From positions 384,001-448,000 of the forward strand of contig JAXGZN010000001.1 of assembly GCA_040776945.1 (NCBI GenBank): DNA of 64,000 nucleotides. The letters run 5' to 3'. Every line of letters begins with the position of its first letter. Position 1 is the first letter of the stretch. Both the position numbers and the translations under genes were made by a program. This document shows positions 1-64,000 of the stretch, piece after piece. This DNA is from Methanomassiliicoccaceae archaeon. GTDB taxonomy: Archaea; Thermoplasmatota; Thermoplasmata; Methanomassiliicoccales; Methanomassiliicoccaceae. The notes beneath the pieces were generated by a model. It had not been told where the DNA came from. It made no database searches and worked only from the letters and a program-made list of their open reading frames with translations.

Positions 1-552
1 AGCCTCCATTCGGCCGCTGTCGGCGGCCACTGCATTGGCGATCAGCCTGATGCGGCCGTCCTCCCATCGGAGCAAGGAGCCGAAGGAGTTCGCCAGCGTG
101 GTGATCCGCAGCCCCTCGGCGTACAGGGCATTGGTATTGACGATCTTGTCCGATATCTTCTGGGCCTCGTCGAGGTCCTTGACCATGGCCAGTTTTTCCT
201 CGATCGGCACGGTGGCCGGCGGGATTCGCGCCTTAGCGCGGTAGTTCCCGGTCCTTGATGGCTGCTCCGGTATGGGCTTCCCGGGAGAACTGCCGGACCT
301 GGCCGCCCTAACCGCCTTCCGGGCCATCTCCGCCACGCTCTTGCGGTCCATGTCGGCGGAGGCCGCGAACCCCCAAGACCCCCCGATCCTCGCCCTAAGC
401 CCGACGCCGGCTAGGCGGCCGTTGGACATGCTTCTCAGTTCATGGTTGGACACCGCTATCGACAGCGTCCTGCTCTCTTGGTGCCGGGCGTCGCAGAACT
501 CCGCTCCAAGGTCCTGCATCAGCCTCACGGCCTGTCGCAGCTCGTCCTCCAT
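1..552 (-). CDS. TldD/PmbA family protein, N-terminal part (runs off the left window edge)
   Basis: Not in the ORF track. Manual translation from ATG 552: MEDELRQAVRLMQDLGAEFCDARHQESRTLSIAVSNHELRSMSNGRLAGVGLRARIGGSWGFAAS..., a TldD-type N-terminus (GVGLR..G.WGFA). Start overlaps the stop of the upstream peptidase. Confidence 0.8.
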   Translation of the reverse strand, partial: MEDELRQAVRLMQDLGAEFCDARHQESRTLSIAVSNHELRSMSNGRLAGVGLRARIGGSWGFAASADMDRKSVAEMARKAVRAARSGSSPGKPIPEQPSRTGNYRAKARIPPATVPIEEKLAMVKDLDEAQKISDKIVNTNALYAEGLRITTLANSFGSLLRWEDGRIRLIANAVAADSGRMEA

Positions 553-1640
553 CAGATCACCCTCAGCTCCTTGGAGGCGTCGGTCAGCAGCTCGCATCCG
601 TTCCTGGTGACCACGACGTCGTCCTCGATCCTTACCCCTCCCACACCAGGAACATATGTTCCAGGCTCGATGGTGAACGCCATTCCTTCCTCTAGGACCA
701 GTTCGGAGCCGGGGGCGAGCCTTGCACCGTCATGGACGTTGATCCCGAGACTATGGCCGGTTGAGTGTATCAGCGTTCCCTTGAGCTCCGTGGAATCGAT
801 GTATGAGCGGGCCGCCTCGTCGATCTCCCTGGCCAAGGCCCCGGGCCTAACCGCTTCGATCGCCCGCCTCTGCGCCTCCAAGACGACCTCGTACATCCTC
901 ATCATGCGCTCATCTGCCCAGCCGGCGAAGAAGGTCCTGGTTATATCCGAACAGTATCGCCGGACCTTGCAACCGAAGTCGAACAGCGCGGCATCGCCCT
1001 CCTTCAGCCTGGTGTGGTCGGGCGAGTGGTGCGGCTCCGCGGACGGCGGCCCGAACGCGGCAATGGTCTCAAAGGACACCGAGCTGGCACCAAGTCTCTG
1101 CATTTGATAGCCGATCTCCGCCGCGGCCTCGTACTCGGCCATGCCTACCTGGACGAGGTCCGGTATCCGATCGGCCACCCGGGAGGCGATGCGACATGCT
1201 TCCCTCATCGCTTCGATCTCTACCTTGTCCTTCACCAGCCGGGCTGCGATCAATGCGCTCGCTGTATCCACGAGCTCTATGCCGGGGGCCACGGCCTTGA
1301 TCTCCTTGACCCAATGATAGGTTATGGCAGATGAATTGATGCCCAGGCGGGCAACCCCTTTCAAGGAAGAGCGCATCAGTTCCGCCCTCTCGGCGGGCGT
1401 GAAATAAGGAAGCACCTCTGCGGGAGTGGACCGGGCCGAGGTCTCCTCAAGGCGCGTGGTTATGAGCTTCATCCCCCCATCGGGATAGAGGAACGCTGAG
1501 CAGTTCTCGAACAGACCTGAAACGGCCCCGGTGGCATGGAAGAACGAGGCGTCGGCGATCGGCTCCTCGTCGTTGACAAGCATGATAGCGTCCACTGGCT
1601 CGGCGAGCTTGGAAAATATCCTGAGTACTCTGTCTTTCAT
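552..1640 (-). CDS. pepQ: Xaa-Pro dipeptidase/aminopeptidase P (M24B)
   Basis: Motifs FDFGC..YCSDITRT, HSTGHSLGINVHD, TIEPGTY, GVRIEDD. Start taken at MKDRVL. Confidence 0.9.
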   Translation of the reverse strand: MKDRVLRIFSKLAEPVDAIMLVNDEEPIADASFFHATGAVSGLFENCSAFLYPDGGMKLITTRLEETSARSTPAEVLPYFTPAERAELMRSSLKGVARLGINSSAITYHWVKEIKAVAPGIELVDTASALIAARLVKDKVEIEAMREACRIASRVADRIPDLVQVGMAEYEAAAEIGYQMQRLGASSVSFETIAAFGPPSAEPHHSPDHTRLKEGDAALFDFGCKVRRYCSDITRTFFAGWADERMMRMYEVVLEAQRRAIEAVRPGALAREIDEAARSYIDSTELKGTLIHSTGHSLGINVHDGARLAPGSELVLEEGMAFTIEPGTYVPGVGGVRIEDDVVVTRNGCELLTDASKELRVI

Positions 1641-1804
1641 TGGGGACACGTACCAGAGTAGGTAGTGGGAGCGAATAAACATGATGCCCTTGCACGGCCC
1701 CGGGACCGCCTATCCTGTCTGACGTATTTCTGGAGCTGCGGCCGATGCATTTCCATAGCTTGAAATATGAATAAATCCTGTAACTTAAAAAAGGGTGAAT
1801 TCAC

Positions 1805-2134
1805 ATGGTCACGCTTGGCACCGCTTTTGAAGAGTTGGACAATGAACTGGAGAGCATGCTGGACATGGTATCTGAGGCTCTCGACCTGATGGAGAAGAAC
1901 AAGAGGGAGGAAGCCATGGAGGTATTGGCCGATCTCGAGGACGCCCTCCTGGACTTCCTGGACTACGAGGAAGTGGAGGAAGAGGAGGAGGTCGTTGAGG
2001 TCATCGAGGTTCCCAAACCGGAGCCGAAGAAGGCGGCGGCGCCCAAGAAGGCTGCGGCGCCCAAGAAATCGGCGGCCCCCAAGAAGGCCGCTGCATCAGC
2101 AAAGAAGTCGGCGGCCAAGCCGAAGAAGAAGTGA
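1805..2134 (+). CDS. Small protein with acidic helical N-terminus and Lys/Ala/Pro-rich histone H1-like tail
   Basis: GGGTGA SD before ATG, AT-rich promoter-like region upstream, clean codon usage, PKKAAA repeats, terminator downstream. Confidence 0.75.
   Translation: MVTLGTAFEELDNELESMLDMVSEALDLMEKNKREEAMEVLADLEDALLDFLDYEEVEEEEEVVEVIEVPKPEPKKAAAPKKAAAPKKSAAPKKAAASAKKSAAKPKKK
2027..2098 (+). repeat. Four imperfect 18-bp tandem repeats encoding KKAAAP/KKSAAP units
   Basis: aagaaggcggcggcgccc aagaaggctgcggcgccc aagaaatcggcggccccc aagaaggccgctgcatca. Confidence 0.85.
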
Positions 2135-2136
2135 AC

Positions 2137-2163
2137 GGGCCTCTGGCCCCCTTTCTTGTTTTT
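2137..2163 (+). terminator. Hairpin plus T-tract terminator
   Basis: gggcc-tct-ggccc followed by cctttcttgttttt, between convergent genes. Confidence 0.55.
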
Positions 2164-2981
2164 CAGACCCCTATCCACACATTTCCCAATATCCTCTTTA
2201 TCGCGGACACGGCGGACAGTGCCGCTAGATAGCTGGTGGACGGGGTCATAGGCGAAGGGACGTTGTTCGTCTCGCATCGCAGTTCACCGAACTCGCCTCT
2301 CACGATCAGAGTATGGGCGTTGCGCTCGGTCGACGGGTCACAGACAATGGTCACCCTGGTCTGCTCGAAGCCGACCCCCAGCAGCGATATCGTCGCCGCG
2401 ACGTTGAGGTTCTTCGGGAACTGGTTGGCGGCGTCGCGGGCATTGCCCTCGAAGACCACAGTTGCCTCGGTCAGGGCGTCGACGTCGATCCCTCTCATGG
2501 CCAGTCCGGGCGCGCCCTTCAAGCCCTTCGGCCCCTTCTTGGTGATTAGATGCACCTCGCTTATCGCCGCGGCCGAGGCCGCGTGCAGACCGTCCGTTCC
2601 GCAGGCCGCGCCCGACGGAACGTAGATGCGGGAGCGGTGCTTCTTGGCCAGGTCATAGCATCTCGTTCTGAACGCCTCATCGGCGAACACCCCGACGCTC
2701 ATCACCATGACGTCCACGCCATTCTCCAGGGCGAACGGTATGAACTTGCGGGCAGCGTCCTGACTGGCGGCCTCCACCGCCAGATCGATCTCTCCAAGCA
2801 CCTTGGCCAGCTTCCCGTTCACGTTGTCGATGTACTGGGCTTTGTGCAGGCTGCTGATGAGGTGCACGGCGAAGTCCTTGCTCTGGTCCGTGACATAGAT
2901 CCGGTCGACCTCCGGCATGTCGTGCACGGCCTTGGCCAGCACCGAGCCGATGGAGCCGCAGCCGATTATGAGTATGCGCAC
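2163..2981 (-). CDS. nadX: L-aspartate dehydrogenase
   Basis: Rossmann IIGCGSIG, VEAASQ, YVPSGA, FPKNLNVAAT and TSYLAALS motifs. GTG start at 2981. Confidence 0.9.
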   Translation of the reverse strand: MRILIIGCGSIGSVLAKAVHDMPEVDRIYVTDQSKDFAVHLISSLHKAQYIDNVNGKLAKVLGEIDLAVEAASQDAARKFIPFALENGVDVMVMSVGVFADEAFRTRCYDLAKKHRSRIYVPSGAACGTDGLHAASAAAISEVHLITKKGPKGLKGAPGLAMRGIDVDALTEATVVFEGNARDAANQFPKNLNVAATISLLGVGFEQTRVTIVCDPSTERNAHTLIVRGEFGELRCETNNVPSPMTPSTSYLAALSAVSAIKRILGNVWIGV

Positions 2982-3559
2982 GTCGCCGAGTATGCCGGGA
3001 AGGGATAAGAATTTGTTCCATCGATGCGGCCAATGATCGATCAAAAATGAGGGACAAGAGGCATGATGCCGGGCGCCCCAGCCTGTATCATCTGGGGCTT
3101 ACTGGCGTCTCACTTCATGAACCACGACCATCATCGTTTGTCGGTGGAGACCGTGTGCTCAGACCTGGCCATGGCATAGGCGATCCCTCGGTCCTCCGAT
3201 TATCATAATTTTCCCTATCGATCCTGCTCCCGCGGCGGAAGGGCAATGAGGCGGAGCGTGGGAAAACGAGACATGGTTCACAGTGAGCCTGCTGTCGCAT
3301 ATCCTTTGTACTATCGCTCATCGCTCTGAAAGCCCTTCCCGGCTTGCGAGCGGGGACCGACCTGCGTTTGGAGCTATTGCCGGTCACGCGATCACTTTGG
3401 CGAAAGCGGTGCCAGCAGCCTGTCGGCGGAAGTGAGCGTTGGACAGTGGGCATCTCCCCGCGCATCTGGACATCGCCCCCACCAGCGTCATGGTGCGAGC
3501 TCGCTCCTCAAGGCTCCCGTCGCCAATCATTTTATCCCACGCAGTCCAATGGAGCGCTG

Positions 3560-3964
3560 ATGAGATATGAGAATCTGGAGCACACCGCCGATGTGATGAT
3601 CAGGGCCTACGGGTCCACCATCTCGGAGTGCTTCGAGAACGCGGCCTTCGGGATGATGGACCAGATCCTGGACGCGGCCAGCATAGAGCCCAACATGGAG
3701 GAGAGGTTCGCGGTGGAGGGCGGGTCGATGGAGGACCTGCTGTACAACTTCCTCTCGGAGTTGCTGTTCATCTTCGACGCCAAGCGGCTGGCGCTGAGCG
3801 AGTTCCATGTCACAATGAGGGCCGGCGGACTGGATTGCCGAGCGCTCGGCGAGAGGTTCGATCAGGAAAGGCACTCGCCCAAACAGGAAATAAAGGCGGT
3901 GACCTATCATATGCTGCAGGTGAACGAGAGCGAGCCGTCGGTCACAATCCTCTTCGATGTGTGA
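3560..3964 (+). CDS. Archease
   Basis: MRYENLEHTADVMIRAYG...FENAA...EIKAVTYH...LFDV hallmark motifs. Confidence 0.92.
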   Translation: MRYENLEHTADVMIRAYGSTISECFENAAFGMMDQILDAASIEPNMEERFAVEGGSMEDLLYNFLSELLFIFDAKRLALSEFHVTMRAGGLDCRALGERFDQERHSPKQEIKAVTYHMLQVNESEPSVTILFDV

Positions 3965-5242
3965 ACTAGCCCTACACTCAAACAGGGGCTTTTGCCTTAC
4001 CTTTGCAGGGAGCACTCGGCTGGTTTACTACTCAGCCTCTGCAATGAGGATATACCACGATGCAGGATGTTGCGAGAAGCGTTGATATCAGCGTTCAAGG
4101 AGAGGCCGCATTTTAGACATTCGAAGCGGGAGCCGTGTCTATTGGCTTTCTCCGTATGCCCGCAACAAGAGCGTTCCTGGTTGGTGTGCTTGGGGTCTGC
4201 TTGCGGGACCATCTTGTAGGCGGCTTCGGCCTTGTACTCTAGGAAGGCCCCGAATTGGTGGAACCACCGGGAGCCGATGTTCTTCTGCTGTTTCTTGCTG
4301 CTTTTACCATTCTCCCCGGTGCACTTCCGGATCTCGGTCAGGTCTTCAAGAACGAACGCTAATACCTTCCTTTCGACTAGCCTCTAGGAGAGGCAATGGT
4401 TCACATCATTCACAAACCGTCGCTCCTTTCCGCTCACCGCATAATATTCACGTTTAGCGGATCTAGTGCCTTTGGACTGGGGTTCAGATCTTTGATGCTG
4501 GTATCTCGCCTTTATGGTCCGAAGATGCTTCGAGTTGAGAACCTTTTATCGCCGGTGACCGGGGTGTTCTTAATGTCCAAGTCGCCACCGAGCATGTCTT
4601 TCTCGGTGAAGGGGAGCTTAAGCGGATCAGGTTTCTCCATCACGGCATGGACGTACATTCGGTTGCCCTTCCTGATAACGAGCGTCGCCGCTTCGCATGT
4701 CCACCTATCCGTGCACCATGCAGGGAGGCGGACCTGGAGGTCCCGCCTGCCATCAATGCTCGCTAAGGAGCCCTTCCCAGTCAGGACATTCAGCTTGAAG
4801 CATCTGGCATCATAGCGCGACGCTCGGTTCTTTCCCGGCGTCACGAGATTGTTGCCTTCGCCGTTTCTTCTGACCGACTTCCTGGTCTCTGCAACCGTAC
4901 CTCCGATGTTCAGGGTCAGTTGCGAGGGTTATCTGGAGAGCGCCTCACGCGCCTTAGCATACGCGAGCCGATGCAGTTTGAGCTTGCTGTGGCAATCGGC
5001 ATCGTATACCATGTTCGCGTAGAACGAGAATACGTCGCACCCGATGCGAATGGTTTCGAGCAGTGCCGCATCGAACTCAATGGGGCACCTGACCGTTCGT
5101 ATCATCCATCAACAATATGCTTTAAATCAATAAACTCCTCACCAATACACTTGGTCTCATCGCCTCCGCCAGCATGGTCGCAGGCGGCCATGGTCGAGAT
5201 GCTCAGGGGAGCGTCGACCAGGATGCCGTGCGTTCGGCATCC
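3961..5242 (-). mobile_element. Degenerate IS200/IS605-family (IS1341-like, tnpB-only) element
   Basis: Minus-strand right end ...AAGCCCCTGTTTGAGTGTAGGGCTAGTTCAC (hairpin plus TTCAC terminus). Contains a tnpB remnant. A perfect hairpin GGATGCCG-N6-CGGCATCC at 5221-5242 may be the left-end structure; the left boundary is uncertain. Confidence 0.7.
3997..5105 (-). pseudogene. tnpB: tnpB (IS605 OrfB, RNA-guided nuclease) pseudogene
   Basis: MIRTVRCPIE...KLHRLAY...*PSQL (TAA at 4929-4931), RYDARCF, eroded RuvC-I MLGGDLDIKN, RuvC-II FVLEDL, FLEYKA, Zn ribbon/RuvC-III CCGH...FECLKCGLSLNADINASRNI. Several stops and frameshifts. Confidence 0.88.
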
Positions 5243-5452
5243 GGAACGAAAAGACGCTTTGGAGGGGACATCTGTGGTCATCATGGCATCACATCGGAAC
5301 GGATTGTACAATCGGTGCAGAGAGCGTGCATGCTTGTGTGGAAGCTTGAAAATCGAAGGTGAAGGACTGAGGTTCGACGTGCCTGTTACGTTGACTAGGA
5401 GGAGCGCGTTCCTCCCCCGATCTAGGCCAGGAGTTTATCGCGCCAACGGAAT

Positions 5453-6418
5453 ATGAGCGCCAGGGCTTCGGCGATAGCATATCCCATACAGGGATTGATC
5501 AAGTACCACGGGTTACGGGATGAGAGGCTCCGCCTGCCGTTCCACGATTCCATCTCGGTGTGCACCGCTCCGATCCGAACACACACCACCGTGCGATTCG
5601 GCGAGGACGTGGACATCGCGCTGATAGATGGGCGCGCGGTCCCGGGGCGGGTCATGGAGCGGGTCCATGACGTGATCGACCCTCTGCGCGCCGAGGCCGG
5701 CGTTCGCACGGGCATGCGCATGGAGTCGCGGAACGACTTTCCGTCGAACATCGGGCTGGGTGCATCGGCATCGGGCTTTGCCGCGCTGGCCGTGGCGGCG
5801 ACCGCGGCTCTGGGGCTGGAAATGTCCCTGGAGGAGATCTCGAGGTTCGCCCGGCGAGGGGCCGGCTCTGCCGCGCGGGCGGTGACCGGAGGGTTCTCGA
5901 GATGGTACGCTGGCACAGGGGACAAGGATTCGATCTCGCGCGCCATCCCCTACCCTCAAGATCTCGATCTAGAGATCGTCGCCGCCCTGGTCCCAGCGCA
6001 CAAGTTCACCGACACCGCGCATCACGAGGTGCTCGGCTCCCCGTTCTTCAAGGCCCGCCTGGAGTACGTCCCTACGGTCCTGGAGAGGATGGAAAGGGCC
6101 ATCCGGGCCGGGGACGCTGAGGAGATCGGGCGCCTGGCCGAGGCTGACACCCTGCTCCTACATGGCATTACAATGACCGGCTCGGACTCTATGGTCCTCT
6201 GGCGGCCGGAGACCGTACGGGTTATCCTGGAGGTGCAGGCCATGCGGCGAGAGGGGATCCAATGCCACTTCTCTATCGACACCGGGGCGACGGTGTACGT
6301 GAACACCAATCGGAAGGACGCGGGGGCCGTCCGGAAGAGGATCGCCGCCTTGGGCCTGGAGACCATCCCCTGCACCGTTGGGGGCCCCGCTGCACTCGTC
6401 CAGGAGCATCTGTTCTAG
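5453..6418 (+). CDS. mvaD: Phosphomevalonate decarboxylase (MvaD/GHMP family, haloarchaeal type)
   Basis: YPIQGLIKYHGLRDERLRLPFHDSISVCTAP, FPSNIGLGASASGFAAL, ARRGAGSAARAVTGG, FSIDTGATVYVN. Confidence 0.82.
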   Translation: MSARASAIAYPIQGLIKYHGLRDERLRLPFHDSISVCTAPIRTHTTVRFGEDVDIALIDGRAVPGRVMERVHDVIDPLRAEAGVRTGMRMESRNDFPSNIGLGASASGFAALAVAATAALGLEMSLEEISRFARRGAGSAARAVTGGFSRWYAGTGDKDSISRAIPYPQDLDLEIVAALVPAHKFTDTAHHEVLGSPFFKARLEYVPTVLERMERAIRAGDAEEIGRLAEADTLLLHGITMTGSDSMVLWRPETVRVILEVQAMRREGIQCHFSIDTGATVYVNTNRKDAGAVRKRIAALGLETIPCTVGGPAALVQEHLF

Positions 6419-6462
6419 CCAGGTGCCAATCTATTTATCCCCACCTTTCTTAGCTTGGCCTC

Positions 6463-7422
6463 ATGGACGTCATCGGCATCGGAGCGCTTAACGTGGACAT
6501 GTTCTACGAGGTCCCCTCCCTTGAGGTCGCTGGAACGCAGTTCGAGGCCGGAGGCGAGATCATGGACGACGGTACGCTTTTCACCAGGCTGTCCGACACC
6601 TTGTCCGGCATGCAGCCCGTGGCGCGCAGCGGGGGCGGTTCGGCCGCCAACACCGTTGTCGCTCTGGCCCGCATGGGCTACTCCGCCGGCTTTCTGGGCG
6701 TCATTGGCAAGGACGAGGAGGGGAGTTTCGTCCTGAGCTCGATGGAGGGTGTGGACGTCTCGCGGATCAAGAGGTACCAAAGGACCGGACTGTGCGTATC
6801 CCTTCTTTCAGGGGGTGAGCGGTCGCTCATGGTCATGCCCAACTCCAACGACCTGTTCTCCTTCATGCCTGAGGACATAGAGTACCTGAACTCGTCGAGG
6901 GTCGTGCACCTCAGCTCGTTCTGCAGCGACTCCGCGCTGAGGAACCAGAAGCAGATCCTGGAGCTGCTGGATGATGATGTCTTTGTCTCTTTCGCACCAG
7001 GGGAGAAATACGCCCGCCGGGGGCTGAAGCAGATCGGTGACATAATAGAGCGGTGCAGGTTCGTCTTCCTTAACCAGCGGGAGATCGGACAGCTCACCTC
7101 GCTGTCCCCCATCGACGGATGCAGGGCGCTGGTGGAAAAAGGGGCGAGGATCGTAGCGTGCACCCTGGGCGATCAAGGCTCACTGATCGTGACCAAGAAC
7201 TCGGAGATCCGTGTCCCGGTCAAGAGAGCACTGGTGGTCGACACCACTGGGGCCGGGGACGTCTACGCCGCCGGGTTCTTGGCCGGTTACCTGGACGGCG
7301 CGAACCTTGAGGCATGCGGCTCGATTGCATCGGCGGCTGCCGCGCTCAGCTTATCCTCCTACGGCCGAAGAGGATATCCAGATGAACGTTTTCTGAGACG
7401 GTTCGCAAGAGAGCTGCTTTGA
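6463..7422 (+). CDS. PfkB/ribokinase family carbohydrate or nucleoside kinase
   Basis: GGSAANTVVALARMG and VDTTGAGDVYAAGFL PfkB signatures. Confidence 0.9.
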   Translation: MDVIGIGALNVDMFYEVPSLEVAGTQFEAGGEIMDDGTLFTRLSDTLSGMQPVARSGGGSAANTVVALARMGYSAGFLGVIGKDEEGSFVLSSMEGVDVSRIKRYQRTGLCVSLLSGGERSLMVMPNSNDLFSFMPEDIEYLNSSRVVHLSSFCSDSALRNQKQILELLDDDVFVSFAPGEKYARRGLKQIGDIIERCRFVFLNQREIGQLTSLSPIDGCRALVEKGARIVACTLGDQGSLIVTKNSEIRVPVKRALVVDTTGAGDVYAAGFLAGYLDGANLEACGSIASAAAALSLSSYGRRGYPDERFLRRFARELL

Positions 7423-7561
7423 AGGCCTGGATGGGGACGGCCGACCTTGATCGCGCATTAATAAGCATAGAGCATGAAAACAATGAATAGGAAGAACAGA
7501 GCTTTAGCCCCTGGCCTGCGCGACGAGTACCAGGCACGACGGCGCCTTTGAGGGGACCACG

Positions 7562-8683
7562 ATGGACTTTGACGGGCTCGAGGAGACGATGGCCGGTGGA
7601 TGGAGGCAGTTCATCAGCGATGGCGAGGGTCCCATCACCACGAACGACAACGCCTATGAGCTATGCGCCGAGCTCATTGACGGAGGGTCCGCCTTCTTCA
7701 AGGTGATCAGTAAGTACGATGACGTGCTGGCGGACATACTGCAGAGGCCGAACTATAAGGCTGGAGATACTCTGCGCCTCATACTTCCGTTCCTCAAGGC
7801 ATATGGTGCGACAGACACATGGCTTCTCGAGTTCTCAAGGAAGAACATAGTGACGGTGCCTGGAGCCAGGAAGACCATGCGCTTTGTCCAGGAGTTCATG
7901 ACTCCTTTCATAGTGGCCACCTCGTACGAGCACTACATGAGCGCGGTGTGCGACGCCATCGGCTTCCCGCTGGAGAACACCTATAGCACCGCTTTGGAAC
8001 TGGACTCGGTGAAGATGGAGACGTGGGAGGCCGATCTGCTGAAGCGCTGCGCACACGAGATAGCCAGGATGGGCGAGATCAAGGTGCCCGATGGAGCGAG
8101 GAACATCGATGATCTCAAGGCACGGGACCGTGATCTCATCGCGCGCCTTGATGAGATATTCTGGGAAGAGCTTACCGACCTTGCTTCATACCAGCTGGTC
8201 CTTGACGTTAACCCCGTAGGGGGAGAGGAGAAGGCATCGGCGGTACTGGACATCCGCCGGAGGACGGGGATAGGTCTTGAGGACACCGCCTACGTGGGCG
8301 ACTCGATAACTGACGTTCAGGCGTTCCAACTGGTGCGTGAAGGCGGAGGCCTCACGCTGTCATTCAACGGCAACGAGTATGCGCTGCGGGAGGCGGAGTT
8401 CGCGGTAATCTCTGACAATACCGTGATAACCTCGGTGCTGGCCGAGGCCTTCCACAAGGCCGGTATGGAAGGCATCTGCTCCTTGGTCGATGACTGGAAC
8501 CTCGACGGGCTAAGATCCTCTGGATTAGTTAACTCATACCTGATGAGGGAGTTCGAGAGGACCTATCCGGAGAAGCTGCCTACGGTAGCGAGGATAACCC
8601 CTCATAACATGAAGTCGCTTACCAGACAGAGCCTGGCCTTCCGTCGCTCGGTGCGAGGGGAGACCATCGGAGCCCTTGGATGA
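7562..8683 (+). CDS. HAD-superfamily hydrolase, EhaR/COG4030-like
   Basis: FISDGEGPITTNDNAYEL (motif I-like), YVGDSITD (motif IV), SFNGNEYA. The start may instead be ATG 7589. Confidence 0.72.
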   Translation: MDFDGLEETMAGGWRQFISDGEGPITTNDNAYELCAELIDGGSAFFKVISKYDDVLADILQRPNYKAGDTLRLILPFLKAYGATDTWLLEFSRKNIVTVPGARKTMRFVQEFMTPFIVATSYEHYMSAVCDAIGFPLENTYSTALELDSVKMETWEADLLKRCAHEIARMGEIKVPDGARNIDDLKARDRDLIARLDEIFWEELTDLASYQLVLDVNPVGGEEKASAVLDIRRRTGIGLEDTAYVGDSITDVQAFQLVREGGGLTLSFNGNEYALREAEFAVISDNTVITSVLAEAFHKAGMEGICSLVDDWNLDGLRSSGLVNSYLMREFERTYPEKLPTVARITPHNMKSLTRQSLAFRRSVRGETIGALG

Positions 8684-9070
8684 TCATAGGGCGCGGTCGA
8701 TGGCGTCGGTCATCATTTTTGCGAAACTTATCCATTCTTCCTCTTTGATGTCCGGGAACATGAACTTGGCACAGCTCTCGCACTTCCCCAGTTCTCGTTC
8801 CACCGCGTCGTCGAGAACGACGCTTACCTTGGGTACCATCCCCGCCCTCTTAAGTATGAGCTCAGAGCACCGGTTGCGGCAACCGCTTACTGCCACCAGA
8901 TGTTCCGGGTCTCCTCCGCTCATCCTTACCAGGATGGGCGATGCAGCTACGGTGCAAGCACTTATCTGAATGATGCGCTCGAAGTTCTCCCTTGCGAACT
9001 TCTCTACTGCCTTTTCGATTATGAGGGAGCGCTCGCCGTTCGCCCCGCAGACGACCACCATCACCCTCAT
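8684..9070 (-). CDS. DGC-like putative zinc/Fe-S-binding protein
   Basis: Cys pattern VVVCG...SAC...VAVSGCRNRCS plus an extra CESC. ATGA-coupled to the upstream gene. Confidence 0.65.
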   Translation of the reverse strand: MRVMVVVCGANGERSLIIEKAVEKFARENFERIIQISACTVAASPILVRMSGGDPEHLVAVSGCRNRCSELILKRAGMVPKVSVVLDDAVERELGKCESCAKFMFPDIKEEEWISFAKMMTDAIDRAL

Positions 9071-9417
9071 GCGCCCATCTCCTGCAAGCTGGCAAGTATC
9101 TTGTTCTCGGCCGCCGAGACCGAGCGCTCATCAACTACGGCTGTCTTGTCGATTATCACCGTCTTCATAGGGATGAGTCCATGCATCATTAGTGTCTGCG
9201 TACCACAACATCCGTCACATCCCTCTACGACGATGGTGCGATTTGGGTCAAGGGACCTCAGTTCCTCGATGTACTTGTTAAGGCCAGCTCCCGCCGGGCA
9301 GGGCGTGTGGACCCGGATGTCCTTCTTCTCCGACACCCGCCGCAGTGCCTGGCGGACCACTCTGGCAGACGGAGAGAAACCTGCGCATATGAGAATATTG
9401 ATCGTTGCCACGCTCAT
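9067..9417 (-). CDS. DGC-like putative zinc/Fe-S-binding protein
   Basis: ILICAG...PCPAG...IVVEGCDGCCG pattern. ATGA overlap with the hydantoinase-like gene stop. Confidence 0.7.
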   Translation of the reverse strand: MSVATINILICAGFSPSARVVRQALRRVSEKKDIRVHTPCPAGAGLNKYIEELRSLDPNRTIVVEGCDGCCGTQTLMMHGLIPMKTVIIDKTAVVDERSVSAAENKILASLQEMGA

Positions 9418-11444
9418 CCCTCGAAGAACAGGCGGGGCTTGCCGACGCCGGTCACGGTGATAACTACCTCTAAGAGTATGCTTCCCCCCCAACCTCCGCT
9501 GAGCTTGGCCTCCTTTCGTTTTTCATCTATTATCACCTCAGCACTGTCGGCCCCAGAGGCAAGAGCCATCTCCTTGACCAGCCTGCCACCCTCCGCCTTG
9601 GCATACGCAATGGCATCGTCCATGTGCTCGAAGTCCCTCTTTTCCTGCATCCAATATAGAGTGCATGGAGGGTTCTCCATTTCTGCCAATCCTTTCTTTG
9701 GTCGTATGAGAAGATCTATGGATTCCATGACGTTGCCTGATATCGCCCCGGCAGCATTGCCTATCTCCGAGTTCTCGGGAAGCACCAGACTGGTCCCGAA
9801 TATCTTGGCCACCGTTGGGAGGTATGCTCCCACTGGTGCACCGATGCCTATGATCGGCTTGTTCAGCGCCAGATGGCAAGCGAAGTCCCGACGCCCGGTC
9901 CCTCGGACCATATTGTTCATAAGGGATGTCGCAACCTCGTCCAACTTGGCCTCTCCGACCTCCTCGAACACCAGTTTCCTCAGCACCTCGAAGGTGATCT
10001 TCTCGATGGCCGCTGTCTTTACAGAATCGATGAACTCGGTGACCGGTATCCCAAGAATCTCGGCCTGGACCTGTACTCCGAACTTGGAGGCTTCGGGGTC
10101 ATACTCGACGTAAGAGCCTTCGGCGTGCAGCATATCGGTCGGTGTGAGGCCGATGCGCTGTATGATGCCTAGACCCTCCATCTTCCTTAGGTTAAGTGAG
10201 AGCGGGTGCACGTTCAGGGCCTCCGCCAGCTCGTACAGCGACATGGGCTCCTCCTTTAAGAGGTCAAGAACCCTCCTTTGTTCTTCCCCGAGGTCGTGGC
10301 CGTTGGCCTCCCTGGAGAAGGTGAAGAACTCAGTAACCTGAGGGACGGTGTCAAGGTCCATGTAAGAGGGAGTCCATCGACCCTTGCTTCCGATGAGCGC
10401 TTGCAACTTGGGCCTAAGACTAGGGAAGCTGGAGGATGCAATGCATAGCGGCATTACCCTAAGGGCGCTGATCTGTATCTTCCCGCTGGCGACCACCACT
10501 CGAGAGTCGCCTCCGATGCCGGAAGTGAAGATATCCACTGCCCTCACCCTTGTGCGCCATCCGCCCAGCATTGCTCCTTCAGCGTCAAGGCGGGGTCGCC
10601 CGCCCCTCAGGATGCCTATGTCGGTGGTCGTGCCTCCAACGTCGACGATAATAGCATCATCAAGGCTGGTCAGCGCCTTCGCGCCGATGATCGAGGCTGC
10701 CGGCCCTGAAAGGATTGTCTCGACCGGACGTTCCTTGGCCACAGATTCGTCCATGAGGGAACCGTCCCCTTTGACAATCATCAAAGGAGCTTTTATGCCA
10801 AGACGGTCTCGGACGTTCTTGATCGAAGCTATTAGATCTGTTATTATGGGTATCAGGCGAGCGTTTAGCACAGCGGTGATCGTCCGCTCATGGAAACCTA
10901 GGGCCGATGAGAGTTCGTGACCGCACACGACCGGGTAGGGAGCTAGCGACTTCACAAGCTCCCTGACTGCGATCTCATGCTCCGGGTTCCTGACGCTCAG
11001 ATAGCTAGATATGGCGAAGGCATCAACCTTGTCCTTCACAGAACACACGAACTCCCTAGCGCCATCCAGGTCCAGCTCGTTCTTCCTGACCCCTTCTAAG
11101 TTATGGCCCCCTCTCAGCTGGACGATCTCGTCCACTGGTATATTGGGAACAGCTTCATGTCCTATGACGATAAGCCCGACCCGGCAGCCCTTGCCTTCCA
11201 CCACCGAGTTGGTAGCGAGGGTCGAGGACACTGCCAATAGGCGCACCCTATCGAAGAGGGACTTGTCCAGAGCGGAGATGGCCTTGCCGATCCCGATAGT
11301 AAGGTTCTCACGAGTGGTCAGGGACTTTGCCTTGGTCAATACCGCACCGCTCGCCATGTTCAGGATAGCGGCGTCTGTATAGGTGCCGCCGGTATCGATC
11401 CCCAATCCCAGGTTGATCTCGCCTTCGTTGCTTGAAGCTTTCAT
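9414..11444 (-). CDS. Hydantoinase A/oxoprolinase family ATPase (copy 2)
   Basis: LGIDTGGTYTD, SSTLATNSVVEG, ERTITAVLNA, ETILSGPAAS, VDVGGTTTDI, GIGGDS, GNAAGA. Confidence 0.9.
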   Translation of the reverse strand: MKASSNEGEINLGLGIDTGGTYTDAAILNMASGAVLTKAKSLTTRENLTIGIGKAISALDKSLFDRVRLLAVSSTLATNSVVEGKGCRVGLIVIGHEAVPNIPVDEIVQLRGGHNLEGVRKNELDLDGAREFVCSVKDKVDAFAISSYLSVRNPEHEIAVRELVKSLAPYPVVCGHELSSALGFHERTITAVLNARLIPIITDLIASIKNVRDRLGIKAPLMIVKGDGSLMDESVAKERPVETILSGPAASIIGAKALTSLDDAIIVDVGGTTTDIGILRGGRPRLDAEGAMLGGWRTRVRAVDIFTSGIGGDSRVVVASGKIQISALRVMPLCIASSSFPSLRPKLQALIGSKGRWTPSYMDLDTVPQVTEFFTFSREANGHDLGEEQRRVLDLLKEEPMSLYELAEALNVHPLSLNLRKMEGLGIIQRIGLTPTDMLHAEGSYVEYDPEASKFGVQVQAEILGIPVTEFIDSVKTAAIEKITFEVLRKLVFEEVGEAKLDEVATSLMNNMVRGTGRRDFACHLALNKPIIGIGAPVGAYLPTVAKIFGTSLVLPENSEIGNAAGAISGNVMESIDLLIRPKKGLAEMENPPCTLYWMQEKRDFEHMDDAIAYAKAEGGRLVKEMALASGADSAEVIIDEKRKEAKLSGGWGGSILLEVVITVTGVGKPRLFFEG

Positions 11445-11525
11445 TGTTCCCACGTCCGTCTGGTCCTCTCCTCTATCGGCTTAAGTTCTTGGACTAACGT
11501 ACCGGCCAAAGGCCGGCACTTCGCC

Positions 11526-13472
11526 CTATAGTTTGATCTTGGGCCTCCCCGTCGCCGTGGCGGTCAGGTCCACCCAGTTGGTGAACTTCATCTCTTGTCC
11601 ATATCCATCACAGAAGCGATGCTCGTCCACGTCAAGCTTGACCGATACATCGACAGCCCCGGTCCTCTTTATCCGCTCCTTGACAAAGTACTCGGCATAG
11701 GATTTTCCGGCCGCGAGCGCGGAGTCGTAGGTGGAATATTCCATGGGAGATGATCCTGGTCCGAACACTACGTACTTGAACTCCTTGGGAAAGATGCGAA
11801 CGGTCGCGGTCTCCGTCACCTGGCTCAGCACTGCGCCTACAGCGTTGCCCACATCATGGTTAGGAGGTATGATGACCGGACATCCCAGCCGGGCCTCCAA
11901 CGGCTTCACCATGACATCTACAGGAGCGCCAACGCCGACGATGGGCACTTTGGGCGTCGCTACGACCTTTAGGTCCTTCAGAATTCCCGATCCGGCGGTC
12001 GAGCGCAGCAGGAGGTCGAAGCCACTGGAATCCGGAATGTCGCCGCCCGCATCGATCAGCCCTTTTTTGACGATCTCCTCAGCGATACGAGTGATCGATA
12101 GCTCCATGATCATATCGGACAGCTTGCCAGGCTCGTCACCGTATTTTCCAGCGAAGACCCTGAGGGCGATCTCCGACGCTTCCTTGTTCCCCCCGGGGAA
12201 CATGCCCTTGACATGCATGATGTCAGTAGGTGTGAGCCCTGTCTGAAGTATGTACCCTCTATTGCGCAATGATTTCAATTGGTCTTCGACGAAGACCACG
12301 TCGTGGACGTTGTTGATCGCCTCGAAGAGCGTACAGTCGCCGCGCTCCCAAACGAACCGTAGAACGCTCTTCTCCTTCTCTGACAGGGCGGCGGTCTCCT
12401 TCCTCACCGGCATAAAGAAGGTGAGAGTGTTCTCCGACATCATCCGCTCCTTGATACCAGGACGTTCCTTTGTTGCTATTGCCAGGGGCAGCACCCGGTC
12501 CGGGCCGAGCCTGAGGTTGCCCTTATCGTCCATGCTTACGCTGGAATCACCGCCCAATCCAGCTGTCCAGATATCAATAGCACGGACCCTGGTCCTCCAC
12601 TTTCCGACCATGGACCCTTCCATGTTCAGCCTGGGGAACCCATCCTGGAGATATGCGATGTCCGTCGACGTTCCCCCTACATCGACCACAAGGCAGCTGT
12701 CTAGACCGGAGATGGCACGGCCGCCCATTAGACTTGCCGCCGGGCCGGAGAGCACGGTATCGACCGGACGCTCTTTAGCCACCGGCAGGCTCATCAGGCC
12801 GCCATCTCCCTTGAACACATATATAGATGCATCGATGCCCCTGGATATGAGGGAGCGCTCCATAGAGTCCAGGAAATCGTTGATCACAGGCAACAGTTTA
12901 GCATTGAGGACGGCGGTCACCGTGCGCTCGTAGATGCCAAGCTCCGCTGTCAGGTCGTGCCCCATGACCACGGGCAAGTTATACTTGGATTGAACCAGAC
13001 CTTTGGCCGAGGCCTCCTGGATGGGATTGGCCACACTGAACATTCCAGATATGACAACGGCGTCCATCTCGCGGCAGATGTCGTCAACGGCCTCCTCCAG
13101 GCCCTTCTCGTCGAGAGGTTCGATCATCTTGCCCATGGAATCGTAGCCGCCTCTGATGAATGCGGAGCGTTTGGCCTCAAAGGACCAGTCCGCCTGGGGG
13201 GTCCACCCTATCCCTATAAGGCCGACGTCCCCTCCCCTTCCCTGCAGAATAGCATTGGTGGCCAGAGTGGTGGAGAGACCGACCAATTTGATATCCCCTG
13301 GGTTGACCCCGTTGCCCTTCACCGCCGCGTCGATAGCGCCGATGATGCCTATGGAGAGGTCGTGATAGGTGGTGCGGGCCTTGGCCTTGACCAGCACTTT
13401 TTTTGTGTCCAGATCTACGATCGCGGCATCGGTGAACGTTCCACCGGTATCAACACCAAGTCCTAGTGTCAT
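11526..13472 (-). CDS. Hydantoinase A/oxoprolinase family ATPase (copy 1)
   Basis: LGVDTGGTFTD, STTLATNAIL, DTVLSGPAAS, VDVGGTSTDI, GLGGDS, GNAVGA. Confidence 0.9.
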   Translation of the reverse strand: MTLGLGVDTGGTFTDAAIVDLDTKKVLVKAKARTTYHDLSIGIIGAIDAAVKGNGVNPGDIKLVGLSTTLATNAILQGRGGDVGLIGIGWTPQADWSFEAKRSAFIRGGYDSMGKMIEPLDEKGLEEAVDDICREMDAVVISGMFSVANPIQEASAKGLVQSKYNLPVVMGHDLTAELGIYERTVTAVLNAKLLPVINDFLDSMERSLISRGIDASIYVFKGDGGLMSLPVAKERPVDTVLSGPAASLMGGRAISGLDSCLVVDVGGTSTDIAYLQDGFPRLNMEGSMVGKWRTRVRAIDIWTAGLGGDSSVSMDDKGNLRLGPDRVLPLAIATKERPGIKERMMSENTLTFFMPVRKETAALSEKEKSVLRFVWERGDCTLFEAINNVHDVVFVEDQLKSLRNRGYILQTGLTPTDIMHVKGMFPGGNKEASEIALRVFAGKYGDEPGKLSDMIMELSITRIAEEIVKKGLIDAGGDIPDSSGFDLLLRSTAGSGILKDLKVVATPKVPIVGVGAPVDVMVKPLEARLGCPVIIPPNHDVGNAVGAVLSQVTETATVRIFPKEFKYVVFGPGSSPMEYSTYDSALAAGKSYAEYFVKERIKRTGAVDVSVKLDVDEHRFCDGYGQEMKFTNWVDLTATATGRPKIKL

Positions 13473-13565
13473 GATATGTCTTCCTTACAGCTACACTGGA
13501 ATAACTAAAAAGGGATTATGTTGGCCCCGAATAATTATGTCTAAAAAACGACAATCGAACGTAGA

Positions 13566-13588
13566 CCAATATTGGCGGCAATATTGGC
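13566..13588. promoter_or_regulatory. Candidate operator: tandem CAATATTGGC repeats in a divergent promoter region
   Basis: CAATATTGGC at 13567-13576 and 13579-13588; the first lies within the perfect palindrome CCAATATTGG (13566-13575). Confidence 0.45.
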
Positions 13589-13650
13589 TTGAACCGGACC
13601 TCGGTCCCAGAAAGGATAACTAAGGGTGTTTCCATCTAGGGCCTGTCCAC

Positions 13651-14283
13651 ATGATGGAAGCCGAGTTCTCCATCCGAGGGCTGTGTTTTTGGATCTCGGA
13701 TTTCGCCGCCGAGAGATCCTGCACAGTGACCATTACGGAGTGTATCCCCTGGAGGAAGAAAGGAGGGCAGGCCCTGTTCGAGATCAATGGACTGGAGGCC
13801 GATATTGAGAGTGCTATGAGCGACGTACGGGCAAGGCCGGAGATCGTAAGCCTGGAGGTCGTGGAATCTTCCGAGGGGCGAGTGGTCGGCTCGGTGGCAG
13901 TGCGTGAGCTCTGGATAATATGGGCCATCGTGGATTGTGGCTGCTTCCTTGAATCAGCCTGGTCTAGTGGGGACAACAAGGTGTATTTCAAGGTGCTATC
14001 GGGGAGCGAGGGTTCACTGCCCAATCTGATCAAGACCATATCGTCCCGCGGAGCAGATATCGAGATCAATCGCATTGCACGAGCGGTCGATCGTCCGGTG
14101 GTCACCCGGAAGCAGGAGAAGGTTCTGAGACTCGCGCTGGAGAGGGGTTTCTTTGATTTTCCTCGTAAGGTAACCCTGGAAGAACTGGCTCTGATGTCAG
14201 GGATGTCCACCTCAACGGTGGCCGAGACCATCAAACGGGGGGAGCGGAACATTCTCAAGAGCTTTTTCGAGAAGAGAAGATGA
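13651..14283 (+). CDS. Bacterio-opsin activator-type (HTH_10) transcriptional regulator
   Basis: C-terminal VTRKQEKVLRLALERGFFDFPRKVTLEELA..GMSTSTVAETIKRGERNI is the HTH_10 consensus. Confidence 0.88.
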   Translation: MMEAEFSIRGLCFWISDFAAERSCTVTITECIPWRKKGGQALFEINGLEADIESAMSDVRARPEIVSLEVVESSEGRVVGSVAVRELWIIWAIVDCGCFLESAWSSGDNKVYFKVLSGSEGSLPNLIKTISSRGADIEINRIARAVDRPVVTRKQEKVLRLALERGFFDFPRKVTLEELALMSGMSTSTVAETIKRGERNILKSFFEKRR

Positions 14284-14486
14284 GGGACGGGCAGAAAGAT
14301 CGATAGGCCGTAATGGCCCGCTGTCAGCGGGCCGCCCCGTATGACCCTCTTGTGTTCCCTGGTCGATCTGCCCGTCGAGCTCATTAAAGAGATCGGCGCT
14401 CAGATCATCTCGTTACAGCTAATATCTCTGATTAGAAACGAGCATTTGCTGACCAATACGAGGAGCCTGCTCATCTTGCCTAACGC

Positions 14487-14960
14487 TCATCCTCCATGGT
14501 GGGCCATGCCCTTCTCTGTTTCATAGTAGTCTTTGATTATTTCATAATTCAGTCCATGCTTTTTGAAGACCGTCTCGATTGCCTCAAGGCTTTGTTCCCT
14601 TACTTCTGGGTCCCAGATGCCGTGTACGATTACGTGCAAGGTAAGTTCAGCATCCTGGAAGGTCGCCTCATGACCAAAGTCGTGCGTTATGTTCGGCCCT
14701 TTGCCCAGATCGATGAGGCTAGCGGACATCGCGCCGTTCGAGGCCTTCAGGAAAGCCTTGACATGGCCGACCAGATCAGCGCCGTGGTCCATGCATCGCT
14801 TTGTGATCACTGAGAGGAGCTCCCCCAAAGCGGCGGCCGCCTCGTCACGGGTCATGGTTTTTGGAGCGTGGATCATCATGTGGGTGGCGAACTTGCCTAG
14901 TTCATCTGCCTCTCGATGCATCTCGATGTGTATGTCCTCGTCGATATCTCCCATGCTCAA
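14487..14960 (-). CDS. His-rich partner of the COG0523 GTPase (CobW C-terminal-like, putative metal-binding)
   Basis: Overlaps the GTPase stop. Motifs DEDIHIEMH, LVGHVKAF, LHVIVHGI and C-terminal MAHHGG. Confidence 0.65.
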   Translation of the reverse strand: MSMGDIDEDIHIEMHREADELGKFATHMMIHAPKTMTRDEAAAALGELLSVITKRCMDHGADLVGHVKAFLKASNGAMSASLIDLGKGPNITHDFGHEATFQDAELTLHVIVHGIWDPEVREQSLEAIETVFKKHGLNYEIIKDYYETEKGMAHHGG

Positions 14961-15625
14961 CCGCTCCCGTACTGCTGCCGTAGGAGTTCGCGCTCCACCG
15001 CTTCATCGTACCTCGATGATGACCTTTCCGCAATTATTTGGGCCACCTCCTTCACTCCCATTCCTTTATGGGTGGAGATCCTCATGATCTCACACTTAGG
15101 ATTGATCTCCTTGACCAGATCCTCCGAGCGTTTGATGCGCCCCTCGTCCGAGGCGTCGACCTTGTTGATTAGGCAGACATCCGCCTCCCGTATCTGAGTT
15201 ACCACGAGCCTGCGCACAGTGCCCAGTAATGCATCGATCCGTGTCGAGTCTACCAGTGTCAGAACAGGCGCGTGATCGATCGTCACTGGCACCTCGGCCT
15301 CGGAATACTCGGCCGCTCGCTTCAGACCCCATGGTATAGCAACGCCTGATGGTTCAACGATGACGATATCTGGATTAAAGCTCGTATAGAGCAGCGCTAG
15401 AGTATTGGCGAAATTGCCGGCGATCTCGCAGCATATGCATCCGCCGGACATTTCCCTGGCTTTGAGACCATAGGAATCTACGATCTTGAAATCGACATTG
15501 ATCTCGCCTACATCGTTGACCACGATTGCGATGCGCTTCCCCCTGGTCACCAGTTCTTTGGCGACCTCGATAAGCAGCGTGGTCTTGCCGCTGCCCAAAA
15601 AGCCTGCGATCTGTGCGATCTTCAT
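14957..15625 (-). CDS. CobW/HypB/UreG-family (COG0523) metallochaperone GTPase
   Basis: GFLGSGKTT Walker A, VNDVGE, GGCICCE metal motif, VEPSG Walker B, NKVD. Confidence 0.9.
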   Translation of the reverse strand: MKIAQIAGFLGSGKTTLLIEVAKELVTRGKRIAIVVNDVGEINVDFKIVDSYGLKAREMSGGCICCEIAGNFANTLALLYTSFNPDIVIVEPSGVAIPWGLKRAAEYSEAEVPVTIDHAPVLTLVDSTRIDALLGTVRRLVVTQIREADVCLINKVDASDEGRIKRSEDLVKEINPKCEIMRISTHKGMGVKEVAQIIAERSSSRYDEAVERELLRQQYGSG

Positions 15626-15801
15626 GGCACCACTTTCTCGTGATATGGCCTACACAGTATAAAGATAGTTTGAGAAATCGACATTCTGGAAGGAAGGACC
15701 CATTATCAATAGAGAATTTGAACATGGAGATCATGTGGGCATGAACAATGATGCCTGGCATCATTTGCCCGTGATCTTGGCCAGATGTTGGGCTTCTTTC
15801 A

Positions 15802-16608
15802 TTACGGGCCTCTTTCGCCGAAGAAACCCCTCAGGCAAGAATGAAGGAGGCCTTGTGATACTTCCTCGATGCCTCCGGGCGGCAGATCGCCTAGAACGAA
15901 CGGACCATACTCCACCCGGATAAGGCGCATCACCTTCAGCCCGAGGAAGGCCATGATGTTGCGTACCTCACGGTTCTTGCCCTCCCTGATAGAGACGATC
16001 AACCAATGGTCGTTCCCTTTTCCATCCCTCTCTATTTCAATATTTATGGGTCCATACCTGATGCCCGCAATGGTCACGCCTCCCTTGAGCGGTTCTAGTT
16101 TTTTGCGGTCCACGGTCCCCCTGACGCGCACCTTGTAGCGCCTTAACCAGGCATTCTGTGGCAGCTCAAGGTATCGCTCCAGTTCCCCATCGTTGGTGAG
16201 GAGCAGAAGCCCTTCGGTGTTGAAATCGAGGCGCCCGACGCTCATTACGCGCGGCATCCCGGAAGGTAATCTATCAAAAACGGTCGGGCGCCCCCCAGGG
16301 TCCCTCATCGCAGTTATCGTACCAGTCGGTTTATGATATCGCCATAATCGAGTTCTTTCAGCCCTCTGTAAAGGCCTCCCGTCGATCGTTATGACGTCCC
16401 CGTACATTACGTTCAGTACCGGCGATGTCAACACCGATCCGTTAACGGTGACGCGGCCATCCGCGATCATCCTCTCAGCGTCTCGGCGCGAGCAGACGCC
16501 AGCCCTAGCGATCACCTTGGCGACCCTCTCGCCCGCAGAGGAAGTTTTTTCTCCCGAGCTTACGGTCTCACACGAACAAGGCCCTTCCACATGATGGCGC
16601 ATTGACAT
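15802..16608 (-). CDS. rluB: RsuA/RluB-family rRNA pseudouridine synthase (bacterial type, S4 domain)
   Basis: ERVAKVIARAGVCSRRDAE S4 domain, YHKPTG, VGRLDFNTEGLLLLTNDG, EGKNREVR, LIRVEYG. Confidence 0.88.
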   Translation of the reverse strand: MSMRHHVEGPCSCETVSSGEKTSSAGERVAKVIARAGVCSRRDAERMIADGRVTVNGSVLTSPVLNVMYGDVITIDGRPLQRAERTRLWRYHKPTGTITAMRDPGGRPTVFDRLPSGMPRVMSVGRLDFNTEGLLLLTNDGELERYLELPQNAWLRRYKVRVRGTVDRKKLEPLKGGVTIAGIRYGPINIEIERDGKGNDHWLIVSIREGKNREVRNIMAFLGLKVMRLIRVEYGPFVLGDLPPGGIEEVSQGLLHSCLRGFFGERGP

Positions 16609-16716
16609 GCCCTCGTAATATGCCTCCTATTGAGCATCCGCGACCGGTTTCATGAAACTAGTCCTGCTTTAAGGTTGCCGAAAAAGAGCGCATCGTTTAA
16701 GATATTTGAAAAAACG

Positions 16717-17370
16717 TCATCTCCTCTTGCGGTTGAGCGACGCCCTGACCAATGCAACAGCCTCCTGAGCGCTCACGGCATGAAGGTCCGCGCCGATCTC
16801 ATCGGCGAACTCCTTTGATGTTGGAGGTCCACCTATCATTATCAAGGTATTGGACCTAACGCCGTCCTCCACGAGCGCATCCACCGTCGTCTTCATTGAA
16901 TCCATGGTCGGAGTCATCAGAGTGCTCATGGCGACGATTGACGCCTTCGATAGCTTGGCCTCACGGACAAATGTATCCTCGGGCTGGTCCTTACCTAGGT
17001 CGCGAACGTCATAGCCGGCGGCCACCATCATGGCCCGCACGATGTTCTTTCCAATGTCGTGGACGTCACCCTCAACGACGCCGATGACGATGACCGCCCG
17101 TTCCGATGCTGCTTCCACGGACAGATGGGGGAGCAGGAGGTTAAGCGCCGCATACATCGCATCAGCGGCGAGAAGCACCTGGGGCAAAAAAATCTTGTGG
17201 CGGGAGTAACGGTCCCCGATGATGTTCATGCCTTTTATGAGTCCGCTGTCTATGGCCTCCATTGCACTCAGACCGTGGCGTATGGCGTTATTGGCATGGC
17301 GTATGGCATCCTCCTTCTTGCCTGAAACTACTGCGTGCTCGAGCCCGGCGAGGATGCGCGCCTTGTCCAT
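16717..17370 (-). CDS. Methyltransferase cognate corrinoid protein (MtaC/MtbC-like), copy 2
   Basis: GVVEGDVHDIGKNIV (DxHxxG), STLMTPTM, IMIGGPPTS; N-terminal cap FLPQVLLAADAM. Confidence 0.93.
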   Translation of the reverse strand: MDKARILAGLEHAVVSGKKEDAIRHANNAIRHGLSAMEAIDSGLIKGMNIIGDRYSRHKIFLPQVLLAADAMYAALNLLLPHLSVEAASERAVIVIGVVEGDVHDIGKNIVRAMMVAAGYDVRDLGKDQPEDTFVREAKLSKASIVAMSTLMTPTMDSMKTTVDALVEDGVRSNTLIMIGGPPTSKEFADEIGADLHAVSAQEAVALVRASLNRKRR

Positions 17371-17770
17371 GTTCCACCTTCCTGACAAGGACTTGATGGG
17401 AATGACCTGGTCCTGTCCGGTCGATGGATGAGGATTTCAATATTAATCCTTGGCACGGAAATGGGTGACCGATTCCGGACAGTGGACGGTCGAACGGCAA
17501 TGAACGTCAAGAGGGAAGCAAATAACATCGACCTATCTTGAGGCGCTCTTGTTCTCTGAAGGCTTATTATCTGACTTCACGGGCCAATGGACGCCTTAAC
17601 TACAAGCCCGTGTTCGTAAGCGCCTGATTAGACTGCCGTCGCATGGCCGACAGGGCTGCCTTAACGCATCTTATCGACTACGGCCGATATGCGGGTTCGT
17701 GAACGGGGAAAATTGGCAGTGGCATCCACCAAGGCCGATAACGTCAATAATGATAGGAAGTGTGCGGCGT

Positions 17771-18796
17771 TCAGAGAGCCATGTATGTCGCGTCGCGCAG
17801 AGCCAGAATATTGTCCAAAGGAGTATCGAACGGAAGCTCACATGCAGGCGCCAAGATCGATGCGTGGTCCTCGTTGTGCAAGGAACGTGCCCTTGAGACC
17901 TCGGCCCTTATCTGCTCCGGAGTTCCGCTATAGATCAGTGCGCGATGATCTATGCCAGCAACGATGCGGGTTCCGCCAAGACGCCCCCTGGCCTCATCGT
18001 ACCCGCTCCAATTCACTGGAATATGCATTGCTTCCGGGCGATACGCTTCTATCTCTTCCAGGATGTACGGCGATTCAGAGCAGTTGTGTACGATCACCTT
18101 CATCCCTTCGCCGTGGATGGTCTTGATCACAACACCGGTATGGTCTAGGTCGAATTCCCGGCAAAGCCCCAGCATGTTCTGGTCAGCATCCGCTAGCGCG
18201 TCGCTGATGAATATCACATCGACCCCAGAGACCGCTGCAAGATGTTTCACTTGCATTTTTTGCGAATCGGTTATTGTTCGAAGGAGCTTGTGCGCAAGGT
18301 CTGGTTCGACCATCTGAGCGATGAGGAGGTTTTCATAACCTATCACGCTCCCGGCGATTATGAACGGTGAACTCATGCCTCCGAGCACAGGGACCTCCTT
18401 CCCAATGGCAACGTTCATCATGGTAGCTGCTTTCAGGGGCACCGACCATTGTGGGTGCGATAAGGGATCGATAGGCTCAAGAAGTTCAACTTCCTCGAGA
18501 TGTATCGGTGTTTCTTTAGGATAGCGAACATCGCTTGAGAAGTGCAGGACCGCACCGAATGCGTTGGCCTCCATCAACAGGTCGCCCCAGCCGGCCATTA
18601 CGTTATCGTAACCGAACACCTTATGGGAGGCTAGGGATAGACGCGCGAACTTATGTGGATCGCAGAACGCCTCTCTCAAGCTCAGCCCAGTTCGCTCGAT
18701 GAGGTGTTGTGCTCCGCCAAGATGTTGGTACATCACTTGAGGCCGCTCTATCGGTTCCCCGTCCAACGCTGCCAAGAACATGTCCTTCGTGTTCAT
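17771..18796 (-). CDS. MtaA/CmuA (UroD-fold) methylcobamide methyltransferase family protein, divergent
   Basis: EANAFGA, Zn ligands IVHNCS and ILAPACELP. Confidence 0.82.
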   Translation of the reverse strand: MNTKDMFLAALDGEPIERPQVMYQHLGGAQHLIERTGLSLREAFCDPHKFARLSLASHKVFGYDNVMAGWGDLLMEANAFGAVLHFSSDVRYPKETPIHLEEVELLEPIDPLSHPQWSVPLKAATMMNVAIGKEVPVLGGMSSPFIIAGSVIGYENLLIAQMVEPDLAHKLLRTITDSQKMQVKHLAAVSGVDVIFISDALADADQNMLGLCREFDLDHTGVVIKTIHGEGMKVIVHNCSESPYILEEIEAYRPEAMHIPVNWSGYDEARGRLGGTRIVAGIDHRALIYSGTPEQIRAEVSRARSLHNEDHASILAPACELPFDTPLDNILALRDATYMAL

Positions 18797-18946
18797 TGAT
18801 CAACCATCCCTCCGTAGAGAACGGAACTCTTTTTCCAATGTTCATATCGAGGGCGTGCCATATCTCGTTGTTGTCGCTTTGACCCTCATCATATGTCGAT
18901 TGTCGGTGATTATTGATACCGCACCAAGCCACATCATGATCTGACC

Positions 18947-19270
18947 TTAACGGCTTTTTTTCCAGCCTTGCTCCCTTATATAATCATCAATTACGTTGGA
19001 CATGTGCGTCGACAGGTTGCGCTCATCATACTTGTTGCCAACATGGTCGACCGTCCGGATCAGGAACTCGTGGTCACATTTTGGGCACCTGGCCTTTGGG
19101 CATGACCTGACAGCTTCAGGACAGCCTCTGCACGCAAAGGTTCGACCATATGTCAACGAGAACTCGAATGAGCATTGAGGGCACTTGAACTTCTTGATCG
19201 CGCTCACCGTCTGCTCAGAGAAACCGTGCTCCCTCATTGCCCTCAAATAACTTGGATCGATATTGCTCAT
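18947..19270 (-). CDS. Small Cys-rich protein (CxxC x3, zinc-ribbon/Fe-S-like)
   Basis: FKCPQC...FACRGCPEAVRSC...RCPKCDHEF; SD-like GGGAG upstream. Confidence 0.75.
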   Translation of the reverse strand: MSNIDPSYLRAMREHGFSEQTVSAIKKFKCPQCSFEFSLTYGRTFACRGCPEAVRSCPKARCPKCDHEFLIRTVDHVGNKYDERNLSTHMSNVIDDYIREQGWKKSR

Positions 19271-19329
19271 GTGACTCCCTGCTGAACTTTCATGGTTTTA
19301 CGTTCGTTCCTTATCATCGCAAGTTGTAT

Positions 19330-19370
19330 AAAATAAAAAATGGGAACAGGAGGAGGGTTGCTCCCTCCTC
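19330..19370 (-). terminator. Hairpin plus U-tract terminator after the mtaA-like gene
   Basis: Minus strand GAGGAGGG-agcaa-CCCTCCTC then ctgttcccattttttatttt. Confidence 0.65.
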
Positions 19371-19403
19371 ATGCTCCAAAGCGTTCTATGACCGGCGTTC
19401 CGC

Positions 19404-20504
19404 TTACTTGCAGACGACCTGGCCATACTTTTTGACCGCATCCACCTGCGCCTTGATGTTCTCAAGCTTGGTGCTAACGCCAGGGGGTACTTCGCAGTTC
19501 GAAGCGATGCAGTACTTGGACTTCAACCCTCGAGCGCATAGTGCTGTTGAGACCTCGTGGCACAGGTCCATGGTGACCTTTTCCATCTTCTCCTTGCTCC
19601 AGCGCACATATCCCTGGGGGTCGATCGTTCCACACAGGACGCAGTTGTCCGCATATCCCTTCTCTATGCAAACCTTGGCCGATGGAGAGCCGGGGATAAG
19701 CGGATAATAGGCCATGGTGTACACATCCGGCTTCATCTCCTTGACCTGGGAGTCCATATGTGGCAGGTCGGCGCAATTGTGTATCGCTAGGGCCATACCC
19801 TCCTTGCGGACCAATTCGTTGAGACCTCCAGCATATTTGTGCTGACCCTCGAACTCATGATATTCCTTGTCACCCAGGCAGGAGTATGAACCCCATAGGT
19901 AGTCCCACATGCAGGCGTTGGGCTTTGCCGTACCCATTCTCTTCACCATTTCTCTGAGGTACTCAGTAAAGACTGCCAGTGCCTTGTGGACAGCGGAGGG
20001 GTTGTTATACAAGTCCATTAGGACCTTCTCTGCCCCTGCACACTGGGTTAGGGACAGCAGCGGACCCTCCAGAAATCCCGATGTGATGGTCTCGGTCTTC
20101 AGAGCCTCCGAGAACAACCTCGTGCCTTCCACGATGACACCCGATCGGCCTTTTGATGGGTCGGGCATCTGGAGCTTCTCATAGTCCTCCGTGCTTTTTA
20201 TCACGGGAACATCCACGAAAGGAGTGTTTTGTTCATCCATGCGGACGTGTGCTCCAAAGTCGCCAGCGATGACCGAAAGGTCCATCAGGCCTATGGTGAA
20301 GTCCAGGTCGAAAGTCTTCTGTCCCTGGATAAACCCGGCAGCGAACTTCTTGGGGTCTGTAGCCCAATCCCTATATAGCATCGTGCCGTCTCCGACCGTT
20401 CGGCGGCTGACACCACAGGCGATGGGATAGGTGGTAAGCCGGTCCACCGGCTCATCTTTCAGAGATGCAACTACTCTCTCCTGGTGAGTCATTTTGTCTG
20501 CCAT
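19404..20504 (-). CDS. MtaA/CmuA (UroD-fold) methylcobamide methyltransferase family protein
   Basis: MTHQERVVASLKDEPVDR N-terminus, DLSVIAGDFGA, EGPLLSL, Zn ligands AIHNCA and IASNCEVP. Confidence 0.88.
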   Translation of the reverse strand: MADKMTHQERVVASLKDEPVDRLTTYPIACGVSRRTVGDGTMLYRDWATDPKKFAAGFIQGQKTFDLDFTIGLMDLSVIAGDFGAHVRMDEQNTPFVDVPVIKSTEDYEKLQMPDPSKGRSGVIVEGTRLFSEALKTETITSGFLEGPLLSLTQCAGAEKVLMDLYNNPSAVHKALAVFTEYLREMVKRMGTAKPNACMWDYLWGSYSCLGDKEYHEFEGQHKYAGGLNELVRKEGMALAIHNCADLPHMDSQVKEMKPDVYTMAYYPLIPGSPSAKVCIEKGYADNCVLCGTIDPQGYVRWSKEKMEKVTMDLCHEVSTALCARGLKSKYCIASNCEVPPGVSTKLENIKAQVDAVKKYGQVVCK

Positions 20505-20516
20505 GTTTTTTCCTCC

Positions 20517-21158
20517 TTATATTGAGGCCTTTACTTTGGCCACGGCCTCCTGGGCGTTCACGGCGTGAAGGTCCGCACCGATCTCTTCGGCGAACTCTTG
20601 GGAAGTGGGCGCGCCGCCAATTATGATCCTTAACTGAGCACGGAGGCCCTCCTCCACCATTGCGTCCACGGTGGCCTTCATCGAGTCCATGGTAGGGGTC
20701 ATCAGGGTGCTCATCGCAAGGACCTGTGCGTTGTTCGCCCTGGTGGTTGTGACGAAGGTGTCGGCCGGAACGTCCCTTCCGACGTCATGCACATTGAAGC
20801 CAGCGGCGGTGAACATGGTCTTCACGATGTTCTTTCCAATATCGTGGACATCCCCCTCAACAACGCCGATGACCATGTCTACCCTTTTCGCCGCTGCCTC
20901 CCTGGGAATGTGGGGCAGCAAAATGTCCAGAGCGCTGTACATCGCGTCAGCGGCGAGCAATACCTGAGGCAGGAAGATGGTGTGAGCAGCGTACTTCTCA
21001 CCAATGATCATCATCCCCTTGATCAGGCCCGAGTCAATCGCGTCGAGCGGCTTCACGCCACTGGAAATGACCTCATTGGCAATCTTGGCGGCATCCGCTT
21101 TTTTTCCGTTTACAACAGCTTGCTCCAATCCTGTCAGTATTTGGTCTTTTTTCGACAT
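20517..21158 (-). CDS. Methyltransferase cognate corrinoid protein (MtaC/MtbC-like), copy 1
   Basis: GVVEGDVHDIGKNIV, STLMTPTM, IIIGGAPTS. Confidence 0.93.
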   Translation of the reverse strand: MSKKDQILTGLEQAVVNGKKADAAKIANEVISSGVKPLDAIDSGLIKGMMIIGEKYAAHTIFLPQVLLAADAMYSALDILLPHIPREAAAKRVDMVIGVVEGDVHDIGKNIVKTMFTAAGFNVHDVGRDVPADTFVTTTRANNAQVLAMSTLMTPTMDSMKATVDAMVEEGLRAQLRIIIGGAPTSQEFAEEIGADLHAVNAQEAVAKVKASI

Positions 21159-21749
21159 ATCTTTCCATCTATCAATTCTTGGGCCCTTGTCCTCACAACA
21201 GGGCCGAGGTTTTTCCCCTTAGCTACTATGAATCCCTCGAGGACAGTTAATGATTGTTATGGATGGAGCATCCATCCATTAGTTTCTTCCTTTACTCAAC
21301 ATCTGGCAAGATTTTTCGCTCAGCCACCTTTTAACGCAGATGTGCATGTTGGAACGTAGAACGTATCTTGCTCCACGGAGCTTTCGAGATCATGCCTTCG
21401 GCTACATACGCTATCTTTCAGAGATGTTAGGCATCAATAAGTCATTGGCTCTAGGAGCTTCATTTATCATCTTGAACGCCGTTACAGATGTTTCAGTATC
21501 CTGAATCAAGAGAGCTGGAGAATGTGGCCTTAAGTGACCTGTTTATGTGAGCTAGATGTTTGGCCCATTGCCCTCTGATTGGATCGAGTGGATCCCTTGC
21601 CAGCCTTATACGTTTTAAGAGGGTCGCTGAGGTAGCAGTTTTCGATCTTCAATATGTCCTTTTGATCAAATTGGATATCGGTCATGTTTATTTTTCTAAG
21701 AGCGCCGTAACTTTCTCCCTGCCCCGATAAAATTCCCTTAAGCCATATG

Positions 21750-22298
21750 TCAACGGATCCGGGCCAGGCCTATAAGGGATCTCACCTCGTTGATATCAAG
21801 TTGCTCCTCCATCGTAACAAGGCTAAACCCTGCATAACTGCCTATTATCTCGACCTTGACGATAATGTCAGGCTGCTCCAGGTCCACGATGCCCTTCTGG
21901 ATGGGTTCGGTGAGCATCTTAACCAGGTCAAGGTTGGATCCGCCTTGGTACCTCCTTTTATTGAGCTCCATCTTCCAACGGTCACGTTCCCCGATCCTCT
22001 CGCCGAACGTTCTGGCCGCGGAGACCATGCTGTCAGGCTCGGAACTTACCCATTCTTCGATCGGCGTCCATCGATGAGTGTGACGAAAAAGCTCAGGGAA
22101 CCGCATGGCAAAGGCCCGGAGCTTCTTGGTGGCCTCTTTGCTGTCGCCGGTCACCCGGAGCAGAGCAAGGCCGCTGACCGACGATTCCATCATATCCTCG
22201 AGGACGATGCCGTTCTCCTTGAGGCGTTGGGCGATCTCCTCCTCGGCCTTCGCCTTGCTAGTGGGATGGAACGTGACGATTATGTTGTAGTCCCTCAT
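21750..22298 (-). CDS. Stand-alone THUMP-domain RNA-binding protein
   Basis: WKMELNKRRY...VDLEQPDIIVKVEIIG THUMP C-terminal pattern. Confidence 0.75.
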   Translation of the reverse strand: MRDYNIIVTFHPTSKAKAEEEIAQRLKENGIVLEDMMESSVSGLALLRVTGDSKEATKKLRAFAMRFPELFRHTHRWTPIEEWVSSEPDSMVSAARTFGERIGERDRWKMELNKRRYQGGSNLDLVKMLTEPIQKGIVDLEQPDIIVKVEIIGSYAGFSLVTMEEQLDINEVRSLIGLARIR

Positions 22299-22371
22299 CG
22301 CTGCTCCCATAATTTCATTGAGAACCTTGCGTAGATAACTCTATCGAGCTCTGAGGAGCTATCGACCGGCG

Positions 22372-22839
22372 ATGGTCGAGATCGAGGTCCGGGCCATGGG
22401 CACGGGCGATGTCCCCGATGTTCGCTCGCTGATAGAGCGTACGGTGAGAGCATCATACCGGGACGCCTACTCGGAGCGGGCGATCGAGTTCTTCATCCAC
22501 TACCACGGTGAGAACGCGATAATGAAAGATCTCCGGCATAGTACCTGCCTGGTCGCTCTTGTGCGGGGCGAGATCGTCGGCACGGCAACCCTGCGCGGCG
22601 AGAGCATCATCAGGGTTTTCGTGGAACCGGAATGGCAGGGGACCGGCATCGGAAGGGAGCTGATCGGCTCCCTGCTGGACCAGGCCAGAGCGAGCGGATC
22701 GGAGCTAGTGAAGCTGGACGCTTCATTGGTCTCGAGGACGTTCTACGAGCGACTTGGCTTCCTGGTGGTCGCCGATAGGTCCCACGATCTCGGGAACGGA
22801 CATGTCCTTCCTTATCTCAAGATGATGTTACGACTGTGA
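22372..22839 (+). CDS. GNAT family acetyltransferase
   Basis: VFVEPEWQGTGIGRELI motif A and FYERLGF. Confidence 0.88.
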   Translation: MVEIEVRAMGTGDVPDVRSLIERTVRASYRDAYSERAIEFFIHYHGENAIMKDLRHSTCLVALVRGEIVGTATLRGESIIRVFVEPEWQGTGIGRELIGSLLDQARASGSELVKLDASLVSRTFYERLGFLVVADRSHDLGNGHVLPYLKMMLRL

Positions 22840-24084
22840 CCTGTGCCTGATTGCCACGAAGAACACCGAGGCCCCGGCGGCGGTCATAAGGATGGAGAGG
22901 AACGTCACATCCCAGCCGAACTGGAAGAGCATGGCCACTGAGGTGAGGGAGCCCACTATCGCCGACAGAAGATAACCTCGACCCATGCGCATCCCCTTGC
23001 GGGAGAACTGTATCACTGACAGGTTCACCGCCAGGAAGACCATGAATATGGTGAAGTTTGCGACATTGGCGGTGAGCTCGATGCCCCCTAGGAAGGTGAA
23101 CACCAGGGACGCTCCCGTGGTTATAGCTATCGCTGACATGGGGGTCCCCCGCCCCGGGTGCACCTGCGACAAGATGCTGGGAAGGGCCGAGCGCTCGGCC
23201 ATGCCGTAGGCGATGCGCGATGAGGCGATTAGGATAATGAGCACCGTGTTCGCGGTTGCCATCAAGGCTATGGCGGACAGTAGAAGAGAGACCTCCTTTC
23301 CAGATGATGCCATGGCAACATCGGAGAGCGGAGATGTCGAGGTGGCCAGCTCATGATACGGCAGCACGCTTACCACTGAGAGGGCGGTGAGGATGTAGAG
23401 CACCGCGGTGATCAGCAGCGATAGGATGAGGGCGAGAGGTATCGTCCGGGTAGGATCCTTGGTCTCGTCACCGATCTTCACCAGACCCTCGAACCCGATG
23501 AACGCGAAGAAGATCAGGCCTACCGCGGCGATGACCCCTGACGGCCCAGCGGGCGTCTCCAGATAGTCAACATTGCCCAGGAACCCCGCGCCAAGGACGA
23601 TGACTATCACCACGCCCGCCAGCTCGATCATGGTCAGTATTACGTTCAGGATGAGCGATTCCTTGATGCCGATATAGTTGACCACCGCCATGACCAATAT
23701 GAGGACGGTGGCCCCCAGCGCGACCGGGGTGCCGGTCAGCCCATAGAGATAGCCGCCGAAGCCCAGAGCGACAGCGGACCCTGAGATGATGCTAGATATG
23801 AGGACGAGCCATCCTACTAAGAACGCCCAGAAGTTCGAGCTGAAGGCCTCCTTGACGTACACATACTCGGCCCCGCTGGACGGGAACATGGAAGCAAGCT
23901 TAGCGTAGCTCAGCCCGCTGAACAGCGCAATACCGGCGGCGATGGCGAAGGCAAGCCACACTGCGTTTCCGGCCTCGCCGGAAGCGACCCCGATGAGAGC
24001 ATACACGCCGGCGCCGAGTATCGTGCCGACCCCGTACGCCACCGCCCCGAACAGCCCGATCTCCCTGCGCAGTCCCTCTGCCAT
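22828..24084 (-). CDS. APC family amino acid permease
   Basis: LRREIGLFGAVAYGVGTILGAGVY, FFAFIGFE, ETKDPTRTIP, about 12 TM segments. Start at MAEGL. Confidence 0.9.
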   Translation of the reverse strand: MAEGLRREIGLFGAVAYGVGTILGAGVYALIGVASGEAGNAVWLAFAIAAGIALFSGLSYAKLASMFPSSGAEYVYVKEAFSSNFWAFLVGWLVLISSIISGSAVALGFGGYLYGLTGTPVALGATVLILVMAVVNYIGIKESLILNVILTMIELAGVVIVIVLGAGFLGNVDYLETPAGPSGVIAAVGLIFFAFIGFEGLVKIGDETKDPTRTIPLALILSLLITAVLYILTALSVVSVLPYHELATSTSPLSDVAMASSGKEVSLLLSAIALMATANTVLIILIASSRIAYGMAERSALPSILSQVHPGRGTPMSAIAITTGASLVFTFLGGIELTANVANFTIFMVFLAVNLSVIQFSRKGMRMGRGYLLSAIVGSLTSVAMLFQFGWDVTFLSILMTAAGASVFFVAIRHRSQS

Positions 24085-24157
24085 CGGCGGTGTAACGGGC
24101 CCATCGAATAAATACCAAGGTCCGGTTTTTTCTACTAACGATACTATATGGTCGAGC

Positions 24158-24733
24158 ATGGCGGCAGAGATGGCCCCCGGCCAGCCTACGGGCTGGTGGC
24201 GCAGGACGGTCGCAAGAGAGGCCAGGAGGAACACCATAGGTCTCGGAGAGCGCATCGGGAACATCATCGGGGTCTTCTTCGTCCTGCTGTTCTTCCTTGT
24301 CCTTATTGACGTGCAGGTGAGCGGTGTCGGCTTCTTCACGGATGGTTTCGGCCCGGAGGCGCAGTTCCTGCTGTATGGCTCCCTGCTCTACGGCATCTTT
24401 CCCGCCCTGCTGCGCGCGTTCACCGCCGATCGGAACCTGGGGCGACTGGCGGACATAGCGGGCTCGGTGTTCACCATCGCTGCAGGAGCCTATCTGTACC
24501 TGGTGTTCCCCTTCGATGTGCCGTCCCTCATTACCTACATCTTCGGGCCGGCGGGCGACGTGTTCTCCTGGGTAACCAACGATCTGATGAAGACGGTGCT
24601 TCTGTTCGCCGTTGCGGTCTCGGCGATCTCGGCGGCATACAACGTCGTTCTCTATCTATCGGTCAGGGAGGAGCTGAGGGGGCGGCGAGAGGCCGGGGCG
24701 GGAACCTCGTCGTTCGGACCCGGGCGGGCCTGA
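24158..24733 (+). CDS. Hypothetical membrane protein (about 4 TM)
   Basis: Hydrophobic segments and host-like codon usage; divergent from the permease. Confidence 0.65.
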   Translation: MAAEMAPGQPTGWWRRTVAREARRNTIGLGERIGNIIGVFFVLLFFLVLIDVQVSGVGFFTDGFGPEAQFLLYGSLLYGIFPALLRAFTADRNLGRLADIAGSVFTIAAGAYLYLVFPFDVPSLITYIFGPAGDVFSWVTNDLMKTVLLFAVAVSAISAAYNVVLYLSVREELRGRREAGAGTSSFGPGRA

Positions 24734-24769
24734 TCCGCATCATCCTTACCTACTGCGATCGGAGCCGCA

Positions 24770-25639
24770 GGTGGCCTCCTTGCTGCCTCCAGGCGCGACC
24801 CTGATCATCGCTGCCGCGCATCCCACGGCTGAATAGACGAGTACCGCTCCCGCGAGGCGATCTAACTGGCAGTCTCCGCGCCCCATGCAGCGGGGCGGAG
24901 CGTCCAGGACCGCCTTCCTGCCTTCCGGGCAGAGTACCATGAGGACGACCCTCTATGACCATGGTCTTGGGAGGCAATATATTTCGTCGGAAGGACCGAC
25001 CGCAGTGCAAACAGCGGAATAACGCTCTTCACAGCCGTAAGCTCGACCATTGTGTCATAGGCCCCTCCGGCCAGGAAAAGTAGCGCCGCTGCGGTGACGG
25101 TTATCTCAGGGCGAACACGACCTCTCTCGGGACCGGGACCGCGTGGTCCTTTAGCGGAAAGGTCGTCCTCCTCATCTCCTTGGCTGCATGACCGAGACAC
25201 AGGCGTCCCATGTGTTCCTGACACTCACCGGACCGTGCTCCATCAGGAGTCCGGTCTGCATCTTAGCCTTGTGAGCGGTCACCCCGGGCGCACTCAGCTG
25301 CGGGAGGACCGGCCGGCGATGGTCCGCCAGGTCCGCCGGACCAGTGCCCCTTATCTTGGGAACAGTCTCTTCGGTCCCGAAGGCGCCCTTGCCGACCGCG
25401 CACCGCTCATTGATGGTTCTGGCGTCCAATGTTAAAACGTACGCGTCGACGCCTTCGAGATTGACCTCAAGGGCATCCATGCTAAGCGTATGGTCCTTGA
25501 CGCTATCGCCGTGGAGCTGCGGCATGTGGTCTCCCACAATGCAGGCCAGGCATCGACCGATTATGCGTCCGCAGTTACCCTTCTATTTCCAAAAAAGGTC
25601 CCAACGGTGCCGGGGAGCGATCTCGATGGTCGTGCTCAT
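24770..25639 (-). pseudogene. hgcA: Degenerate mercury methylation corrinoid protein HgcA
   Basis: Collinear HgcA blocks across frames: PGLHCGRP; HTLSMDALEVNLEGVDAYVLTLDARTINERCAVGKGAFGTEE; HRRPVLPQLSAPGVTAH...GLLMEHGPV; AAKEMRRTTFPLKDHAVPVPREVV; then hydrophobic TM remnants with LPTK. Contains stops and frameshifts; ends are approximate. Confidence 0.82.
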
Positions 25640-26027
25640 GATCTCCGGTACGATCACACCTGCTCGAGCAGGGAGCCGGCCCTGTCCTTCATTGAGGCCG
25701 CCGTACCTTGACCTTGAGCATGTACGGGCATCAGACCGTTCCGTCCCGCTACTGTGTCACCACCGCCGACCTATCTGCCTGTTACGGTCCGAGCTTATCA
25801 CTGACGCTAATAGGCGGCACGGTCTGGCCTCGTTCGTCCATTAGATCTATGGTCTCTTTTTTCGTCTCTTTTTGCCCATAACAAGGGTCGTTCGGCAACT
25901 CGTTTTATCCTTTGACTTAGGATCGGGCCTGCTTAAGGAGGGTAAAGGGCCGTCTGTTCTCGTTGATCTGATGGCTCAGACCGGTCAAAAGTAATTTAAT
26001 ACCTCGGTCCACCTCCCTAGAGCGACC

Positions 26028-26936
26028 ATGGACGAGACCGACGTGGCCCTCTGCCGCCTGCTCATCTACAACTCCCGCATGCCCTACTCCGAGCTGGGCA
26101 AGGTCCTTGGCATCAGCGTTCAGAGCGCGCACCGCCGAGTTCAGGACCTGATCTCCAGCGGTGTCATAGCCAAGTTTCCCGCTGCGTTCTCCGGCCGGGC
26201 CTATCGGTCCACCTGGGTCCTCGTGCACGGCCGGTCCGAGGCGAACTCGGTGAACGATGTGCTGGATGAGCTGGGTCGGGACAAGGAGATGGACATGGCC
26301 ATGGTGGCCTCCGGCAATTATCTGTACGTCGGGGGCGCGGTTTTGGACCCCGGACGGGTCAACCGCTTCACCTCCTATGTCAAGAAGACCGCCCGATTGT
26401 TCCAACCCCAGATCGGCATGGTCTATAATCCTTCATTGATGGACATAGACGCGGAGGCGGTGGTATATCCCATGGACCTGAGGATCATAGAAGCGCTAAG
26501 GGACGATTCCAGGCGGCCGGTCACCGATATCGCCAAGGAACTAGGGGTGGCCCCTCGGACGATAAACAGGCACATTGAGCGGCTGATGAAGGACAACCTC
26601 GTCCATTTTGCCATCGAATGGTACCCGCAGATGTCCGGGGACATCGTCACCGCCCTGCACCTAAAGGTGCGTCACGACCGGGAGAGGGAGAAGGCGGCAG
26701 CCGCGCTCGTCCGCCGATTGGCGGCCCGTGAGATCATCACTTACAGCTTCAGCGACCGCCCCGACTCGCTCATCTGCATGGTCTGGTCGCCGAGCCTGCA
26801 GGAACTGAATGACCTTATCAGCGAACTGGAGGGCGACCGCATGTACGATGAGATCGTCCCCCATGTGATACTTAACGCCCGCTATTACGAGGGCATCAAG
26901 GGAACCGCTCCTCCCGTCCGGGGGAAGGGCCAGTAA
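26028..26936 (+). CDS. Tandem-domain Lrp/AsnC family regulator
   Basis: Two HTH units: MDETDVALCRLLIYNSRMPYSELGK and DLRIIEALRDDSRRPVTDIAKELG. Confidence 0.85.
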   Translation: MDETDVALCRLLIYNSRMPYSELGKVLGISVQSAHRRVQDLISSGVIAKFPAAFSGRAYRSTWVLVHGRSEANSVNDVLDELGRDKEMDMAMVASGNYLYVGGAVLDPGRVNRFTSYVKKTARLFQPQIGMVYNPSLMDIDAEAVVYPMDLRIIEALRDDSRRPVTDIAKELGVAPRTINRHIERLMKDNLVHFAIEWYPQMSGDIVTALHLKVRHDREREKAAAALVRRLAAREIITYSFSDRPDSLICMVWSPSLQELNDLISELEGDRMYDEIVPHVILNARYYEGIKGTAPPVRGKGQ

Positions 26937-27083
26937 GTGAAAATGGCCGATGCCCGATGTTCACTTCTTCCCATCTTCAGTTGAAGATCTTGATGTGAGA
27001 GCGGTTCTGTGGGCACCTTTTCAACCGCGACGTTGACGGAAAAGGAAGAACCGGGTCCGTTTGCTGATCCCAAGGTGAAATGA

Positions 27084-27497
27084 ATGGAACTCAGGAACAA
27101 CCTCGGAAATGGTCTCGTGGCCCTCCTGGCTCTCGTGCAGGGGGGACTGCGCACTTGCTTCGGCCTCGCCAGCGCCGGTGGGCTCGGCGTCGCCGCCCGC
27201 GACCAGGTGATGTCCATGATCGACACGCCGGTCTCCAACGAGACGATGGTGATCGCCGCCCCCTTCCTTCTGCTTGGCGCACTCGGTTTAGCATCCGCCA
27301 TCGGCCTGATCGCCCACAGGCCCTGGGGCGTGTACGGTACCGTTGCCGTATCTCTGGCCACCATAGCTTATGATATGTGGGCGACCTTGGCCATCCAGCC
27401 TTCGGCCGTGATGGGGTTCGTGGTGCCAGTTATCTGCATCGCCCACCTTGCCATGAAAAGGAATGCTGACCCCAGGTCTCGGGCGGTGAGGGCATGA
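27084..27497 (+). CDS. Hypothetical membrane protein
   Basis: AAGGTGA SD, four hydrophobic segments, ATGA-coupled to the flavodoxin gene. Confidence 0.65.
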   Translation: MELRNNLGNGLVALLALVQGGLRTCFGLASAGGLGVAARDQVMSMIDTPVSNETMVIAAPFLLLGALGLASAIGLIAHRPWGVYGTVAVSLATIAYDMWATLAIQPSAVMGFVVPVICIAHLAMKRNADPRSRAVRA

Positions 27498-28021
27498 AGG
27501 CCCTGATCGCCTTCGGCACCAAATATGGCTCCACGGCCCGCATCGCAGAGACCATAGGCGAGGAGCTCGAAGCGAAGGGGTACGATGTCGATATCGTGGA
27601 CCTGGGGAATGGACGCTGCAGGAGCGTAGATGAGTATGACCTCGTGGTCCTGGGGTCATCGATATTCATCGGGAAGTGGACCAAGGAGTCCCGGGAGTTC
27701 GTAGAGTCCTCGTCCCCGCAGCTTGCGGAGAGGAAGGTCGCAATGTTCGTGAGCTGCAGCGACGTCCTGTTCCCTGAGAAGGTCGAGGCGGCCCGCAAGA
27801 ACTACCTCGACGACATCGCGGCCGGGGTGCCGAGCCTCGGCCCGGTGGCCTTGGGCCTGTTCGGCGGAGTGATCGACTTCGACCGGTACAGCGCGATGAC
27901 CCGGTTCCTCCTTGCTGGCGTCGGCACCAAGAAAGCGCTGCGGGGGAGGGGCATAGATCCCTCGAAACCATATGATTTTAGAGATTGGGACGAGGTCCGG
28001 GCGTGGGCCCGGTCCCTCTGA
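27494..28021 (+). CDS. Flavodoxin-domain protein (HemG/Flavodoxin_5-like)
   Basis: FGTKYGSTARIAE FMN loop, YDLVVLGSSIFIGKW, DFRDWDEVRAWA. Confidence 0.85.
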   Translation: MKALIAFGTKYGSTARIAETIGEELEAKGYDVDIVDLGNGRCRSVDEYDLVVLGSSIFIGKWTKESREFVESSSPQLAERKVAMFVSCSDVLFPEKVEAARKNYLDDIAAGVPSLGPVALGLFGGVIDFDRYSAMTRFLLAGVGTKKALRGRGIDPSKPYDFRDWDEVRAWARSL

Positions 28022-28023
28022 CC

Positions 28024-29118
28024 TCAATCCATGAACACTATGTTCTCATGACTGACGACCGCGGTGCCGTTGCCGTTCTTGCCCTGGACCTTATCGCTTT
28101 TACACTTCTGGACCATGGCCTGGACCTCCGCCGAGGAGAAGTTGGATATCCCCTTTCCAAGATCGTTGATCCTAACAACGTCGCCCTTCTTGAACCTGCC
28201 CTCCACCGACGTGATGCCGCAAGGCAGCAGCGATCTGCCGGCATGGATGGCCTTCTCCGCTCCGTCATCGATCCTCAGGCTCCCGCGTGGGCAGGCGAAC
28301 AGTATCCACCGTTCACGATTGGTATAATGGGACCGGGCGGTGAACAGAGTTCCAATTTCCTCTCCAATGGCGACCCTCTTTATCACGTCCTCGGTCCGCC
28401 CGTTGGCAATTACCATGTTGCACCCTGATTCCATGGCGATCTTGGCCGCGTTGATCTTCGAGCGCATGCCTCCGGTGGAACGCTCGTTCTTCCTGCTCCC
28501 GGCGATACGCTCGATGTCCCTAGTGATCTCATCGACGATCGGTATCAGCTTTGCCTGGCTATCCGCCTCGGGGTTGCGGTCATAGAGGCCGTCGACGTCC
28601 GTCAGAAGGACCAGCAGGTCGGCGTCCATCTTGCTCGCGACCAGCGCGGAGAGCTTGTCGTTATCGCCAAATATCTCCTCGATCTCGTCCGTGGAGATCA
28701 CGTCGTTCTCGTTGACCACCGGAACGACGCCGAGCCGGAACATCTCGGCGATGGCCTTCTGCAGGTCAAGGTAGCGGGCGCGGTCGGAGAACGCTCCGTA
28801 CGTCAGCAGGACCTGGCCTACGCTCCTGCCGTGCTTGCGGAAAGCCTCCCGCCACGCCAGCATGAGCGTTGCCTGCCCCACCGCGGCGCAGGCCTGCTTC
28901 ATGGGGACGTCCTTTTTCTTGCCGTCTAGCTTCAGCTCCGAAGAGCCGGAACCGATTGCCCCCGAGGTGACCACGATGCTCTGGATCCCCAGACCGTCCA
29001 GCTCGACCACCTGGCGGGCGACCTCGTCGATGTATCCTTGGTCCACCGTGCCGTCGTCCCGGCAGATAGTGTTCGTGCCGATCTTCACTACGATGCGCTT
29101 GACCTCGAGGTCCCTCAT
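28024..29118 (-). CDS. proB: Glutamate 5-kinase with PUA domain
   Basis: VVKIGT, VTSGAI, KQACAAVGQ, VNENDV, FGDNDKLSA, TGGMRSKI. Confidence 0.95.
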   Translation of the reverse strand: MRDLEVKRIVVKIGTNTICRDDGTVDQGYIDEVARQVVELDGLGIQSIVVTSGAIGSGSSELKLDGKKKDVPMKQACAAVGQATLMLAWREAFRKHGRSVGQVLLTYGAFSDRARYLDLQKAIAEMFRLGVVPVVNENDVISTDEIEEIFGDNDKLSALVASKMDADLLVLLTDVDGLYDRNPEADSQAKLIPIVDEITRDIERIAGSRKNERSTGGMRSKINAAKIAMESGCNMVIANGRTEDVIKRVAIGEEIGTLFTARSHYTNRERWILFACPRGSLRIDDGAEKAIHAGRSLLPCGITSVEGRFKKGDVVRINDLGKGISNFSSAEVQAMVQKCKSDKVQGKNGNGTAVVSHENIVFMD

Positions 29119-30401
29119 ATTATCTTCCTGTGGGTGAACCTGCGGCCGCCCTTCCCCACGTACTCGGCGACCGTTTGGCCGTTGCCTCGCAGCTTATACT
29201 TATATATGACCAGGCCCTCGAGGCCCACCGGACCGCGGGCGTGGGTCTTGTTGGTAGATATCCCCACCTCCGCGCCCAGCCCGTAGCGGTAGCCGTCCGC
29301 GAACCGGGTGGAGGCGTTCCACATTACCGAGGAGGAGTCCACAAGGTCCATGAACCTGGCCGCCGCCTCATGATCGGAGGTGATGATCGCATCGGTGTGA
29401 TGGGACGAGAAGCGATTGACGTGCTCGATGGCCTCGTCCAGTGAGCTGACGACCTTGATCGAGAGGACCGTGTCGTTATACTCCTCCTTCCAGTCCTCTT
29501 CCGTGGCCGGCAGCGCGCCGATCGCCCGCCTCGTCTCCTCATCTCCCCGCAGCTCCACCTTCGCCTCCTTGTACCGCGATGCCATGCGGGGCAGGAAGTC
29601 ATAGGCGATGTCACGATGAACCAGAAGTGTCTCCATCGCGTTGCATACCGCGGGATACTGGACCTTGGCGTCATAGCAGACGTCCACAGCCATGTCCAGA
29701 TCGGCGCTCTTGTCCACGTAGGTATGACAGATGCCGGCCGCATGTCCCAGGACCGGGACCCTGGTGCTCTCCATGATGGACCGCACTAGTTCGTTCGATC
29801 CCCGAGGGATGATGAGGTCTATGAGGTCGTCATGCTTGAGCAGTTCGCGGAACTGTTCTCGGGTGGACAGGACCTGGACCGCGTCCTTCAGACGCTCGTC
29901 CGCAGATAGCGCGGCATCGATGGCCTCGGCCAGCGCAAGGTTCGTCTCCTTTGCCTCGGTGCCGCCCTTCAGCAGCACGGCGTTGCCGGACCTAAGGCAC
30001 AGGCACGATATCTGAACCAGCGCGTCCGGCCGGGACTCGAACACAACGCCGATCACCCCTATGGGGCAGGACACCTTATCGAGCACCAGGCCCTCGTCTA
30101 GCTCGGTACGTGCCAGCAGCTTTCCCACCACGTCCTCCTGGGCCATGAGGGAGCGTATCGATTCAACGGACTCGTCGATCTTGGATCGGTCGTACCTTAA
30201 TCTCTTAACAAGCGCTTGGGAGAGCCTTTGCTCCTCGGCGGAACGAAGGTCGCGGGAGTTGGCCTCCATGATGATGCTGGAGCGCTCCAGCAGCGCGTTG
30301 GCTATGTCCTCGATGGCCTTGTTCCTAGTCTCCAGAGGCAGGCTGGCCAAACGATACGAGGCCTGCCGGGCCCTCTCTGCAGCCTCACGCACGGCGACCA
30401 T
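29115..30401 (-). CDS. proA: Gamma-glutamyl phosphate reductase
   Basis: PIGVIGVVFESRP, IIPRGS, CNAMETLL, NASTRFADG, EVGIST, HARGPVGL. Confidence 0.95.
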   Translation of the reverse strand: MVAVREAAERARQASYRLASLPLETRNKAIEDIANALLERSSIIMEANSRDLRSAEEQRLSQALVKRLRYDRSKIDESVESIRSLMAQEDVVGKLLARTELDEGLVLDKVSCPIGVIGVVFESRPDALVQISCLCLRSGNAVLLKGGTEAKETNLALAEAIDAALSADERLKDAVQVLSTREQFRELLKHDDLIDLIIPRGSNELVRSIMESTRVPVLGHAAGICHTYVDKSADLDMAVDVCYDAKVQYPAVCNAMETLLVHRDIAYDFLPRMASRYKEAKVELRGDEETRRAIGALPATEEDWKEEYNDTVLSIKVVSSLDEAIEHVNRFSSHHTDAIITSDHEAAARFMDLVDSSSVMWNASTRFADGYRYGLGAEVGISTNKTHARGPVGLEGLVIYKYKLRGNGQTVAEYVGKGGRRFTHRKII

Positions 30402-30550
30402 AACGGGCCAGAAGAATTCTATCCGGAGCATATACCTTTCGCTCTATCTATTGAGGTCGGGGCAGCGTTCTCTAGGGCTTTGTTCGCTACTCGGGAGGAA
30501 AAGAGTTATCAACGCCGGGGTCCGGAGAGTACATAGAGGTGAGAACGACG

Positions 30551-30745
30551 GTGTTCAAACTGCTGAAGCTGTACATCATGCTGCTCATGGTGGTTTGGGT
30601 GGCGGCAATTGTCTCGGCCATGATGAGCGCGGGACTTATGGCCGGAAGGAGGATAGGGCTGCGCAGAATGAAGGGGCTGATGCATGAGAGGATGAGGCAG
30701 GCCCATGAAAAGGCATGCGGGGAGATGGAGAGGGAGGAGCCGTAG
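30551..30745 (+). CDS. Small hypothetical membrane peptide
   Basis: GAGGTGA SD before GTG; one TM helix followed by a charged tail. Confidence 0.45.
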   Translation: MFKLLKLYIMLLMVVWVAAIVSAMMSAGLMAGRRIGLRRMKGLMHERMRQAHEKACGEMEREEP

Positions 30746-31121
30746 GTCATAGGACCGCCGTTAACCATGGGGCCGTTCAAGGAACGATGTGATAACTTCG
30801 ATGGCGAGGAATGGCGCTGGAAAGAGGATGGCTCTTGCGGGGCGGGGGGAGGGCATGACCTCTCCTCCGTCCGATTTCGCCTGGCCCTCGTTAAGTGGGC
30901 CGGCATGGAAGTAGTACTGTCCATAACGCTGCTGGCCGAGCGGTTCCGGCGAGCCTCTCGTTAGAGAGGGGCCGAGACAAGAGGCGTGAGGCATCGGGGA
31001 TGATTGGTGGCGGACGGGGGACCGGTCTCCAGGGGCCGAGGTCGCGGCCCCATGTTATCGCTGACGTATCGGTCGAGGATAGGGGCCTACATTGCGGACG
31101 GTGGGGGCGGGCATTGAACGG

Positions 31122-32528
31122 TCAGCGAGAGGAGAACGCCGCCCGGAACCCTCCCATCACGTCCTTCACCGATTGAAGAAGGGGGTGCCTCACCTCAACC
31201 GGCTCGGTCATTCGTTCCAATCTCTCGATCCGAAAGTAGATGGGGGGGTGTGTGTCCCACCGGAACCAGCTTGCCAGGCGTGAAGCCTTCTCCACCTGTA
31301 GGCGCTGGAAGCCGATCTTCCGTAGGCTCTCGGCCATCACCTTCGGTTGCCCGAGGGCCATGACCGACAAGAGGTCGGCACGGGCCTCGAAGAATTTGGC
31401 CACGAAGAATATCAGGAAGGTCACGACCATCAGGTAGAGGAGGGGGGAGAACAGGAACGCGGGGAGCAACACCGTCACGCGAAGAATGAACTCGCCGGAC
31501 ACGATGGCGAAGAGATAGAGCGGGTCCTTACCTTTTAGATGGCCGAGCTCGTGGCCGATGACGCTGATAAGCTCATCGTCGCTGAGCTGGGTCAAAATAC
31601 CTCCTGTGAGGAGGAGTACCCCGCGGCGGAAGCTTATACCGCTGGCCGCGGCGTTCGGCATCAGGCTGTTGGAAATGACTATCTTTGGAATAGGCGCGCC
31701 ATACGGTGCGGCCGCCCTCCTCACCAGGTCCAGTACGTTCACTGCCTTAACCTTGATCCCGTCCTCGGCGCACATCACCCCGAAGCTCATGAGCGTTCTC
31801 CCGATAGCCTTGCAGTCCGGCTCCCTCCCTTGGGCGAGAGAGGCGTCGAACACCGCCTGCTTAAGTCCCAGAAGGTCGACCTGTTTCTTCTTGATGAGCT
31901 CCATTACCTCATTGTTCACCCTGATCTGGAGCAGATAGACCTCTGGTGTCTCCGGCGTGATCTTCCATTTTCCCATGAGTCCGAAGAACTTATCTGCGTA
32001 GACCATGAGAAGGAACTGCAATCCGAGTATGGCGATGACGGCCGGGATTCCGAAAATGAGGAAAAGGGCGATGTTGAACGCGAACATCAATATGCTCAGC
32101 ATCAGGAGGGTCCTGGAGAACAATCGGCCCAGGGCCCTGTGGGCTCGTGACGGCACCTCCTCTGGGAGCACCTTCTCGCCCTTCACCCATATGAGGGCGA
32201 GGTTTGCCCCCCGGAGGTCGTTCTCCAGCGCCTTCACCACCGCCGTGAGGTCCTCGTACAGCCATCTTGCGGCATCTTGGACGCCTTCATCGCCCGACAT
32301 CCTGACCTGCAGACCGTCCTCCGCCTTAATCTCGGTCTTGACCTTCATGCCGTGGGGACCCATCATGTTGAAGGCCACTGCGTCCCGTTCGCCAATCTTT
32401 CCACGCCGCACGCTGGAGAACCGTTCTGGATGCAGCAGCAGGTGATACCTTCGGACCTGGTCCAGCAGTTTCCCTGCGCTCTCTTGGGGCACAACCGATG
32501 GAATGGAGAAGGAGGCCTCCTCGCTCAT
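31122..32528 (-). CDS. M48/HtpX-like membrane zinc metalloprotease with N-terminal extension
   Basis: PNAAASG, VIGHELGHL (HExxH), FEARAD, THPPIYFRIERL. Confidence 0.85.
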   Translation of the reverse strand: MSEEASFSIPSVVPQESAGKLLDQVRRYHLLLHPERFSSVRRGKIGERDAVAFNMMGPHGMKVKTEIKAEDGLQVRMSGDEGVQDAARWLYEDLTAVVKALENDLRGANLALIWVKGEKVLPEEVPSRAHRALGRLFSRTLLMLSILMFAFNIALFLIFGIPAVIAILGLQFLLMVYADKFFGLMGKWKITPETPEVYLLQIRVNNEVMELIKKKQVDLLGLKQAVFDASLAQGREPDCKAIGRTLMSFGVMCAEDGIKVKAVNVLDLVRRAAAPYGAPIPKIVISNSLMPNAAASGISFRRGVLLLTGGILTQLSDDELISVIGHELGHLKGKDPLYLFAIVSGEFILRVTVLLPAFLFSPLLYLMVVTFLIFFVAKFFEARADLLSVMALGQPKVMAESLRKIGFQRLQVEKASRLASWFRWDTHPPIYFRIERLERMTEPVEVRHPLLQSVKDVMGGFRAAFSSR

Positions 32529-32610
32529 CGTTCACTAAGTGCTTTCGAGGATAGAAATCTATTACGGAAGGGAAAAAAGAGGGAAGGTAGGGCCGGGGCC
32601 CATTGTCCGT

Positions 32611-33906
32611 TCAGGCCTTGAGCATGTCCTTCAGGTCCTGGTCAGGGTCTCCGATGGCCTTCCACCCGAACTTGTCCTGGATCAGCTTCCAGTTGTTGGG
32701 GGTGATGAACGCAGGTAGGGTCGGTCCGACGCGCACGTTCTTGATCCCCAGGGCAAGCAGGGTCAGCACGATGGCGACGGCCTTCTGCTCGAACCATGAC
32801 AGCACGATGCTCAGCGGCAGCTCGTTGACATCCACGTTGAACGCCTTGGAGAGCTCGACGGCCAGCACGATGGCGGAGTAAGCATCGTTGCACTGTCCGA
32901 TGTCCAGGAAGCGCGGGATCCCTCCGATGTCACCATATTCCTTGTCGTTGAAGCGGTACTTGCCGCAGGCAAGGGTCATTATGATGCTGTCCTGGGGTAT
33001 CTTCTCCGCCAGCTGCGTATAGTAGTCCCGCCCCGGCGTCGCTCCGTCGCAACCGCCCACCAAGAAGAAGTGCTTCACCTTGCCGGCCTTGACCGCTTCG
33101 ATTATCTGCGGTGCCACGGACAGTACCGCCTTGTAGTGAGCGCCGGTCCATACGTCGGGACCCCTGCGCTCCGGAAGATCGCCGATCTCCTGGGCCTGTT
33201 TGATGATCGCGCTGAAGTCCCTTCGGTCGGAGATGTGCTTGACCTCTGGAACTGCGGCCACGCTCGTCGTCCACAGCCTGTCCTTGTACGATTCAGGAGG
33301 TATGAGGACACAGTTGGTGGTCACCAGTATCGGCCCTCCGAACTCGTTGAACTCCTTCTTTTGCTTCTGCCAGGCACTGCCGTAATTGCCGATCAGGTGC
33401 TTGTACTTCTTTAGCTCGGGGTAGGCGTTCGCAGGAAGCATCTCGCCGTGGGTGTACACGTTCACCCCGGTGCCCTCGGTCTGCTTCAGCAGGGCCTCGA
33501 GGTCCAGCAGGTCGTGCCCGGTCACCAGGATGCCTGGCCCTTTCACCGTCCCGGTCCGTACCTTGGTCGGGGTCGGAAGCCCGAAATGCTCGGTGTTCCC
33601 GGCATCGAGCATCTGCATGGCCTTCAGGTTGATCATGCCCGCCCGCATCAGCGTGTCCCAGCAGTCCTCCAGCGAGAAGGAGACGTTGGTCAAGGTCTTG
33701 AACAGGGCCTCCGCGATGAACGCATCCACCTCTGGGTCAGTCTTTCCGAGCTCCCGGGCGTGATAGGCATACGCGGCGATCCCCTTGAGCCCGAAGATGA
33801 GAGTGTCCATAAGGCTGGCGACGTCCTCGTTCTTTCCACAAACCCCAGCAACGGTGCAGGCCACCCCTTTTGCGGTCTGCTGGCATTGATTGCAATACAT
33901 GGCCAT
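32611..33906 (-). CDS. hcp: Hybrid cluster protein (hydroxylamine/NO reductase), short class III-like form
   Basis: MYCNQCQQTAKGVACTVAGVCGK, VTGHDL, YTHGEMLP, TTNC, GGCDG, LACGK, GQCND, SWFEQKA; about 430 aa. Confidence 0.95.
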   Translation of the reverse strand: MAMYCNQCQQTAKGVACTVAGVCGKNEDVASLMDTLIFGLKGIAAYAYHARELGKTDPEVDAFIAEALFKTLTNVSFSLEDCWDTLMRAGMINLKAMQMLDAGNTEHFGLPTPTKVRTGTVKGPGILVTGHDLLDLEALLKQTEGTGVNVYTHGEMLPANAYPELKKYKHLIGNYGSAWQKQKKEFNEFGGPILVTTNCVLIPPESYKDRLWTTSVAAVPEVKHISDRRDFSAIIKQAQEIGDLPERRGPDVWTGAHYKAVLSVAPQIIEAVKAGKVKHFFLVGGCDGATPGRDYYTQLAEKIPQDSIIMTLACGKYRFNDKEYGDIGGIPRFLDIGQCNDAYSAIVLAVELSKAFNVDVNELPLSIVLSWFEQKAVAIVLTLLALGIKNVRVGPTLPAFITPNNWKLIQDKFGWKAIGDPDQDLKDMLKA

Positions 33907-33986
33907 TGCGATATCTCCGGTATTTTGACCCTCCTTATGATATATAATCATGCTGATGATGAAATATTGGGATTTAATTGAAATAG

Positions 33987-34001
33987 CCTATAATTTATAG
34001 G
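33987..34001. promoter_or_regulatory. Palindromic candidate operator between hcp and its divergent regulator
   Basis: CCTATAA-T-TTATAGG with perfect 7-bp arms. A second dyad ATGAT-ATATA-ATCAT at 33937-33951 overlaps a TATA-like box. Confidence 0.5.
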
Positions 34002-34025
34002 GTGCATGCTTATGGGGCAAGGACA

Positions 34026-34595
34026 ATGACTGTTCGTCTGGACGACAAGGACAAGATAATCGTATCGATGTATTCTGCAGACCCGAACGTTTCTCAGGAG
34101 TCGATAGCCAAGGTGCTGAAGCTCTCCCAACCCTCGGTGGCCGCGAGGGTCGCCAGGCTTAGGCAGGACGGGGCGCTTGGGTCGAACATCGGGATCAACC
34201 CGCTTAAGATGGGGTTGTACCTCGCGAAGGTGGACCTGTCATCGACCAGGCCGGACAGCATCCTTAAGATGTTCGTGGGCTGCCCTTATTTTGCCAATGG
34301 GTTCAGTGTGTCCGGGCGGCATAACCTCTGCCTGTTCTTCTTCAGCGAGAGCGTCACCACATTGGAGGCCATCGTCAACGGGCACATCCGCTCGGACCCC
34401 TCGGTCAAGGACGTGGACTTCGACATCGTGATCTCGTCGGTGAAGGATTTCATCATACCGGTCACGTTGAAGCCGGAGAAGAGCAGGAGACCGCCCTGCG
34501 GCATCGAGCTAAGGTGCAAGGACTGCCGGTCCTTCAAGGGAAAGATGTGCATGGGCTGCCCGGTCACCGGGGAGTACCAGGGAACATTCTATTGA
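34026..34595 (+). CDS. Lrp/AsnC family regulator with C-terminal Cys cluster
   Basis: HTH LDDKDKIIV...SQESIAKVLKLSQPSVAARV; C-terminal CGIELRCKDC...MCMGCP. Confidence 0.82.
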   Translation: MTVRLDDKDKIIVSMYSADPNVSQESIAKVLKLSQPSVAARVARLRQDGALGSNIGINPLKMGLYLAKVDLSSTRPDSILKMFVGCPYFANGFSVSGRHNLCLFFFSESVTTLEAIVNGHIRSDPSVKDVDFDIVISSVKDFIIPVTLKPEKSRRPPCGIELRCKDCRSFKGKMCMGCPVTGEYQGTFY

Positions 34596-34770
34596 ACGCC
34601 GGAGGACCGCGGCCCTTGCCCCTCCAACCTGCCTTGTTGCGTCAACTCTCCGCGCGTCCCGATGAAAGACCGAAAATGCTGGGTCTCGTACCGCCTCTCG
34701 AGAGGATTGCCGGCCCGGCGAGGGTACGCCAGGCAAAGGGATATCTATAGTGGATGGGAAAGAACGTAAC

Positions 34771-34944
34771 ATGGTCAAGCAATTCCAGTGCCCGTTCTGC
34801 GCGTTCAGCGTTACAGCCGAGGACGAGGATGAGGTGCTAAAGCATGTGCAGATGCACAAGGCCGACCATCATCCGGACAAGGATGTTAGCGAGAAGGACA
34901 TTCGCGGCCTTATCCATGCTGTCAAGGTCCAGCAACGGTCCTGA
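34771..34944 (+). CDS. DUF1059-like small metal-binding protein
   Basis: FQCPFCAFSVTAEDEDEVLKHVQMHKADHH pattern. Confidence 0.72.
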   Translation: MVKQFQCPFCAFSVTAEDEDEVLKHVQMHKADHHPDKDVSEKDIRGLIHAVKVQQRS

Positions 34945-35223
34945 GCCGTTCAGGGAGGGCCGGGCAGCCGAAGATGGGGGGGCGGGCCGTCCTTCAGCGG
35001 CCTGCTCTTCCTCGTACACATCTTTCTCGCTAACTGCCTCCCGTCTCTGGCCGCGACCGCGAAGGATGGGTGGGCCATTAGGTATGCTGTCTTGCGGCGG
35101 GCTTCGGGGCCGCGAACCGGCGGCCGTATGGCCCTTATGCCCCTCTCATGATGGTGTTGCCGGGACGAGCGGCAGGATGAACGTCATTTACATCCTCGCT
35201 TGAGGTTCTTGGGTCAGAACAAG

Positions 35224-35910
35224 CTACGGGCCTTGTTCCAGCGGCCGCCTGCGGCCGTCCTTGAACCTGAACGCGCCCCGGCCCTCAGGGGACGAGGCGA
35301 TGATCTCACCGCCGGATAACGTTAGGACAAGGCCTGAGAGATAGTCCGCCCAACCGGCGTCCTCGTGCCTTATCCCGATGAGCTCTTCCTTCAGCAGCAC
35401 GACCTCCCAGTCATGGGAAACATGGACGCTCAGGCCGTCCTCCGGGGCCGAGAGCAGGTCGGCGATGATGGGGGATAGCACCATGTCTGCCGCCTCCGGC
35501 GTGGGCAGCAGGCGCCTTGGGTCGAAGCTCCCGTCGAACCACTTGCGCATGAACCCGTGACCAAGGCGGTCGGCGTCCGTGAGCACGCAGGCGTCCGTCA
35601 GATACGGGGCGCAGAGCGAAGGGCTCTCCTCGATGGAGATGATGCTGTGCCCGGCAGCCTCAAGGCCTTTGGCCATCCACATGGCCGTTTCCCGGCAGCG
35701 GACCGCTGGACTGTGGAACAGCCTCACCTGCCTTCGGCCGCCGATGCTCCGCCCGAACTCCGCCGAATCGGTCATGCCCTTTGGCGTCAGCCCGGTCCCG
35801 AGGCTGTCGTGGACGCTGGATATGGGGTAACGCTCGGCATGCCGCATGACCACCGATGACGGTCGTCGCTCGGATATCTCCCTGGGCAGCCAGCCATTGG
35901 CAGTGGGCAT
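35224..35910 (-). CDS. Histidine phosphatase superfamily protein
   Basis: VMRHAER, LTPKG, SPAVRCRETA, VSHD. Confidence 0.85.
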   Translation of the reverse strand: MPTANGWLPREISERRPSSVVMRHAERYPISSVHDSLGTGLTPKGMTDSAEFGRSIGGRRQVRLFHSPAVRCRETAMWMAKGLEAAGHSIISIEESPSLCAPYLTDACVLTDADRLGHGFMRKWFDGSFDPRRLLPTPEAADMVLSPIIADLLSAPEDGLSVHVSHDWEVVLLKEELIGIRHEDAGWADYLSGLVLTLSGGEIIASSPEGRGAFRFKDGRRRPLEQGP

Positions 35911-36066
35911 CCTTACCCCTAAGGGGATGGCCGATATAAGTTGCTCACCGCAGGGGCCGGCCTAAAATGCTTGGGCAGGGGCTATTATATTCCGGCCGTG
36001 ATTATCCTCTGTTCGTCGGGCCTGGAGGGCTCGCCCGAGGCAGGACCGGCGGGCAGCAGTGATGGC

Positions 36067-36822
36067 ATGATCAGGATAGGATGGTTCACCACCGCCAGGG
36101 GTCCGGGCTCGCTCAATCTGTTCACCACCATGATGGACCGCCTTCGCGGCGGAGACATCGATGCGGAGCTGGCGTTCGTTTTCATTAACCGGGACATAAA
36201 GGACAACGAGTACCGAAGGAAGATCGTTCAGATGGCGGAGGGTAATGGCATCCCGGTGATCATATTCCCCTCCGACGGGTTCATGCCCGAGCTCAAGGCG
36301 AAGGATATCGAGGCATGGCGGAACGAGTACGGCAAGGGGCTGAGGGAACGGATATCCAAGCATCCCATGGATTTCGGGGTGCTCGCAGGCTACATGCTGA
36401 TAATCGACCCTCAGACCTGCCGGGAGCACGAGATCATCAACCTTCACCCTGCGCTGCCTGATACATACAAAGGCACCTGGGAGGAGATCGTGGGCCAGGT
36501 CGTGGACAATAACGATGAGAGATATGGTGCCACCATACACGTGTGCAGTCCAGAGCTGGACCGGGGGGCCGTCATCGCCTACGACTCGTTCGATGTCGGC
36601 CCTCTCAGGCCGGGGTGCGGCTCAAGGGAGGAACTGGTCAAGGCCGTCCGGGCCGCCGAGGTGCGGCGAGAAGCGCCGTTGCTCATGGAAGCGATCAAGA
36701 TGATCGTCGGCCGCGAGATCGTGCTTAGAGGAGGGGAGGTTCTCGGTCCAGAAGGAAAAAGGGTGGGACGCCATCCCGACCTCTCGGACAGGGTCACCAG
36801 GTCCCTTGCCCGGACCCCGTAG
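36067..36822 (+). CDS. purN: PurN-like formyltransferase (phosphoribosylglycinamide formyltransferase family)
   Basis: LAGYMLI, INLHPALP, GATIH...LDRG retain the catalytic N/H/D. The N-terminus IGWFTTARG is atypical. Confidence 0.72.
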   Translation: MIRIGWFTTARGPGSLNLFTTMMDRLRGGDIDAELAFVFINRDIKDNEYRRKIVQMAEGNGIPVIIFPSDGFMPELKAKDIEAWRNEYGKGLRERISKHPMDFGVLAGYMLIIDPQTCREHEIINLHPALPDTYKGTWEEIVGQVVDNNDERYGATIHVCSPELDRGAVIAYDSFDVGPLRPGCGSREELVKAVRAAEVRREAPLLMEAIKMIVGREIVLRGGEVLGPEGKRVGRHPDLSDRVTRSLARTP

Positions 36823-36938
36823 TTGCTCGGGCGCGGCCATGATGCGCGGAGTCGAGCGCCGTCGGAGACCGTGCTTTGCTGGAACCGCTTAAATATGATA
36901 GTTCCATTCGTGCGTTAACACTTCAGAGGAAGCAGGGA

Positions 36939-38657
36939 ATGGAGCAGCGAATACCGCCAAGTGGGTCCGGGAGCCTCACCGATTATGAAAGGACATACCG
37001 CGAGTTCAATTGGGGGGCTGTGGCCGAGGAGTTCGATTGGTCGCGAGAGGGAACGCTGAACGTCGCCGCGGAGGCCGTCGACCGCCATGCTCAGAGCTGG
37101 AGAAGGAACAAGATCGCGCTTTACTCGGTCAAGGCCTCCGGGGACATCCAGAAGTTCACCTTCGGCGAGATGGCCGAGCTTACCTCCCGCCTCGCATCTG
37201 GGCTGGAGAAGCTAGGCGCGGTGAAGGGGGACCGCATCTTCGTGTTCTTGGACCGGACCTCTGAACTGTACATATCGGTGCTCGGCATAACCAAGATGGG
37301 CGGCATCGCGGGTCCGCTGTTCTCTGCCCTCGGCCCCGAGGCGTTCAAAGACCGCGCGCTGGACTGCGGCGCCCGGTTCGTCATAACCTCGCCATATCTT
37401 TACAAGCGGCTGGAGCCGGTGCTCGACGACCTGACGGCCGTGGAGGGATACATCATTGTCGGCGATGTTCCAGAGCCGGTCCCGGGCACCATCGCCTTCG
37501 AGGAGGTGCTCGCCTCAGGAGATCCGTCCTACAAGCCTGTACCTATGCTAGCGAACGAGCCCTACATCATCCATTATACCTCAGGTTCGACCGGCAAGCC
37601 TAAGGGCGTGCTCTTGGGCCAGCGAGCAATGCTCCAACAGCTTATGGCCTGCCGCTACGTAGTGGACCTTCAGGAGGATGATACCTATTGGTGCACCGCA
37701 GACCCGGGCTGGGTCACCGGCACCTCAGTAGGCATCTTTGGCCCGTTGTACCTTGGAACGACCATCGTATCGTACGAGGGCAGGTTCAACGCCCACACAT
37801 GGTACTCCATCATAGAGAAGTTCAAGGTCAGCGTATGGTTCACCGCGCCGACCGCTCTCAGGATGCTGATGAGGGCCGGGGACGAGGCCATCGCCGAGCA
37901 TGACCTCTCGTCGCTCCGCCATATATGCTCGGCCGGCGAGCCGCTGAACCCGGAGGTCGTGCGATGGGGGCTCAAAGGTCTCGGGCAGCGCATCCACGAT
38001 AATTGGTGGCAGACCGAGACGGGAGCGCCGTGCATCTCCAACTACCGATGCATGGAGATCCGGCCAGGCTCCATGGGCAAGCCGGTCCCGGGAGTGGTGG
38101 CGGCGATCGTGAACGAGAACGGTATGGAGGTCCCCCCGGGCACGCACGGTTTCCTGGCCCTCCGGCCGGGCTGGCCATCGATGATGGTCAGCATCTGGCG
38201 CAATACCCCGAAGTACCGCGAGTACTTCGATGTCCCCGGATGGTACATCTCAGGCGACCAAGCGTACATGGACGAGGATGGCTACTTCTGGTTCCTCGGG
38301 CGTGCCGATGATGTCATCAAGACCTCCGGCGAGCGCCTCGGACCGTTCGAGGTGGAGTCGGCCCTGATCGAGCATCCCGCGGTTGCCGAGGCCGGGGTCA
38401 TCGGCAAGCCCGATGAGCTTCGCGGTGAGATCGTGAAGGCGTTCGTGATCCTTCGGCCAGGCTCGGTTCCCTCGGATGTGCTGAAAGAGGAGATCACTCA
38501 GTTCGTGAAGACCCGGCTGGCATACTATGCGTACCCGAGGGAGATCGAGTTCGTCGAGACGCTGCCGAAGACGCGCTCTGGCAAGATCATGAGGCGCGTG
38601 CTCAAGGCCAAGGAGCTGGGGCAGCCGCTCGGCGACGTCACCATGATGGATGAATGA
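36939..38657 (+). CDS. acsA: Acetate-CoA ligase (AMP-forming)
   Basis: YTSGSTGKPKG, WCTADPGWVTG, DNWWQTETG, GRADDVI, PKTRSGKIMRR. Confidence 0.92.
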   Translation: MEQRIPPSGSGSLTDYERTYREFNWGAVAEEFDWSREGTLNVAAEAVDRHAQSWRRNKIALYSVKASGDIQKFTFGEMAELTSRLASGLEKLGAVKGDRIFVFLDRTSELYISVLGITKMGGIAGPLFSALGPEAFKDRALDCGARFVITSPYLYKRLEPVLDDLTAVEGYIIVGDVPEPVPGTIAFEEVLASGDPSYKPVPMLANEPYIIHYTSGSTGKPKGVLLGQRAMLQQLMACRYVVDLQEDDTYWCTADPGWVTGTSVGIFGPLYLGTTIVSYEGRFNAHTWYSIIEKFKVSVWFTAPTALRMLMRAGDEAIAEHDLSSLRHICSAGEPLNPEVVRWGLKGLGQRIHDNWWQTETGAPCISNYRCMEIRPGSMGKPVPGVVAAIVNENGMEVPPGTHGFLALRPGWPSMMVSIWRNTPKYREYFDVPGWYISGDQAYMDEDGYFWFLGRADDVIKTSGERLGPFEVESALIEHPAVAEAGVIGKPDELRGEIVKAFVILRPGSVPSDVLKEEITQFVKTRLAYYAYPREIEFVETLPKTRSGKIMRRVLKAKELGQPLGDVTMMDE

Positions 38658-38754
38658 TCCGCGTACCGGGCGTCGCGAATAGAACGGTCTTCTGGAAAGA
38701 TTACATTTATTTATACGCGCGAGGAATGGTTCCATCAAGGACGGAAGCGCGGGC

Positions 38755-39762
38755 ATGAGGATCGCCGTGATGTTGATGGCCATGGCAATATCGTTGTCAG
38801 CTCTCGCCATGTCCGCCGACGCGGCTGACGCCCACAGGCCCGGCCCGGTGCATGGTCTGGAGATCGTCGCCCTTGAGGACCGGATCGTCATCAGCGGCTA
38901 CCTGCCGGAAGACCACAGCAGCTATGGCATCAAGGGAGTGCATATCTATAGGGGAACCGGCCCGGAGACCCTGTCTCTCCGATATACTCTCAAGGCATAT
39001 GCTGAGACGACTGGCTACTTCGTTTATCGGGACGTCGAGGTCGCCAACGGCGTCACCTACTACTACAGGGTCGCGGCCTTCAATGTTCTAGGCGATGGTG
39101 AGCTATCGGAGCTTTTGGCCGCGACCAGCATTGGGGCGCCCCCGGCACCCCAGGACCTGAGCGCCTCAGTGACATGCGGCTACGTCCGCCTGACCTGGTC
39201 CCCGCCGCCTTCGGATGGGGGGTCGCCGATCACCCATTACAGCGTGTTCCGCGGCCTTCGCGGCAGCGAGCCAACGCTCATCGCCAATGTCTCAGCCCTA
39301 AGCTACGACGATCGGAACGTGACGTTCGGCGATTCGTTCTACAGCTACGAGACATGCGCGGTCAACGAGAACGGACCAGGGAAGCATTCCAGGACGGTGT
39401 TCGCCTCTATGCCAATGCCAGTGGTGAACGGCCGCATCATCGATGCGCGGGGCGAGCCGATCGCCGGGGCCATGGTGACCGTGGACTCCAACGGTACAAC
39501 GGCGAGCACCGGTCCGAACGGGACCTTCTCCATCGCCCTGACCCCTGGGCCGCACCGCCTGACAGTGTGGATAGATGGGCGATCGGCCCATTGGATCGAC
39601 CTTGTGGCGCCGTCCGGCGCGTATGATCTGGGAGATATACTGGTGAACGATAAAGGGAGGGGGCCCGGGCTGGGACTGGACACCATCGCCTTCATGGGAG
39701 TCATAGCCATCGTGACCACGGGGATGGTCATTTGGGCCATGGGCAAGGCACGCATAAGGTGA
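38755..39762 (+). CDS. Secreted, membrane-anchored fibronectin type III domain protein
   Basis: Signal peptide, two FN3 units (YYYRVAAFN; LTWSPP..DGGSPITHYSVFR), carboxypeptidase-regulatory-like domain, C-terminal TM with basic tail. Confidence 0.85.
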   Translation: MRIAVMLMAMAISLSALAMSADAADAHRPGPVHGLEIVALEDRIVISGYLPEDHSSYGIKGVHIYRGTGPETLSLRYTLKAYAETTGYFVYRDVEVANGVTYYYRVAAFNVLGDGELSELLAATSIGAPPAPQDLSASVTCGYVRLTWSPPPSDGGSPITHYSVFRGLRGSEPTLIANVSALSYDDRNVTFGDSFYSYETCAVNENGPGKHSRTVFASMPMPVVNGRIIDARGEPIAGAMVTVDSNGTTASTGPNGTFSIALTPGPHRLTVWIDGRSAHWIDLVAPSGAYDLGDILVNDKGRGPGLGLDTIAFMGVIAIVTTGMVIWAMGKARIR

Positions 39763-40015
39763 GTACCGCATAGTGAGCTGCTGGGTCCTTGGCGGGACCC
39801 GGGACTTGAACGCTTTATCACGGCGGCGGTCGGAGCAGAGCATGCGGTGACGAGGCGCAAGATGGCAAGACCTGCAGTGCCATGGAGCAAGCGGTGGACT
39901 AGATAAACCATTCAAGGATCGCTTACGCCCTCAGCATGGCCATCGCTCAGATTTCCGGGCAAACCCACATATCTCTAAATCGATTTATGTTGCCTGCAAG
40001 GGAGAGACCGGGACC

Positions 40016-40372
40016 ATGACCTCGAAGGTTAAGGTGAACATGCGGCTGTGCGGGAAGACGCATCTTATAACCGTGGAAATGTTGGAGGACGGCACCTTCA
40101 GCTGCAAGATCGTCACCGATTGCGTGAACGTCAAGGACTTCTCAGAGGGTCTGGAGAACATCACCATGGCCGACCTGACGGACAAGGCCAAGAGCGGCAT
40201 AGTGGACCGCTACCGCAACTGCAGGATGTCCGCGAACTGCCTGGCTCCGGCCGGGCTTATCAGCGCCGGCTGGATGGAGGCCGGGATGATATCAAGGTCC
40301 AACGCCAGGAAGAACAAGGCCAACGATGTCGAGTTCCTCGTCGATGATGTTCCGGAGACCGGCCAGGGATGA
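40016..40372 (+). CDS. Small conserved Cys-containing protein (DUF6951-like)
   Basis: KVKVNMRLCGKTHLI...TDC...CRMSANCLAPAG...EAGM pattern. Confidence 0.6.
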   Translation: MTSKVKVNMRLCGKTHLITVEMLEDGTFSCKIVTDCVNVKDFSEGLENITMADLTDKAKSGIVDRYRNCRMSANCLAPAGLISAGWMEAGMISRSNARKNKANDVEFLVDDVPETGQG

Positions 40373-40488
40373 TGGCCTTGAGATTGGCCGCAAGGCCCTG
40401 CCCTGCACCTGCTCCATGACGGCAGTTCCATCGCAAGGCCGGTGGTTTCGGCCGCAAGCTATTTGGGGCGATACGCTTTGATAAGGTC

Positions 40489-41613
40489 ATGACCTCGGAA
40501 ATCGATTCCCGGTTCCCTCCCATAGACTTTAAGTGGCAGAAGCATGCTGCCAAGCGTTTCGCCAGCCCCTTCACCGGCCAGAAGTTCGACCGCATCGACG
40601 TGGACCCCATGATGCTGTCGCATGCCGCCTTGATCTCAGGATACACCATAAATGATTTCTATACCAATCCTGAGCTGGGGGCCAGATGCGTGGCGAACGC
40701 GTCACAGATGTACGATCTCCTACCGGTGACGCATTGGTACTTCTCGTTGCCATGGATGGACGAGCTTGGCGCCGATGTCATGTTCAAGCCGTTCCTGCCC
40801 CCCGTGGTGAAGGAACCGACCATCTTCGACGTGGAGGGCGTGGACAAGCTTGAGGTCCCGGACGTGGAGGATCTGGAGAAGGGCTGGACCGGTCGGCAGA
40901 TGATCAAGGTCCACGATTATGTGCAGAAGAACCTTCCTGAGATGTTCATACCGATGACCTACACCTCCGACCTGACCGGCGGAGGGGCCCAGTTGTGCGG
41001 ACTGGCCAACTTCATCATGTGGACCATGTCGGAAAGGGACGCCGCCCACAAGCTGGTGAGGAAGTACACAGAGACGGCTATCAATGGTGCGGAGATGATG
41101 GCCAACCGTTACGGCATGGCGTTCATCTCCACCGGCTCAGTGCTTGCCAACAACGACATATTCTGCGACGCCGACATCAACGAGCTGTCGGTGAGATATT
41201 TAAAGGACTTCGTGCACAAATCGCTCATGAAGGGCGCCGGCCCCCAGGTACTGTACCACCTGTGCGGTAACCATGAGACCTCCTACAAGCTGTTCAGGGA
41301 CAGCCTCGTGTACACGCCAATGACCATCATGCACGCCGGATACATGGGACGAGAGGTGTTCCCGTCGGATGTGCTGATGAAGGAGTTCGGGGACAGAGCA
41401 ACGATCATGGGATCGGTAGACACCAGGATAATGATCCTGCCCAATGCGAAAAGGGTATACGAGCAGGCAAAGGAGCAGCTGATCCGCGGAAGGGACAGCA
41501 AGTTCGGCTATATCCTCGGAACGGCATGCGAGCTTCCCCCTGATTCGCTTCCCATGAACGTCAACGCGCTCGTTCAGGCCGCCAAGGACCATGGCACCTA
41601 TGGTGCGTGGTGA
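40489..41613 (+). CDS. MtaA/CmuA (UroD-fold) methylcobamide methyltransferase family protein
   Basis: Zn ligands LYHLCG and ILGTACELPP; IMGSVD. Confidence 0.85.
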   Translation: MTSEIDSRFPPIDFKWQKHAAKRFASPFTGQKFDRIDVDPMMLSHAALISGYTINDFYTNPELGARCVANASQMYDLLPVTHWYFSLPWMDELGADVMFKPFLPPVVKEPTIFDVEGVDKLEVPDVEDLEKGWTGRQMIKVHDYVQKNLPEMFIPMTYTSDLTGGGAQLCGLANFIMWTMSERDAAHKLVRKYTETAINGAEMMANRYGMAFISTGSVLANNDIFCDADINELSVRYLKDFVHKSLMKGAGPQVLYHLCGNHETSYKLFRDSLVYTPMTIMHAGYMGREVFPSDVLMKEFGDRATIMGSVDTRIMILPNAKRVYEQAKEQLIRGRDSKFGYILGTACELPPDSLPMNVNALVQAAKDHGTYGAW

Positions 41614-41746
41614 GCGGACAGCGAAAACTGCATGGCCGCTCCTATGATATAGGCCATGTCACTGGGGGAGGGGCGCCGTGGACCGATCGGCGCGAACGGA
41701 ACTATCTGGCAGGTCGCCAGACCTGCCATCCTTCCCCTAGCAAGGA

Positions 41747-42082
41747 TCAAGGAGGCATTTGTTGCCGGGTGGTCGCTCCTATTATCCAGTCCAAATAATC
41801 TGTTGAGCTTTCCGCTATGTCGTAGCGGACTATGCATGGTATATCATACGGATGCAGATCCTTGATCGCATCTGCCACGGCGGGAAAGTCCTTCGAACAG
41901 ATCTTGAGCAGCGAAGCGAACTCGTCGGCCTCCTCCACCTTCCCTTTCCAGCGATAGATCGATCCTATGGCAAAGATGTTGGAGCACGCTGCAAGGCCTT
42001 GTTCCACCAGGTACCGCGATATTTCTCGCGCGGTCCGTTCGTCAGGGTAGGTGACAAGGACCGTGGACACCTTTTCGCTCAT
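41747..42082 (-). CDS. cutA: Divalent-cation tolerance protein CutA
   Basis: VTYPD...LAACSNI..SIYRWKGKVE...HPYDIPCI. Confidence 0.92.
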   Translation of the reverse strand: MSEKVSTVLVTYPDERTAREISRYLVEQGLAACSNIFAIGSIYRWKGKVEEADEFASLLKICSKDFPAVADAIKDLHPYDIPCIVRYDIAESSTDYLDWIIGATTRQQMPP

Positions 42083-42945
42083 GCTAGGGGTTAGGCCGTG
42101 AAGATGATAAAATGGCTCGGCCTAGCGTCGCGCGCTAGGCAGGATGGGCGTTGTCGTTGAGGTCGAGCGCTTACACCCCTGTTCGGATCACCTCTCGCCG
42201 AAGAGGAGACGGACCGCCTTGCCGCCCCTTGCGCATGCGGGATGCAGCATCGGAGGATAGCGTGGGCGCTGATGCGCCTTTCCGATGGTTGCGCGGGCCC
42301 ATTCACCCATGGCATCATGGGATTCAGGCATCTCGGGTCTCCTTGCGAGAACCGTGTCCCTACGCTCGCCTATTCCCTCTCGGGGACAGCGCCGGCAGCC
42401 ACGCCCATCCCGAACTGCCTGGAGGCCTTCTTTTGACACTCGCTCACATCATCCTGTTCGGGCCATGGTCCGGCCCTCATCGTGCCATCCGCAATCGACA
42501 ATATCGATCCATCCAGGCGCGGTCGTCGCACGCGCCCTAACCCGGTGGAGCCTGTCCTGCATACGCCTCAATCGGGCGAACGGCGGGAGGGGCCGAGAGC
42601 GAACGCGGTGGGAGCGGAAAGGGCGACATGAAGGTGAAGCGCTTCCGACATGCCTTCTCGGGTCAAGGCCCGATGATGACCCCTTGTCCGCCAGAGCGCG
42701 AGGTCCCCCTCTCGATCGGGCCTTCGGCCCCGAGACCGTTCGTTCTTTTTTGTTGTAAGAACCGTACTCTGACTAGGCCATCTCGTGCCGAGGCCGTTCT
42801 AAGGTATCGGGCCATGGTCGTCGGCGGGGTGCGTTTAGCGACCGTTCTCTGGACCATCCAATATGCCTGCGTTCGCTTAACGGTCCCCATCTATCGATAG
42901 GTGTAGAACGGAGCCTGTTTGGGTAAAGAAAAGCGCGGGGAACCC

Positions 42946-43458
42946 TTATATCGGGGCCCCCGGAATGGTAAGGATGTAGTACGCGTAGACGCCGGTGATG
43001 ATGGCGACCGCCATCGTGGACCATGCTGCCAGCTTCTTGACCTCCAGGCGCTTGCCCATGAGCAGGAAGAAGACGAACCACAGATATGCCCACACCGCCC
43101 ATATCACGGCCAGCACGGCCAACCCGTCCACCGTATATGTGTAGATGGCGGTTGGAAGTGCTGTCACCGCCACGAACAGGCAGTAGAAGCCCAACGCCCG
43201 GTTGTCCTCTATCTGCCACCAGAACACTACGAATAACCATAGGTAGGTGAACGAGAACAGCAGCGTTTGAGCGGCAGCGAATGCCGACTGAAGCACGAAC
43301 ACGAAATATGCCGCATTGAGGAACGTCAGCAGTCCAGTGAAAAGATTGATCACCGCTGTGTCCCTGGCTGTAGCATAGCCCATGATGTACAGCGCGTTAA
43401 CGAAGAGGACGGCGCCTACGTAGAGCAATCCGAGCCCGAGCAGGTTTATGTCCGACAT
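42946..43458 (-). CDS. amiS: AmiS/UreI family amide/urea channel
   Basis: LGLGLLYVGAVLFVN, LLFSFTYLW, LGFYCLFVA, WAVWAYLWF signatures. Confidence 0.92.
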   Translation of the reverse strand: MSDINLLGLGLLYVGAVLFVNALYIMGYATARDTAVINLFTGLLTFLNAAYFVFVLQSAFAAAQTLLFSFTYLWLFVVFWWQIEDNRALGFYCLFVAVTALPTAIYTYTVDGLAVLAVIWAVWAYLWFVFFLLMGKRLEVKKLAAWSTMAVAIITGVYAYYILTIPGAPI

Positions 43459-43495
43459 GCCTTCCCTCGTTGAAATAAAGGAGGGGATCTGGCCC

Positions 43496-44533
43496 CTATT
43501 TGTTCCTGATTCCTGCCACAGGGCACACGTTAGTTCCTGGCGTAGATCTGGTGACCTTCTCTATCTGCTTCCTCGCCTTGGCCGGGTCCTGGACCCAGTC
43601 CTTATAGAAGTCGTAGGGACATTCTATAAGGCCTTCCTTCTCCCCGGAGGCCAGCTCGGCGGTGTACCCGCGGTGCAGCAGCTTGTAGAGGTGGTTCTGG
43701 CTCTGCCAGTTCTTTCGCGCGTCCCTGATCGACGACACGGACAGCTCGGCGTATTGGTTCTCCATCTCGTTGGTCTCGGTCTCTCCGAGCACGTGGCCGT
43801 CGTATCCGATGATCGCCGAGTGCCCAAAGAACGAATAGACCCCATCATAGCCTGCCATGTTGGCCACCGCCACATAACTGGTGTTATGCCAAGCGGAGGC
43901 GCGGGCATTGATGCCTTGCTGTTCCTTGGACGGGTACATGTACCCTTGGCATCGAACGATCAGCTCGGCGCCCTTGTATGCGCAGTCCCTCCAGATCTCT
44001 GGATAGTTGCCATCGTCGCATATTATCAGGCTGACCTTGATGCCTTTTGGCCCTTCGCTCACGTATGTCTTGTTCCCCGCCGTCCATCCCTCGATGGGGC
44101 ACCAAGGCATGATCTTCCGGTACTTCTGGACTATCTTTCCCTTGTCGTCGATGAGTATCAACGTGTTGTATGGGTTCTTTTTCGGATGGTCCTCATGCAG
44201 CTCCCCGGTTATTGAGAACACTCCCCAGACACCGTTGTCCTTGCACGCCTGAGCAAAGATATCGGTCTCCGGTCCGGGAATGGTGGTGGAGAGCTCCATC
44301 ATCTCGTTCTTATCGTAGAGGACTCCCTCGGTGCTATACTCTGGGAAGATTATAAGGTCCAGTCCTGGATGGCCGGCCTTCATCCCAGTTATGTAGTTAG
44401 CGATCCCTCGGCAGTTCTCCATTATCTTCTCTCTGCCTCCAACTCCAAGCTTCGGAAACGTCTTAAGGGGCGGATAGTTGACAACGCCAACTCCCACGGT
44501 GTCGTTGGAGGAAGAGATGTCTCCATGTCTCAT
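43496..44533 (-). CDS. amiE: Aliphatic amidase (nitrilase superfamily)
   Basis: [16 protein letters not shown]-terminus; catalytic triad FPEYS / [13 protein letters not shown] / [14 protein letters not shown]. Confidence 0.95.
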
Positions 44534-44589
44534 TTCATTACACCTCCGTTCCACCGTTCTAGTCAAGTACGGTACCGATGTGTTTGTGC

Positions 44590-44710
44590 TCCACTAGTAT
44601 TAATAACTTATTTTATTATATTAATCAAGCTTAATAATATATATGTATTTTTTTTAAAACTAAAACGCTTTTTATTTAAACACAATGCATTTTTAATATC
44701 TAGGCATAAA
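44590..44710 (-). promoter_or_regulatory. Extremely AT-rich promoter region of amiE
   Basis: About 120 bp almost entirely A/T with several TATA-like boxes directly upstream of amiE; GGAGGTG SD near the start. Confidence 0.55.
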
Positions 44711-44915
44711 GTCATGCTCCACCGCTATCGCTCTTCATGCGGGCAATGCCGTTCGATCTTGCCCGCCGAACAGGCCGGTGCTGTGATGTCGACCGGACCT
44801 GGATGGGTGCCGACCGTTGATGCTGGACTATCTGAGAAGATGTCGGGACGCCCTTCATGCTGAGCCTTGAGGATGCGATTTATAGATGAAGACATGGTCG
44901 TAGAGGGGGGCCGAC

Positions 44916-45316
44916 GAGATCCTCAAGGAGAGGGAGTATCGCGGGAAGAGAAGCGGACTTGAGCAGTTCCTCTGCCTCGTCCCCAATATCCCCAATGGTA
45001 AGGGCGCAATCCATTCCTCAAACCACTTCAGGAAGCTCTAGAAGAAGTTTCAGGATGCATCGGGGTTGAATTCAGGCTAAAGGACCATCGTAGCACATTC
45101 GCCGCTTAGACCATCCAGAAGGGCCCTTCCCTCATGTCCGAAGTCTCGCAACAGCTTGGACATTCGTCCCAAGTGACAACTCAGAGGTTCTACGCCGACA
45201 TGAACCTCGTCGACACTGGGGGCAAGCTCAGGCAGGCCTGGTTCGGAAGAGCTAGGCCCCCAACCTCGGTAAGAGGACAGAGTCCCCATTGTTCATCGGC
45301 GATAGATCTCGAATAA
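44916..45316 (+). pseudogene. Tyrosine integrase C-terminal remnant
   Basis: SSNHFRKL*KK (TAG 45039), frameshift, VEFRLKDHRSTFAA*TI (TAG 45107), VSQQLGHSSQVTTQRFY (box II LGH...Y). Points toward the tRNA 3' end. Confidence 0.75.
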
Positions 45317-45385
45317 AAGAAGGATGGGATTTCTATCAGGGCTTTGATAGGGGGCAGTGAGCATCTGCCCGGATATGGATAAGAG

Positions 45386-45460
45386 TGCTCCCGCCGGGAT
45401 TTGAACCCGGGTGTCGGACTCGAAAGGCCCGAATGATTGGCCGGACTACACTACGGGAGC
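45386..45460 (-). tRNA. tRNA-Glu(UUC)
   Basis: GCTCCCGTAGTGTAGTCCGGCCAATCATTCGGGCCTTTCGAGTCCGACACCCGGGTTCAAATCCCGGCGGGAGCA folds as a cloverleaf, anticodon TTC, no encoded CCA. Confidence 0.96.
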
Positions 45461-45585
45461 TTGGCAAGTTCGATAAGAGAAGATATACTTAATCCTTGGC
45501 CAAGGCGCCCATTGGTCCTCGCTGGTGTGTCTCCGTCCTGTATCGAATAGAGTGTCTCCGCGCCAATCCGGCCTCTCACCCCATG

Positions 45586-47313
45586 TTACGGAGTCAGGGG
45601 CGACGGCCGCATCGAGGAATGCGCCATCGCATGAGCGCCATTTACCATCCGGTAGGTGCCCTTTGGCGCCCGGATCACGAATCTCGCGCCTTCCCCCGGC
45701 GCTCCCTCTTCAGTGATGGTCATGTTGCTGTGGGCCAGGATCTCTCGTGAGAGGTAAAGGCCGAGGCCGCTGTTGTGCCCGGCCCCTTTGATGAACAGGG
45801 CCGATCTCATCTTCGGATCTATCCCCATGCCATCATCGGTGTAGATCAGCTGCAATCCAGCATCGTCCTCCACCGCGGTCAGGCGTAGGTCCCTCACCTT
45901 CCCGCCGTGGGCGATGGAGTTCTGCATTAGATTATAGAACACCTTCCCCAGCAGCAGGTCCGCGAGCATTTCCACACCTTTGACGTCCACGCTGAGCTTC
46001 GCTCCTTTGAGGTCCAGCGCCGCACCTGTCTCCAACATCTTGTCCTCCACGCTCTGCCACACCGGCACCCGCTTCGGCATCTCCTGATAGTCCTTGGCGA
46101 ACTGCATCTGGGCCTGGATGCTCTGGGCGGCCCTGTAACTGGCGTCGATGTGCCTCTGGATAGCGGCAGCGTCGGTCTTGCTGGCAGCCATGACGAGATT
46201 TCCCTCGATCACTGTAAGCTGGTTCAGCACGTCGTGCCTGGTGATGCTGTTCATCAGGTCCAATGTGTGCTTGGCCGCCCTGGCCTCGGCCTCGGCCTTC
46301 CTTTGGGCCGATACCTCCCGAAGCATGATCGTCTTTCCCACGGGACGGCCCGCGTAATCCTTTATTGTGAGCACGGTGACATCGAAGAACCTGCCAGGGG
46401 CGAGCTCGTGCACATCTTCCATGTCCATATTGGTCTTTCCCGTTCCTGCGAGGGCGTACCTGGGGAAGGTCGGCAGAACGTCCTCCAGCCGGCTGTTCGA
46501 TTTGCTGATGTTGCTCCCGGACAGTGCTTCCGCCACCGGGTTCTGGTACACGATAACGTCGTTCACGTCAAGAATGAAGAACCCATTCCTCGACAGATGG
46601 AGTATCCTCTCCATCTCGAAAGGTATCATCGAGAACAGCTCGAAACCGAACGCCCCTACGAACAGCAGCAGGTCCGATGCCAGGAACCCCATGACGAGCA
46701 TTATGCCGCCTGCTATCGGCACCACCCCTGTGAAGTTGAGGAGGACGGAGCTGATGGCCAAGACCGCCGCGAGGCAGGTTATACCTACCTTGGGCCGATG
46801 TGAGCTAGACGCCCTTATGAACTGCGAGAACAGAACGCTGAGCCCTGCGAGCATGATCACGGCGGCGTAGCTCATGTATCCATAGAACAGCGGACCGTAT
46901 ACTGGCTCAAATGAAAGGTAGTAGTCGCTGGAAAGCACGACGCTGCTGTAGAACAGATGGTGATAGGGATTGGTGATCACCGCAACCAGCGTCAATGAAA
47001 GCGGCACAAGCAGTAACGTCCATATTTTCCAATCCACCTTGGTGTCCGTTCCATACTGGAGCGAGAGAAGGAAGAACGATGCCACCGCGGTGACGTAGCC
47101 CAGGTACTCCAGGTTGTTCCACATCAGTTTAGTGCCCAGGTCGGGAGAGGCGACCTCAAGGACATATCCCCAGAATATCAGATTCTGAGCGACCATGAGC
47201 ATTATGAAGGGCAGTTTGAAGTTGCGCTTGCTGTTCTCCCTGACCACCGCCCCTAGACCTACAGATATCACTGTCAGTACTACGGCCATGATCACCAAGG
47301 TCAGTTCCAGCAT
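45586..47313 (-). CDS. Sensor histidine kinase with HisKA_7TM N-terminus and PAS-like domain
   Basis: Seven TM segments, ITRHDVLNQL H-box, NLMQNSIAHG, DDGMGI, GLGLYL. Confidence 0.9.
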   Translation of the reverse strand: MLELTLVIMAVVLTVISVGLGAVVRENSKRNFKLPFIMLMVAQNLIFWGYVLEVASPDLGTKLMWNNLEYLGYVTAVASFFLLSLQYGTDTKVDWKIWTLLLVPLSLTLVAVITNPYHHLFYSSVVLSSDYYLSFEPVYGPLFYGYMSYAAVIMLAGLSVLFSQFIRASSSHRPKVGITCLAAVLAISSVLLNFTGVVPIAGGIMLVMGFLASDLLLFVGAFGFELFSMIPFEMERILHLSRNGFFILDVNDVIVYQNPVAEALSGSNISKSNSRLEDVLPTFPRYALAGTGKTNMDMEDVHELAPGRFFDVTVLTIKDYAGRPVGKTIMLREVSAQRKAEAEARAAKHTLDLMNSITRHDVLNQLTVIEGNLVMAASKTDAAAIQRHIDASYRAAQSIQAQMQFAKDYQEMPKRVPVWQSVEDKMLETGAALDLKGAKLSVDVKGVEMLADLLLGKVFYNLMQNSIAHGGKVRDLRLTAVEDDAGLQLIYTDDGMGIDPKMRSALFIKGAGHNSGLGLYLSREILAHSNMTITEEGAPGEGARFVIRAPKGTYRMVNGAHAMAHSSMRPSPLTP

Positions 47314-47426
47314 CTGGTTGATAATTTATAATCTAAGAATATAATATTGATTGGACAAATGTCGAGCGGTGAAAATCACCTCCTTTTAAAGAGAGGACTA
47401 ATAAGTTCCTAAGGCGTCATCCTTTC

Positions 47427-47963
47427 ATGACCATCAAGGAAACGGTGCGCCTCGTGGGCAGCCTTATGGAGCTGGCAGCTAGGACTGCCCCCAAGGCCGT
47501 CGGTCAGGACTTCATTGAGGCTAGGTTGCTCGACGATGACGAACGTATCGCGCTGGGCAACGACATGATCTCGATCGGCCGGGAGCGAGGCTCTCCCAAC
47601 TGGGAGCGCGACGGCCAGAACGTGTTGGACTCATCGGCGGTGGTGCTGATCGGGCTCCTGCCTCACAAGGGCGCCGGCCTGAACTGCGGGGCCTGCGGTT
47701 TCAAGACCTGCGCAGAGTTCGAGAAGCATCATGTCGAGGCGGAGTTCGCTGGCCCGAACTGCTCGATCCGCGCCCTCGACCTGGGCATCGCGCTTGGCTC
47801 GGCCGCGAAGGTCGCCTCGGACATGAATGTGGACAACCGCGTAATGTACCGCATCGGGGTGTCCGCCCGGCGCCTTGGCCTTTGTAAGGCGAACATCAGC
47901 CACGGCATACCTCTATCGGCCACGGGCAAGAACATCTTCTTCGACCGGCAGCCTAGGAAGTAG
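47427..47963 (+). CDS. DUF2148-like Fe-S/nitroreductase-fold protein
   Basis: AARTAPKA, LNCGACGFKTC, GPNC...DLGIALGSA, VDNRVMYRIG, KNIFFDR. Confidence 0.8.
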   Translation: MTIKETVRLVGSLMELAARTAPKAVGQDFIEARLLDDDERIALGNDMISIGRERGSPNWERDGQNVLDSSAVVLIGLLPHKGAGLNCGACGFKTCAEFEKHHVEAEFAGPNCSIRALDLGIALGSAAKVASDMNVDNRVMYRIGVSARRLGLCKANISHGIPLSATGKNIFFDRQPRK

Positions 47964-48111
47964 ACCCGGCGGCCTGTCCACGGCAGGGCCTGGTCATGCG
48001 GACCTCGATAGCAAAGGTTGATTAGTAGAAGGGTTTATCTCTTGGGGAATCGGCTCCGTTCAGCCATGCTGCTGGACCATGCCGCGAGCAGTCCACCATT
48101 GGAGGCTTCAT

Positions 48112-48438
48112 TTGACCCAATATGATTCAGAGGAGATGAACGAGGAGATCACCCGATGTCCGTTTCCCAACCGCAAAGAAGGGGAGATGTTCGGGGTAGC
48201 TGACCAGCTCCTGGGCGCATCGCGCATCAAGGTCATGTGCGAGGACGGGACCTCGCGCATGGGCCGCATCCCGGGAAAGATTCGCAAGCGGATGTGGATC
48301 AGGGAGGGGGACCTGCTCATTGTGAAACCATGGGAGTTCCAGGCCGACAAGGCCGATATAATGTACCGGTACACGAAGACCCAGGCCAGTTATCTGCACC
48401 GCCGCAAGGCCATCCCGAAGAACCTAGACGTGTTCTGA
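48112..48438 (+). CDS. eif1a: Translation initiation factor aIF-1A
   Basis: LLGASRIKVMCEDG..RMGRIPGKIRKRMWIREGD; GGAGG SD before a TTG start. Confidence 0.93.
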   Translation: MTQYDSEEMNEEITRCPFPNRKEGEMFGVADQLLGASRIKVMCEDGTSRMGRIPGKIRKRMWIREGDLLIVKPWEFQADKADIMYRYTKTQASYLHRRKAIPKNLDVF

Positions 48439-48451
48439 AAGAAGTGGGGCC

Positions 48452-49228
48452 ATGGTCGAGAAGGAAGCGTTCGAGTCCCTCGAGCACAGGATCATGGCCT
48501 TGCGGGAGAACAGCCGCACCGGGGATGAGCGCAAGACCCTGGACGAGGTGTTCGACCGCGACACCATGCTCGGCATCTACAAGCTGATGACCGACGGGTA
48601 TCTTGATACGATCCAGTACCCGATCTCCACCGGCAAGGAAGGCAATGTCTTTGCGGTGGCGGACGATGAGGGCAAGCTCTTCGCCCTGAAGATCTACCGC
48701 ACCTCGAACGCCACCTTCAACCGAATCGCCAGATACATCGAAGGCGACAAGCGGTTCAAGGGCATTGCAGGCTCCCGGCGCAAGGTCATCTACGCCTGGG
48801 CGAGCAAGGAGTTCCGGAACCTGCAGCGCCTCAAGGATGCCGGGGTTCGGGTCCCGGCGCCAATACGGTATTACCGCAACATGCTGGTCATGGAGTACAT
48901 CGGCACCAAGAGGGGCCCGGCGCCGTTGCTGAGGAACACTTTGCTCGACGACCCGTCGAAGGTCTACATGACCATCGTGGAATACATGCGCCTGGCCTAT
49001 CAAGAGGCTCAGCTGGTCCATGCCGATCTGAGCGAGTACAATATTCTTTATTACAGGAAGAGACCTGTTATAATTGACGTCGGTCAGGCGGTCCTGACCG
49101 AGCACGTGAACGCCAAGGAGTTCCTGCTCCGGGACATCGACAACATCAATAGATATTTCAAGGGCCTCGAGGTCGAGACCATGGACCGGGACGAGGTCTT
49201 CCTCACTGTCACGGGGATACTCAAATGA
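48452..49228 (+). CDS. rio1: RIO1 family serine kinase
   Basis: ISTGKEGNVF, KIYR, KEFRNL, VHADLSEYNIL, IDVGQAV. Confidence 0.93.
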   Translation: MVEKEAFESLEHRIMALRENSRTGDERKTLDEVFDRDTMLGIYKLMTDGYLDTIQYPISTGKEGNVFAVADDEGKLFALKIYRTSNATFNRIARYIEGDKRFKGIAGSRRKVIYAWASKEFRNLQRLKDAGVRVPAPIRYYRNMLVMEYIGTKRGPAPLLRNTLLDDPSKVYMTIVEYMRLAYQEAQLVHADLSEYNILYYRKRPVIIDVGQAVLTEHVNAKEFLLRDIDNINRYFKGLEVETMDRDEVFLTVTGILK

Positions 49229-49761
49229 GATTGGTACGCATTCCGAAGGACCGGGTCGGCGCCCTCATCGGCGCCAACGGCGAGACGAAGGGGATGATCG
49301 AGAAGCGCGCCGGGGTCCGGATGCGCATCGACACCGAGGGAGAGGTGGACATAGAGGACAACCCGCAGGACCCCCTGGCCGCGCTGAAGGTCATGGACCT
49401 GGTGAAGGCTATCGGGCGAGGCTTCTCGCCCCATCGGGCCATGCGCCTGCTGGACGAGGACGAGTATCTAGAGGTCATAGAGCTGGGGGACTTCATCGGC
49501 AAGAGGTCGGACCAACTGTCTAGGGTGCGCTCGAGGCTCATCGGCACCAATGGTAAGACCAGAAGGATCATCGAGGACCTCACCGGAGCTTACATGTCCA
49601 TCTACGGTTCGACGGTCTCGCTCATCGGCAATTCCGTGCAGCTTCCGATCGCCAAGACCGCGGTGGAGATGATCCTCCGGGGCAGCGAGCACGCCACGGT
49701 GTACCGGTACCTGGAGAGGTCTAGGGCAACCCTGCGCATCGCGGAGATGGGTTTCAGCTGA
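49225..49761 (+). CDS. KH-domain RNA-processing protein (Dim2/Pno1-like)
   Basis: RVGALIGANG, AIGRGFSP, RLIGTNGKTR; conserved position after rio1. Confidence 0.9.
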   Translation: MRLVRIPKDRVGALIGANGETKGMIEKRAGVRMRIDTEGEVDIEDNPQDPLAALKVMDLVKAIGRGFSPHRAMRLLDEDEYLEVIELGDFIGKRSDQLSRVRSRLIGTNGKTRRIIEDLTGAYMSIYGSTVSLIGNSVQLPIAKTAVEMILRGSEHATVYRYLERSRATLRIAEMGFS

Positions 49762-49833
49762 TGATAAGGGACTTATAGCCTCGCTCCATAGGCGTTGAAC
49801 ACGAGCTAAGGCTCGCGAGCCCCGAGTGAGACG

Positions 49834-51075
49834 ATGAACGAGATGATCGACCGCGCTGACCGCGCCCTGAAGGCCCATGACCTTTGCGACCACTGCCTCG
49901 GCCGGCTGTTCGCACAGGTGGAGACCGGAACGACCAACGAGGAGCGTGGGCGCGGCATGAGGGCCGCGGTGGCGCTGGAGCGCTCCACTGGGAGTGAGAG
50001 CACGCCGCCGCGCGAGCCGTGCTGGTTGTGCGAGGGCACCTTCGATAGCCTTGAGAGGTACGCTCAGGCGGCCATCGAGAAGCTGGGTACGATAGAGTAC
50101 GATTCGTTCCTTATAGGCACCCGGGTCGATCCGCTGGTGCAGGACCGCGAAGAGAGGCTATGGGCGGACGTCGGTGGGGACAAGGCCGAACCGATAAAGG
50201 CCGAGCTGAACCGCGAGATAGGCAAGATCGTCGAGGCTCGCACCGGCAAGCGGGTGGAGTTCCGCTCCCCGGACGTGGTCGCGATCGTCGACACCCGGTT
50301 CGCCCAGGTCGACCTGGACGTCGCGCCGGTGTTCTTCTACGGCCGTTACCGAAAGCATTCCCGAGAGATCCCCCAGACCCGGTGGCCATGCCGAGCGTGC
50401 CAGGGCAATGGATGCAAGCGATGCGGAGGCACCGGCAAGATGTACCAGATCAGCGTTCAGGAGATCATCGGGGAGGTGTTCCTCCTGGCAGCTGAGGGAA
50501 AGGACCATTTCTTCCACGGCATGGGCCGGGAGGACATCGACGCACGAATGCTGGGCACTGGCCGCCCCTTCGTGCTGGAGATCACGGAGCCTCGGAAGAG
50601 GCACTTGGACCTCGATGTCCTGACGGCGCGGGCGAACGAGAGCGGCAAGGGCCTAGCAGACTTCTCAGGGCTGCGTACTTCCAATCGCGAAGAGGTTCGC
50701 CAGATCAAAAGTGCCGCCCCCGATAAGGTCTACCTTGCGGAGGTCCGTCCTCACGGCAAAGTTAATAAGGGTCGAGTCGATGAGGTAGTTCAATCGCTTA
50801 GTCAGGCGCGTATCACTCAGCAGACGCCAGCCAGGGTCGCCCACCGCCGGGCCGATCTTGCCAGGCAGCGAACGATCCACGACCTCCAGCTGATGGAGTT
50901 CGATGAGGAACGCTTCGTCCTGCGGCTGAGGACGGAGTCCGGGACCTATGTCAAGGAGTTCGTCAGCGGGGACAACGGGCGCACCGTTCCCAGCATCTCA
51001 GAGGCGCTAGGAGTGCCCTGCGTGGTCACCGCGCTCGATGTCATACAAGTGATCGATAACGCTAACGAGGGATGA
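49834..51075 (+). CDS. pus10: tRNA pseudouridine(54/55) synthase Pus10
   Basis: LCDHCLGRLF, GRYRK..REIPQTRW, GREDIDARMLG.GRPF, QQTPARV.HRRAD, GTYVKEFVSGD.GRT. Confidence 0.93.
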   Translation: MNEMIDRADRALKAHDLCDHCLGRLFAQVETGTTNEERGRGMRAAVALERSTGSESTPPREPCWLCEGTFDSLERYAQAAIEKLGTIEYDSFLIGTRVDPLVQDREERLWADVGGDKAEPIKAELNREIGKIVEARTGKRVEFRSPDVVAIVDTRFAQVDLDVAPVFFYGRYRKHSREIPQTRWPCRACQGNGCKRCGGTGKMYQISVQEIIGEVFLLAAEGKDHFFHGMGREDIDARMLGTGRPFVLEITEPRKRHLDLDVLTARANESGKGLADFSGLRTSNREEVRQIKSAAPDKVYLAEVRPHGKVNKGRVDEVVQSLSQARITQQTPARVAHRRADLARQRTIHDLQLMEFDEERFVLRLRTESGTYVKEFVSGDNGRTVPSISEALGVPCVVTALDVIQVIDNANEG

Positions 51076-51078
51076 TAT

Positions 51079-51372
51079 ATGGTACAGGCTTCCAGAGGCT
51101 TCAGGCGCAAGACGCGCAACATACTTAGCAAGTCTCCCCGCAACAGGGGGATGACCCCTATCACTCACGAGTTCCGCGAGTTCGAGGTCGGGGAGAAGGT
51201 CAGCGTGGTCATCGATCCCGCTATCCACCACGGTATGCCGCACATGCGCTTTCAAGGGAAGACCGGAGTCGTCACCGGCAAGCAGGGCCGCGCCTTCGTG
51301 GTCGACCTTTACGTCGGCAACAAGCTGAAGACCGTGGTCACCCGGCCAGAGCACCTCAAGAAGGCATTCTGA
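51079..51372 (+). CDS. rpl21e: 50S ribosomal protein L21e
   Basis: SRGFRRKTR, IDPAIHHGMPHMRFQGKTG, RPEHL. Confidence 0.96.
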   Translation: MVQASRGFRRKTRNILSKSPRNRGMTPITHEFREFEVGEKVSVVIDPAIHHGMPHMRFQGKTGVVTGKQGRAFVVDLYVGNKLKTVVTRPEHLKKAF

Positions 51373-51382
51373 GGCGATGAGG

Positions 51383-51703
51383 ATGCCTGAAGAGCGCTAC
51401 GTGACCTTGGCAGAGGTCAAGCAGCTGCTGGAAGAGGCGAGCGAGGGCAGAGAGCTGACCCCCGATCAGAAGTTGGCCATGGACCACGCCCAGAAGGTCG
51501 CCGCCCTGACCCCCGGGAAGGCTCGCGAGCTGCAGGCCGACCTCAAGAAGCTGGGGTTCGTGTCCGATGCCCTGTGTGCGAAGATCGCCGATGTGCTCCC
51601 GACGCACAGCGATGATGTGCGTGTCCTGTTTTCCAAGGAGCGCATGGTGTTGGACAAGAAGAATATAGAACTGATACTATCTACCGTTGAGAAGTATCTG
51701 TAA
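51383..51703 (+). CDS. rpoF: RNA polymerase subunit F (Rpo4)
   Basis: YVTLAEVKQLL...KIADVLP..DDVRVLF; canonical position after L21e. Confidence 0.9.
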   Translation: MPEERYVTLAEVKQLLEEASEGRELTPDQKLAMDHAQKVAALTPGKARELQADLKKLGFVSDALCAKIADVLPTHSDDVRVLFSKERMVLDKKNIELILSTVEKYL

Positions 51704-51725
51704 ACCCCTTAAGGCGGTCGATCAC

Positions 51726-52274
51726 ATGGAAGACTACGCGCTGATATTAGATTATTTACCTCAGGGCATCCCCACTGAGAAGACCTTTCGCAGGGAGCCC
51801 TCGGCCTACGCCGTTGGAGAGAGCGAGTTCAAGTTGTTTGAGCTCGTTCCCAAGAACGACGCGGTCATCGTCATAGGTGATCGGGTCTATATCGGCAAGG
51901 AGCCCTCCCTCCGGGACAAGATCGCTCATGTCAAGAGGCGTGTCGGATACGAGGAGCTGACCGCTGCCGCACAGGCCGAGCTGCCGTTCATTCTGCAGGA
52001 CATAGCAAAGCAGCAGGAATCAAGGTTCATGAAGTTCTTCAACGAGGCGCAGGCCATCACCACCAGGTTCCACATGCTCGAGCTCATCCCCGGCCTGGGA
52101 AAGAAGACGATGTGGGCCGTCCTGGAGGAACGCAAGAAGGGTCCGTTCACCAACTACGAGGACCTGACGAAGCGCGTTCCGGCGCTGAAGCATCCCCATA
52201 AGATCATCGCCAAGCGCATCGAGGACGAGCTCTCCGACCCATCACAGAAGTATCACATCTTCGTGTCCAGGTGA
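51726..52274 (+). CDS. DUF655 putative RNA-binding protein
   Basis: EDYALILDYLPQG, FFNEAQAITTRFHMLELIPGLGKK; canonical synteny. Confidence 0.9.
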   Translation: MEDYALILDYLPQGIPTEKTFRREPSAYAVGESEFKLFELVPKNDAVIVIGDRVYIGKEPSLRDKIAHVKRRVGYEELTAAAQAELPFILQDIAKQQESRFMKFFNEAQAITTRFHMLELIPGLGKKTMWAVLEERKKGPFTNYEDLTKRVPALKHPHKIIAKRIEDELSDPSQKYHIFVSR

Positions 52275-52330
52275 TCGGGCCCGAGGTAAGGCTCGATCGG
52301 TTAGGCCGTTAAGGGGTTACGAGGGATATC

Positions 52331-53134
52331 ATGAACCCAAGCGAGATCAAGGAGGTCCTTGCCCGCCTGGGGGCGTCGCCGAGCAAGGGGATGGGGCAGA
52401 ACTTCCTCATAGACGATCGCGTCGCCGAGCGCCAGGTGGAGGCTGCCGGGATATGTCCCGATGACATCGTCCTTGAGGTCGGTCCAGGCCTGGGAGTGCT
52501 CACGGATAGGCTCGCGGCAAGGGCCAAGAAGGTCATCGCCATCGAGATGGACCGCAGACTGGCCGCGAACCTCGGGCCCGCTCTGCCTGAGAACGTCGAG
52601 CTCGTGGTCGGCGATGCGCTCGAGGTGCCGTTCCCAAGGTTCGACATTTTCGTGTCCAATCTTCCCTATTCGATCTCCTCGCCCATTGTCTTCAAGCTCC
52701 TGGACCATGAGTTCAAGAGGGCGGTGGTGATGCTGCAGAAGGAGTTCGCCGATCGCATGGTGGCTAGGCCGGGCACCGATGACTACTCCCGCCTCACCGT
52801 CAACGTCTTCTATCGGGCGGAGTGCCGCATCATCGAGAAGGTACCGCGCTCTCGGTTCTGGCCTATGCCCAAGGTGGACTCGGCGGTGGTCGAACTGGCG
52901 CCTCGTCCCGCACCGTTCCGCGTTGAGGACGAGGGACTGTTCTTCCAATTGGTCGAGGTCCTTTTTCAGCAGCGCCGTAAGAAGATCGGCACGGTGCTGA
53001 GGACGAGGGGGCTCATCACCTCGGAGGCGCGCTCCCGAGTGCCTTACGTTGAGCTGAGGGTCGAGGCGCTGTCACCGATGCAGATCGGGGAGGTGGCAGA
53101 TGCGGTGCACGCTCTCAGGGTTAAAAAGAAATAA
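52331..53134 (+). CDS. rsmA: 16S rRNA adenine dimethyltransferase KsgA/RsmA
   Basis: GQNFLID, VLEVGPGLGVLT, SNLPYSIS, QKEFADR. Confidence 0.95.
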   Translation: MNPSEIKEVLARLGASPSKGMGQNFLIDDRVAERQVEAAGICPDDIVLEVGPGLGVLTDRLAARAKKVIAIEMDRRLAANLGPALPENVELVVGDALEVPFPRFDIFVSNLPYSISSPIVFKLLDHEFKRAVVMLQKEFADRMVARPGTDDYSRLTVNVFYRAECRIIEKVPRSRFWPMPKVDSAVVELAPRPAPFRVEDEGLFFQLVEVLFQQRRKKIGTVLRTRGLITSEARSRVPYVELRVEALSPMQIGEVADAVHALRVKKK

Positions 53135-53168
53135 TATGTGCTCGCGTACGTGCTACAAGGCGGATGCC

Positions 53169-53948
53169 ATGTTCGGTGCTCGAGCCGTAGGGGAGAAGCT
53201 GACCACGGCCGCGAGGCTGGCCGGAAGGGCGGTATGTGTGATCGGTTCCGAGGACCCTTTTCCCGGATCGGGACGTCTCGGCAAGGTGGACCGGTGCATA
53301 GCCCGCGTAGTGTGCAACATCGCTCTGGACAGGAAGGCGGGACCGGTCACGTTCGGTCTCCATGCCAAGGAAGGGATATGCCCGGGAGGGCAAATGTGGT
53401 GCGGCCTCGCCGCAGCCTCCCCGATGCTCAAGTTCTTCCTCTCCACCGGCACGCCGGAGTTCATGGGAGGGGCGGCCGAGCATCTGAAGCCGACCCCGGA
53501 GGCGGCGGAAAGGTTCCTCATGGCCCCAGGAAGGATCACGCTGCCCGGAAGATACCTGAGCCTGGCCGGCCACGATGTTGTGGAGGACGATGCAGAGGTT
53601 CTTTCCCTCGTCCTCTTCGGCACCGCGGAGTCTATGCGCAACCTTAGCGGCCTTGTACATTATGTGTCGGATGACATCTTCACAGCGGTGCTTATGCCTG
53701 GAGGAGCTTCCTGTGCATCGATGATCACCTACGCTGCCGGGATGGCCGAGAGGGCTCCGAAGAACGCCGCGTACATCGGCCCCGTCGATCCGACAGGCAA
53801 CGCCTGGCTTCCCGGAGACCTGATGTCCATGGCCTTGCCCATGCCTCTGGCCAGGAAGATGGCCGAGAACGTTGACCGGTCGTTCCTTGGGAAGCGGTCC
53901 GGAGTGGCCTTCCCCGAGAAAAGGCTCGAGGGGAACGAGAGGAGATAG
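53169..53948 (+). CDS. DUF169-like protein
   Basis: ICPGGQMWCG, GGASCASMI, GPVDPTG pattern. Start uncertain (53136 is possible). Confidence 0.65.
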   Translation: MFGARAVGEKLTTAARLAGRAVCVIGSEDPFPGSGRLGKVDRCIARVVCNIALDRKAGPVTFGLHAKEGICPGGQMWCGLAAASPMLKFFLSTGTPEFMGGAAEHLKPTPEAAERFLMAPGRITLPGRYLSLAGHDVVEDDAEVLSLVLFGTAESMRNLSGLVHYVSDDIFTAVLMPGGASCASMITYAAGMAERAPKNAAYIGPVDPTGNAWLPGDLMSMALPMPLARKMAENVDRSFLGKRSGVAFPEKRLEGNERR

Positions 53949-53950
53949 CG

Positions 53951-55492
53951 CTATCTGCCCTTCAGTGCCTTCCGGAGCTTGAGCATGGCCCGCATCCTGG
54001 TCGCGATGCCACGCCCGTACAGCAGGTCCAGGAGACCATGGCCCTCGGCCATGTTCTCCATGCGGTAGGGATGCCACCATACCTCCTTCGGGAACCTTCC
54101 CTTGTCGATGTGCACGTGGTGCGGCTCCATCAGCTCCGCGAACCCTTCCGCCCCATGCGTCCGGCCGAAACCGGTCATGCCCTGGCCCCCCCAGGGTGTC
54201 ATGGGGAGGCCATAGGTGTAGGAGACGTTGTTCACCACCACCGTCCCCCCTCTCAGCCGTTCCGCTATGCTGCGGGCCCGCTTGATGTCCCGGGACCACA
54301 CCGAGCCGGAGAGGGCGTAGGGAGAGCAGTTCGCCAGGCCGATGGCCTCTTCGTCGGAGGTGAACCTGTTCACCGTGAGGATCGGTCCAAACACCTCTTC
54401 CTGCACTGCCCTGGAGGATTGAGGCACGTCCACGACCACCGTCGGCTCATAGAACGTGCCTTGGACCCCCTCAGGCCTCCTCCCTCCGACCAGGACCGTG
54501 CCTCCGTCCATGACCGCCACGCTTACCATCTCCTCCGCGCTCCGCAGCGCGGCCTCGTTGAACAGAGGTCCGACGTCCGCATCATCCCCCACTCCCAGCC
54601 TTAGGGCGGAAACACGGTTTTTTAAAAGCTCCAGGAATCGGTCACGGACCATCTCGTGCACATACACCCTTTTCACGCACGTGCAGGTCTGCCCAGCGTT
54701 GACGAATGCTCCCCAGGCCACGCCGTCGGCGGCCCTTTCAAGGTCCGCGTCCTCGAGAATGATGCAGGGGTCCTTTCCTCCCAGTTCCAGGGTGACCGGT
54801 GTAAGCCTCTGGGAGGCCAGGGCCATGACCTGCTTGCCGGCCTCGGAGGACCCGGTGAACACGATGCGGTCCACCCCAGATGTGACCAGTTCCCGGCCAT
54901 GGTCATCGCCTCCAAGGAACGTCTGCACTAAGCGTCCGGGCAGGCCGCTTTCATCGAACAACCTCTGCATGGCCATCGCCGTCAACGGCGTCTCCGGCGA
55001 CGGCTTGATGATGACCGCGTTCCCGGCGGCCAGGGCCATGACCGTCTGCGAGTATGGGATGGCCAAAGGATAGTTCCAAGGTGAGATGACGCCGATGACG
55101 CCCAGCGGCCGGTTCTGGATGTAGGAGAGGCGGCCCATGTACCACATCATGGGCCCCATGCTCTCGAACCTCACCCGGCGAGGGGCGAAAAGCTTCCTCA
55201 ATGAGCGTATGGAGTGGTCGGCCGCGACCAGAGAGGTGAGGACGTCGGTCCCCACCGCCTCCAGGGATAGTTTACCGGTCTCCTTGGATATCAGGTCGGC
55301 AAAGCTCTCCCAGCGCTCGAGGAGCAGGTCTCGCGACCTGATGAGCACGACCTTCCTTTTTTCCAAAGGCCAGGAGGCCCACTCCTCCTGCGCGTCCCTG
55401 GCCATCTGGACCATCGGCCCGATATTGCAGAGCTTTGCCCCTGGTTCGTCCTCGAACCCTTTCATGATCATTGGCTTCTCAGTAATGGTCAT
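53951..55492 (-). CDS. NAD-dependent aldehyde dehydrogenase
   Basis: ISPWNYP, KPSPETP, FTGS, LELGGKD, NAGQTC, EEVFGP. Confidence 0.93.
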   Translation of the reverse strand: MTITEKPMIMKGFEDEPGAKLCNIGPMVQMARDAQEEWASWPLEKRKVVLIRSRDLLLERWESFADLISKETGKLSLEAVGTDVLTSLVAADHSIRSLRKLFAPRRVRFESMGPMMWYMGRLSYIQNRPLGVIGVISPWNYPLAIPYSQTVMALAAGNAVIIKPSPETPLTAMAMQRLFDESGLPGRLVQTFLGGDDHGRELVTSGVDRIVFTGSSEAGKQVMALASQRLTPVTLELGGKDPCIILEDADLERAADGVAWGAFVNAGQTCTCVKRVYVHEMVRDRFLELLKNRVSALRLGVGDDADVGPLFNEAALRSAEEMVSVAVMDGGTVLVGGRRPEGVQGTFYEPTVVVDVPQSSRAVQEEVFGPILTVNRFTSDEEAIGLANCSPYALSGSVWSRDIKRARSIAERLRGGTVVVNNVSYTYGLPMTPWGGQGMTGFGRTHGAEGFAELMEPHHVHIDKGRFPKEVWWHPYRMENMAEGHGLLDLLYGRGIATRMRAMLKLRKALKGR

Positions 55493-55626
55493 CGAGCGGC
55501 ACATCCTTGGGCCGAGCCGGCCGGCACGGCACCTTGGGAAGGCCATTCTGCTTCAAATAGCTTCAGCCCTGCCCCCTGGATGTAAGCGTTATCTATGGCC
55601 CGGCCCATTCCTTTGAACGGTCTGAT

Positions 55627-56817
55627 ATGCAGATAGGCATCGTCGGCAAACCGAACGTGGGCAAGTCCACGTTCTTCTGCGGAGCCACCTTGGCAAACGT
55701 GGAGATCGCTAACTATCCGTTCACCACCATAAAGGCAAATAGAGGAGTGGCGTTCGTCAGGGGGCGCTGCCCTCACCTTGACTTCAACACCAAGTGCGTT
55801 CCCCGGAACGCGGGATGCGATGGTGGAACGAGGATGATACCCGTGGAGCTTCTGGACGTTGCCGGCCTGGTGCCTGACGCCTGGCAGGGCAGGGGTCTTG
55901 GCAACCAGTTCTTGGACGACCTCAGACAGGCCAGCGCCCTCATCCACGTAGTAGATGCCTCAGGCTCCACGGACCTGGAGGGGAACCCGGTGCCTCAGGG
56001 CTCTCACGACCCAGTCGAGGACATCCTCTTCCTGGAGAGGGAGATCTCCTTCTGGATAAGAGGGATACTGGAGAAAGGCTGGGAGAAGGCCGCCCGCCAG
56101 GCGCACATGACTGGCCAGTCCATGGTGCCGATCGTTCACGACCGGCTCACCGGGCTCGGGGTCAGCGAGGCCCAGGTGCTTGCCGCGATCCGCGATTCGG
56201 GGCTTCCGGAGAACGCCATGGCCTGGGGTCCGGAGGAGCTGCTGCGGCTCTCGGATGCCGTCCGCAAGTGCTCCAAGCCCATGGTAATAGCTCTCAACAA
56301 GGCCGACCTGGCCGACGACGCCGTGCTTGAGCGTCTTACGGAGGCCGCTGGCGGCATAGCCGTGCTCACCATGGCCGAGGGCGAGCTGGCGCTGAAGAGA
56401 GCAGCGAAGGCGAACCTCGTGGACTATCATCCGGGGGATGATAGGTTCAGCATACTCGAGCCGTCAAAGCTTAACCCCAATCAGGCCAGGGCGCTGTCTA
56501 AGATCGCGGGGTCCCTGCAGCGGCTCCAAGGCACTGGAGTGCAGAGGTGCCTGGAAAAGGCTGCGTACGAGCTCCTGGACCTGATCATCGTTTACCCAGT
56601 GGAGGATGAGACGAAGCTCACCGACCATGATGGAAGGGTGCTTCCCGACGCCTTCTTGGTCCCCAGGGGAACGACCGCCAGGGGGTTGGCGTACAAGGTC
56701 CACACTGACCTGGGGGAAAGCTTTATCCGAGCGATCAACGTCAGAACTCACCGAACGGTCGGCAGCGACTACGTGCTGCAGAACAATGACGTCCTGACGA
56801 TCGTTTCCAGGAAGTGA
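55627..56817 (+). CDS. ychF: YchF/Obg-family translation-associated NTPase
   Basis: GKPNVGKST, NYPFTTI, DVAGLV, NKAD, C-terminal TGS domain. Confidence 0.93.
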   Translation: MQIGIVGKPNVGKSTFFCGATLANVEIANYPFTTIKANRGVAFVRGRCPHLDFNTKCVPRNAGCDGGTRMIPVELLDVAGLVPDAWQGRGLGNQFLDDLRQASALIHVVDASGSTDLEGNPVPQGSHDPVEDILFLEREISFWIRGILEKGWEKAARQAHMTGQSMVPIVHDRLTGLGVSEAQVLAAIRDSGLPENAMAWGPEELLRLSDAVRKCSKPMVIALNKADLADDAVLERLTEAAGGIAVLTMAEGELALKRAAKANLVDYHPGDDRFSILEPSKLNPNQARALSKIAGSLQRLQGTGVQRCLEKAAYELLDLIIVYPVEDETKLTDHDGRVLPDAFLVPRGTTARGLAYKVHTDLGESFIRAINVRTHRTVGSDYVLQNNDVLTIVSRK

Positions 56818-59258
56818 TGCCAGTGGGTCAATGGAACGTTCGCCTTCTCGCCGCCACCTACCGAAGGGTGGAGAACGACCAGCTCTCCATGGAGCTGTAC
56901 GGCAAGGTGGACGACGGGCGTTCCATCACCGTGCGCTACGTCGGCTTCGAACCGTACTTCGATGTCGTTGAGCCGACGCCGGCGGTGGTCGAGCAGCTGA
57001 GAAAGGACCCAGACGTCCGGCGGGTCGAGGAGATCGAGATATTCTACAAGGGCAAGCTCCGCCCGTCGGCCAAGGTGTACGTCCGCTTTCCCTGGCTGGT
57101 CCCTGATTTCCGCGCCCGGCTAAGGCGGGAGTTCGAGGTCCTGGCGGCGGACATACCGTTCCATCACCGGTTCGCTTACGACTACGATATGGGCTCTTGC
57201 ATCAGAGTGTACGGCCGCGAAGGCGTTGGCGAATACCGCACCGACCTCGTCGTGGACATGGACAAGGTCCCGGGAAAGAACGCGCCCATGTTCGACAACC
57301 TCCCGCCGTTCAACCCTGACCTTAAGGTGCTGTCTTTCGACATCGAGAACGCCATCAAGGATGGGACCATACTCACGCTGTGCTACGTCATCAGTGAAGG
57401 GGGGAAGCTGCGCGGGGGAACGCCCATCTACGGCGACGAGCGCGAGATCATCGACCGCTTCACGAAGGTAGTTCAGGACGAGGACCCGGACGTCATCACT
57501 GGATACAACATCGACAACTACGACATCCCGACGATCATCGACCGGGCCAAACTGGCCCGGGCCGGTAAATTGGCCTGGGGGCGGGACCTCTCGGAGCCGC
57601 GCAAGGTGGGCTTGCGAGGCTGGCGCGTCACCGGGCGCCTGGTGATAGATGCGTGGTGGGCGGCCAAGATACAGCTGCGGCCGAAACAGGAGACCCTGAA
57701 CCATGTGGCCAAGCTGTGCCTGGGGGAGGAGAAGCTGGACGTGGAGCCGTCGAAGATGGATGAGGAGTGGGAGAGGGACCGCGACAAGGTCCTGCGCTAC
57801 TGCCTCAAGGACGCTGAACTGGCGCTTCGCATCTTGGAGTACGTCGGTTCGGTCCGGCGCACCATGGACCTCGCCGCCGTGTCCAAGCTGCCGATGGAGG
57901 ACGTACAGACCTCCGGGAACTCGATGCTCATCGACTCCATCCTGATCAGGGAGGCGGACCGGGTGCCTCCGCCCTTTGGACCGGTCGGTGTCCCTCTTAC
58001 CGGCAACTTCGATGACGACGAGGAGGCCATCGAGGGAGGGTACGTGCACACCATCGAGCCGGGACTTTACCACTGGGTCATCGTCCTGGACTTCAAGTCG
58101 ATGTATCCTTCGCTCATCATCCAAAAGAACATCTGCTTCACCACGCTGAGCGATGATGGTCCGATCGTCTCGCCCAGCGGAGCGAGGTTCCTGTCCAGGG
58201 ATCAGCGGGAGGGGTTGCTGCCGAAGATCCTCAAGGACCTAATGGCCCAGAGGGATGACATCAAGCGCAAGATGAAGGAGACCAAGGACCCCGATGAGTT
58301 CCGCTATTATGACGGGCTGCAGAACGCCGTCAAGATCCTCATGAACGCGGTGTATGGCGTGTTCGCCTCCTCGTTCTACCGCTTCACCGACCGCAATATC
58401 GGGAGCGCGATCACCTCCTTTGCTCGAGAGACGGTCAAGACGCTCATCTCCCGGCTGGAGGAGGACGGCATTAACGTCGTTTACTCAGACACTGACTCAT
58501 TGTTCCTACAATCCCCTTACGATAATCTGGACGATACCGTGAGGTTCGGCAAGGAGATCTCCGAGCGCTTCTCCCGCGAGATCTCCCAGATGGAGTTCCA
58601 GAAGGTCCTCGAACCGCTGTTCTCCCACGGCAAGAAGAAGAGGTACGTCGGCCGCTCGGTGTGGCCCGACAACGAACTGCTCATCCGGGGCTACGAGACC
58701 AGGAGGACCGATGCCTTCGATCTCCAATCCGAGGTCCTGATGGCGGTGTTCGAGAGAATATTGGACGAGAGGACAGAGGACGCGGTCAAGATCGCCAGGG
58801 AGAACGTCCAGAAGGCCATGGACTGCAAGGTGCCCATCGAGTCGCTGGTCATATCGCGCACATGCAAGTCGTTCAACTCTTACAAAGACCCGGACTCGCA
58901 GGCGAACGTCCAGGCGGCCCGCAAGCTCATGGCCATGGGATATGAGTTCGTGCCCGGGATGAAGGTGTCGTGGATCGTCACCGACTCAAGGAAGACCCCG
59001 CAGGAGGTCGAGCCGTACGTCAGCGGGCGGAAGTTCGAGCATCGGCCCGATTGCCGCTACTACGCGGAAAGGATCGCGCAGACCGCCGCGAGGGCCACCG
59101 AGGTGTTCGGATGGGGAGAGAAGGATCTGTTGACCGGCTCTCAGCAGGTGACGCTGTTCGACACCGCTTTTTCCGGCAGTTCGGACACCGGCGCGAAAAA
59201 GAAGGGGCCAGAGGTGAAAAGAGCGACGAAGAGGCCGGACCTGCGAGATTTTATGTGA
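56817..59258 (+). CDS. polB: Family B DNA polymerase
   Basis: Exo I SFDIE, Exo II GYNIDNYD, Exo III YCLKD; polymerase motifs DFKSMYPS, KILMNAVYG, YSDTDS; no intein. Confidence 0.96.
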   Translation: MPVGQWNVRLLAATYRRVENDQLSMELYGKVDDGRSITVRYVGFEPYFDVVEPTPAVVEQLRKDPDVRRVEEIEIFYKGKLRPSAKVYVRFPWLVPDFRARLRREFEVLAADIPFHHRFAYDYDMGSCIRVYGREGVGEYRTDLVVDMDKVPGKNAPMFDNLPPFNPDLKVLSFDIENAIKDGTILTLCYVISEGGKLRGGTPIYGDEREIIDRFTKVVQDEDPDVITGYNIDNYDIPTIIDRAKLARAGKLAWGRDLSEPRKVGLRGWRVTGRLVIDAWWAAKIQLRPKQETLNHVAKLCLGEEKLDVEPSKMDEEWERDRDKVLRYCLKDAELALRILEYVGSVRRTMDLAAVSKLPMEDVQTSGNSMLIDSILIREADRVPPPFGPVGVPLTGNFDDDEEAIEGGYVHTIEPGLYHWVIVLDFKSMYPSLIIQKNICFTTLSDDGPIVSPSGARFLSRDQREGLLPKILKDLMAQRDDIKRKMKETKDPDEFRYYDGLQNAVKILMNAVYGVFASSFYRFTDRNIGSAITSFARETVKTLISRLEEDGINVVYSDTDSLFLQSPYDNLDDTVRFGKEISERFSREISQMEFQKVLEPLFSHGKKKRYVGRSVWPDNELLIRGYETRRTDAFDLQSEVLMAVFERILDERTEDAVKIARENVQKAMDCKVPIESLVISRTCKSFNSYKDPDSQANVQAARKLMAMGYEFVPGMKVSWIVTDSRKTPQEVEPYVSGRKFEHRPDCRYYAERIAQTAARATEVFGWGEKDLLTGSQQVTLFDTAFSGSSDTGAKKKGPEVKRATKRPDLRDFM

Positions 59259-59347
59259 TCCGTACCAATAATTTATGCTGGCTACGACCATAGTATTGAA
59301 TGTGGATATCCACGCAGATACGTTTAACTTAACATCTCGTTTTTTTC

Positions 59348-59779
59348 ATGCGGGTATCGGATTTGATAGGCAAGATGGAGATCATAGGAGAATGGGCCGC
59401 CGACGGATCGTTGGAAGAGAGCGGCGAGCGCCGCATCATCGACATGAAGCAGCTCAATGAGACCATCAAAAGGAAGACCTACGAGATCGATCTGCAGCTC
59501 CTGCTCGCCGGCCTGCTCACCATTCTTGGCATCCACAAGGACGCTGGGGAGAAGCGCTTCACCCTGGAGGTCCATGTGCCGCTCTTCCTGGAGGAGGACG
59601 AGGAGTACGACGTGTCCATGCTGGAACGTAGGGCGGAGGCGCTGAAGACATTGAAGGAGCGGGGATACTATCTCGAAGGACACCGCGGAGGGTTCGTCAA
59701 GTGCTTCCGAGAAGGCTCCCTGCACGAGCTGGAGGACGAGCTCGATTTCATAGAAGGCGCCATGGCGACCGCCGGCTGA
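59348..59779 (+). CDS. Hypothetical acidic protein
   Basis: Open frame with host-like codon usage; no recognised motif. Confidence 0.6.
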   Translation: MRVSDLIGKMEIIGEWAADGSLEESGERRIIDMKQLNETIKRKTYEIDLQLLLAGLLTILGIHKDAGEKRFTLEVHVPLFLEEDEEYDVSMLERRAEALKTLKERGYYLEGHRGGFVKCFREGSLHELEDELDFIEGAMATAG

Positions 59780-59939
59780 ACAGCTGGGCGGTCCGCTCAA
59801 GAGGCCGCGCGGTCTACGATATTATTAAATAATATTGGCTAACTGTCGGACGCTAGTCACGAGAGGGATCTCGTCGGAGATGTGCCCCCGGGAACGAGGG
59901 TGAATCCATAAACGCCGCGAGAGCGGCATGGTGATACAC

Positions 59940-60590
59940 ATGGCAACGAACCAGGAGAGAGAGCCCGCCGCCGGGTCCGAAGAAGAGACCAAGGCGTTCG
60001 TGGGCAAGAACATGTACAGTTTTATAGCCGACGCTTGGAACAGGCCCTCTGACAGCTATGTAAAGGAGCTGCAGTGGGCCCGGCTCATAGAGTGGCGCCG
60101 CGAGGAGAACTACGTCAAGATCGACCATCCCACCAGGCTGGACCGCGCCCGCAAGCTCGGGTTCAAGGCCAAGCAGGGGTTCATCGTTGTCCGGGGCCGT
60201 GTCCGCAAGGGCTCACTTAGGCGCCGCCAGATCCGCAAGGGCCGACGCGCCAAGCGCCGAGGGATCAACAAGATCACCATGGGCAAGAGCCTGCAGCGGA
60301 TCGCTGAGGAGCGCGCATGCAAGAAATATCCCAACCTTGAGGTCCTGAACTCATACTGGGTAGGCATGGACGGCAAGAGCGAGTGGTTCGAGATCATAAT
60401 GGTCGATCCGCATCATCCGGTCATCAAGGCGGACAAGACCATCAACTGGATCTGCTCCCCGAAGCAGAAGGGCAGGGCGTTCCGCGGCCTAACCGCCGCT
60501 GGCAAGGCCGGGCGCGGGCTGAAGTGGAAAGGCAAAGGCGCCGAGAAGGTCCGCCCGTCCATCAACGCGCACAAGCACCAGGGCAAGTAA
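59940..60590 (+). CDS. rpl15e: 50S ribosomal protein L15e
   Basis: PTRLDRARKLGFKAKQG, IAEERA..KYPNLEVLNSYWVG.DG, RAFRGLT. Confidence 0.97.
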   Translation: MATNQEREPAAGSEEETKAFVGKNMYSFIADAWNRPSDSYVKELQWARLIEWRREENYVKIDHPTRLDRARKLGFKAKQGFIVVRGRVRKGSLRRRQIRKGRRAKRRGINKITMGKSLQRIAEERACKKYPNLEVLNSYWVGMDGKSEWFEIIMVDPHHPVIKADKTINWICSPKQKGRAFRGLTAAGKAGRGLKWKGKGAEKVRPSINAHKHQGK

Positions 60591-60692
60591 GCCCTCGGTC
60601 CTTTTCAAATCCATTCCCCTTTCTCAATTTTTGTATATTACTGTGGATTGGTCCGATCGCGATCAGACATTGGAAGTTATAAACGCCAGGCC

Positions 60693-61553
60693 TCAGGCCG
60701 ACCGTAATGCGGCCAGCCGTTCTGCAATCTCCGCATCGGTCATGCCAATGAGGGGATAGAAGGCAGGGGTGGCGGAGTGCATCTCCTTGATCCTATCCAT
60801 ATCCCCTACGCCGTAGCCGTGGACCGTGGCCAGGGCCTTTACGTCCCTCAGCACCTTGTGTACCTCCCTACCGACGAAGACCTTGAGGCGGGGGTCCCAG
60901 GCCTTGAGGATGCTCGCCGGACCATCCGCCGAGGGCGTCGACACGAATACCCGGCAGCCGCGCTTCATGAGCATCCATGCCGCCAGCGCATCCCGCTCGT
61001 TCTCGATCAGAGCGACGACCTTTCCCTGGCTGCCCATGGGCAGGCCCGCCGGCCCGGAGAGGTACTCGGTGAAGATGTATGCCTTCTTCTCTCTAACCTC
61101 GACGTAGAAGGTGACGTCCGGCCGCGTCAGATCAACGCGCACCTCGCGGTCCTCATTGGCGAGGAATATCGCCGAGCCGACCTCCCGGCCGACATCCATG
61201 CTCTTGTACGGGTGATTCCCTTCCCTGCGGGCCTTGACCGCGAACGATTGCCCGTCCTTGAGCACCCCGCGGGAGTACTCGGCGGCGGCCTTCTGCATCT
61301 TCTCCATGGCGCTGTCGGAAATCAACGCCGGCGACACCGAGGCGATGCCAAAGACCCGGCGGAGAACCGGGACCGCCTCGTCGATACGGTCAGCGGTGAT
61401 GTATATCCGGCCCTGTTCGCAAGTGACCAGCGCCTCCAGGTTGTTGGCGGAGAGCGCCGTCATCATGTTGTCCAAGAGGATGCTCTCAAAGTATCTCCGC
61501 ACCCCGGAGCTCTTCAGGCCTACCTCCGCGTACCGGGCCAATATAACGTCCAC
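60693..61553 (-). CDS. ThiI-like THUMP-domain protein with degenerate PP-loop
   Basis: ILARYAEVGLKS, VFGIASVSP, SFAVKARR, VDLTRPD, GPAGLPMGSQGK. The SGGxDS motif is replaced by ENERDA. Confidence 0.8.
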   Translation of the reverse strand: MDVILARYAEVGLKSSGVRRYFESILLDNMMTALSANNLEALVTCEQGRIYITADRIDEAVPVLRRVFGIASVSPALISDSAMEKMQKAAAEYSRGVLKDGQSFAVKARREGNHPYKSMDVGREVGSAIFLANEDREVRVDLTRPDVTFYVEVREKKAYIFTEYLSGPAGLPMGSQGKVVALIENERDALAAWMLMKRGCRVFVSTPSADGPASILKAWDPRLKVFVGREVHKVLRDVKALATVHGYGVGDMDRIKEMHSATPAFYPLIGMTDAEIAERLAALRSA

Positions 61554-61618
61554 GCCCGTGTGATGGACCCCTTGGTTATTATGATTTCGCGGAGTAGGAT
61601 TTTTTAACGGCGTAAGCC

Positions 61619-62461
61619 ATGGTCTCGCTGATGGACCTGCTGCTGGCGCTGGAGATCATAATCATCGCGATCCTTGCTGGCGTCGTCGGCTCGATGTTCG
61701 GGATAGGTGGCGGGATAATCATCATCCCGGCCCTCACCATCGTCCTCGGCCTGCCGATCAAGGACGCCATCGGCGCCAGCCTCATCGGCGTGATCGCCAC
61801 CTCCACCGGCGCCGCGTCGAGGTTCGTGGGGCAGGGGATCGTGAACATCCGGCTGGGAATGATCATGGAACCTGCCACGACAATGGGCTCGATGGTGGGT
61901 GCTGTGCTGGCCGTATATCTTGACCAGCACGTGCTTTCCGCGGTGTTCGCTCTGCTGCTCGTCTACTCATCGTACTATATGCTCAAGCGGCCAGAGGTCA
62001 CCATCCACGGAGAGAGGTGCGTGGACTACCTTAGCTGCGCCTATGATGATCCATCGACCGGCGAGAAGGTCCATTACGAAGTGAGGAACCTCGAGAGAGG
62101 CCTTCTGGCGTCGTTCTTCGCCGGAAACATGTCCGGGATGCTGGGCGTGGGCGGCGGCATCGTCAAGGTACCGGCTATGAACGTATGGATGGGCGTGCCT
62201 ATGCGCGCGGCCACCGCCACCAGCAACTTCATGATCGGTGTGACCGCGCTCGCCGGAGCGATCGTTCTTTACGCCAACGGCCTCATCTCTCCGGTGCTGG
62301 CCGCACTTGTAGCCCTGGGCGTGTTCGCCGGCGCGATGGTGGGCCCCAGGGTGGCGAGACGCACTGCCGGGCCGGCCCTCCGCAGGTACTTCGCCCTCCT
62401 GATGCTCGGTGTGGCTGCCCTCATGCTGATCAAGTCCATCGGGTTCGAGGTGGGGTTATGA
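61619..62461 (+). CDS. TauE/SafE family sulfite exporter
   Basis: GSMFGIGGGIIIIP and GMLGVGGGIVKVP repeats, ATATSNFMIG. Confidence 0.9.
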   Translation: MVSLMDLLLALEIIIIAILAGVVGSMFGIGGGIIIIPALTIVLGLPIKDAIGASLIGVIATSTGAASRFVGQGIVNIRLGMIMEPATTMGSMVGAVLAVYLDQHVLSAVFALLLVYSSYYMLKRPEVTIHGERCVDYLSCAYDDPSTGEKVHYEVRNLERGLLASFFAGNMSGMLGVGGGIVKVPAMNVWMGVPMRAATATSNFMIGVTALAGAIVLYANGLISPVLAALVALGVFAGAMVGPRVARRTAGPALRRYFALLMLGVAALMLIKSIGFEVGL

Positions 62462-62805
62462 GCTACGACCGGGGCGATCGTTCCCGCACCGACCGCTGGG
62501 TCCACGTGGTGCTCAGGTGGGGCATGACCGTCAGCATGGCCGTTCTGCTCATCGGCCTGCTTCTCTTCGCTCTAGACCCCGGAGGGCACGACGAGGCGGA
62601 TATGGGCTTTGGGGACATCGCGCAAGGGATCGCCGCCGGGAACCCAATAGCGGTCATCGACCTTGGCATCATCCTGCTGATCGCCACTCCTCTGACGCGA
62701 GTGCTCACGACCCTTGCCATATTTATCGCGGACCGTGAACCGAGGTTCATCCTGGTATCCATGCTGGTCCTTGGCATAATCGCCCTAGCCATCCTGTTGG
62801 GCTAG
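62458..62805 (+). CDS. DUF1634 membrane protein
   Basis: VLRWGM...LGIILLIATPLTRV; usual TauE partner; ATGA overlap. Confidence 0.82.
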   Translation: MSYDRGDRSRTDRWVHVVLRWGMTVSMAVLLIGLLLFALDPGGHDEADMGFGDIAQGIAAGNPIAVIDLGIILLIATPLTRVLTTLAIFIADREPRFILVSMLVLGIIALAILLG

Positions 62806-62877
62806 GTTCTTGATAGCTGGCATGGGGACGCAAACCTTCATGAGCCCACGTCCGTTCTAAGGGCGGGATGCATCGGG

Positions 62878-64000
62878 ATGGGAAAGAGCAGAACAAAGGA
62901 CGATAAGTGGTACTTTTCGTTCCTACCTAACAACATGGCAGGGGGCAGCACTTCGCCGCTTATCCCCTTGTTCGTGACCGAGGGCCTGGCGGGGACCGTG
63001 GCGCAGGTCGGGATGATCAGCGCGCTTTCGTCTCTGGCAGCGATACCATCCAACATCATGTGGGGTAACCTCTCGGACGCAGCAAAGAAGCGGCGCCTGT
63101 TCGTGCTCATCGGGTTCGCCGGGCTGGCGCTCTCCCTCCTCATGATGGCGTTCTCGGTCAACTTCTTTCAATATCTTATCGCCAATGCCGTTCTGGGCCT
63201 GCTGTCCACAGCAGCCTCGCCGGTGGGCACCGTCCTCATCCTGGAATCGTTCAAGGAAGAGGAATGGGCCAGGCGTCTGGGGGACTTCAGCAAGATTGGC
63301 GGCATCGGATGGGTCGTCGGCCTTAGTGTCGGGACGGTGTGGATAGCGGGCTTCTCCAACAGCGCCGATCCTTCTCTTACCATGCGGGCGCTGTTCATCA
63401 TGGCCGCTGGCCTTTCCATGGTCTCGATATTCCTGGCATACCGGTGGGTCCCTGAACCGGGAGAGGTGCTCGACCGCTCCAAGATCGTCAGCGGCTCGAT
63501 CCTCCGTACCCCCTTGTACGTGTTCGAGCGAGCACGGTATCTGCCGTACCGCATGATCCATGTCCTGAGGATCAGCTCCGGAAGGATCGGCATCAAGAAC
63601 ATTCCGGGCAACCTACGGATGTACTATGTATATGCTATGATCGTGTTCACCGGGTTCCTGTCGTTCTACGTCGGCCTGCCTATCTTCCTGAAGCACTACG
63701 CCGGAATGAGCAGTACTGAGGTGTTCATCATCTACCTTGCTTCATCCATCGCCTCGGCACTTACGTACTCGCAGGCGGGCCACTGGGCAACCAGTCTGGG
63801 AAGCAAGAGGCTGCAGACCCTGGCCGTCGCGGGAAGGGTGTTCCTATTCCCGTCGTTCTTCTTGGCGACCATGATGGGGCTGTCCCACGGCGCGTTGTTG
63901 GTGACGTTCTGCGTCCTTCATGCCCTTATGGGGTTCTGCTGGGCCAACATATCCGTTTCCGGGAACCACATCGTGTCCAACATGTGCTTGAAGGAGCGCC
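62878..64000 (+). CDS. MFS transporter (runs off the right window edge)
   Basis: Not in the ORF track. Manual translation MGKSRTKDDKWYFSFLPNNMAGGSTSPLIPLFVT...WGNLSDAAKKRRLF (MFS motif A-like); multiple TM segments; open to the end. Confidence 0.85.
   Translation, partial: MGKSRTKDDKWYFSFLPNNMAGGSTSPLIPLFVTEGLAGTVAQVGMISALSSLAAIPSNIMWGNLSDAAKKRRLFVLIGFAGLALSLLMMAFSVNFFQYLIANAVLGLLSTAASPVGTVLILESFKEEEWARRLGDFSKIGGIGWVVGLSVGTVWIAGFSNSADPSLTMRALFIMAAGLSMVSIFLAYRWVPEPGEVLDRSKIVSGSILRTPLYVFERARYLPYRMIHVLRISSGRIGIKNIPGNLRMYYVYAMIVFTGFLSFYVGLPIFLKHYAGMSSTEVFIIYLASSIASALTYSQAGHWATSLGSKRLQTLAVAGRVFLFPSFFLATMMGLSHGALLVTFCVLHALMGFCWANISVSGNHIVSNMCLKER

What the first reader, a model, noticed from the sequence alone, without database searches (positions are those of the whole stretch)
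8684..21158. Candidate undescribed corrinoid methyl-transfer system with no known substrate-specific MT1
Seen: a co-oriented minus-strand set of corrinoid protein, MtaA-like, 7-Cys protein, MtaA-like, corrinoid protein, (RluB), COG0523 GTPase plus His-rich partner, a divergent HTH-10 regulator, two hydantoinase-A-like ATPases and two DGC-type proteins. Known: methylotrophic methanogenesis needs an MT1 (MtaB, MtmB, MtbB, MttB), a corrinoid protein, an MT2 (MtaA) and a RamA-type activator; UroD-fold enzymes can serve as MT1 for methyl sulfides and halides (MtsA, MtpA, CmuA). None of MtaB, MtmB, MtbB, MttB or RamA is present in this window. Inference: one or both UroD-fold proteins demethylate an unknown substrate, with dedicated metal-loading and ATP-dependent accessory proteins, i.e. 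possibly a new methanogenesis substrate module.
Basis: partly seen in the sequence, partly recalled or inferred. Interest (0 to 1): 0.88.

Follow-up and report, generated by a model that had tools for sequence, protein, structure and literature searches.

The report
Methanogen corrinoid methyl-transfer gene cluster
This is a real, widely conserved and actively transcribed gene cluster of a methyl-reducing methanogen that carries methyl groups on vitamin-B12 proteins from a still unknown, probably sulfur-bound, donor, and it matters because that donor would be an uncounted source of methane.

Summary
The genome is a Methanomassiliicoccales methanogen with McrA, MtmB, pyrrolysine genes and three RamA-like genes. 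It has no MtaB, MtbB or MttB.

The conserved core is smaller than the finding: corrinoid protein CP1, a 366-aa UroD-fold methyltransferase (UroD366) and a 7-Cys protein. A HyuA-like ATPase usually lies beside them, often with a COG0523 GTPase, a His-rich partner and two DGC proteins. This order recurs across three families of the order. The second UroD-fold gene (UroD341) is an insertion missing from same-genus relatives. RluB, HTH_10 and the second ATPase are genus-level additions.

Both UroD proteins keep the His-Cys-Cys zinc site typical of S-methyltransferases. Both lie outside the canonical MtaA clade. No Hydantoinase_B exists in the genome, so the N-methylhydantoin idea fails.

A palindrome upstream of CP1 recurs upstream of mcrB, atwA-mcrC and the MtaA-module corrinoid gene. 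RNA contigs from four sludge metatranscriptomes cover the cluster, deepest over CP1-UroD366-Cys7.

Best reading: an MtsA/MtsB-like methanogenic module for a non-DMS methylated thiol, with general accessory proteins. The substrate is unknown. It is a new variant of a known kind.

The parts
21259..21279 (.). Palindrome ATGGATGGA-GCA-TCCATCCAT (core TGGATGG-N5-CCATCC), 101-121 nt upstream of the CP1 start and followed by an A/T-rich TATA-like stretch. Candidate operator.
   Evidence: the exact core lies upstream of CP1 orthologues in 10 of 22 related loci; only 3 exact sites in the genome. The other two, plus a 1-mismatch site, lie beside methanogenesis genes.
20517..21158 (-). CP1, 213-aa corrinoid (B12) carrier protein with a DVHDIG His-on motif.
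   Evidence: Adjacent to UroD366 orthologues in 21 of 24 copies. 89-92% identical in same-genus relatives.
19404..20504 (-). UroD366, a UroD-fold zinc methyltransferase of an uncharacterised clade. The candidate substrate:corrinoid (and possibly corrinoid:CoM) methyltransferase.
   Evidence: Pfam URO-D; 58 bits against a cut-off of 244. H242, C244 and C337 invariant in 26 sequences; found in 90 of 151 genomes of the order; own clade.
18947..19270 (-). Cys7, a 107-aa protein with seven invariant Cys (CxxC-x13-CxxC-x6-C-x4-CxxC). Zinc-ribbon-like partner co-distributed with UroD366.
   Evidence: invariant Cys. One search read: co-distribution; no family.
17771..18796 (-). UroD341, a second UroD-fold zinc methyltransferase (His-Cys-Cys). 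An insertion specific to this genome and few others.
   Evidence: 42 homologues; absent from same-genus relatives; best non-self identity 56%; zinc triad.
16717..17388 (-). CP2, 223-aa corrinoid protein, 65% identical to CP1, with a DVHDIG motif.
   Evidence: Present in same-genus relatives directly after UroD366.
15802..16608 (-). RluB/RsuA-type pseudouridine synthase, a probable bystander.
   Evidence: Near only 2 of 24 UroD366 copies, both in the same genus.
14957..15625 (-). COG0523 G3E GTPase (GTPase domain only) with Walker A GFLGSGKT and a CICC metal motif.
   Evidence: Near 15 of 24 UroD366 copies. Paralogous pairs occur with other modules.
14487..14960 (-). His-rich 157-aa partner. 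It overlaps the COG0523 stop by 4 nt, ends in AHH, and some orthologues carry His/Asp-rich N-termini.
   Evidence: AF2 pLDDT 86 with a generic alpha/beta sandwich.
13651..14283 (+). HTH_10 (BAT-like) transcription regulator, divergent from HydA2. A genus-level addition.
   Evidence: Seen in 2 of 24 copies.
11526..13472 (-). HydA2, a HyuA-type ASKHA ATPase paralogue. 35% identical to HydA1 and 48% to the copy in the MtaA modules of another family.
9414..11453 (-). HydA1, a HyuA-type ASKHA ATPase with no HyuB partner in the genome. It recurs beside corrinoid proteins.
9067..9492 (-). DGC-domain protein 2 (motif EGCDGCCG). The true start is probably later than the TTG listed.
   Evidence: Only two DGC genes exist in the genome.
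8684..9070 (-). DGC-domain protein 1.
7562..8683 (+). 373-aa weakly HAD-like protein. A conserved neighbour of the HyuA-like gene in two families. Link to the module uncertain.
   Evidence: HAD E 2.7e-4, below cut-off.

Best explanation
The region is the Methanomassiliicoccales version of an MtsA/MtsB-type corrinoid methyl-transfer module that feeds methanogenesis.

Shown: CP1 (and its duplicate CP2) are His-on corrinoid carriers. UroD366 is a zinc (His-Cys-Cys) UroD-fold methyltransferase of its own clade. It is always paired with CP1, and nearly always with a small 7-Cys protein.

Inferred: UroD366 takes a methyl group from a sulfur-bound donor. Candidates are methanethiol, a methylthio-carboxylate or a similar thioether, and probably not dimethyl sulfide. 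It passes the methyl to Co(I)-CP1. The methyl then goes to coenzyme M, either by UroD366 itself (as MtsA does) or by the canonical MtaA encoded elsewhere.

Inferred roles of the other genes: the COG0523 GTPase with its His-rich partner loads the zinc site. The HyuA-like ATPase, with DGC proteins in the larger genomes, is a general ATP-dependent helper of corrinoid proteins. It is not a hydantoinase. UroD341 is a recently inserted extra S-type methyltransferase that probably uses CP2. The operon is driven from a promoter with a palindromic operator shared with mcrBDGA and atwA-mcrC, which puts it in the methanogenesis regulon.
For: - Domains and motifs. The zinc triad is invariant in 26 UroD366-family sequences. 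It is kept in UroD341 and in 11 of 11 homologues checked.
- Zinc-site rule: His-Cys-Cys marks S/Se-methyltransferases, whereas O-demethylases carry a carboxylate or no ligand. This is from the results section of PMC10418091.
- Spread: UroD366 matches occur in 90 of 151 genomes of the order at E<=1e-20. By my reading of that table, 77 are at E<=1e-100.
- Neighbours of the 24 copies examined: CP adjacent in 21, Cys7 in 20, HydA in 20, COG0523 in 15, His-rich in 14, DGC pair in 9.
- Small genomes: one of 1.5 Mb has only 3 URO-D genes, two MtaA-like plus the UroD366 orthologue. A single UroD enzyme with one CP is therefore the minimal module, as in MtsA/MtsB.
- Tree: the UroD366 clade has 99% SH-aLRT. 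A 97% branch separates it from the side holding canonical MtaA and UroD341.
- Operator: 3 exact genome sites, upstream of CP1, upstream of the CP of the MtaA module, and between a DUF2111/DUF4443 gene and atwA-mcrC. A 1-mismatch palindromic site lies 85-100 nt upstream of mcrB. At up to 1 mismatch there are 17 strand hits against 2 for the reversed control. Two other genomes also have sites upstream of mcrB and CP1, and a third has sites at CP1 and near atwA.
- RNA: contigs of 4 sludge metatranscriptome runs match at 99% or more. Summed contig depth is 21-84 over 18957-21424, against 0-13 in every other bin of 6000-24500. Contigs bridge UroD366/CP1 and Cys7/UroD366.
- Literature: Methanomassiliicoccales MAGs in a mire preferentially express methyl-sulfide genes (PMC10805028, passage). 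COG0523 subfamily 13 co-localises with corrinoid methyltransferases (PMC2770081, passage).
Against: - No substrate is shown, and nothing here tests activity.
- If this family is what papers call MtsAB, then M. alvi Mx-05 carries it yet made no methane from DMS + H2 (PMC10673518).
- I could not prove that equivalence. The one M. luminyensis accession returned (WP_147654316.1) is not among the four mtsA/mtsB accessions of Table S10 of PMC4153887. That table also lists none for 'Ca. M. intestinalis'.
- I had no M. barkeri MtsA, MtbA, MtpA, CmuA or MtoA sequence to place in the tree.
- The accessory genes are not specific. HydA homologues are in 142 of 151 genomes, including genomes without UroD366, where some sit among housekeeping genes. 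A Cys7 paralogue is in 146 of 151.
- HydA coexists with RamA in other modules, so it is not a simple RamA substitute. It has no Fe-S motif.
- The exact palindrome is missing from all 9 small-genome-family loci, where only a half-site is visible by eye. It is also missing from a same-genus genome that lacks UroD366.
- Contig depth is a poor measure of expression, and the four RNA runs may be one campaign.
Confidence: 0.5

Rival explanations
1. UroD366 is only a CP1-specific MT2 (methyl-CP1:CoM). The true substrate demethylase is a non-UroD protein encoded elsewhere or not yet recognised. Cys7 or the HyuA-like protein might be part of it.
For: The His-Cys-Cys site is exactly that of CoM methylases. 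Cys7 is strictly co-distributed with UroD366 and has no known family. The HyuA fold is used elsewhere for ATP-dependent activation of small inert substrates.
Against: The genome already has a canonical MtaA. The minimal conserved unit holds no other enzyme-sized gene. MtsA shows that one UroD enzyme can do both half-reactions (cited in PMC4153887 and PMC5011839).
Confidence: 0.15
2. The module is not catabolic. It demethylates methylated sulfur, selenium or arsenic compounds for assimilation or detoxification, like the Sdm/type-1 mlp clusters.
For: Type-1 mlp clusters pair UroD-like proteins with a CP and act on methyl-selenide or methyl-sulfide (PMC10418091). The best NCBIfam hit of the COG0523 protein is 'CobW-related selenoprotein', at 119 bits and below the cut-off of 180. 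The module is patchy within genera, as accessory traits are.
Against: The operator is shared with mcrB, atwA-mcrC and the MtaA-module CP. RNA contig depth is high. The cluster lacks the Ram/RACE gene of type-1 mlp clusters. No selenocysteine use is known to me in this order (recalled, not tested).
Confidence: 0.12
3. The HyuA-like ATPase, the DGC proteins and the HAD-like neighbour form a separate function, an ATP-dependent transformation of a small molecule. They merely sit beside the methyltransferase genes by descent.
For: HydA homologues are nearly universal and occur without UroD366. In some small genomes they lie among housekeeping genes, once directly after a HAD hydrolase. In two families HydA-DGC2-DGC1 is a separate, convergent transcription unit preceded by the HAD-like gene.
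Against: HydA paralogues lie beside corrinoid-binding proteins in several contexts: CP1; the CP-HydA pair left in same-genus genomes that lack UroD366; MtrA-MtrH; the MtaA + CP + RamA modules of another family; and two RamA-adjacent loci. In one genome a 1-mismatch copy of the palindrome lies about 90 nt upstream of HydA.
Confidence: 0.25
4. One reading: the hydantoinase-A-like ATPases prepare N-methylhydantoin, creatinine or a similar cyclic amide as the methyl donor.
For: Sequence and fold similarity to N-methylhydantoinase, caprolactamase and acetone/acetophenone carboxylase A-type subunits.
Against: No Hydantoinase_B (PF02538) was found anywhere in the 99.84%-complete genome, while the control genomes ring. 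All solved relatives work with a B-type catalytic subunit or domain (recalled knowledge of those enzymes). The zinc site of both UroD proteins is of the S-type, not the N- or O-type.
Confidence: 0.03

Closest known systems
MtsA/MtsB methylthiol:CoM methyltransferase of Methanosarcina barkeri, and the related MtpA/MtpC system for methylmercaptopropionate
   Same: One UroD-fold zinc methyltransferase is paired with one small His-on corrinoid protein and needs no MtaB/MttB-type MT1. The zinc site is His-Cys-Cys. Papers on this order label such CP + UroD pairs as MtsAB homologues.
   Different: Sequence kinship to M. barkeri MtsA could not be tested. UroD366 scores far below all NCBIfam MtaA/MtbA/CmuA models. 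It finds no solved structure by sequence and forms its own clade. It comes with a 7-Cys protein and a HyuA-like ATPase that are not part of the Methanosarcina systems as far as I recall. DMS was not used by a cultured carrier of MtsAB homologues.
Type-1 mlp gene clusters / SdmABC of Methanococcus voltae (Kountz and Balskus preprint, PMC10418091)
   Same: Several UroD-fold paralogues with His-Cys-Cys sites lie around a corrinoid protein. Neither cluster contains a H4folate- or H4MPT-methylase gene. A methyl-S or methyl-Se donor is proposed.
   Different: Those clusters carry a Ram/RACE activase and Mlp2 + Mlp3 clades. Here no Ram gene is in the cluster, and the paper does not mention Methanomassiliicoccales, hydantoinase, COG0523 or DGC. 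Clade membership was not tested.
MtaABC/RamM clusters with COG0523 subfamily 13 in Methanosarcina (Haas et al. 2009, PMC2770081)
   Same: A COG0523 GTPase is co-localised with zinc-dependent corrinoid methyltransferases. Walker A and the CxCC motif are present.
   Different: Here the GTPase lacks a fused C-terminal domain and is followed by a separate His-rich ORF. There is no MtaB.
A-type (HyuA) subunits of N-methylhydantoinase, caprolactamase and acetone/acetophenone carboxylase
   Same: Full-length fold match: Foldseek E 1e-23 to 5e-26, TM 0.55-0.63. Profile hits to the same entries. ASKHA phosphate-binding motifs are invariant.
   Different: No B-type partner exists in the genome. Only half of the Pfam Hydantoinase_A profile is matched. 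The genomic partners are corrinoid proteins.
RamA/RACo reductive activases of corrinoid proteins
   Same: An ASKHA ATPase encoded beside a corrinoid protein.
   Different: HydA1 has no RACo Pfam domains and no Fe-S Cys motif. The RACo structures match only at TM 0.20. True RamA genes exist elsewhere in the genome and sit next to HydA paralogues in relatives.

Membership tests
MtaA / MtbA methylcobamide:CoM methyltransferases (NCBIfam NF040654, NF041608, PRK06252, TIGR01463) | Score above the curated cut-off of the family model | tested here: not met
   UroD366 scores 58 bits to PRK06252 (cut-off 244), 48 to TIGR01463 (235), 39 to the MtbA model NF041608 (600) and 26.5 to the MtaA model NF040654 (400). 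UroD341 scores 125.5, 106, 72 and 113 against the same four cut-offs. The genome's C2:493076-494074 protein passes PRK06252 and TIGR01463.
UroD-superfamily corrinoid methyltransferases, S-type | URO-D fold plus a His-x-Cys ... Cys zinc triad | tested here: met
   The triad is invariant in 26 UroD366-family sequences, and is present in UroD341 and 11 of 11 homologues.
MtsA (methylthiol:CoM methyltransferase) | Closest characterised relative is M. barkeri MtsA, and the enzyme catalyses both half-reactions with MtsB | not testable with these tools
   No tool gave me a reference MtsA sequence, and no NCBIfam model for MtsA appeared among the hits. The accession comparison with Table S10 of PMC4153887 did not match.
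Methyltransferase-cognate corrinoid proteins (MtxC type) | B12-binding_2 cap plus a B12-binding Rossmann domain with DxHxxG | tested here: met
   The TIGR02370 score is 206.9 for CP1 and 197.1 for CP2, just under the cut-off of 215.3.
COG0523 metallochaperone GTPases | cobW GTPase domain with Walker A and a CxCC motif | tested here: met
COG0523 metallochaperone GTPases | C-terminal CobW_C domain (here possibly supplied by the His-rich ORF) | tested here: inconclusive
   No Pfam hit. The AF2 model is a common alpha/beta sandwich with best VIA Z 8.2 to an unrelated entry. YjiA appears only at Foldseek rank 22.
Hydantoinase/oxoprolinase/acetone-carboxylase enzymes | A-type ATPase subunit or domain | tested here: met
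Hydantoinase/oxoprolinase/acetone-carboxylase enzymes | B-type (Hydantoinase_B) catalytic subunit or domain | tested here: not met
   no match in the genome, while 6 control genomes ring.
RamA/RACo corrinoid reductive activases | RACo_C_ter ASKHA domain plus a ferredoxin-type Fe-S domain | tested here: not met
   no RACo domains in HydA1 or HydA2; no Cys cluster. TM 0.20.
Type-1 mlp gene cluster | Mlp2 + Mlp3 clade proteins with a CP and a Ram/RACE gene in one cluster | tested here: inconclusive
   No Ram gene lies in the cluster. Clade membership was not tested because no Mlp reference sequences were available.
DGC-domain proteins (PF08859) | Pfam score above the gathering cut-off | tested here: met
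   41.8 and 28.7 bits against a cut-off of 27.

The most novel reading that the evidence does not exclude
The CP1-UroD366-Cys7 operon encodes a route from a methyl donor not yet on the list of methanogenic substrates: a non-DMS methylated sulfur compound, or another soft-atom methyl compound. The route is wired into the same operator-controlled regulon as methyl-coenzyme M reductase. The HyuA-like ATPases without a B subunit, with DGC or 7-Cys metal proteins, would be a new class of ATP-dependent maintenance factors for corrinoid proteins, working beside RamA.
Probability: 0.25. Interest if true: 0.8.

Novelty: new variant of a known kind. Interest (0 to 1): 0.55.

Why it matters
Methanomassiliicoccales are major methyl-reducing methanogens of guts, digesters and wetlands. 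Their known substrates are methanol and methylamines. The module occurs in more than half of the genomes sampled. RNA contigs from sludge metatranscriptomes cover it more deeply than its flanking genes. It also appears to be co-regulated with methyl-coenzyme M reductase.

This particular genome lacks MtaB, MtbB and MttB, so UroD-type modules may account for much of its methane. Naming the donor would add a term to methane budgets. It would also settle what the 'MtsAB homologues' of this order do, after DMS gave no methane in one cultured strain.

Two smaller leads follow. The recurring HyuA-like ATPase next to corrinoid proteins, and the shared palindrome, are testable entries into cofactor maintenance and gene regulation in an order with almost no genetics.

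Tried and rejected
I sent HydA1 + Cys7 and then UroD366 + CP1 + Cys7. No binding claim is therefore tested.
- The search for related loci with a single protein gave only 2 loci. I used the genome search and the fetch from genomes instead.
- The sigma-70 promoter and terminator scan does not apply to an archaeon and was ignored.
- McrA is in 142 of 151 genomes of the order, so its presence cannot separate carriers from non-carriers.
- The His-rich protein fold search gave only a generic sandwich.
- The Atlas gave no named relatives for UroD366 beyond 'URO-D family', and none for Cys7. A DUF7479 lead at 0.89 is below the useful level.
- PDB sequence search gave nothing for UroD366 and only MtaA 4AY7 at E 2e-21 for UroD341.
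- A clean 'cassette swap' of UroD366 is not shown. DNA of CP1 + UroD366 aligns as one 72-73% block with same-genus relatives. Only 17480-19423 has no counterpart there. GC per gene is unremarkable, 0.50-0.57.
- Accession matching to the published mtsA/mtsB list failed.
- Paper searches that found nothing: Methanomassiliicoccus + hydantoinase + corrinoid; Methanomassiliicoccales + 'uroporphyrinogen decarboxylase' + methyltransferase; Methanomassiliicocc* + inverted repeat + promoter + methyl-coenzyme M reductase + transcription.

Full report
**What is there.**
- On the minus strand lie CP1 (20517-21158), UroD366 (19404-20504) and a 107-aa protein with seven Cys (18947-19270).
- They are followed by UroD341 (17771-18796), CP2 (16717-17388) and an RluB-type pseudouridine synthase (15802-16608).
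- Next come a COG0523 GTPase (14957-15625) and a His-rich ORF that overlaps its stop (14487-14960).
- Last on that strand are two Hydantoinase_A-type ORFs (11526-13472 and 9414-11453) and two DGC-domain ORFs (9067-9492 and 8684-9070).
- An HTH_10 regulator (13651-14283) lies on the plus strand.

Both corrinoid proteins carry DVHDIG. The GTPase has a Walker A motif and CICC.

**The genome.** The window lies in a 2.17-Mb, 99.84%-complete genome with McrA.
- It holds 11 URO-D paralogues, 5 corrinoid proteins and 3 RACo/RamA-type genes.
- An MtmB gene lies beside a corrinoid protein, and beside genes that look like the pyrrolysine set.
- No MtaB, MttB or MtbB was found.
- Only one URO-D paralogue (C2:493076-494074) passes the MtaA-type subfamily cut-offs. 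It matches the solved MtaA 4AY7 at E 8e-68.
- Source names of homologues place the genome in the Methanomassiliicoccales.

**The conserved unit is smaller than the finding.**
- UroD366 has 279 homologues in the word-indexed search, and the 120 listed are all at least 59% identical.
- In a sample of 151 genomes of the order it has a match in 90 at E<=1e-20. By my reading of the table, 77 are at E<=1e-100, 5 are only fragments at contig ends, and 8 are only weak matches at 25-28% identity.
- I fetched 20 regions around orthologues from three families and added the two loci.
- Of the 24 orthologue copies, 21 have a corrinoid gene within 300 nt. Twenty have the 7-Cys gene within 10 kb and 20 a HyuA-like gene. 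Fifteen have COG0523, 14 the His-rich gene and 9 the DGC pair.
- In the small-genome family the order is CP1-UroD366-Cys7-HydA on one strand.
- In the two larger-genome families it is CP1-UroD366-COG0523-HisRich-Cys7, facing a convergent HydA-DGC2-DGC1 unit.
- Two same-genus genomes share the window's whole order, including CP2, RluB, HTH_10 and the second ATPase, but they lack UroD341.
- At the DNA level only 17480-19423 (UroD341 and Cys7) has no counterpart there.
- UroD366 is 64-65% identical to theirs, while CP1 is 89-92%. Its best relatives, at 79%, are in another family. Some exchange is likely, but a clean swap is not shown.

**What the two UroD proteins are.**
- Both are far below the MtaA, MtbA and MtaA/CmuA cut-offs.
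- Both keep the His-x-Cys ... Cys zinc triad. In the UroD366 family it is invariant over 26 sequences, including its nearest outside relatives. UroD341 and 11 of 11 homologues keep it too.
- According to the results section of PMC10418091, this triad marks S- or Se-methyltransferases of the superfamily. O-demethylases have a carboxylate or no ligand in place of a Cys.
- A search of 1.84 billion representatives found only 24 clusters at E<=1e-30.
- The nearest named ones outside the order are from a Freyarchaeota MAG (42%), Methanonatronarchaeum (32%) and a fused Coriobacteriales protein (27%). None has a functional name.
- In a 118-row quick tree the UroD366 clade has 99% SH-aLRT. A 97% branch divides it from the side that holds UroD341 with two paralogues of this genome (100%), four long paralogues (100%) and the canonical MtaA.
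- I could not place MtsA, MtbA, MtpA, CmuA or MtoA, because no tool gave me those sequences.

**Relation to the literature.**
- Papers on this order list 'MtsAB' pairs (PMC4153887, passages and Table S10; PMC5011839, figure legend; PMC7824343, passage).
- M. alvi Mx-05 carries MtsAB homologues but made no methane from DMS + H2. The authors suggest other methylated thiols (PMC10673518, passages).
- Mire MAGs of the order preferentially express methyl-sulfide genes (PMC10805028, passage).
- In small genomes the UroD366 orthologue is the only non-MtaA-like URO-D gene. It is therefore probably what those papers call MtsA.
- This is an inference only. The one M. luminyensis accession I could retrieve is not in Table S10.
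- The COG0523 link to corrinoid methyltransferases is already in print (PMC2770081, passage).

**The accessory genes are general, not dedicated.**
- HydA homologues are in 142 of 151 genomes.
- Same-genus genomes that lack UroD366 keep a CP-HydA pair at the same chromosomal place.
- In this genome a third paralogue lies against MtrA-MtrH homologues.
- In another family a HydA2-like gene sits in a module of RamA, optional COG0523-HisRich, a UroD, MtaA, HydA and a CP.
- In two other families HydA is adjacent to a RACo-type gene.
- In some small genomes it lies among housekeeping genes.
- The AF2 model (pLDDT 84.6) matches the A-type subunits of N-methylhydantoinase, caprolactamase and acetone/acetophenone carboxylase over its full length (profile hits).
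- The genome has no Hydantoinase_B. HydA has no Fe-S motif.
- It is thus neither a hydantoinase nor a RamA. Its repeated place beside corrinoid-binding proteins is the only functional clue.

**Cys7.** The family splits into two groups.
- One group is weak (E 1e-14 to 1e-22) and is found in almost every genome.
- The other is strong (E<=1e-24). By my reading it occurs in 73 of the 77 genomes with a full UroD366, in 4 of the 5 with fragments, and in none of the 69 without an orthologue.
- The E-value threshold was chosen after seeing the two groups.

**Regulation and expression.**
- A palindrome (core TGGATGG-N5-CCATCC) lies 101-121 nt upstream of CP1.
- The exact core lies upstream of CP1 orthologues in 10 of the 22 related loci. 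None of these is among the 9 loci of the small-genome family, where several show only the half-site ATCCATCCAT before a TATA-like box.
- The genome has three exact sites. One is at CP1. One lies 72-89 nt upstream of the corrinoid gene of the MtaA module. One lies between a DUF2111/DUF4443 gene and an ABC-ATPase + McrC-like pair that looks like atwA-mcrC.
- A palindromic one-mismatch site lies 85-100 nt upstream of mcrB. The reversed control gave 2 strand hits against 17.
- Two further genomes have exact sites upstream of both mcrB and CP1. One of these also has a one-mismatch site about 90 nt upstream of HydA.
- A third genome has sites at CP1 and near atwA.
- A fourth has a site at CP1 only.
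- A same-genus genome without UroD366 has no exact site.
- Twenty public runs hold the stretch, six of them RNA libraries.
- Contigs of four sludge metatranscriptomes match at 99% or more. Summed depth is 21-84 over 18957-21424, against 0-13 elsewhere in 6000-24500. Contigs bridge UroD366/CP1 and Cys7/UroD366.
- Contig depth is a weak measure, and the runs may be one campaign. The uneven profile does argue for RNA rather than carried-over DNA.

**Verdict.** The best reading (about 0.5) is an MtsA/MtsB-like methanogenic module. It would use a methylated thiol-type donor other than DMS and be co-regulated with MCR. A zinc chaperone pair and a HyuA-like ATPase serve it, and both also serve other corrinoid modules.
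- UroD341 is a recent extra.
- RluB is a bystander.
- The substrate, the role of Cys7, the role of HydA and the identity with published 'MtsA' remain open.
- The complex prediction that might have assigned Cys7 a partner could not be run.

Noticed in passing
G000:C2:489342-489360, C2:500981-500999 and C2:508392-508409 (loci L021, L129): The same palindrome as upstream of CP1 lies upstream of three other places: the corrinoid gene of the MtaA module, mcrB (one mismatch), and the gap between a DUF2111/DUF4443/PH0730-like gene and an atwA-like ABC ATPase + McrC-like gene. This looks like a methanogenesis regulon. The DUF2111/DUF4443 gene, whose start the site overlaps, is a candidate regulator.
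   Followed up: partly
G000:C2:489431-497498 (locus L021 5431-13498): This module holds a corrinoid protein, the canonical MtaA, a divergent UroD paralogue whose zinc ligands read His-Asp-Ser (an O-type pattern by the rule quoted from PMC10418091) and a RamA. The genome has no MtaB. Relatives in another family have His-Asp-Cys or His-Cys-Cys at the same place, plus HydA and COG0523-HisRich in the module. It is a possible O-methyl (methoxy-type) module.
   Followed up: partly
window 40016-41613: A third URO-D gene in the window (374 aa, 40489-41613) is preceded by a DUF6951 protein. It belongs to a group of four long paralogues in the genome. No corrinoid gene is adjacent.
   Followed up: no
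G000:C2:39256-42690 (locus L027 5256-8690): Another long URO-D paralogue is followed by a DUF7479 protein and a radical-SAM protein with an HMPTM zinc ribbon. The genome's second, near-universal Cys7 paralogue follows on the opposite strand.
   Followed up: no
G000:C1:328714-332336 (locus L097 2714-6336): MtrA-like and MtrH-like genes lie next to a third HyuA-like ATPase. This is in an order described as lacking the CO2-reduction C1 pathway (PMC4153887 passage; Pfam).
   Followed up: no
G000:C2:912541-913610 (locus L099 6541-7610): A second COG0523 GTPase (201 aa) is followed by a 154-aa His-rich-type paralogue. No methyltransferase gene lies among the ORFs I scanned around it.
   Followed up: no
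G000:C2:365800-371500 (locus L023 9833-15431): ATP-grasp, radical-SAM and class-II tRNA-synthetase-like genes resemble pylC, pylB and pylS. They lie beside a corrinoid protein and the C-terminal half of MtmB. The MtmB reading frame is broken upstream, as expected for an in-frame amber codon. I did not read it through.
   Followed up: no
window 7562-8683 and locus L088 8373-9050: A HAD-like protein is the conserved neighbour of the HyuA-like ATPase in two families. An unrelated clear HAD hydrolase directly precedes HydA in a small genome that lacks UroD366. This may point to a phosphorylated substrate for HydA.
   Followed up: no
window 42946-44566: An AmiS/UreI-type channel lies next to a carbon-nitrogen hydrolase, an amide-uptake and hydrolysis pair.
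   Followed up: no

Follow-up and report, generated by a model that had tools for sequence, protein, structure and literature searches.

Remains of a mercury-methylation gene cluster, hgcC-hgcA-hgcB, in the genome of a Methanomassiliicoccaceae archaeon

Do the broken reading frames found on the minus strand of a Methanomassiliicoccaceae genome represent the remains of a mercury-methylation gene and, if so, how much of the methylation system was once present at the site, and when was it lost? HgcA is a corrinoid protein, reportedly identified as the mercury-methylation protein by Parks and co-workers in 2013. Apart from hgcAB, no genetic marker for microbial methylmercury production is known, and the patchy occurrence of hgcAB is generally attributed to inferred losses and transfers. 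The stretch of DNA analysed (64,000 nucleotides, hereafter the window) corresponds to positions 384001-448000 of contig C1 of genome G000, which is of 2.17 Mb in 2 contigs and 99.84% complete. A decayed hgcA had been proposed at 24770-25639 from the letters of the DNA. The relic is real, but its true extent is larger: the minus strand from 24746 to 25870 is almost certainly an in-place, non-functional relic of the three-gene cluster hgcC-hgcA-hgcB. The initial span was too narrow because hgcC has decayed too, and the relic reaches upstream to approximately 25870. The cluster is a genuine and old pseudogene cluster and, as a kind of thing, an ordinary one.

What is left of hgcA, hgcB and hgcC

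The hgcA relic (24939..25653, minus strand) was delimited by tblastn with the HgcA of 20 relatives, by a codon walk and by NCBIfam models, and comprises codons approximately 1-241 of approximately 325. Its longest open piece (25172..25537, minus strand) encodes 121 residues of the corrinoid-binding core, corresponding to positions 52-143 of 325 of the HgcA profile. The best-scoring NCBIfam family for this piece is NF040863 (HgcA_corrinoid; E 5.5e-25, 88.2 bits, for a cut-off of 275), followed by the HgcAB-like fusion model, and no Pfam match was obtained for it. Scanning the whole genome with the HgcA model returned the relic at 84.9 bits, also under the 275-bit cut-off. The tblastn matches of the 20 relatives fall, collinearly, into three blocks, each in its own frame (25645/25495-25226, 25202-25104 and 25098-24898), and chance can be discounted for the HgcA match. 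When the minus strand of 24600-25800 is translated, one frame contains ...DAYVLTLDARTINERCAVGKGAFGTEETVPKIRGTGPADLADHRRPVLPQLSAPGVTAHKAKMQTGLLMEHGPVSVRN..., the second reads KEMRRTTFPLKDHAVPVPREV and the third holds hydrophobic (transmembrane) remnants. The blocks that had been picked out by eye are distributed accordingly, with LPQLSAPGV and EHGPV in one frame, EMRRTTFPLKD in the second and the transmembrane remnants in the third, all collinear with the HgcA of the 20 relatives.

The reading frame of hgcA is not continuous. The codon walk against the closest relative (locus L027) places stops at approximately 25585 (TAG), 25577 (TAA) and 25103 (TAA), five one-base deletions at approximately 25582, 25521, 25497, 25213 and 25094, and a 3-base deletion at approximately 25032, to which a large deletion at the 3' end is added. 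The MAFFT alignment behind these positions, in which nucleotide identity is 51-67%, fixes them to within a few bases and is least certain over the first 55 codons or so. The C-terminal membrane domain, with the NFTG(C/S)(S/T)T block of relatives, is represented by degraded remnants up to codon ~241, the rest being deleted. The relic shares with functional HgcA the corrinoid-binding core, the cap-helix Cys and a position orthologous to that of intact hgcA in seven same-genus loci, but differs from it in having no continuous frame, an Arg in place of the cap-helix Trp and approximately 85 codons of the C-terminal membrane domain deleted.

The cap helix of HgcA carries the motif N(V/I)WCA(A/G)GK, the Cys of which ligates cobalt; the motif is present in the HgcA of all 20 relatives. 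In the relic the helix (25388..25411, minus strand) is degenerate and reads NERCAVGKGAFG. The reverse complement, AAT GAG CGG TGC GCG GTC GGC AAG, translates as NERCAVGK and is followed by GAFG, exactly as originally read. Relatives have N(V/I)WCAAGK, encoded in the same genus by AAC GTG TGG TGC GCx GCx GGx AAx GGx ACC. The DNA alignment with these relatives also bears out that GAG, CGG, GTC and GCC are each a single substitution away from the V, W, A and T codons, so that Val, Trp and Ala have been replaced by Glu, Arg and Val, respectively, around a Cys that is kept.

The large deletion has taken away the 3' third of hgcA, from codon ~242 onwards, together with the 5' 40% of hgcB (codons 1 to ~40), including the first Fe-S motif of the latter, CxxCxxCxxxCP. 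Its junction lies at 24938..24939 (minus strand), where the MAFFT alignment shows a gap filled by 369-378 bases in seven of seven relatives. What remains of hgcB (24746..24938, minus strand; codons ~41-103, the C-terminal 60% or so) is a single open frame of 64 residues with an ATG at the deletion junction, recognized from the HgcB of relatives, from the alignment and from NF040864. The original prediction had held that no hgcB ferredoxin follows hgcA. This is wrong because the segment 24770-24938, earlier taken for the end of hgcA, is hgcB: the stretch 24746-24938 aligns codon for codon with the hgcB of relatives (approx. 65-67% DNA identity), and the open reading frame 24746-24940 matches the HgcB_ferredoxin model NF040864 over profile positions 30-85 of 93 (E 5.2e-8, 32.6 bits, for a cut-off of 99). 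The piece reads RCMGRGDCQLDRLAGAVLVYSAVGCAAAMIRVAPGGSKEATCGSDRSR, to be compared with RCMECGACQLNCPTGAVQVESGVGCAAAMIKAALTGSKEVTCGPDCCGR of the closest relative, L027. HgcB is a 2[4Fe-4S] ferredoxin with two CxxCxxCxxxC(P) motifs and a C-terminal Cys-Cys. In the relic the first motif is deleted, the second has changed from CMECGACQLNCP to CMGRGDCQLDRL, two of its four Cys residues having given way to Arg, and the tail is RSR instead of the CCGR of relatives (Cys-Cys to Arg-Ser), with the stop one codon early.

Upstream of hgcA, the remains of hgcC (25654..25870, minus strand), which encodes a small 'HgcAB-associated protein' of the AbrB/MazE fold, were located by DNA alignment with the seven same-genus loci, by the codon walk against L027 and with model NF040962. 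In-frame stops are present at approximately 25784 (TAA), 25751 (TAG) and 25733 (TGA), along with small indels. The whole-genome scan with NF040962 matched 25707-25856 (31.3 bits, E 3.3e-7), with three stops inside the match, and nothing else in the genome. The intact HgcC of the three relatives that were compared with the same model scored 98-115 bits, for a cut-off of 70, and showed the AbrB/MazE fold. The relic therefore has neither the score nor the open frame of a functional HgcC; it shares with intact HgcC the position upstream of hgcA and differs from it in the three stops and the indels.

The orthologous site and the rest of the genome

The relic lies between two conserved genes. On one side, and convergent with it, is an open reading frame of 263 codons (23942..24733, plus strand), without Pfam or NCBIfam match, which adjoins hgcB in relatives as found by tblastn against nine same-genus loci. 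On the other side, and divergent from it, is an intact gene for a double-HTH regulator of the Lrp/AsnC type (26028..26936, plus strand; Pfam HTH_AsnC-type and HTH_24), which adjoins hgcC in relatives and is 65-76% identical to the homologue found beside intact hgcCAB. Neither the five further open reading frames that overlap the relic on both strands nor a 120-residue minus-strand frame gave a Pfam match, and Rfam returned for 24600-26100 one chance-level match only (E 0.93).

The HgcA model was run over 41 genomes (G000 and 40 relatives) with the 275-bit cut-off, which was exceeded in 20 of them, including all 10 other genomes of the same genus (410-434 bits). Approximately 20 kb around hgcA could be compared in nine of these 10, the tenth (G006) having hgcA on a 2.7-kb contig. 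Seven loci (L023-25, L027, L028, L030 and L031) show the gene order of the window on both sides: GNAT, amino-acid permease, orf263, [hgcB-hgcA-hgcC], Lrp regulator, orf137, flavodoxin, ProB, ProA. Loci L026 and L029 have the same order minus the Lrp, orf137 and flavodoxin genes. Thus, the synteny comparison that had been called for places the relic at the site where seven same-genus loci keep intact genes. The spacing between the flanking genes is 1294 bp in the window and 1736-1762 bp in six relatives; it is 2206 bp in L028, where extra sequence follows hgcB. A homologous Lrp-type gene was found in nine loci. In seven of them it lies beside hgcC and hgcA, with hgcB also present in six and the seventh cut by a contig end, and the two loci without hgc genes are the most distant ones (40-42% identity).

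No match over cut-off to the HgcA, HgcB, HgcAB-fusion or HgcC models was found anywhere in the 99.84%-complete genome, so that the search for an intact hgcAB elsewhere, whether as separate or as fused genes, was negative. The HgcB model does respond to 34 ordinary ferredoxin-like places in G000, as it does in 14 of 14 control genomes, none over cut-off. The sole other match to the HgcA model in G000 (45-46 bits) is a 441-residue CdhE (NF003195, 548 bits). CdhE/AcsC is the large subunit of the corrinoid iron-sulfur protein of acetyl-CoA decarbonylase/synthase; its family is distantly paralogous and shares the corrinoid-binding fold. CdhE, a best match to which would have refuted the original prediction, was rejected as an identity for the relic: no CdhE model was matched at E≤1, the best NCBIfam family being HgcA, and BLASTP of the relic against the CdhE of the same genome was non-significant (E 5.6). 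Descent from hgcA is established by homology to HgcA rather than CdhE and by the orthologous position.

Age of the loss and competing readings

A tree of five flanking proteins (1823 columns) places G000 as the sister of G007 (98/99), within a clade that also contains G002 and G001 (100/100). G007, G002 and G001 all have intact hgcCAB. Since G000 is nested among genomes bearing hgcCAB, the loss would have occurred on its own branch. Three-taxon branch lengths at codon positions 1 and 2 are, for the window, 0.42 in hgcA, 0.41 in hgcC and 0.28 in hgcB (the last on 128 sites only), against 0.04-0.13 for intact relatives. The nucleotide identity of the relic to relatives is 51-67% across sections, that between L027 and L030 being 76-84%. 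The neutral yardstick for the same branch, from the 4-fold sites of six flanking genes, is approximately 0.57. By allowing for an initial constrained phase, and with Jukes-Cantor distances that are near saturation, it may be crudely estimated that neutral drift of the cluster has taken up very approximately 55-75% of the period that followed the split from the nearest relative; the loss would then be old. The branch of G000 is also approximately 2.5-3.5 times as long as that of its sister G007 (protein, 0.12 versus 0.045; 4-fold sites, ~0.57 versus 0.16), and evolution is apparently faster in the G000 lineage.

The most probable history is as follows. The ancestor of the Methanomassiliicoccus-like lineage would have had an intact hgc cluster between the gene of the 263-residue protein and that of the Lrp-type regulator. 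Selection on the cluster would have been lifted after the split from G007, the nearest sampled relative. All three genes would then have drifted, accumulating point stops and one-base deletions and losing essential residues, namely the cap-helix Trp, Fe-S cysteines of HgcB and its C-terminal Cys-Cys. One deletion of approximately 370 bp would have fused hgcA, within its membrane domain, to the central part of hgcB.

It may be asked whether a piece of the relic has been retained for a new use, either as a soluble corrinoid-domain fragment of 121 residues or as a half-ferredoxin peptide of 64 residues. Both pieces are open, the HgcA Cys and the Cys of the HgcB 'GVGCAAA' stretch are kept, drift is lower in the hgcB piece than elsewhere in the relic (0.28 versus 0.42 at positions 1 and 2), and contigs from an RNA library overlap both pieces. 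However, the 121-residue piece lacks the first 55 residues or so as well as the membrane domain and has Arg for the cap-helix Trp, the HgcB piece has lost two of four cluster cysteines and the CC tail, the divergence at positions 1 and 2 is 3-10 times that of intact relatives, and the lower drift of hgcB comes from the 128 sites mentioned above. The contigs in question, from metatranscriptome run X15, overlap the relic at 24698-25047 and 25128-25368, leaving the other parts uncovered, and carry no strand, so that neither strand nor transcription can be read from them; the relic may be transcribed to some extent, and DNA carry-over or read-through would look the same. A new use is very improbable, although it is the alternative that fares best, and decay of the whole cluster, presumably with no remaining function, accounts for the observations.

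Somewhat less probable still is that the relic descends from a divergent hgc copy gained by horizontal transfer, which took the place of a native one or never corresponded to it. Such an origin would agree with a protein only ~46-54% identical to same-genus HgcA and with the HgcA tree, in which no placement of the relic is well supported (none carries a star). Against it are the exactly orthologous site, at which the three genes also keep their order and orientation, and a third-position divergence similar to that of the flanking genes. Furthermore, the rows nearest to the relic in the HgcA tree are all of the same genus, and its end branch (3.37 changes per site; median, 0.16) is long, as neutral drift predicts.

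That the gene is really intact, and that errors of assembly or sequencing created its stops and frameshifts, is very improbable. Some long-read assemblies typically contain erroneous one-base deletions, and a genome in 2 contigs could mean long reads. But contigs assembled from runs X1, X2 and X7, of three independent studies, span 24500-26100 (1601 bases) with 0 differences and 0 gaps; at most one of the three runs can be the source of the assembly. The damage, moreover, is not made of homopolymer slips alone but includes stops by substitution, replaced invariant residues and the ~370-bp deletion, and the relic departs from relatives at approximately 36% of first and second codon positions. 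Thus, the relic is not an assembly error, because the contigs of three studies reproduce it without a single difference.

All sampled words of 24500-26100 are contained in 14 DNA runs from seven studies. The stretch recurs letter for letter in soil, wastewater, activated sludge, anaerobic digester and sludge runs of these seven studies, three of the runs having been aligned, and such a clonal and widespread population is unusual for a neutrally drifting locus.

The least credible of the alternatives, to the point of being negligible, is that the gene is read through by recoding, with TAG as pyrrolysine as in the methylamine methyltransferases of this order or with programmed frameshifts, since two of the seven in-frame stops are indeed TAG (hgcA codon 24 and hgcC codon 56) but four TAA, one TGA, the five one-base hgcA deletions and the large deletion remain, and none of the HgcA matches of the 20 intact relatives contains a stop.

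The loss of the hgc genes at this locus in this lineage, as originally proposed, is borne out by the HgcA family assignment, the orthologous site, the absence of any other copy and the authenticity of the lesions. As no other hgc copy exists in the genome, the organism is predicted, from its genes, not to methylate Hg(II).

hgcC across the order, surveys and related loci

The decay of hgcC along with hgcA and hgcB, when the divergent Lrp-type regulator gene 150 bp away has stayed intact, bears on the function of this small protein. In 2023, hgcC, as the AbrB/PrlF/MazE-like gene that precedes hgcA in archaea, was put forward as a regulator of hgcAB (PMC10349881). At the level of the order, hgcC lies upstream of hgcA in 18 of the 19 loci with enough upstream sequence. 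HgcC over cut-off was found in 53 of 261 genomes of the order, with intact hgcA in 51 of the 53, the two exceptions being G045, whose copy touches a contig end, and G260, in which hgcC lies beside a broken hgcA. Conversely, HgcA over cut-off is present in 56 of the 261 genomes, and five HgcA-positive genomes are without HgcC over cut-off (G011, G101-G103 and G118). These counts are descriptive and carry no test, the 261 genomes sharing kinship. From the co-occurrence (51/53) and the joint decay, it is argued that hgcC has no job outside the hgc system, and the joint decay is independent support for its belonging functionally to that system. Taken together, the relic may be regarded as a natural knockout that marks hgcC as dedicated to mercury methylation, as a part or regulator and not a stray antitoxin, and that makes loss of methylation a recurrent, tolerated and datable event in the order, a reading to which we give about an even chance.

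An internal Cys-Cys (DGKVCC) is conserved in 18 of 18 HgcC sequences (for instance L010, 1215-1481, and L003, 2461-2739), most of which also have an N-terminal Cys-Cys. These vicinal thiols suggest that HgcC may bind or sense a metal, possibly Hg.

The relic had also been thought liable to mislead hgcA surveys. This is a weak worry: at 85-88 bits it stands far from the 275-bit cut-off, and it lacks the cap-helix motif. The universal hgc forward primer, as given in table 1 of PMC5038027, has no site within 3 mismatches in the window; the reverse primer matches at a single place, 24870-24889 within the relic of hgcB, where it has 3 mismatches. It is plausible that only lenient, read-level or E-value-only screens would miscount it, and the practical risk for surveys is small if score cut-offs or a check of the cap helix are applied.

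With respect to the literature, no description of an hgcA pseudogene was found in the titles and abstract openings searched, supplementary tables being outside this scope, and within the same limits an hgc pseudogene is not previously reported; the passage seen of PMC12997803 concerns mbnB, not an hgcA pseudogene. A 2023 study (PMC10083202) infers extensive loss of hgc in evolution from presence and absence on trees, and the words 'pseudogen', 'remnant' and 'truncated' are absent from its text. Here, in contrast, the physical remains are present, in a concrete instance in which relatives keep the genes. The relic is datable physical evidence of hgc loss, 10 of 10 other sampled genomes of the genus having kept the genes. 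PMC5893877 reports Hg methylation by Methanomassiliicoccus luminyensis B10 and the presence of hgcAB in both of the species known at the time. The species studied here is a possible natural negative control for methylation assays with Methanomassiliicoccus, and a methylation potential called from the genus name would be wrong for it.

Two other Methanomassiliicoccus genomes are given as devoid of hgcAB in a 2020 paper (PMC7824343). Isolate MXMAG1 is stated there to be without the hgcAB operon. By tblastn, the deposited Contig3 of Methanomassiliicoccus sp. isolate MXMAG1 (L036, ~1328-2837) contains HgcA at full length (7-325 of 325 query residues, without change of frame), HgcB (1-104 of 104) and HgcC, so that the statement and the deposited contig disagree.

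Sub-cut-off HgcA matches at E≤1e-17 numbered three in the 261 genomes: the relic of the window, a contig-end piece in G014 and a broken hgcA in G260, a genome of another genus (L032 = G260:C30:3000-7500, ~1764-2297). The latter scores 211 bits, has TGA and TAG inside and looks younger; its cap helix, KNVRCAAGKG, shows the same Trp-to-Arg change as the relic. The upstream hgcC of G260 is still open (86 bits), and no hgcB was found by tblastn in the 2.2 kb downstream of the broken hgcA. As this genome is 83% complete in 190 contigs, sequence errors in the broken hgcA are possible. A second hgcA copy in G233 (L033 = G233:C8:8000-12000) gives a match that changes frame near residue 257, and in G228 (L034 = G228:C84:7000-11000) the HgcA tblastn match ends near residue 192 and hgcB follows; both may have frameshifted or divergent membrane domains.

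A third type of weak match to the HgcA model (27-56 bits) is found in many genomes of the family, in open reading frames of approximately 205-220 residues that are distinct from HgcA (~330 residues) and CdhE (~440 residues), such as G014:C16:83829-84221, G019:C48:4167-4583 and G013:C37:11989-12372. No such match was obtained in G000 at E≤10. These frames may encode a short corrinoid-domain paralog. In the window itself, a few kilobases from the relic, 17771-21158 contains two genes of the URO-D family (MtaA/MtbA-like methyltransferases) and one for a B12-binding corrinoid protein, which are kept near the locus in relatives and are consistent with methyl-reducing methanogenesis.
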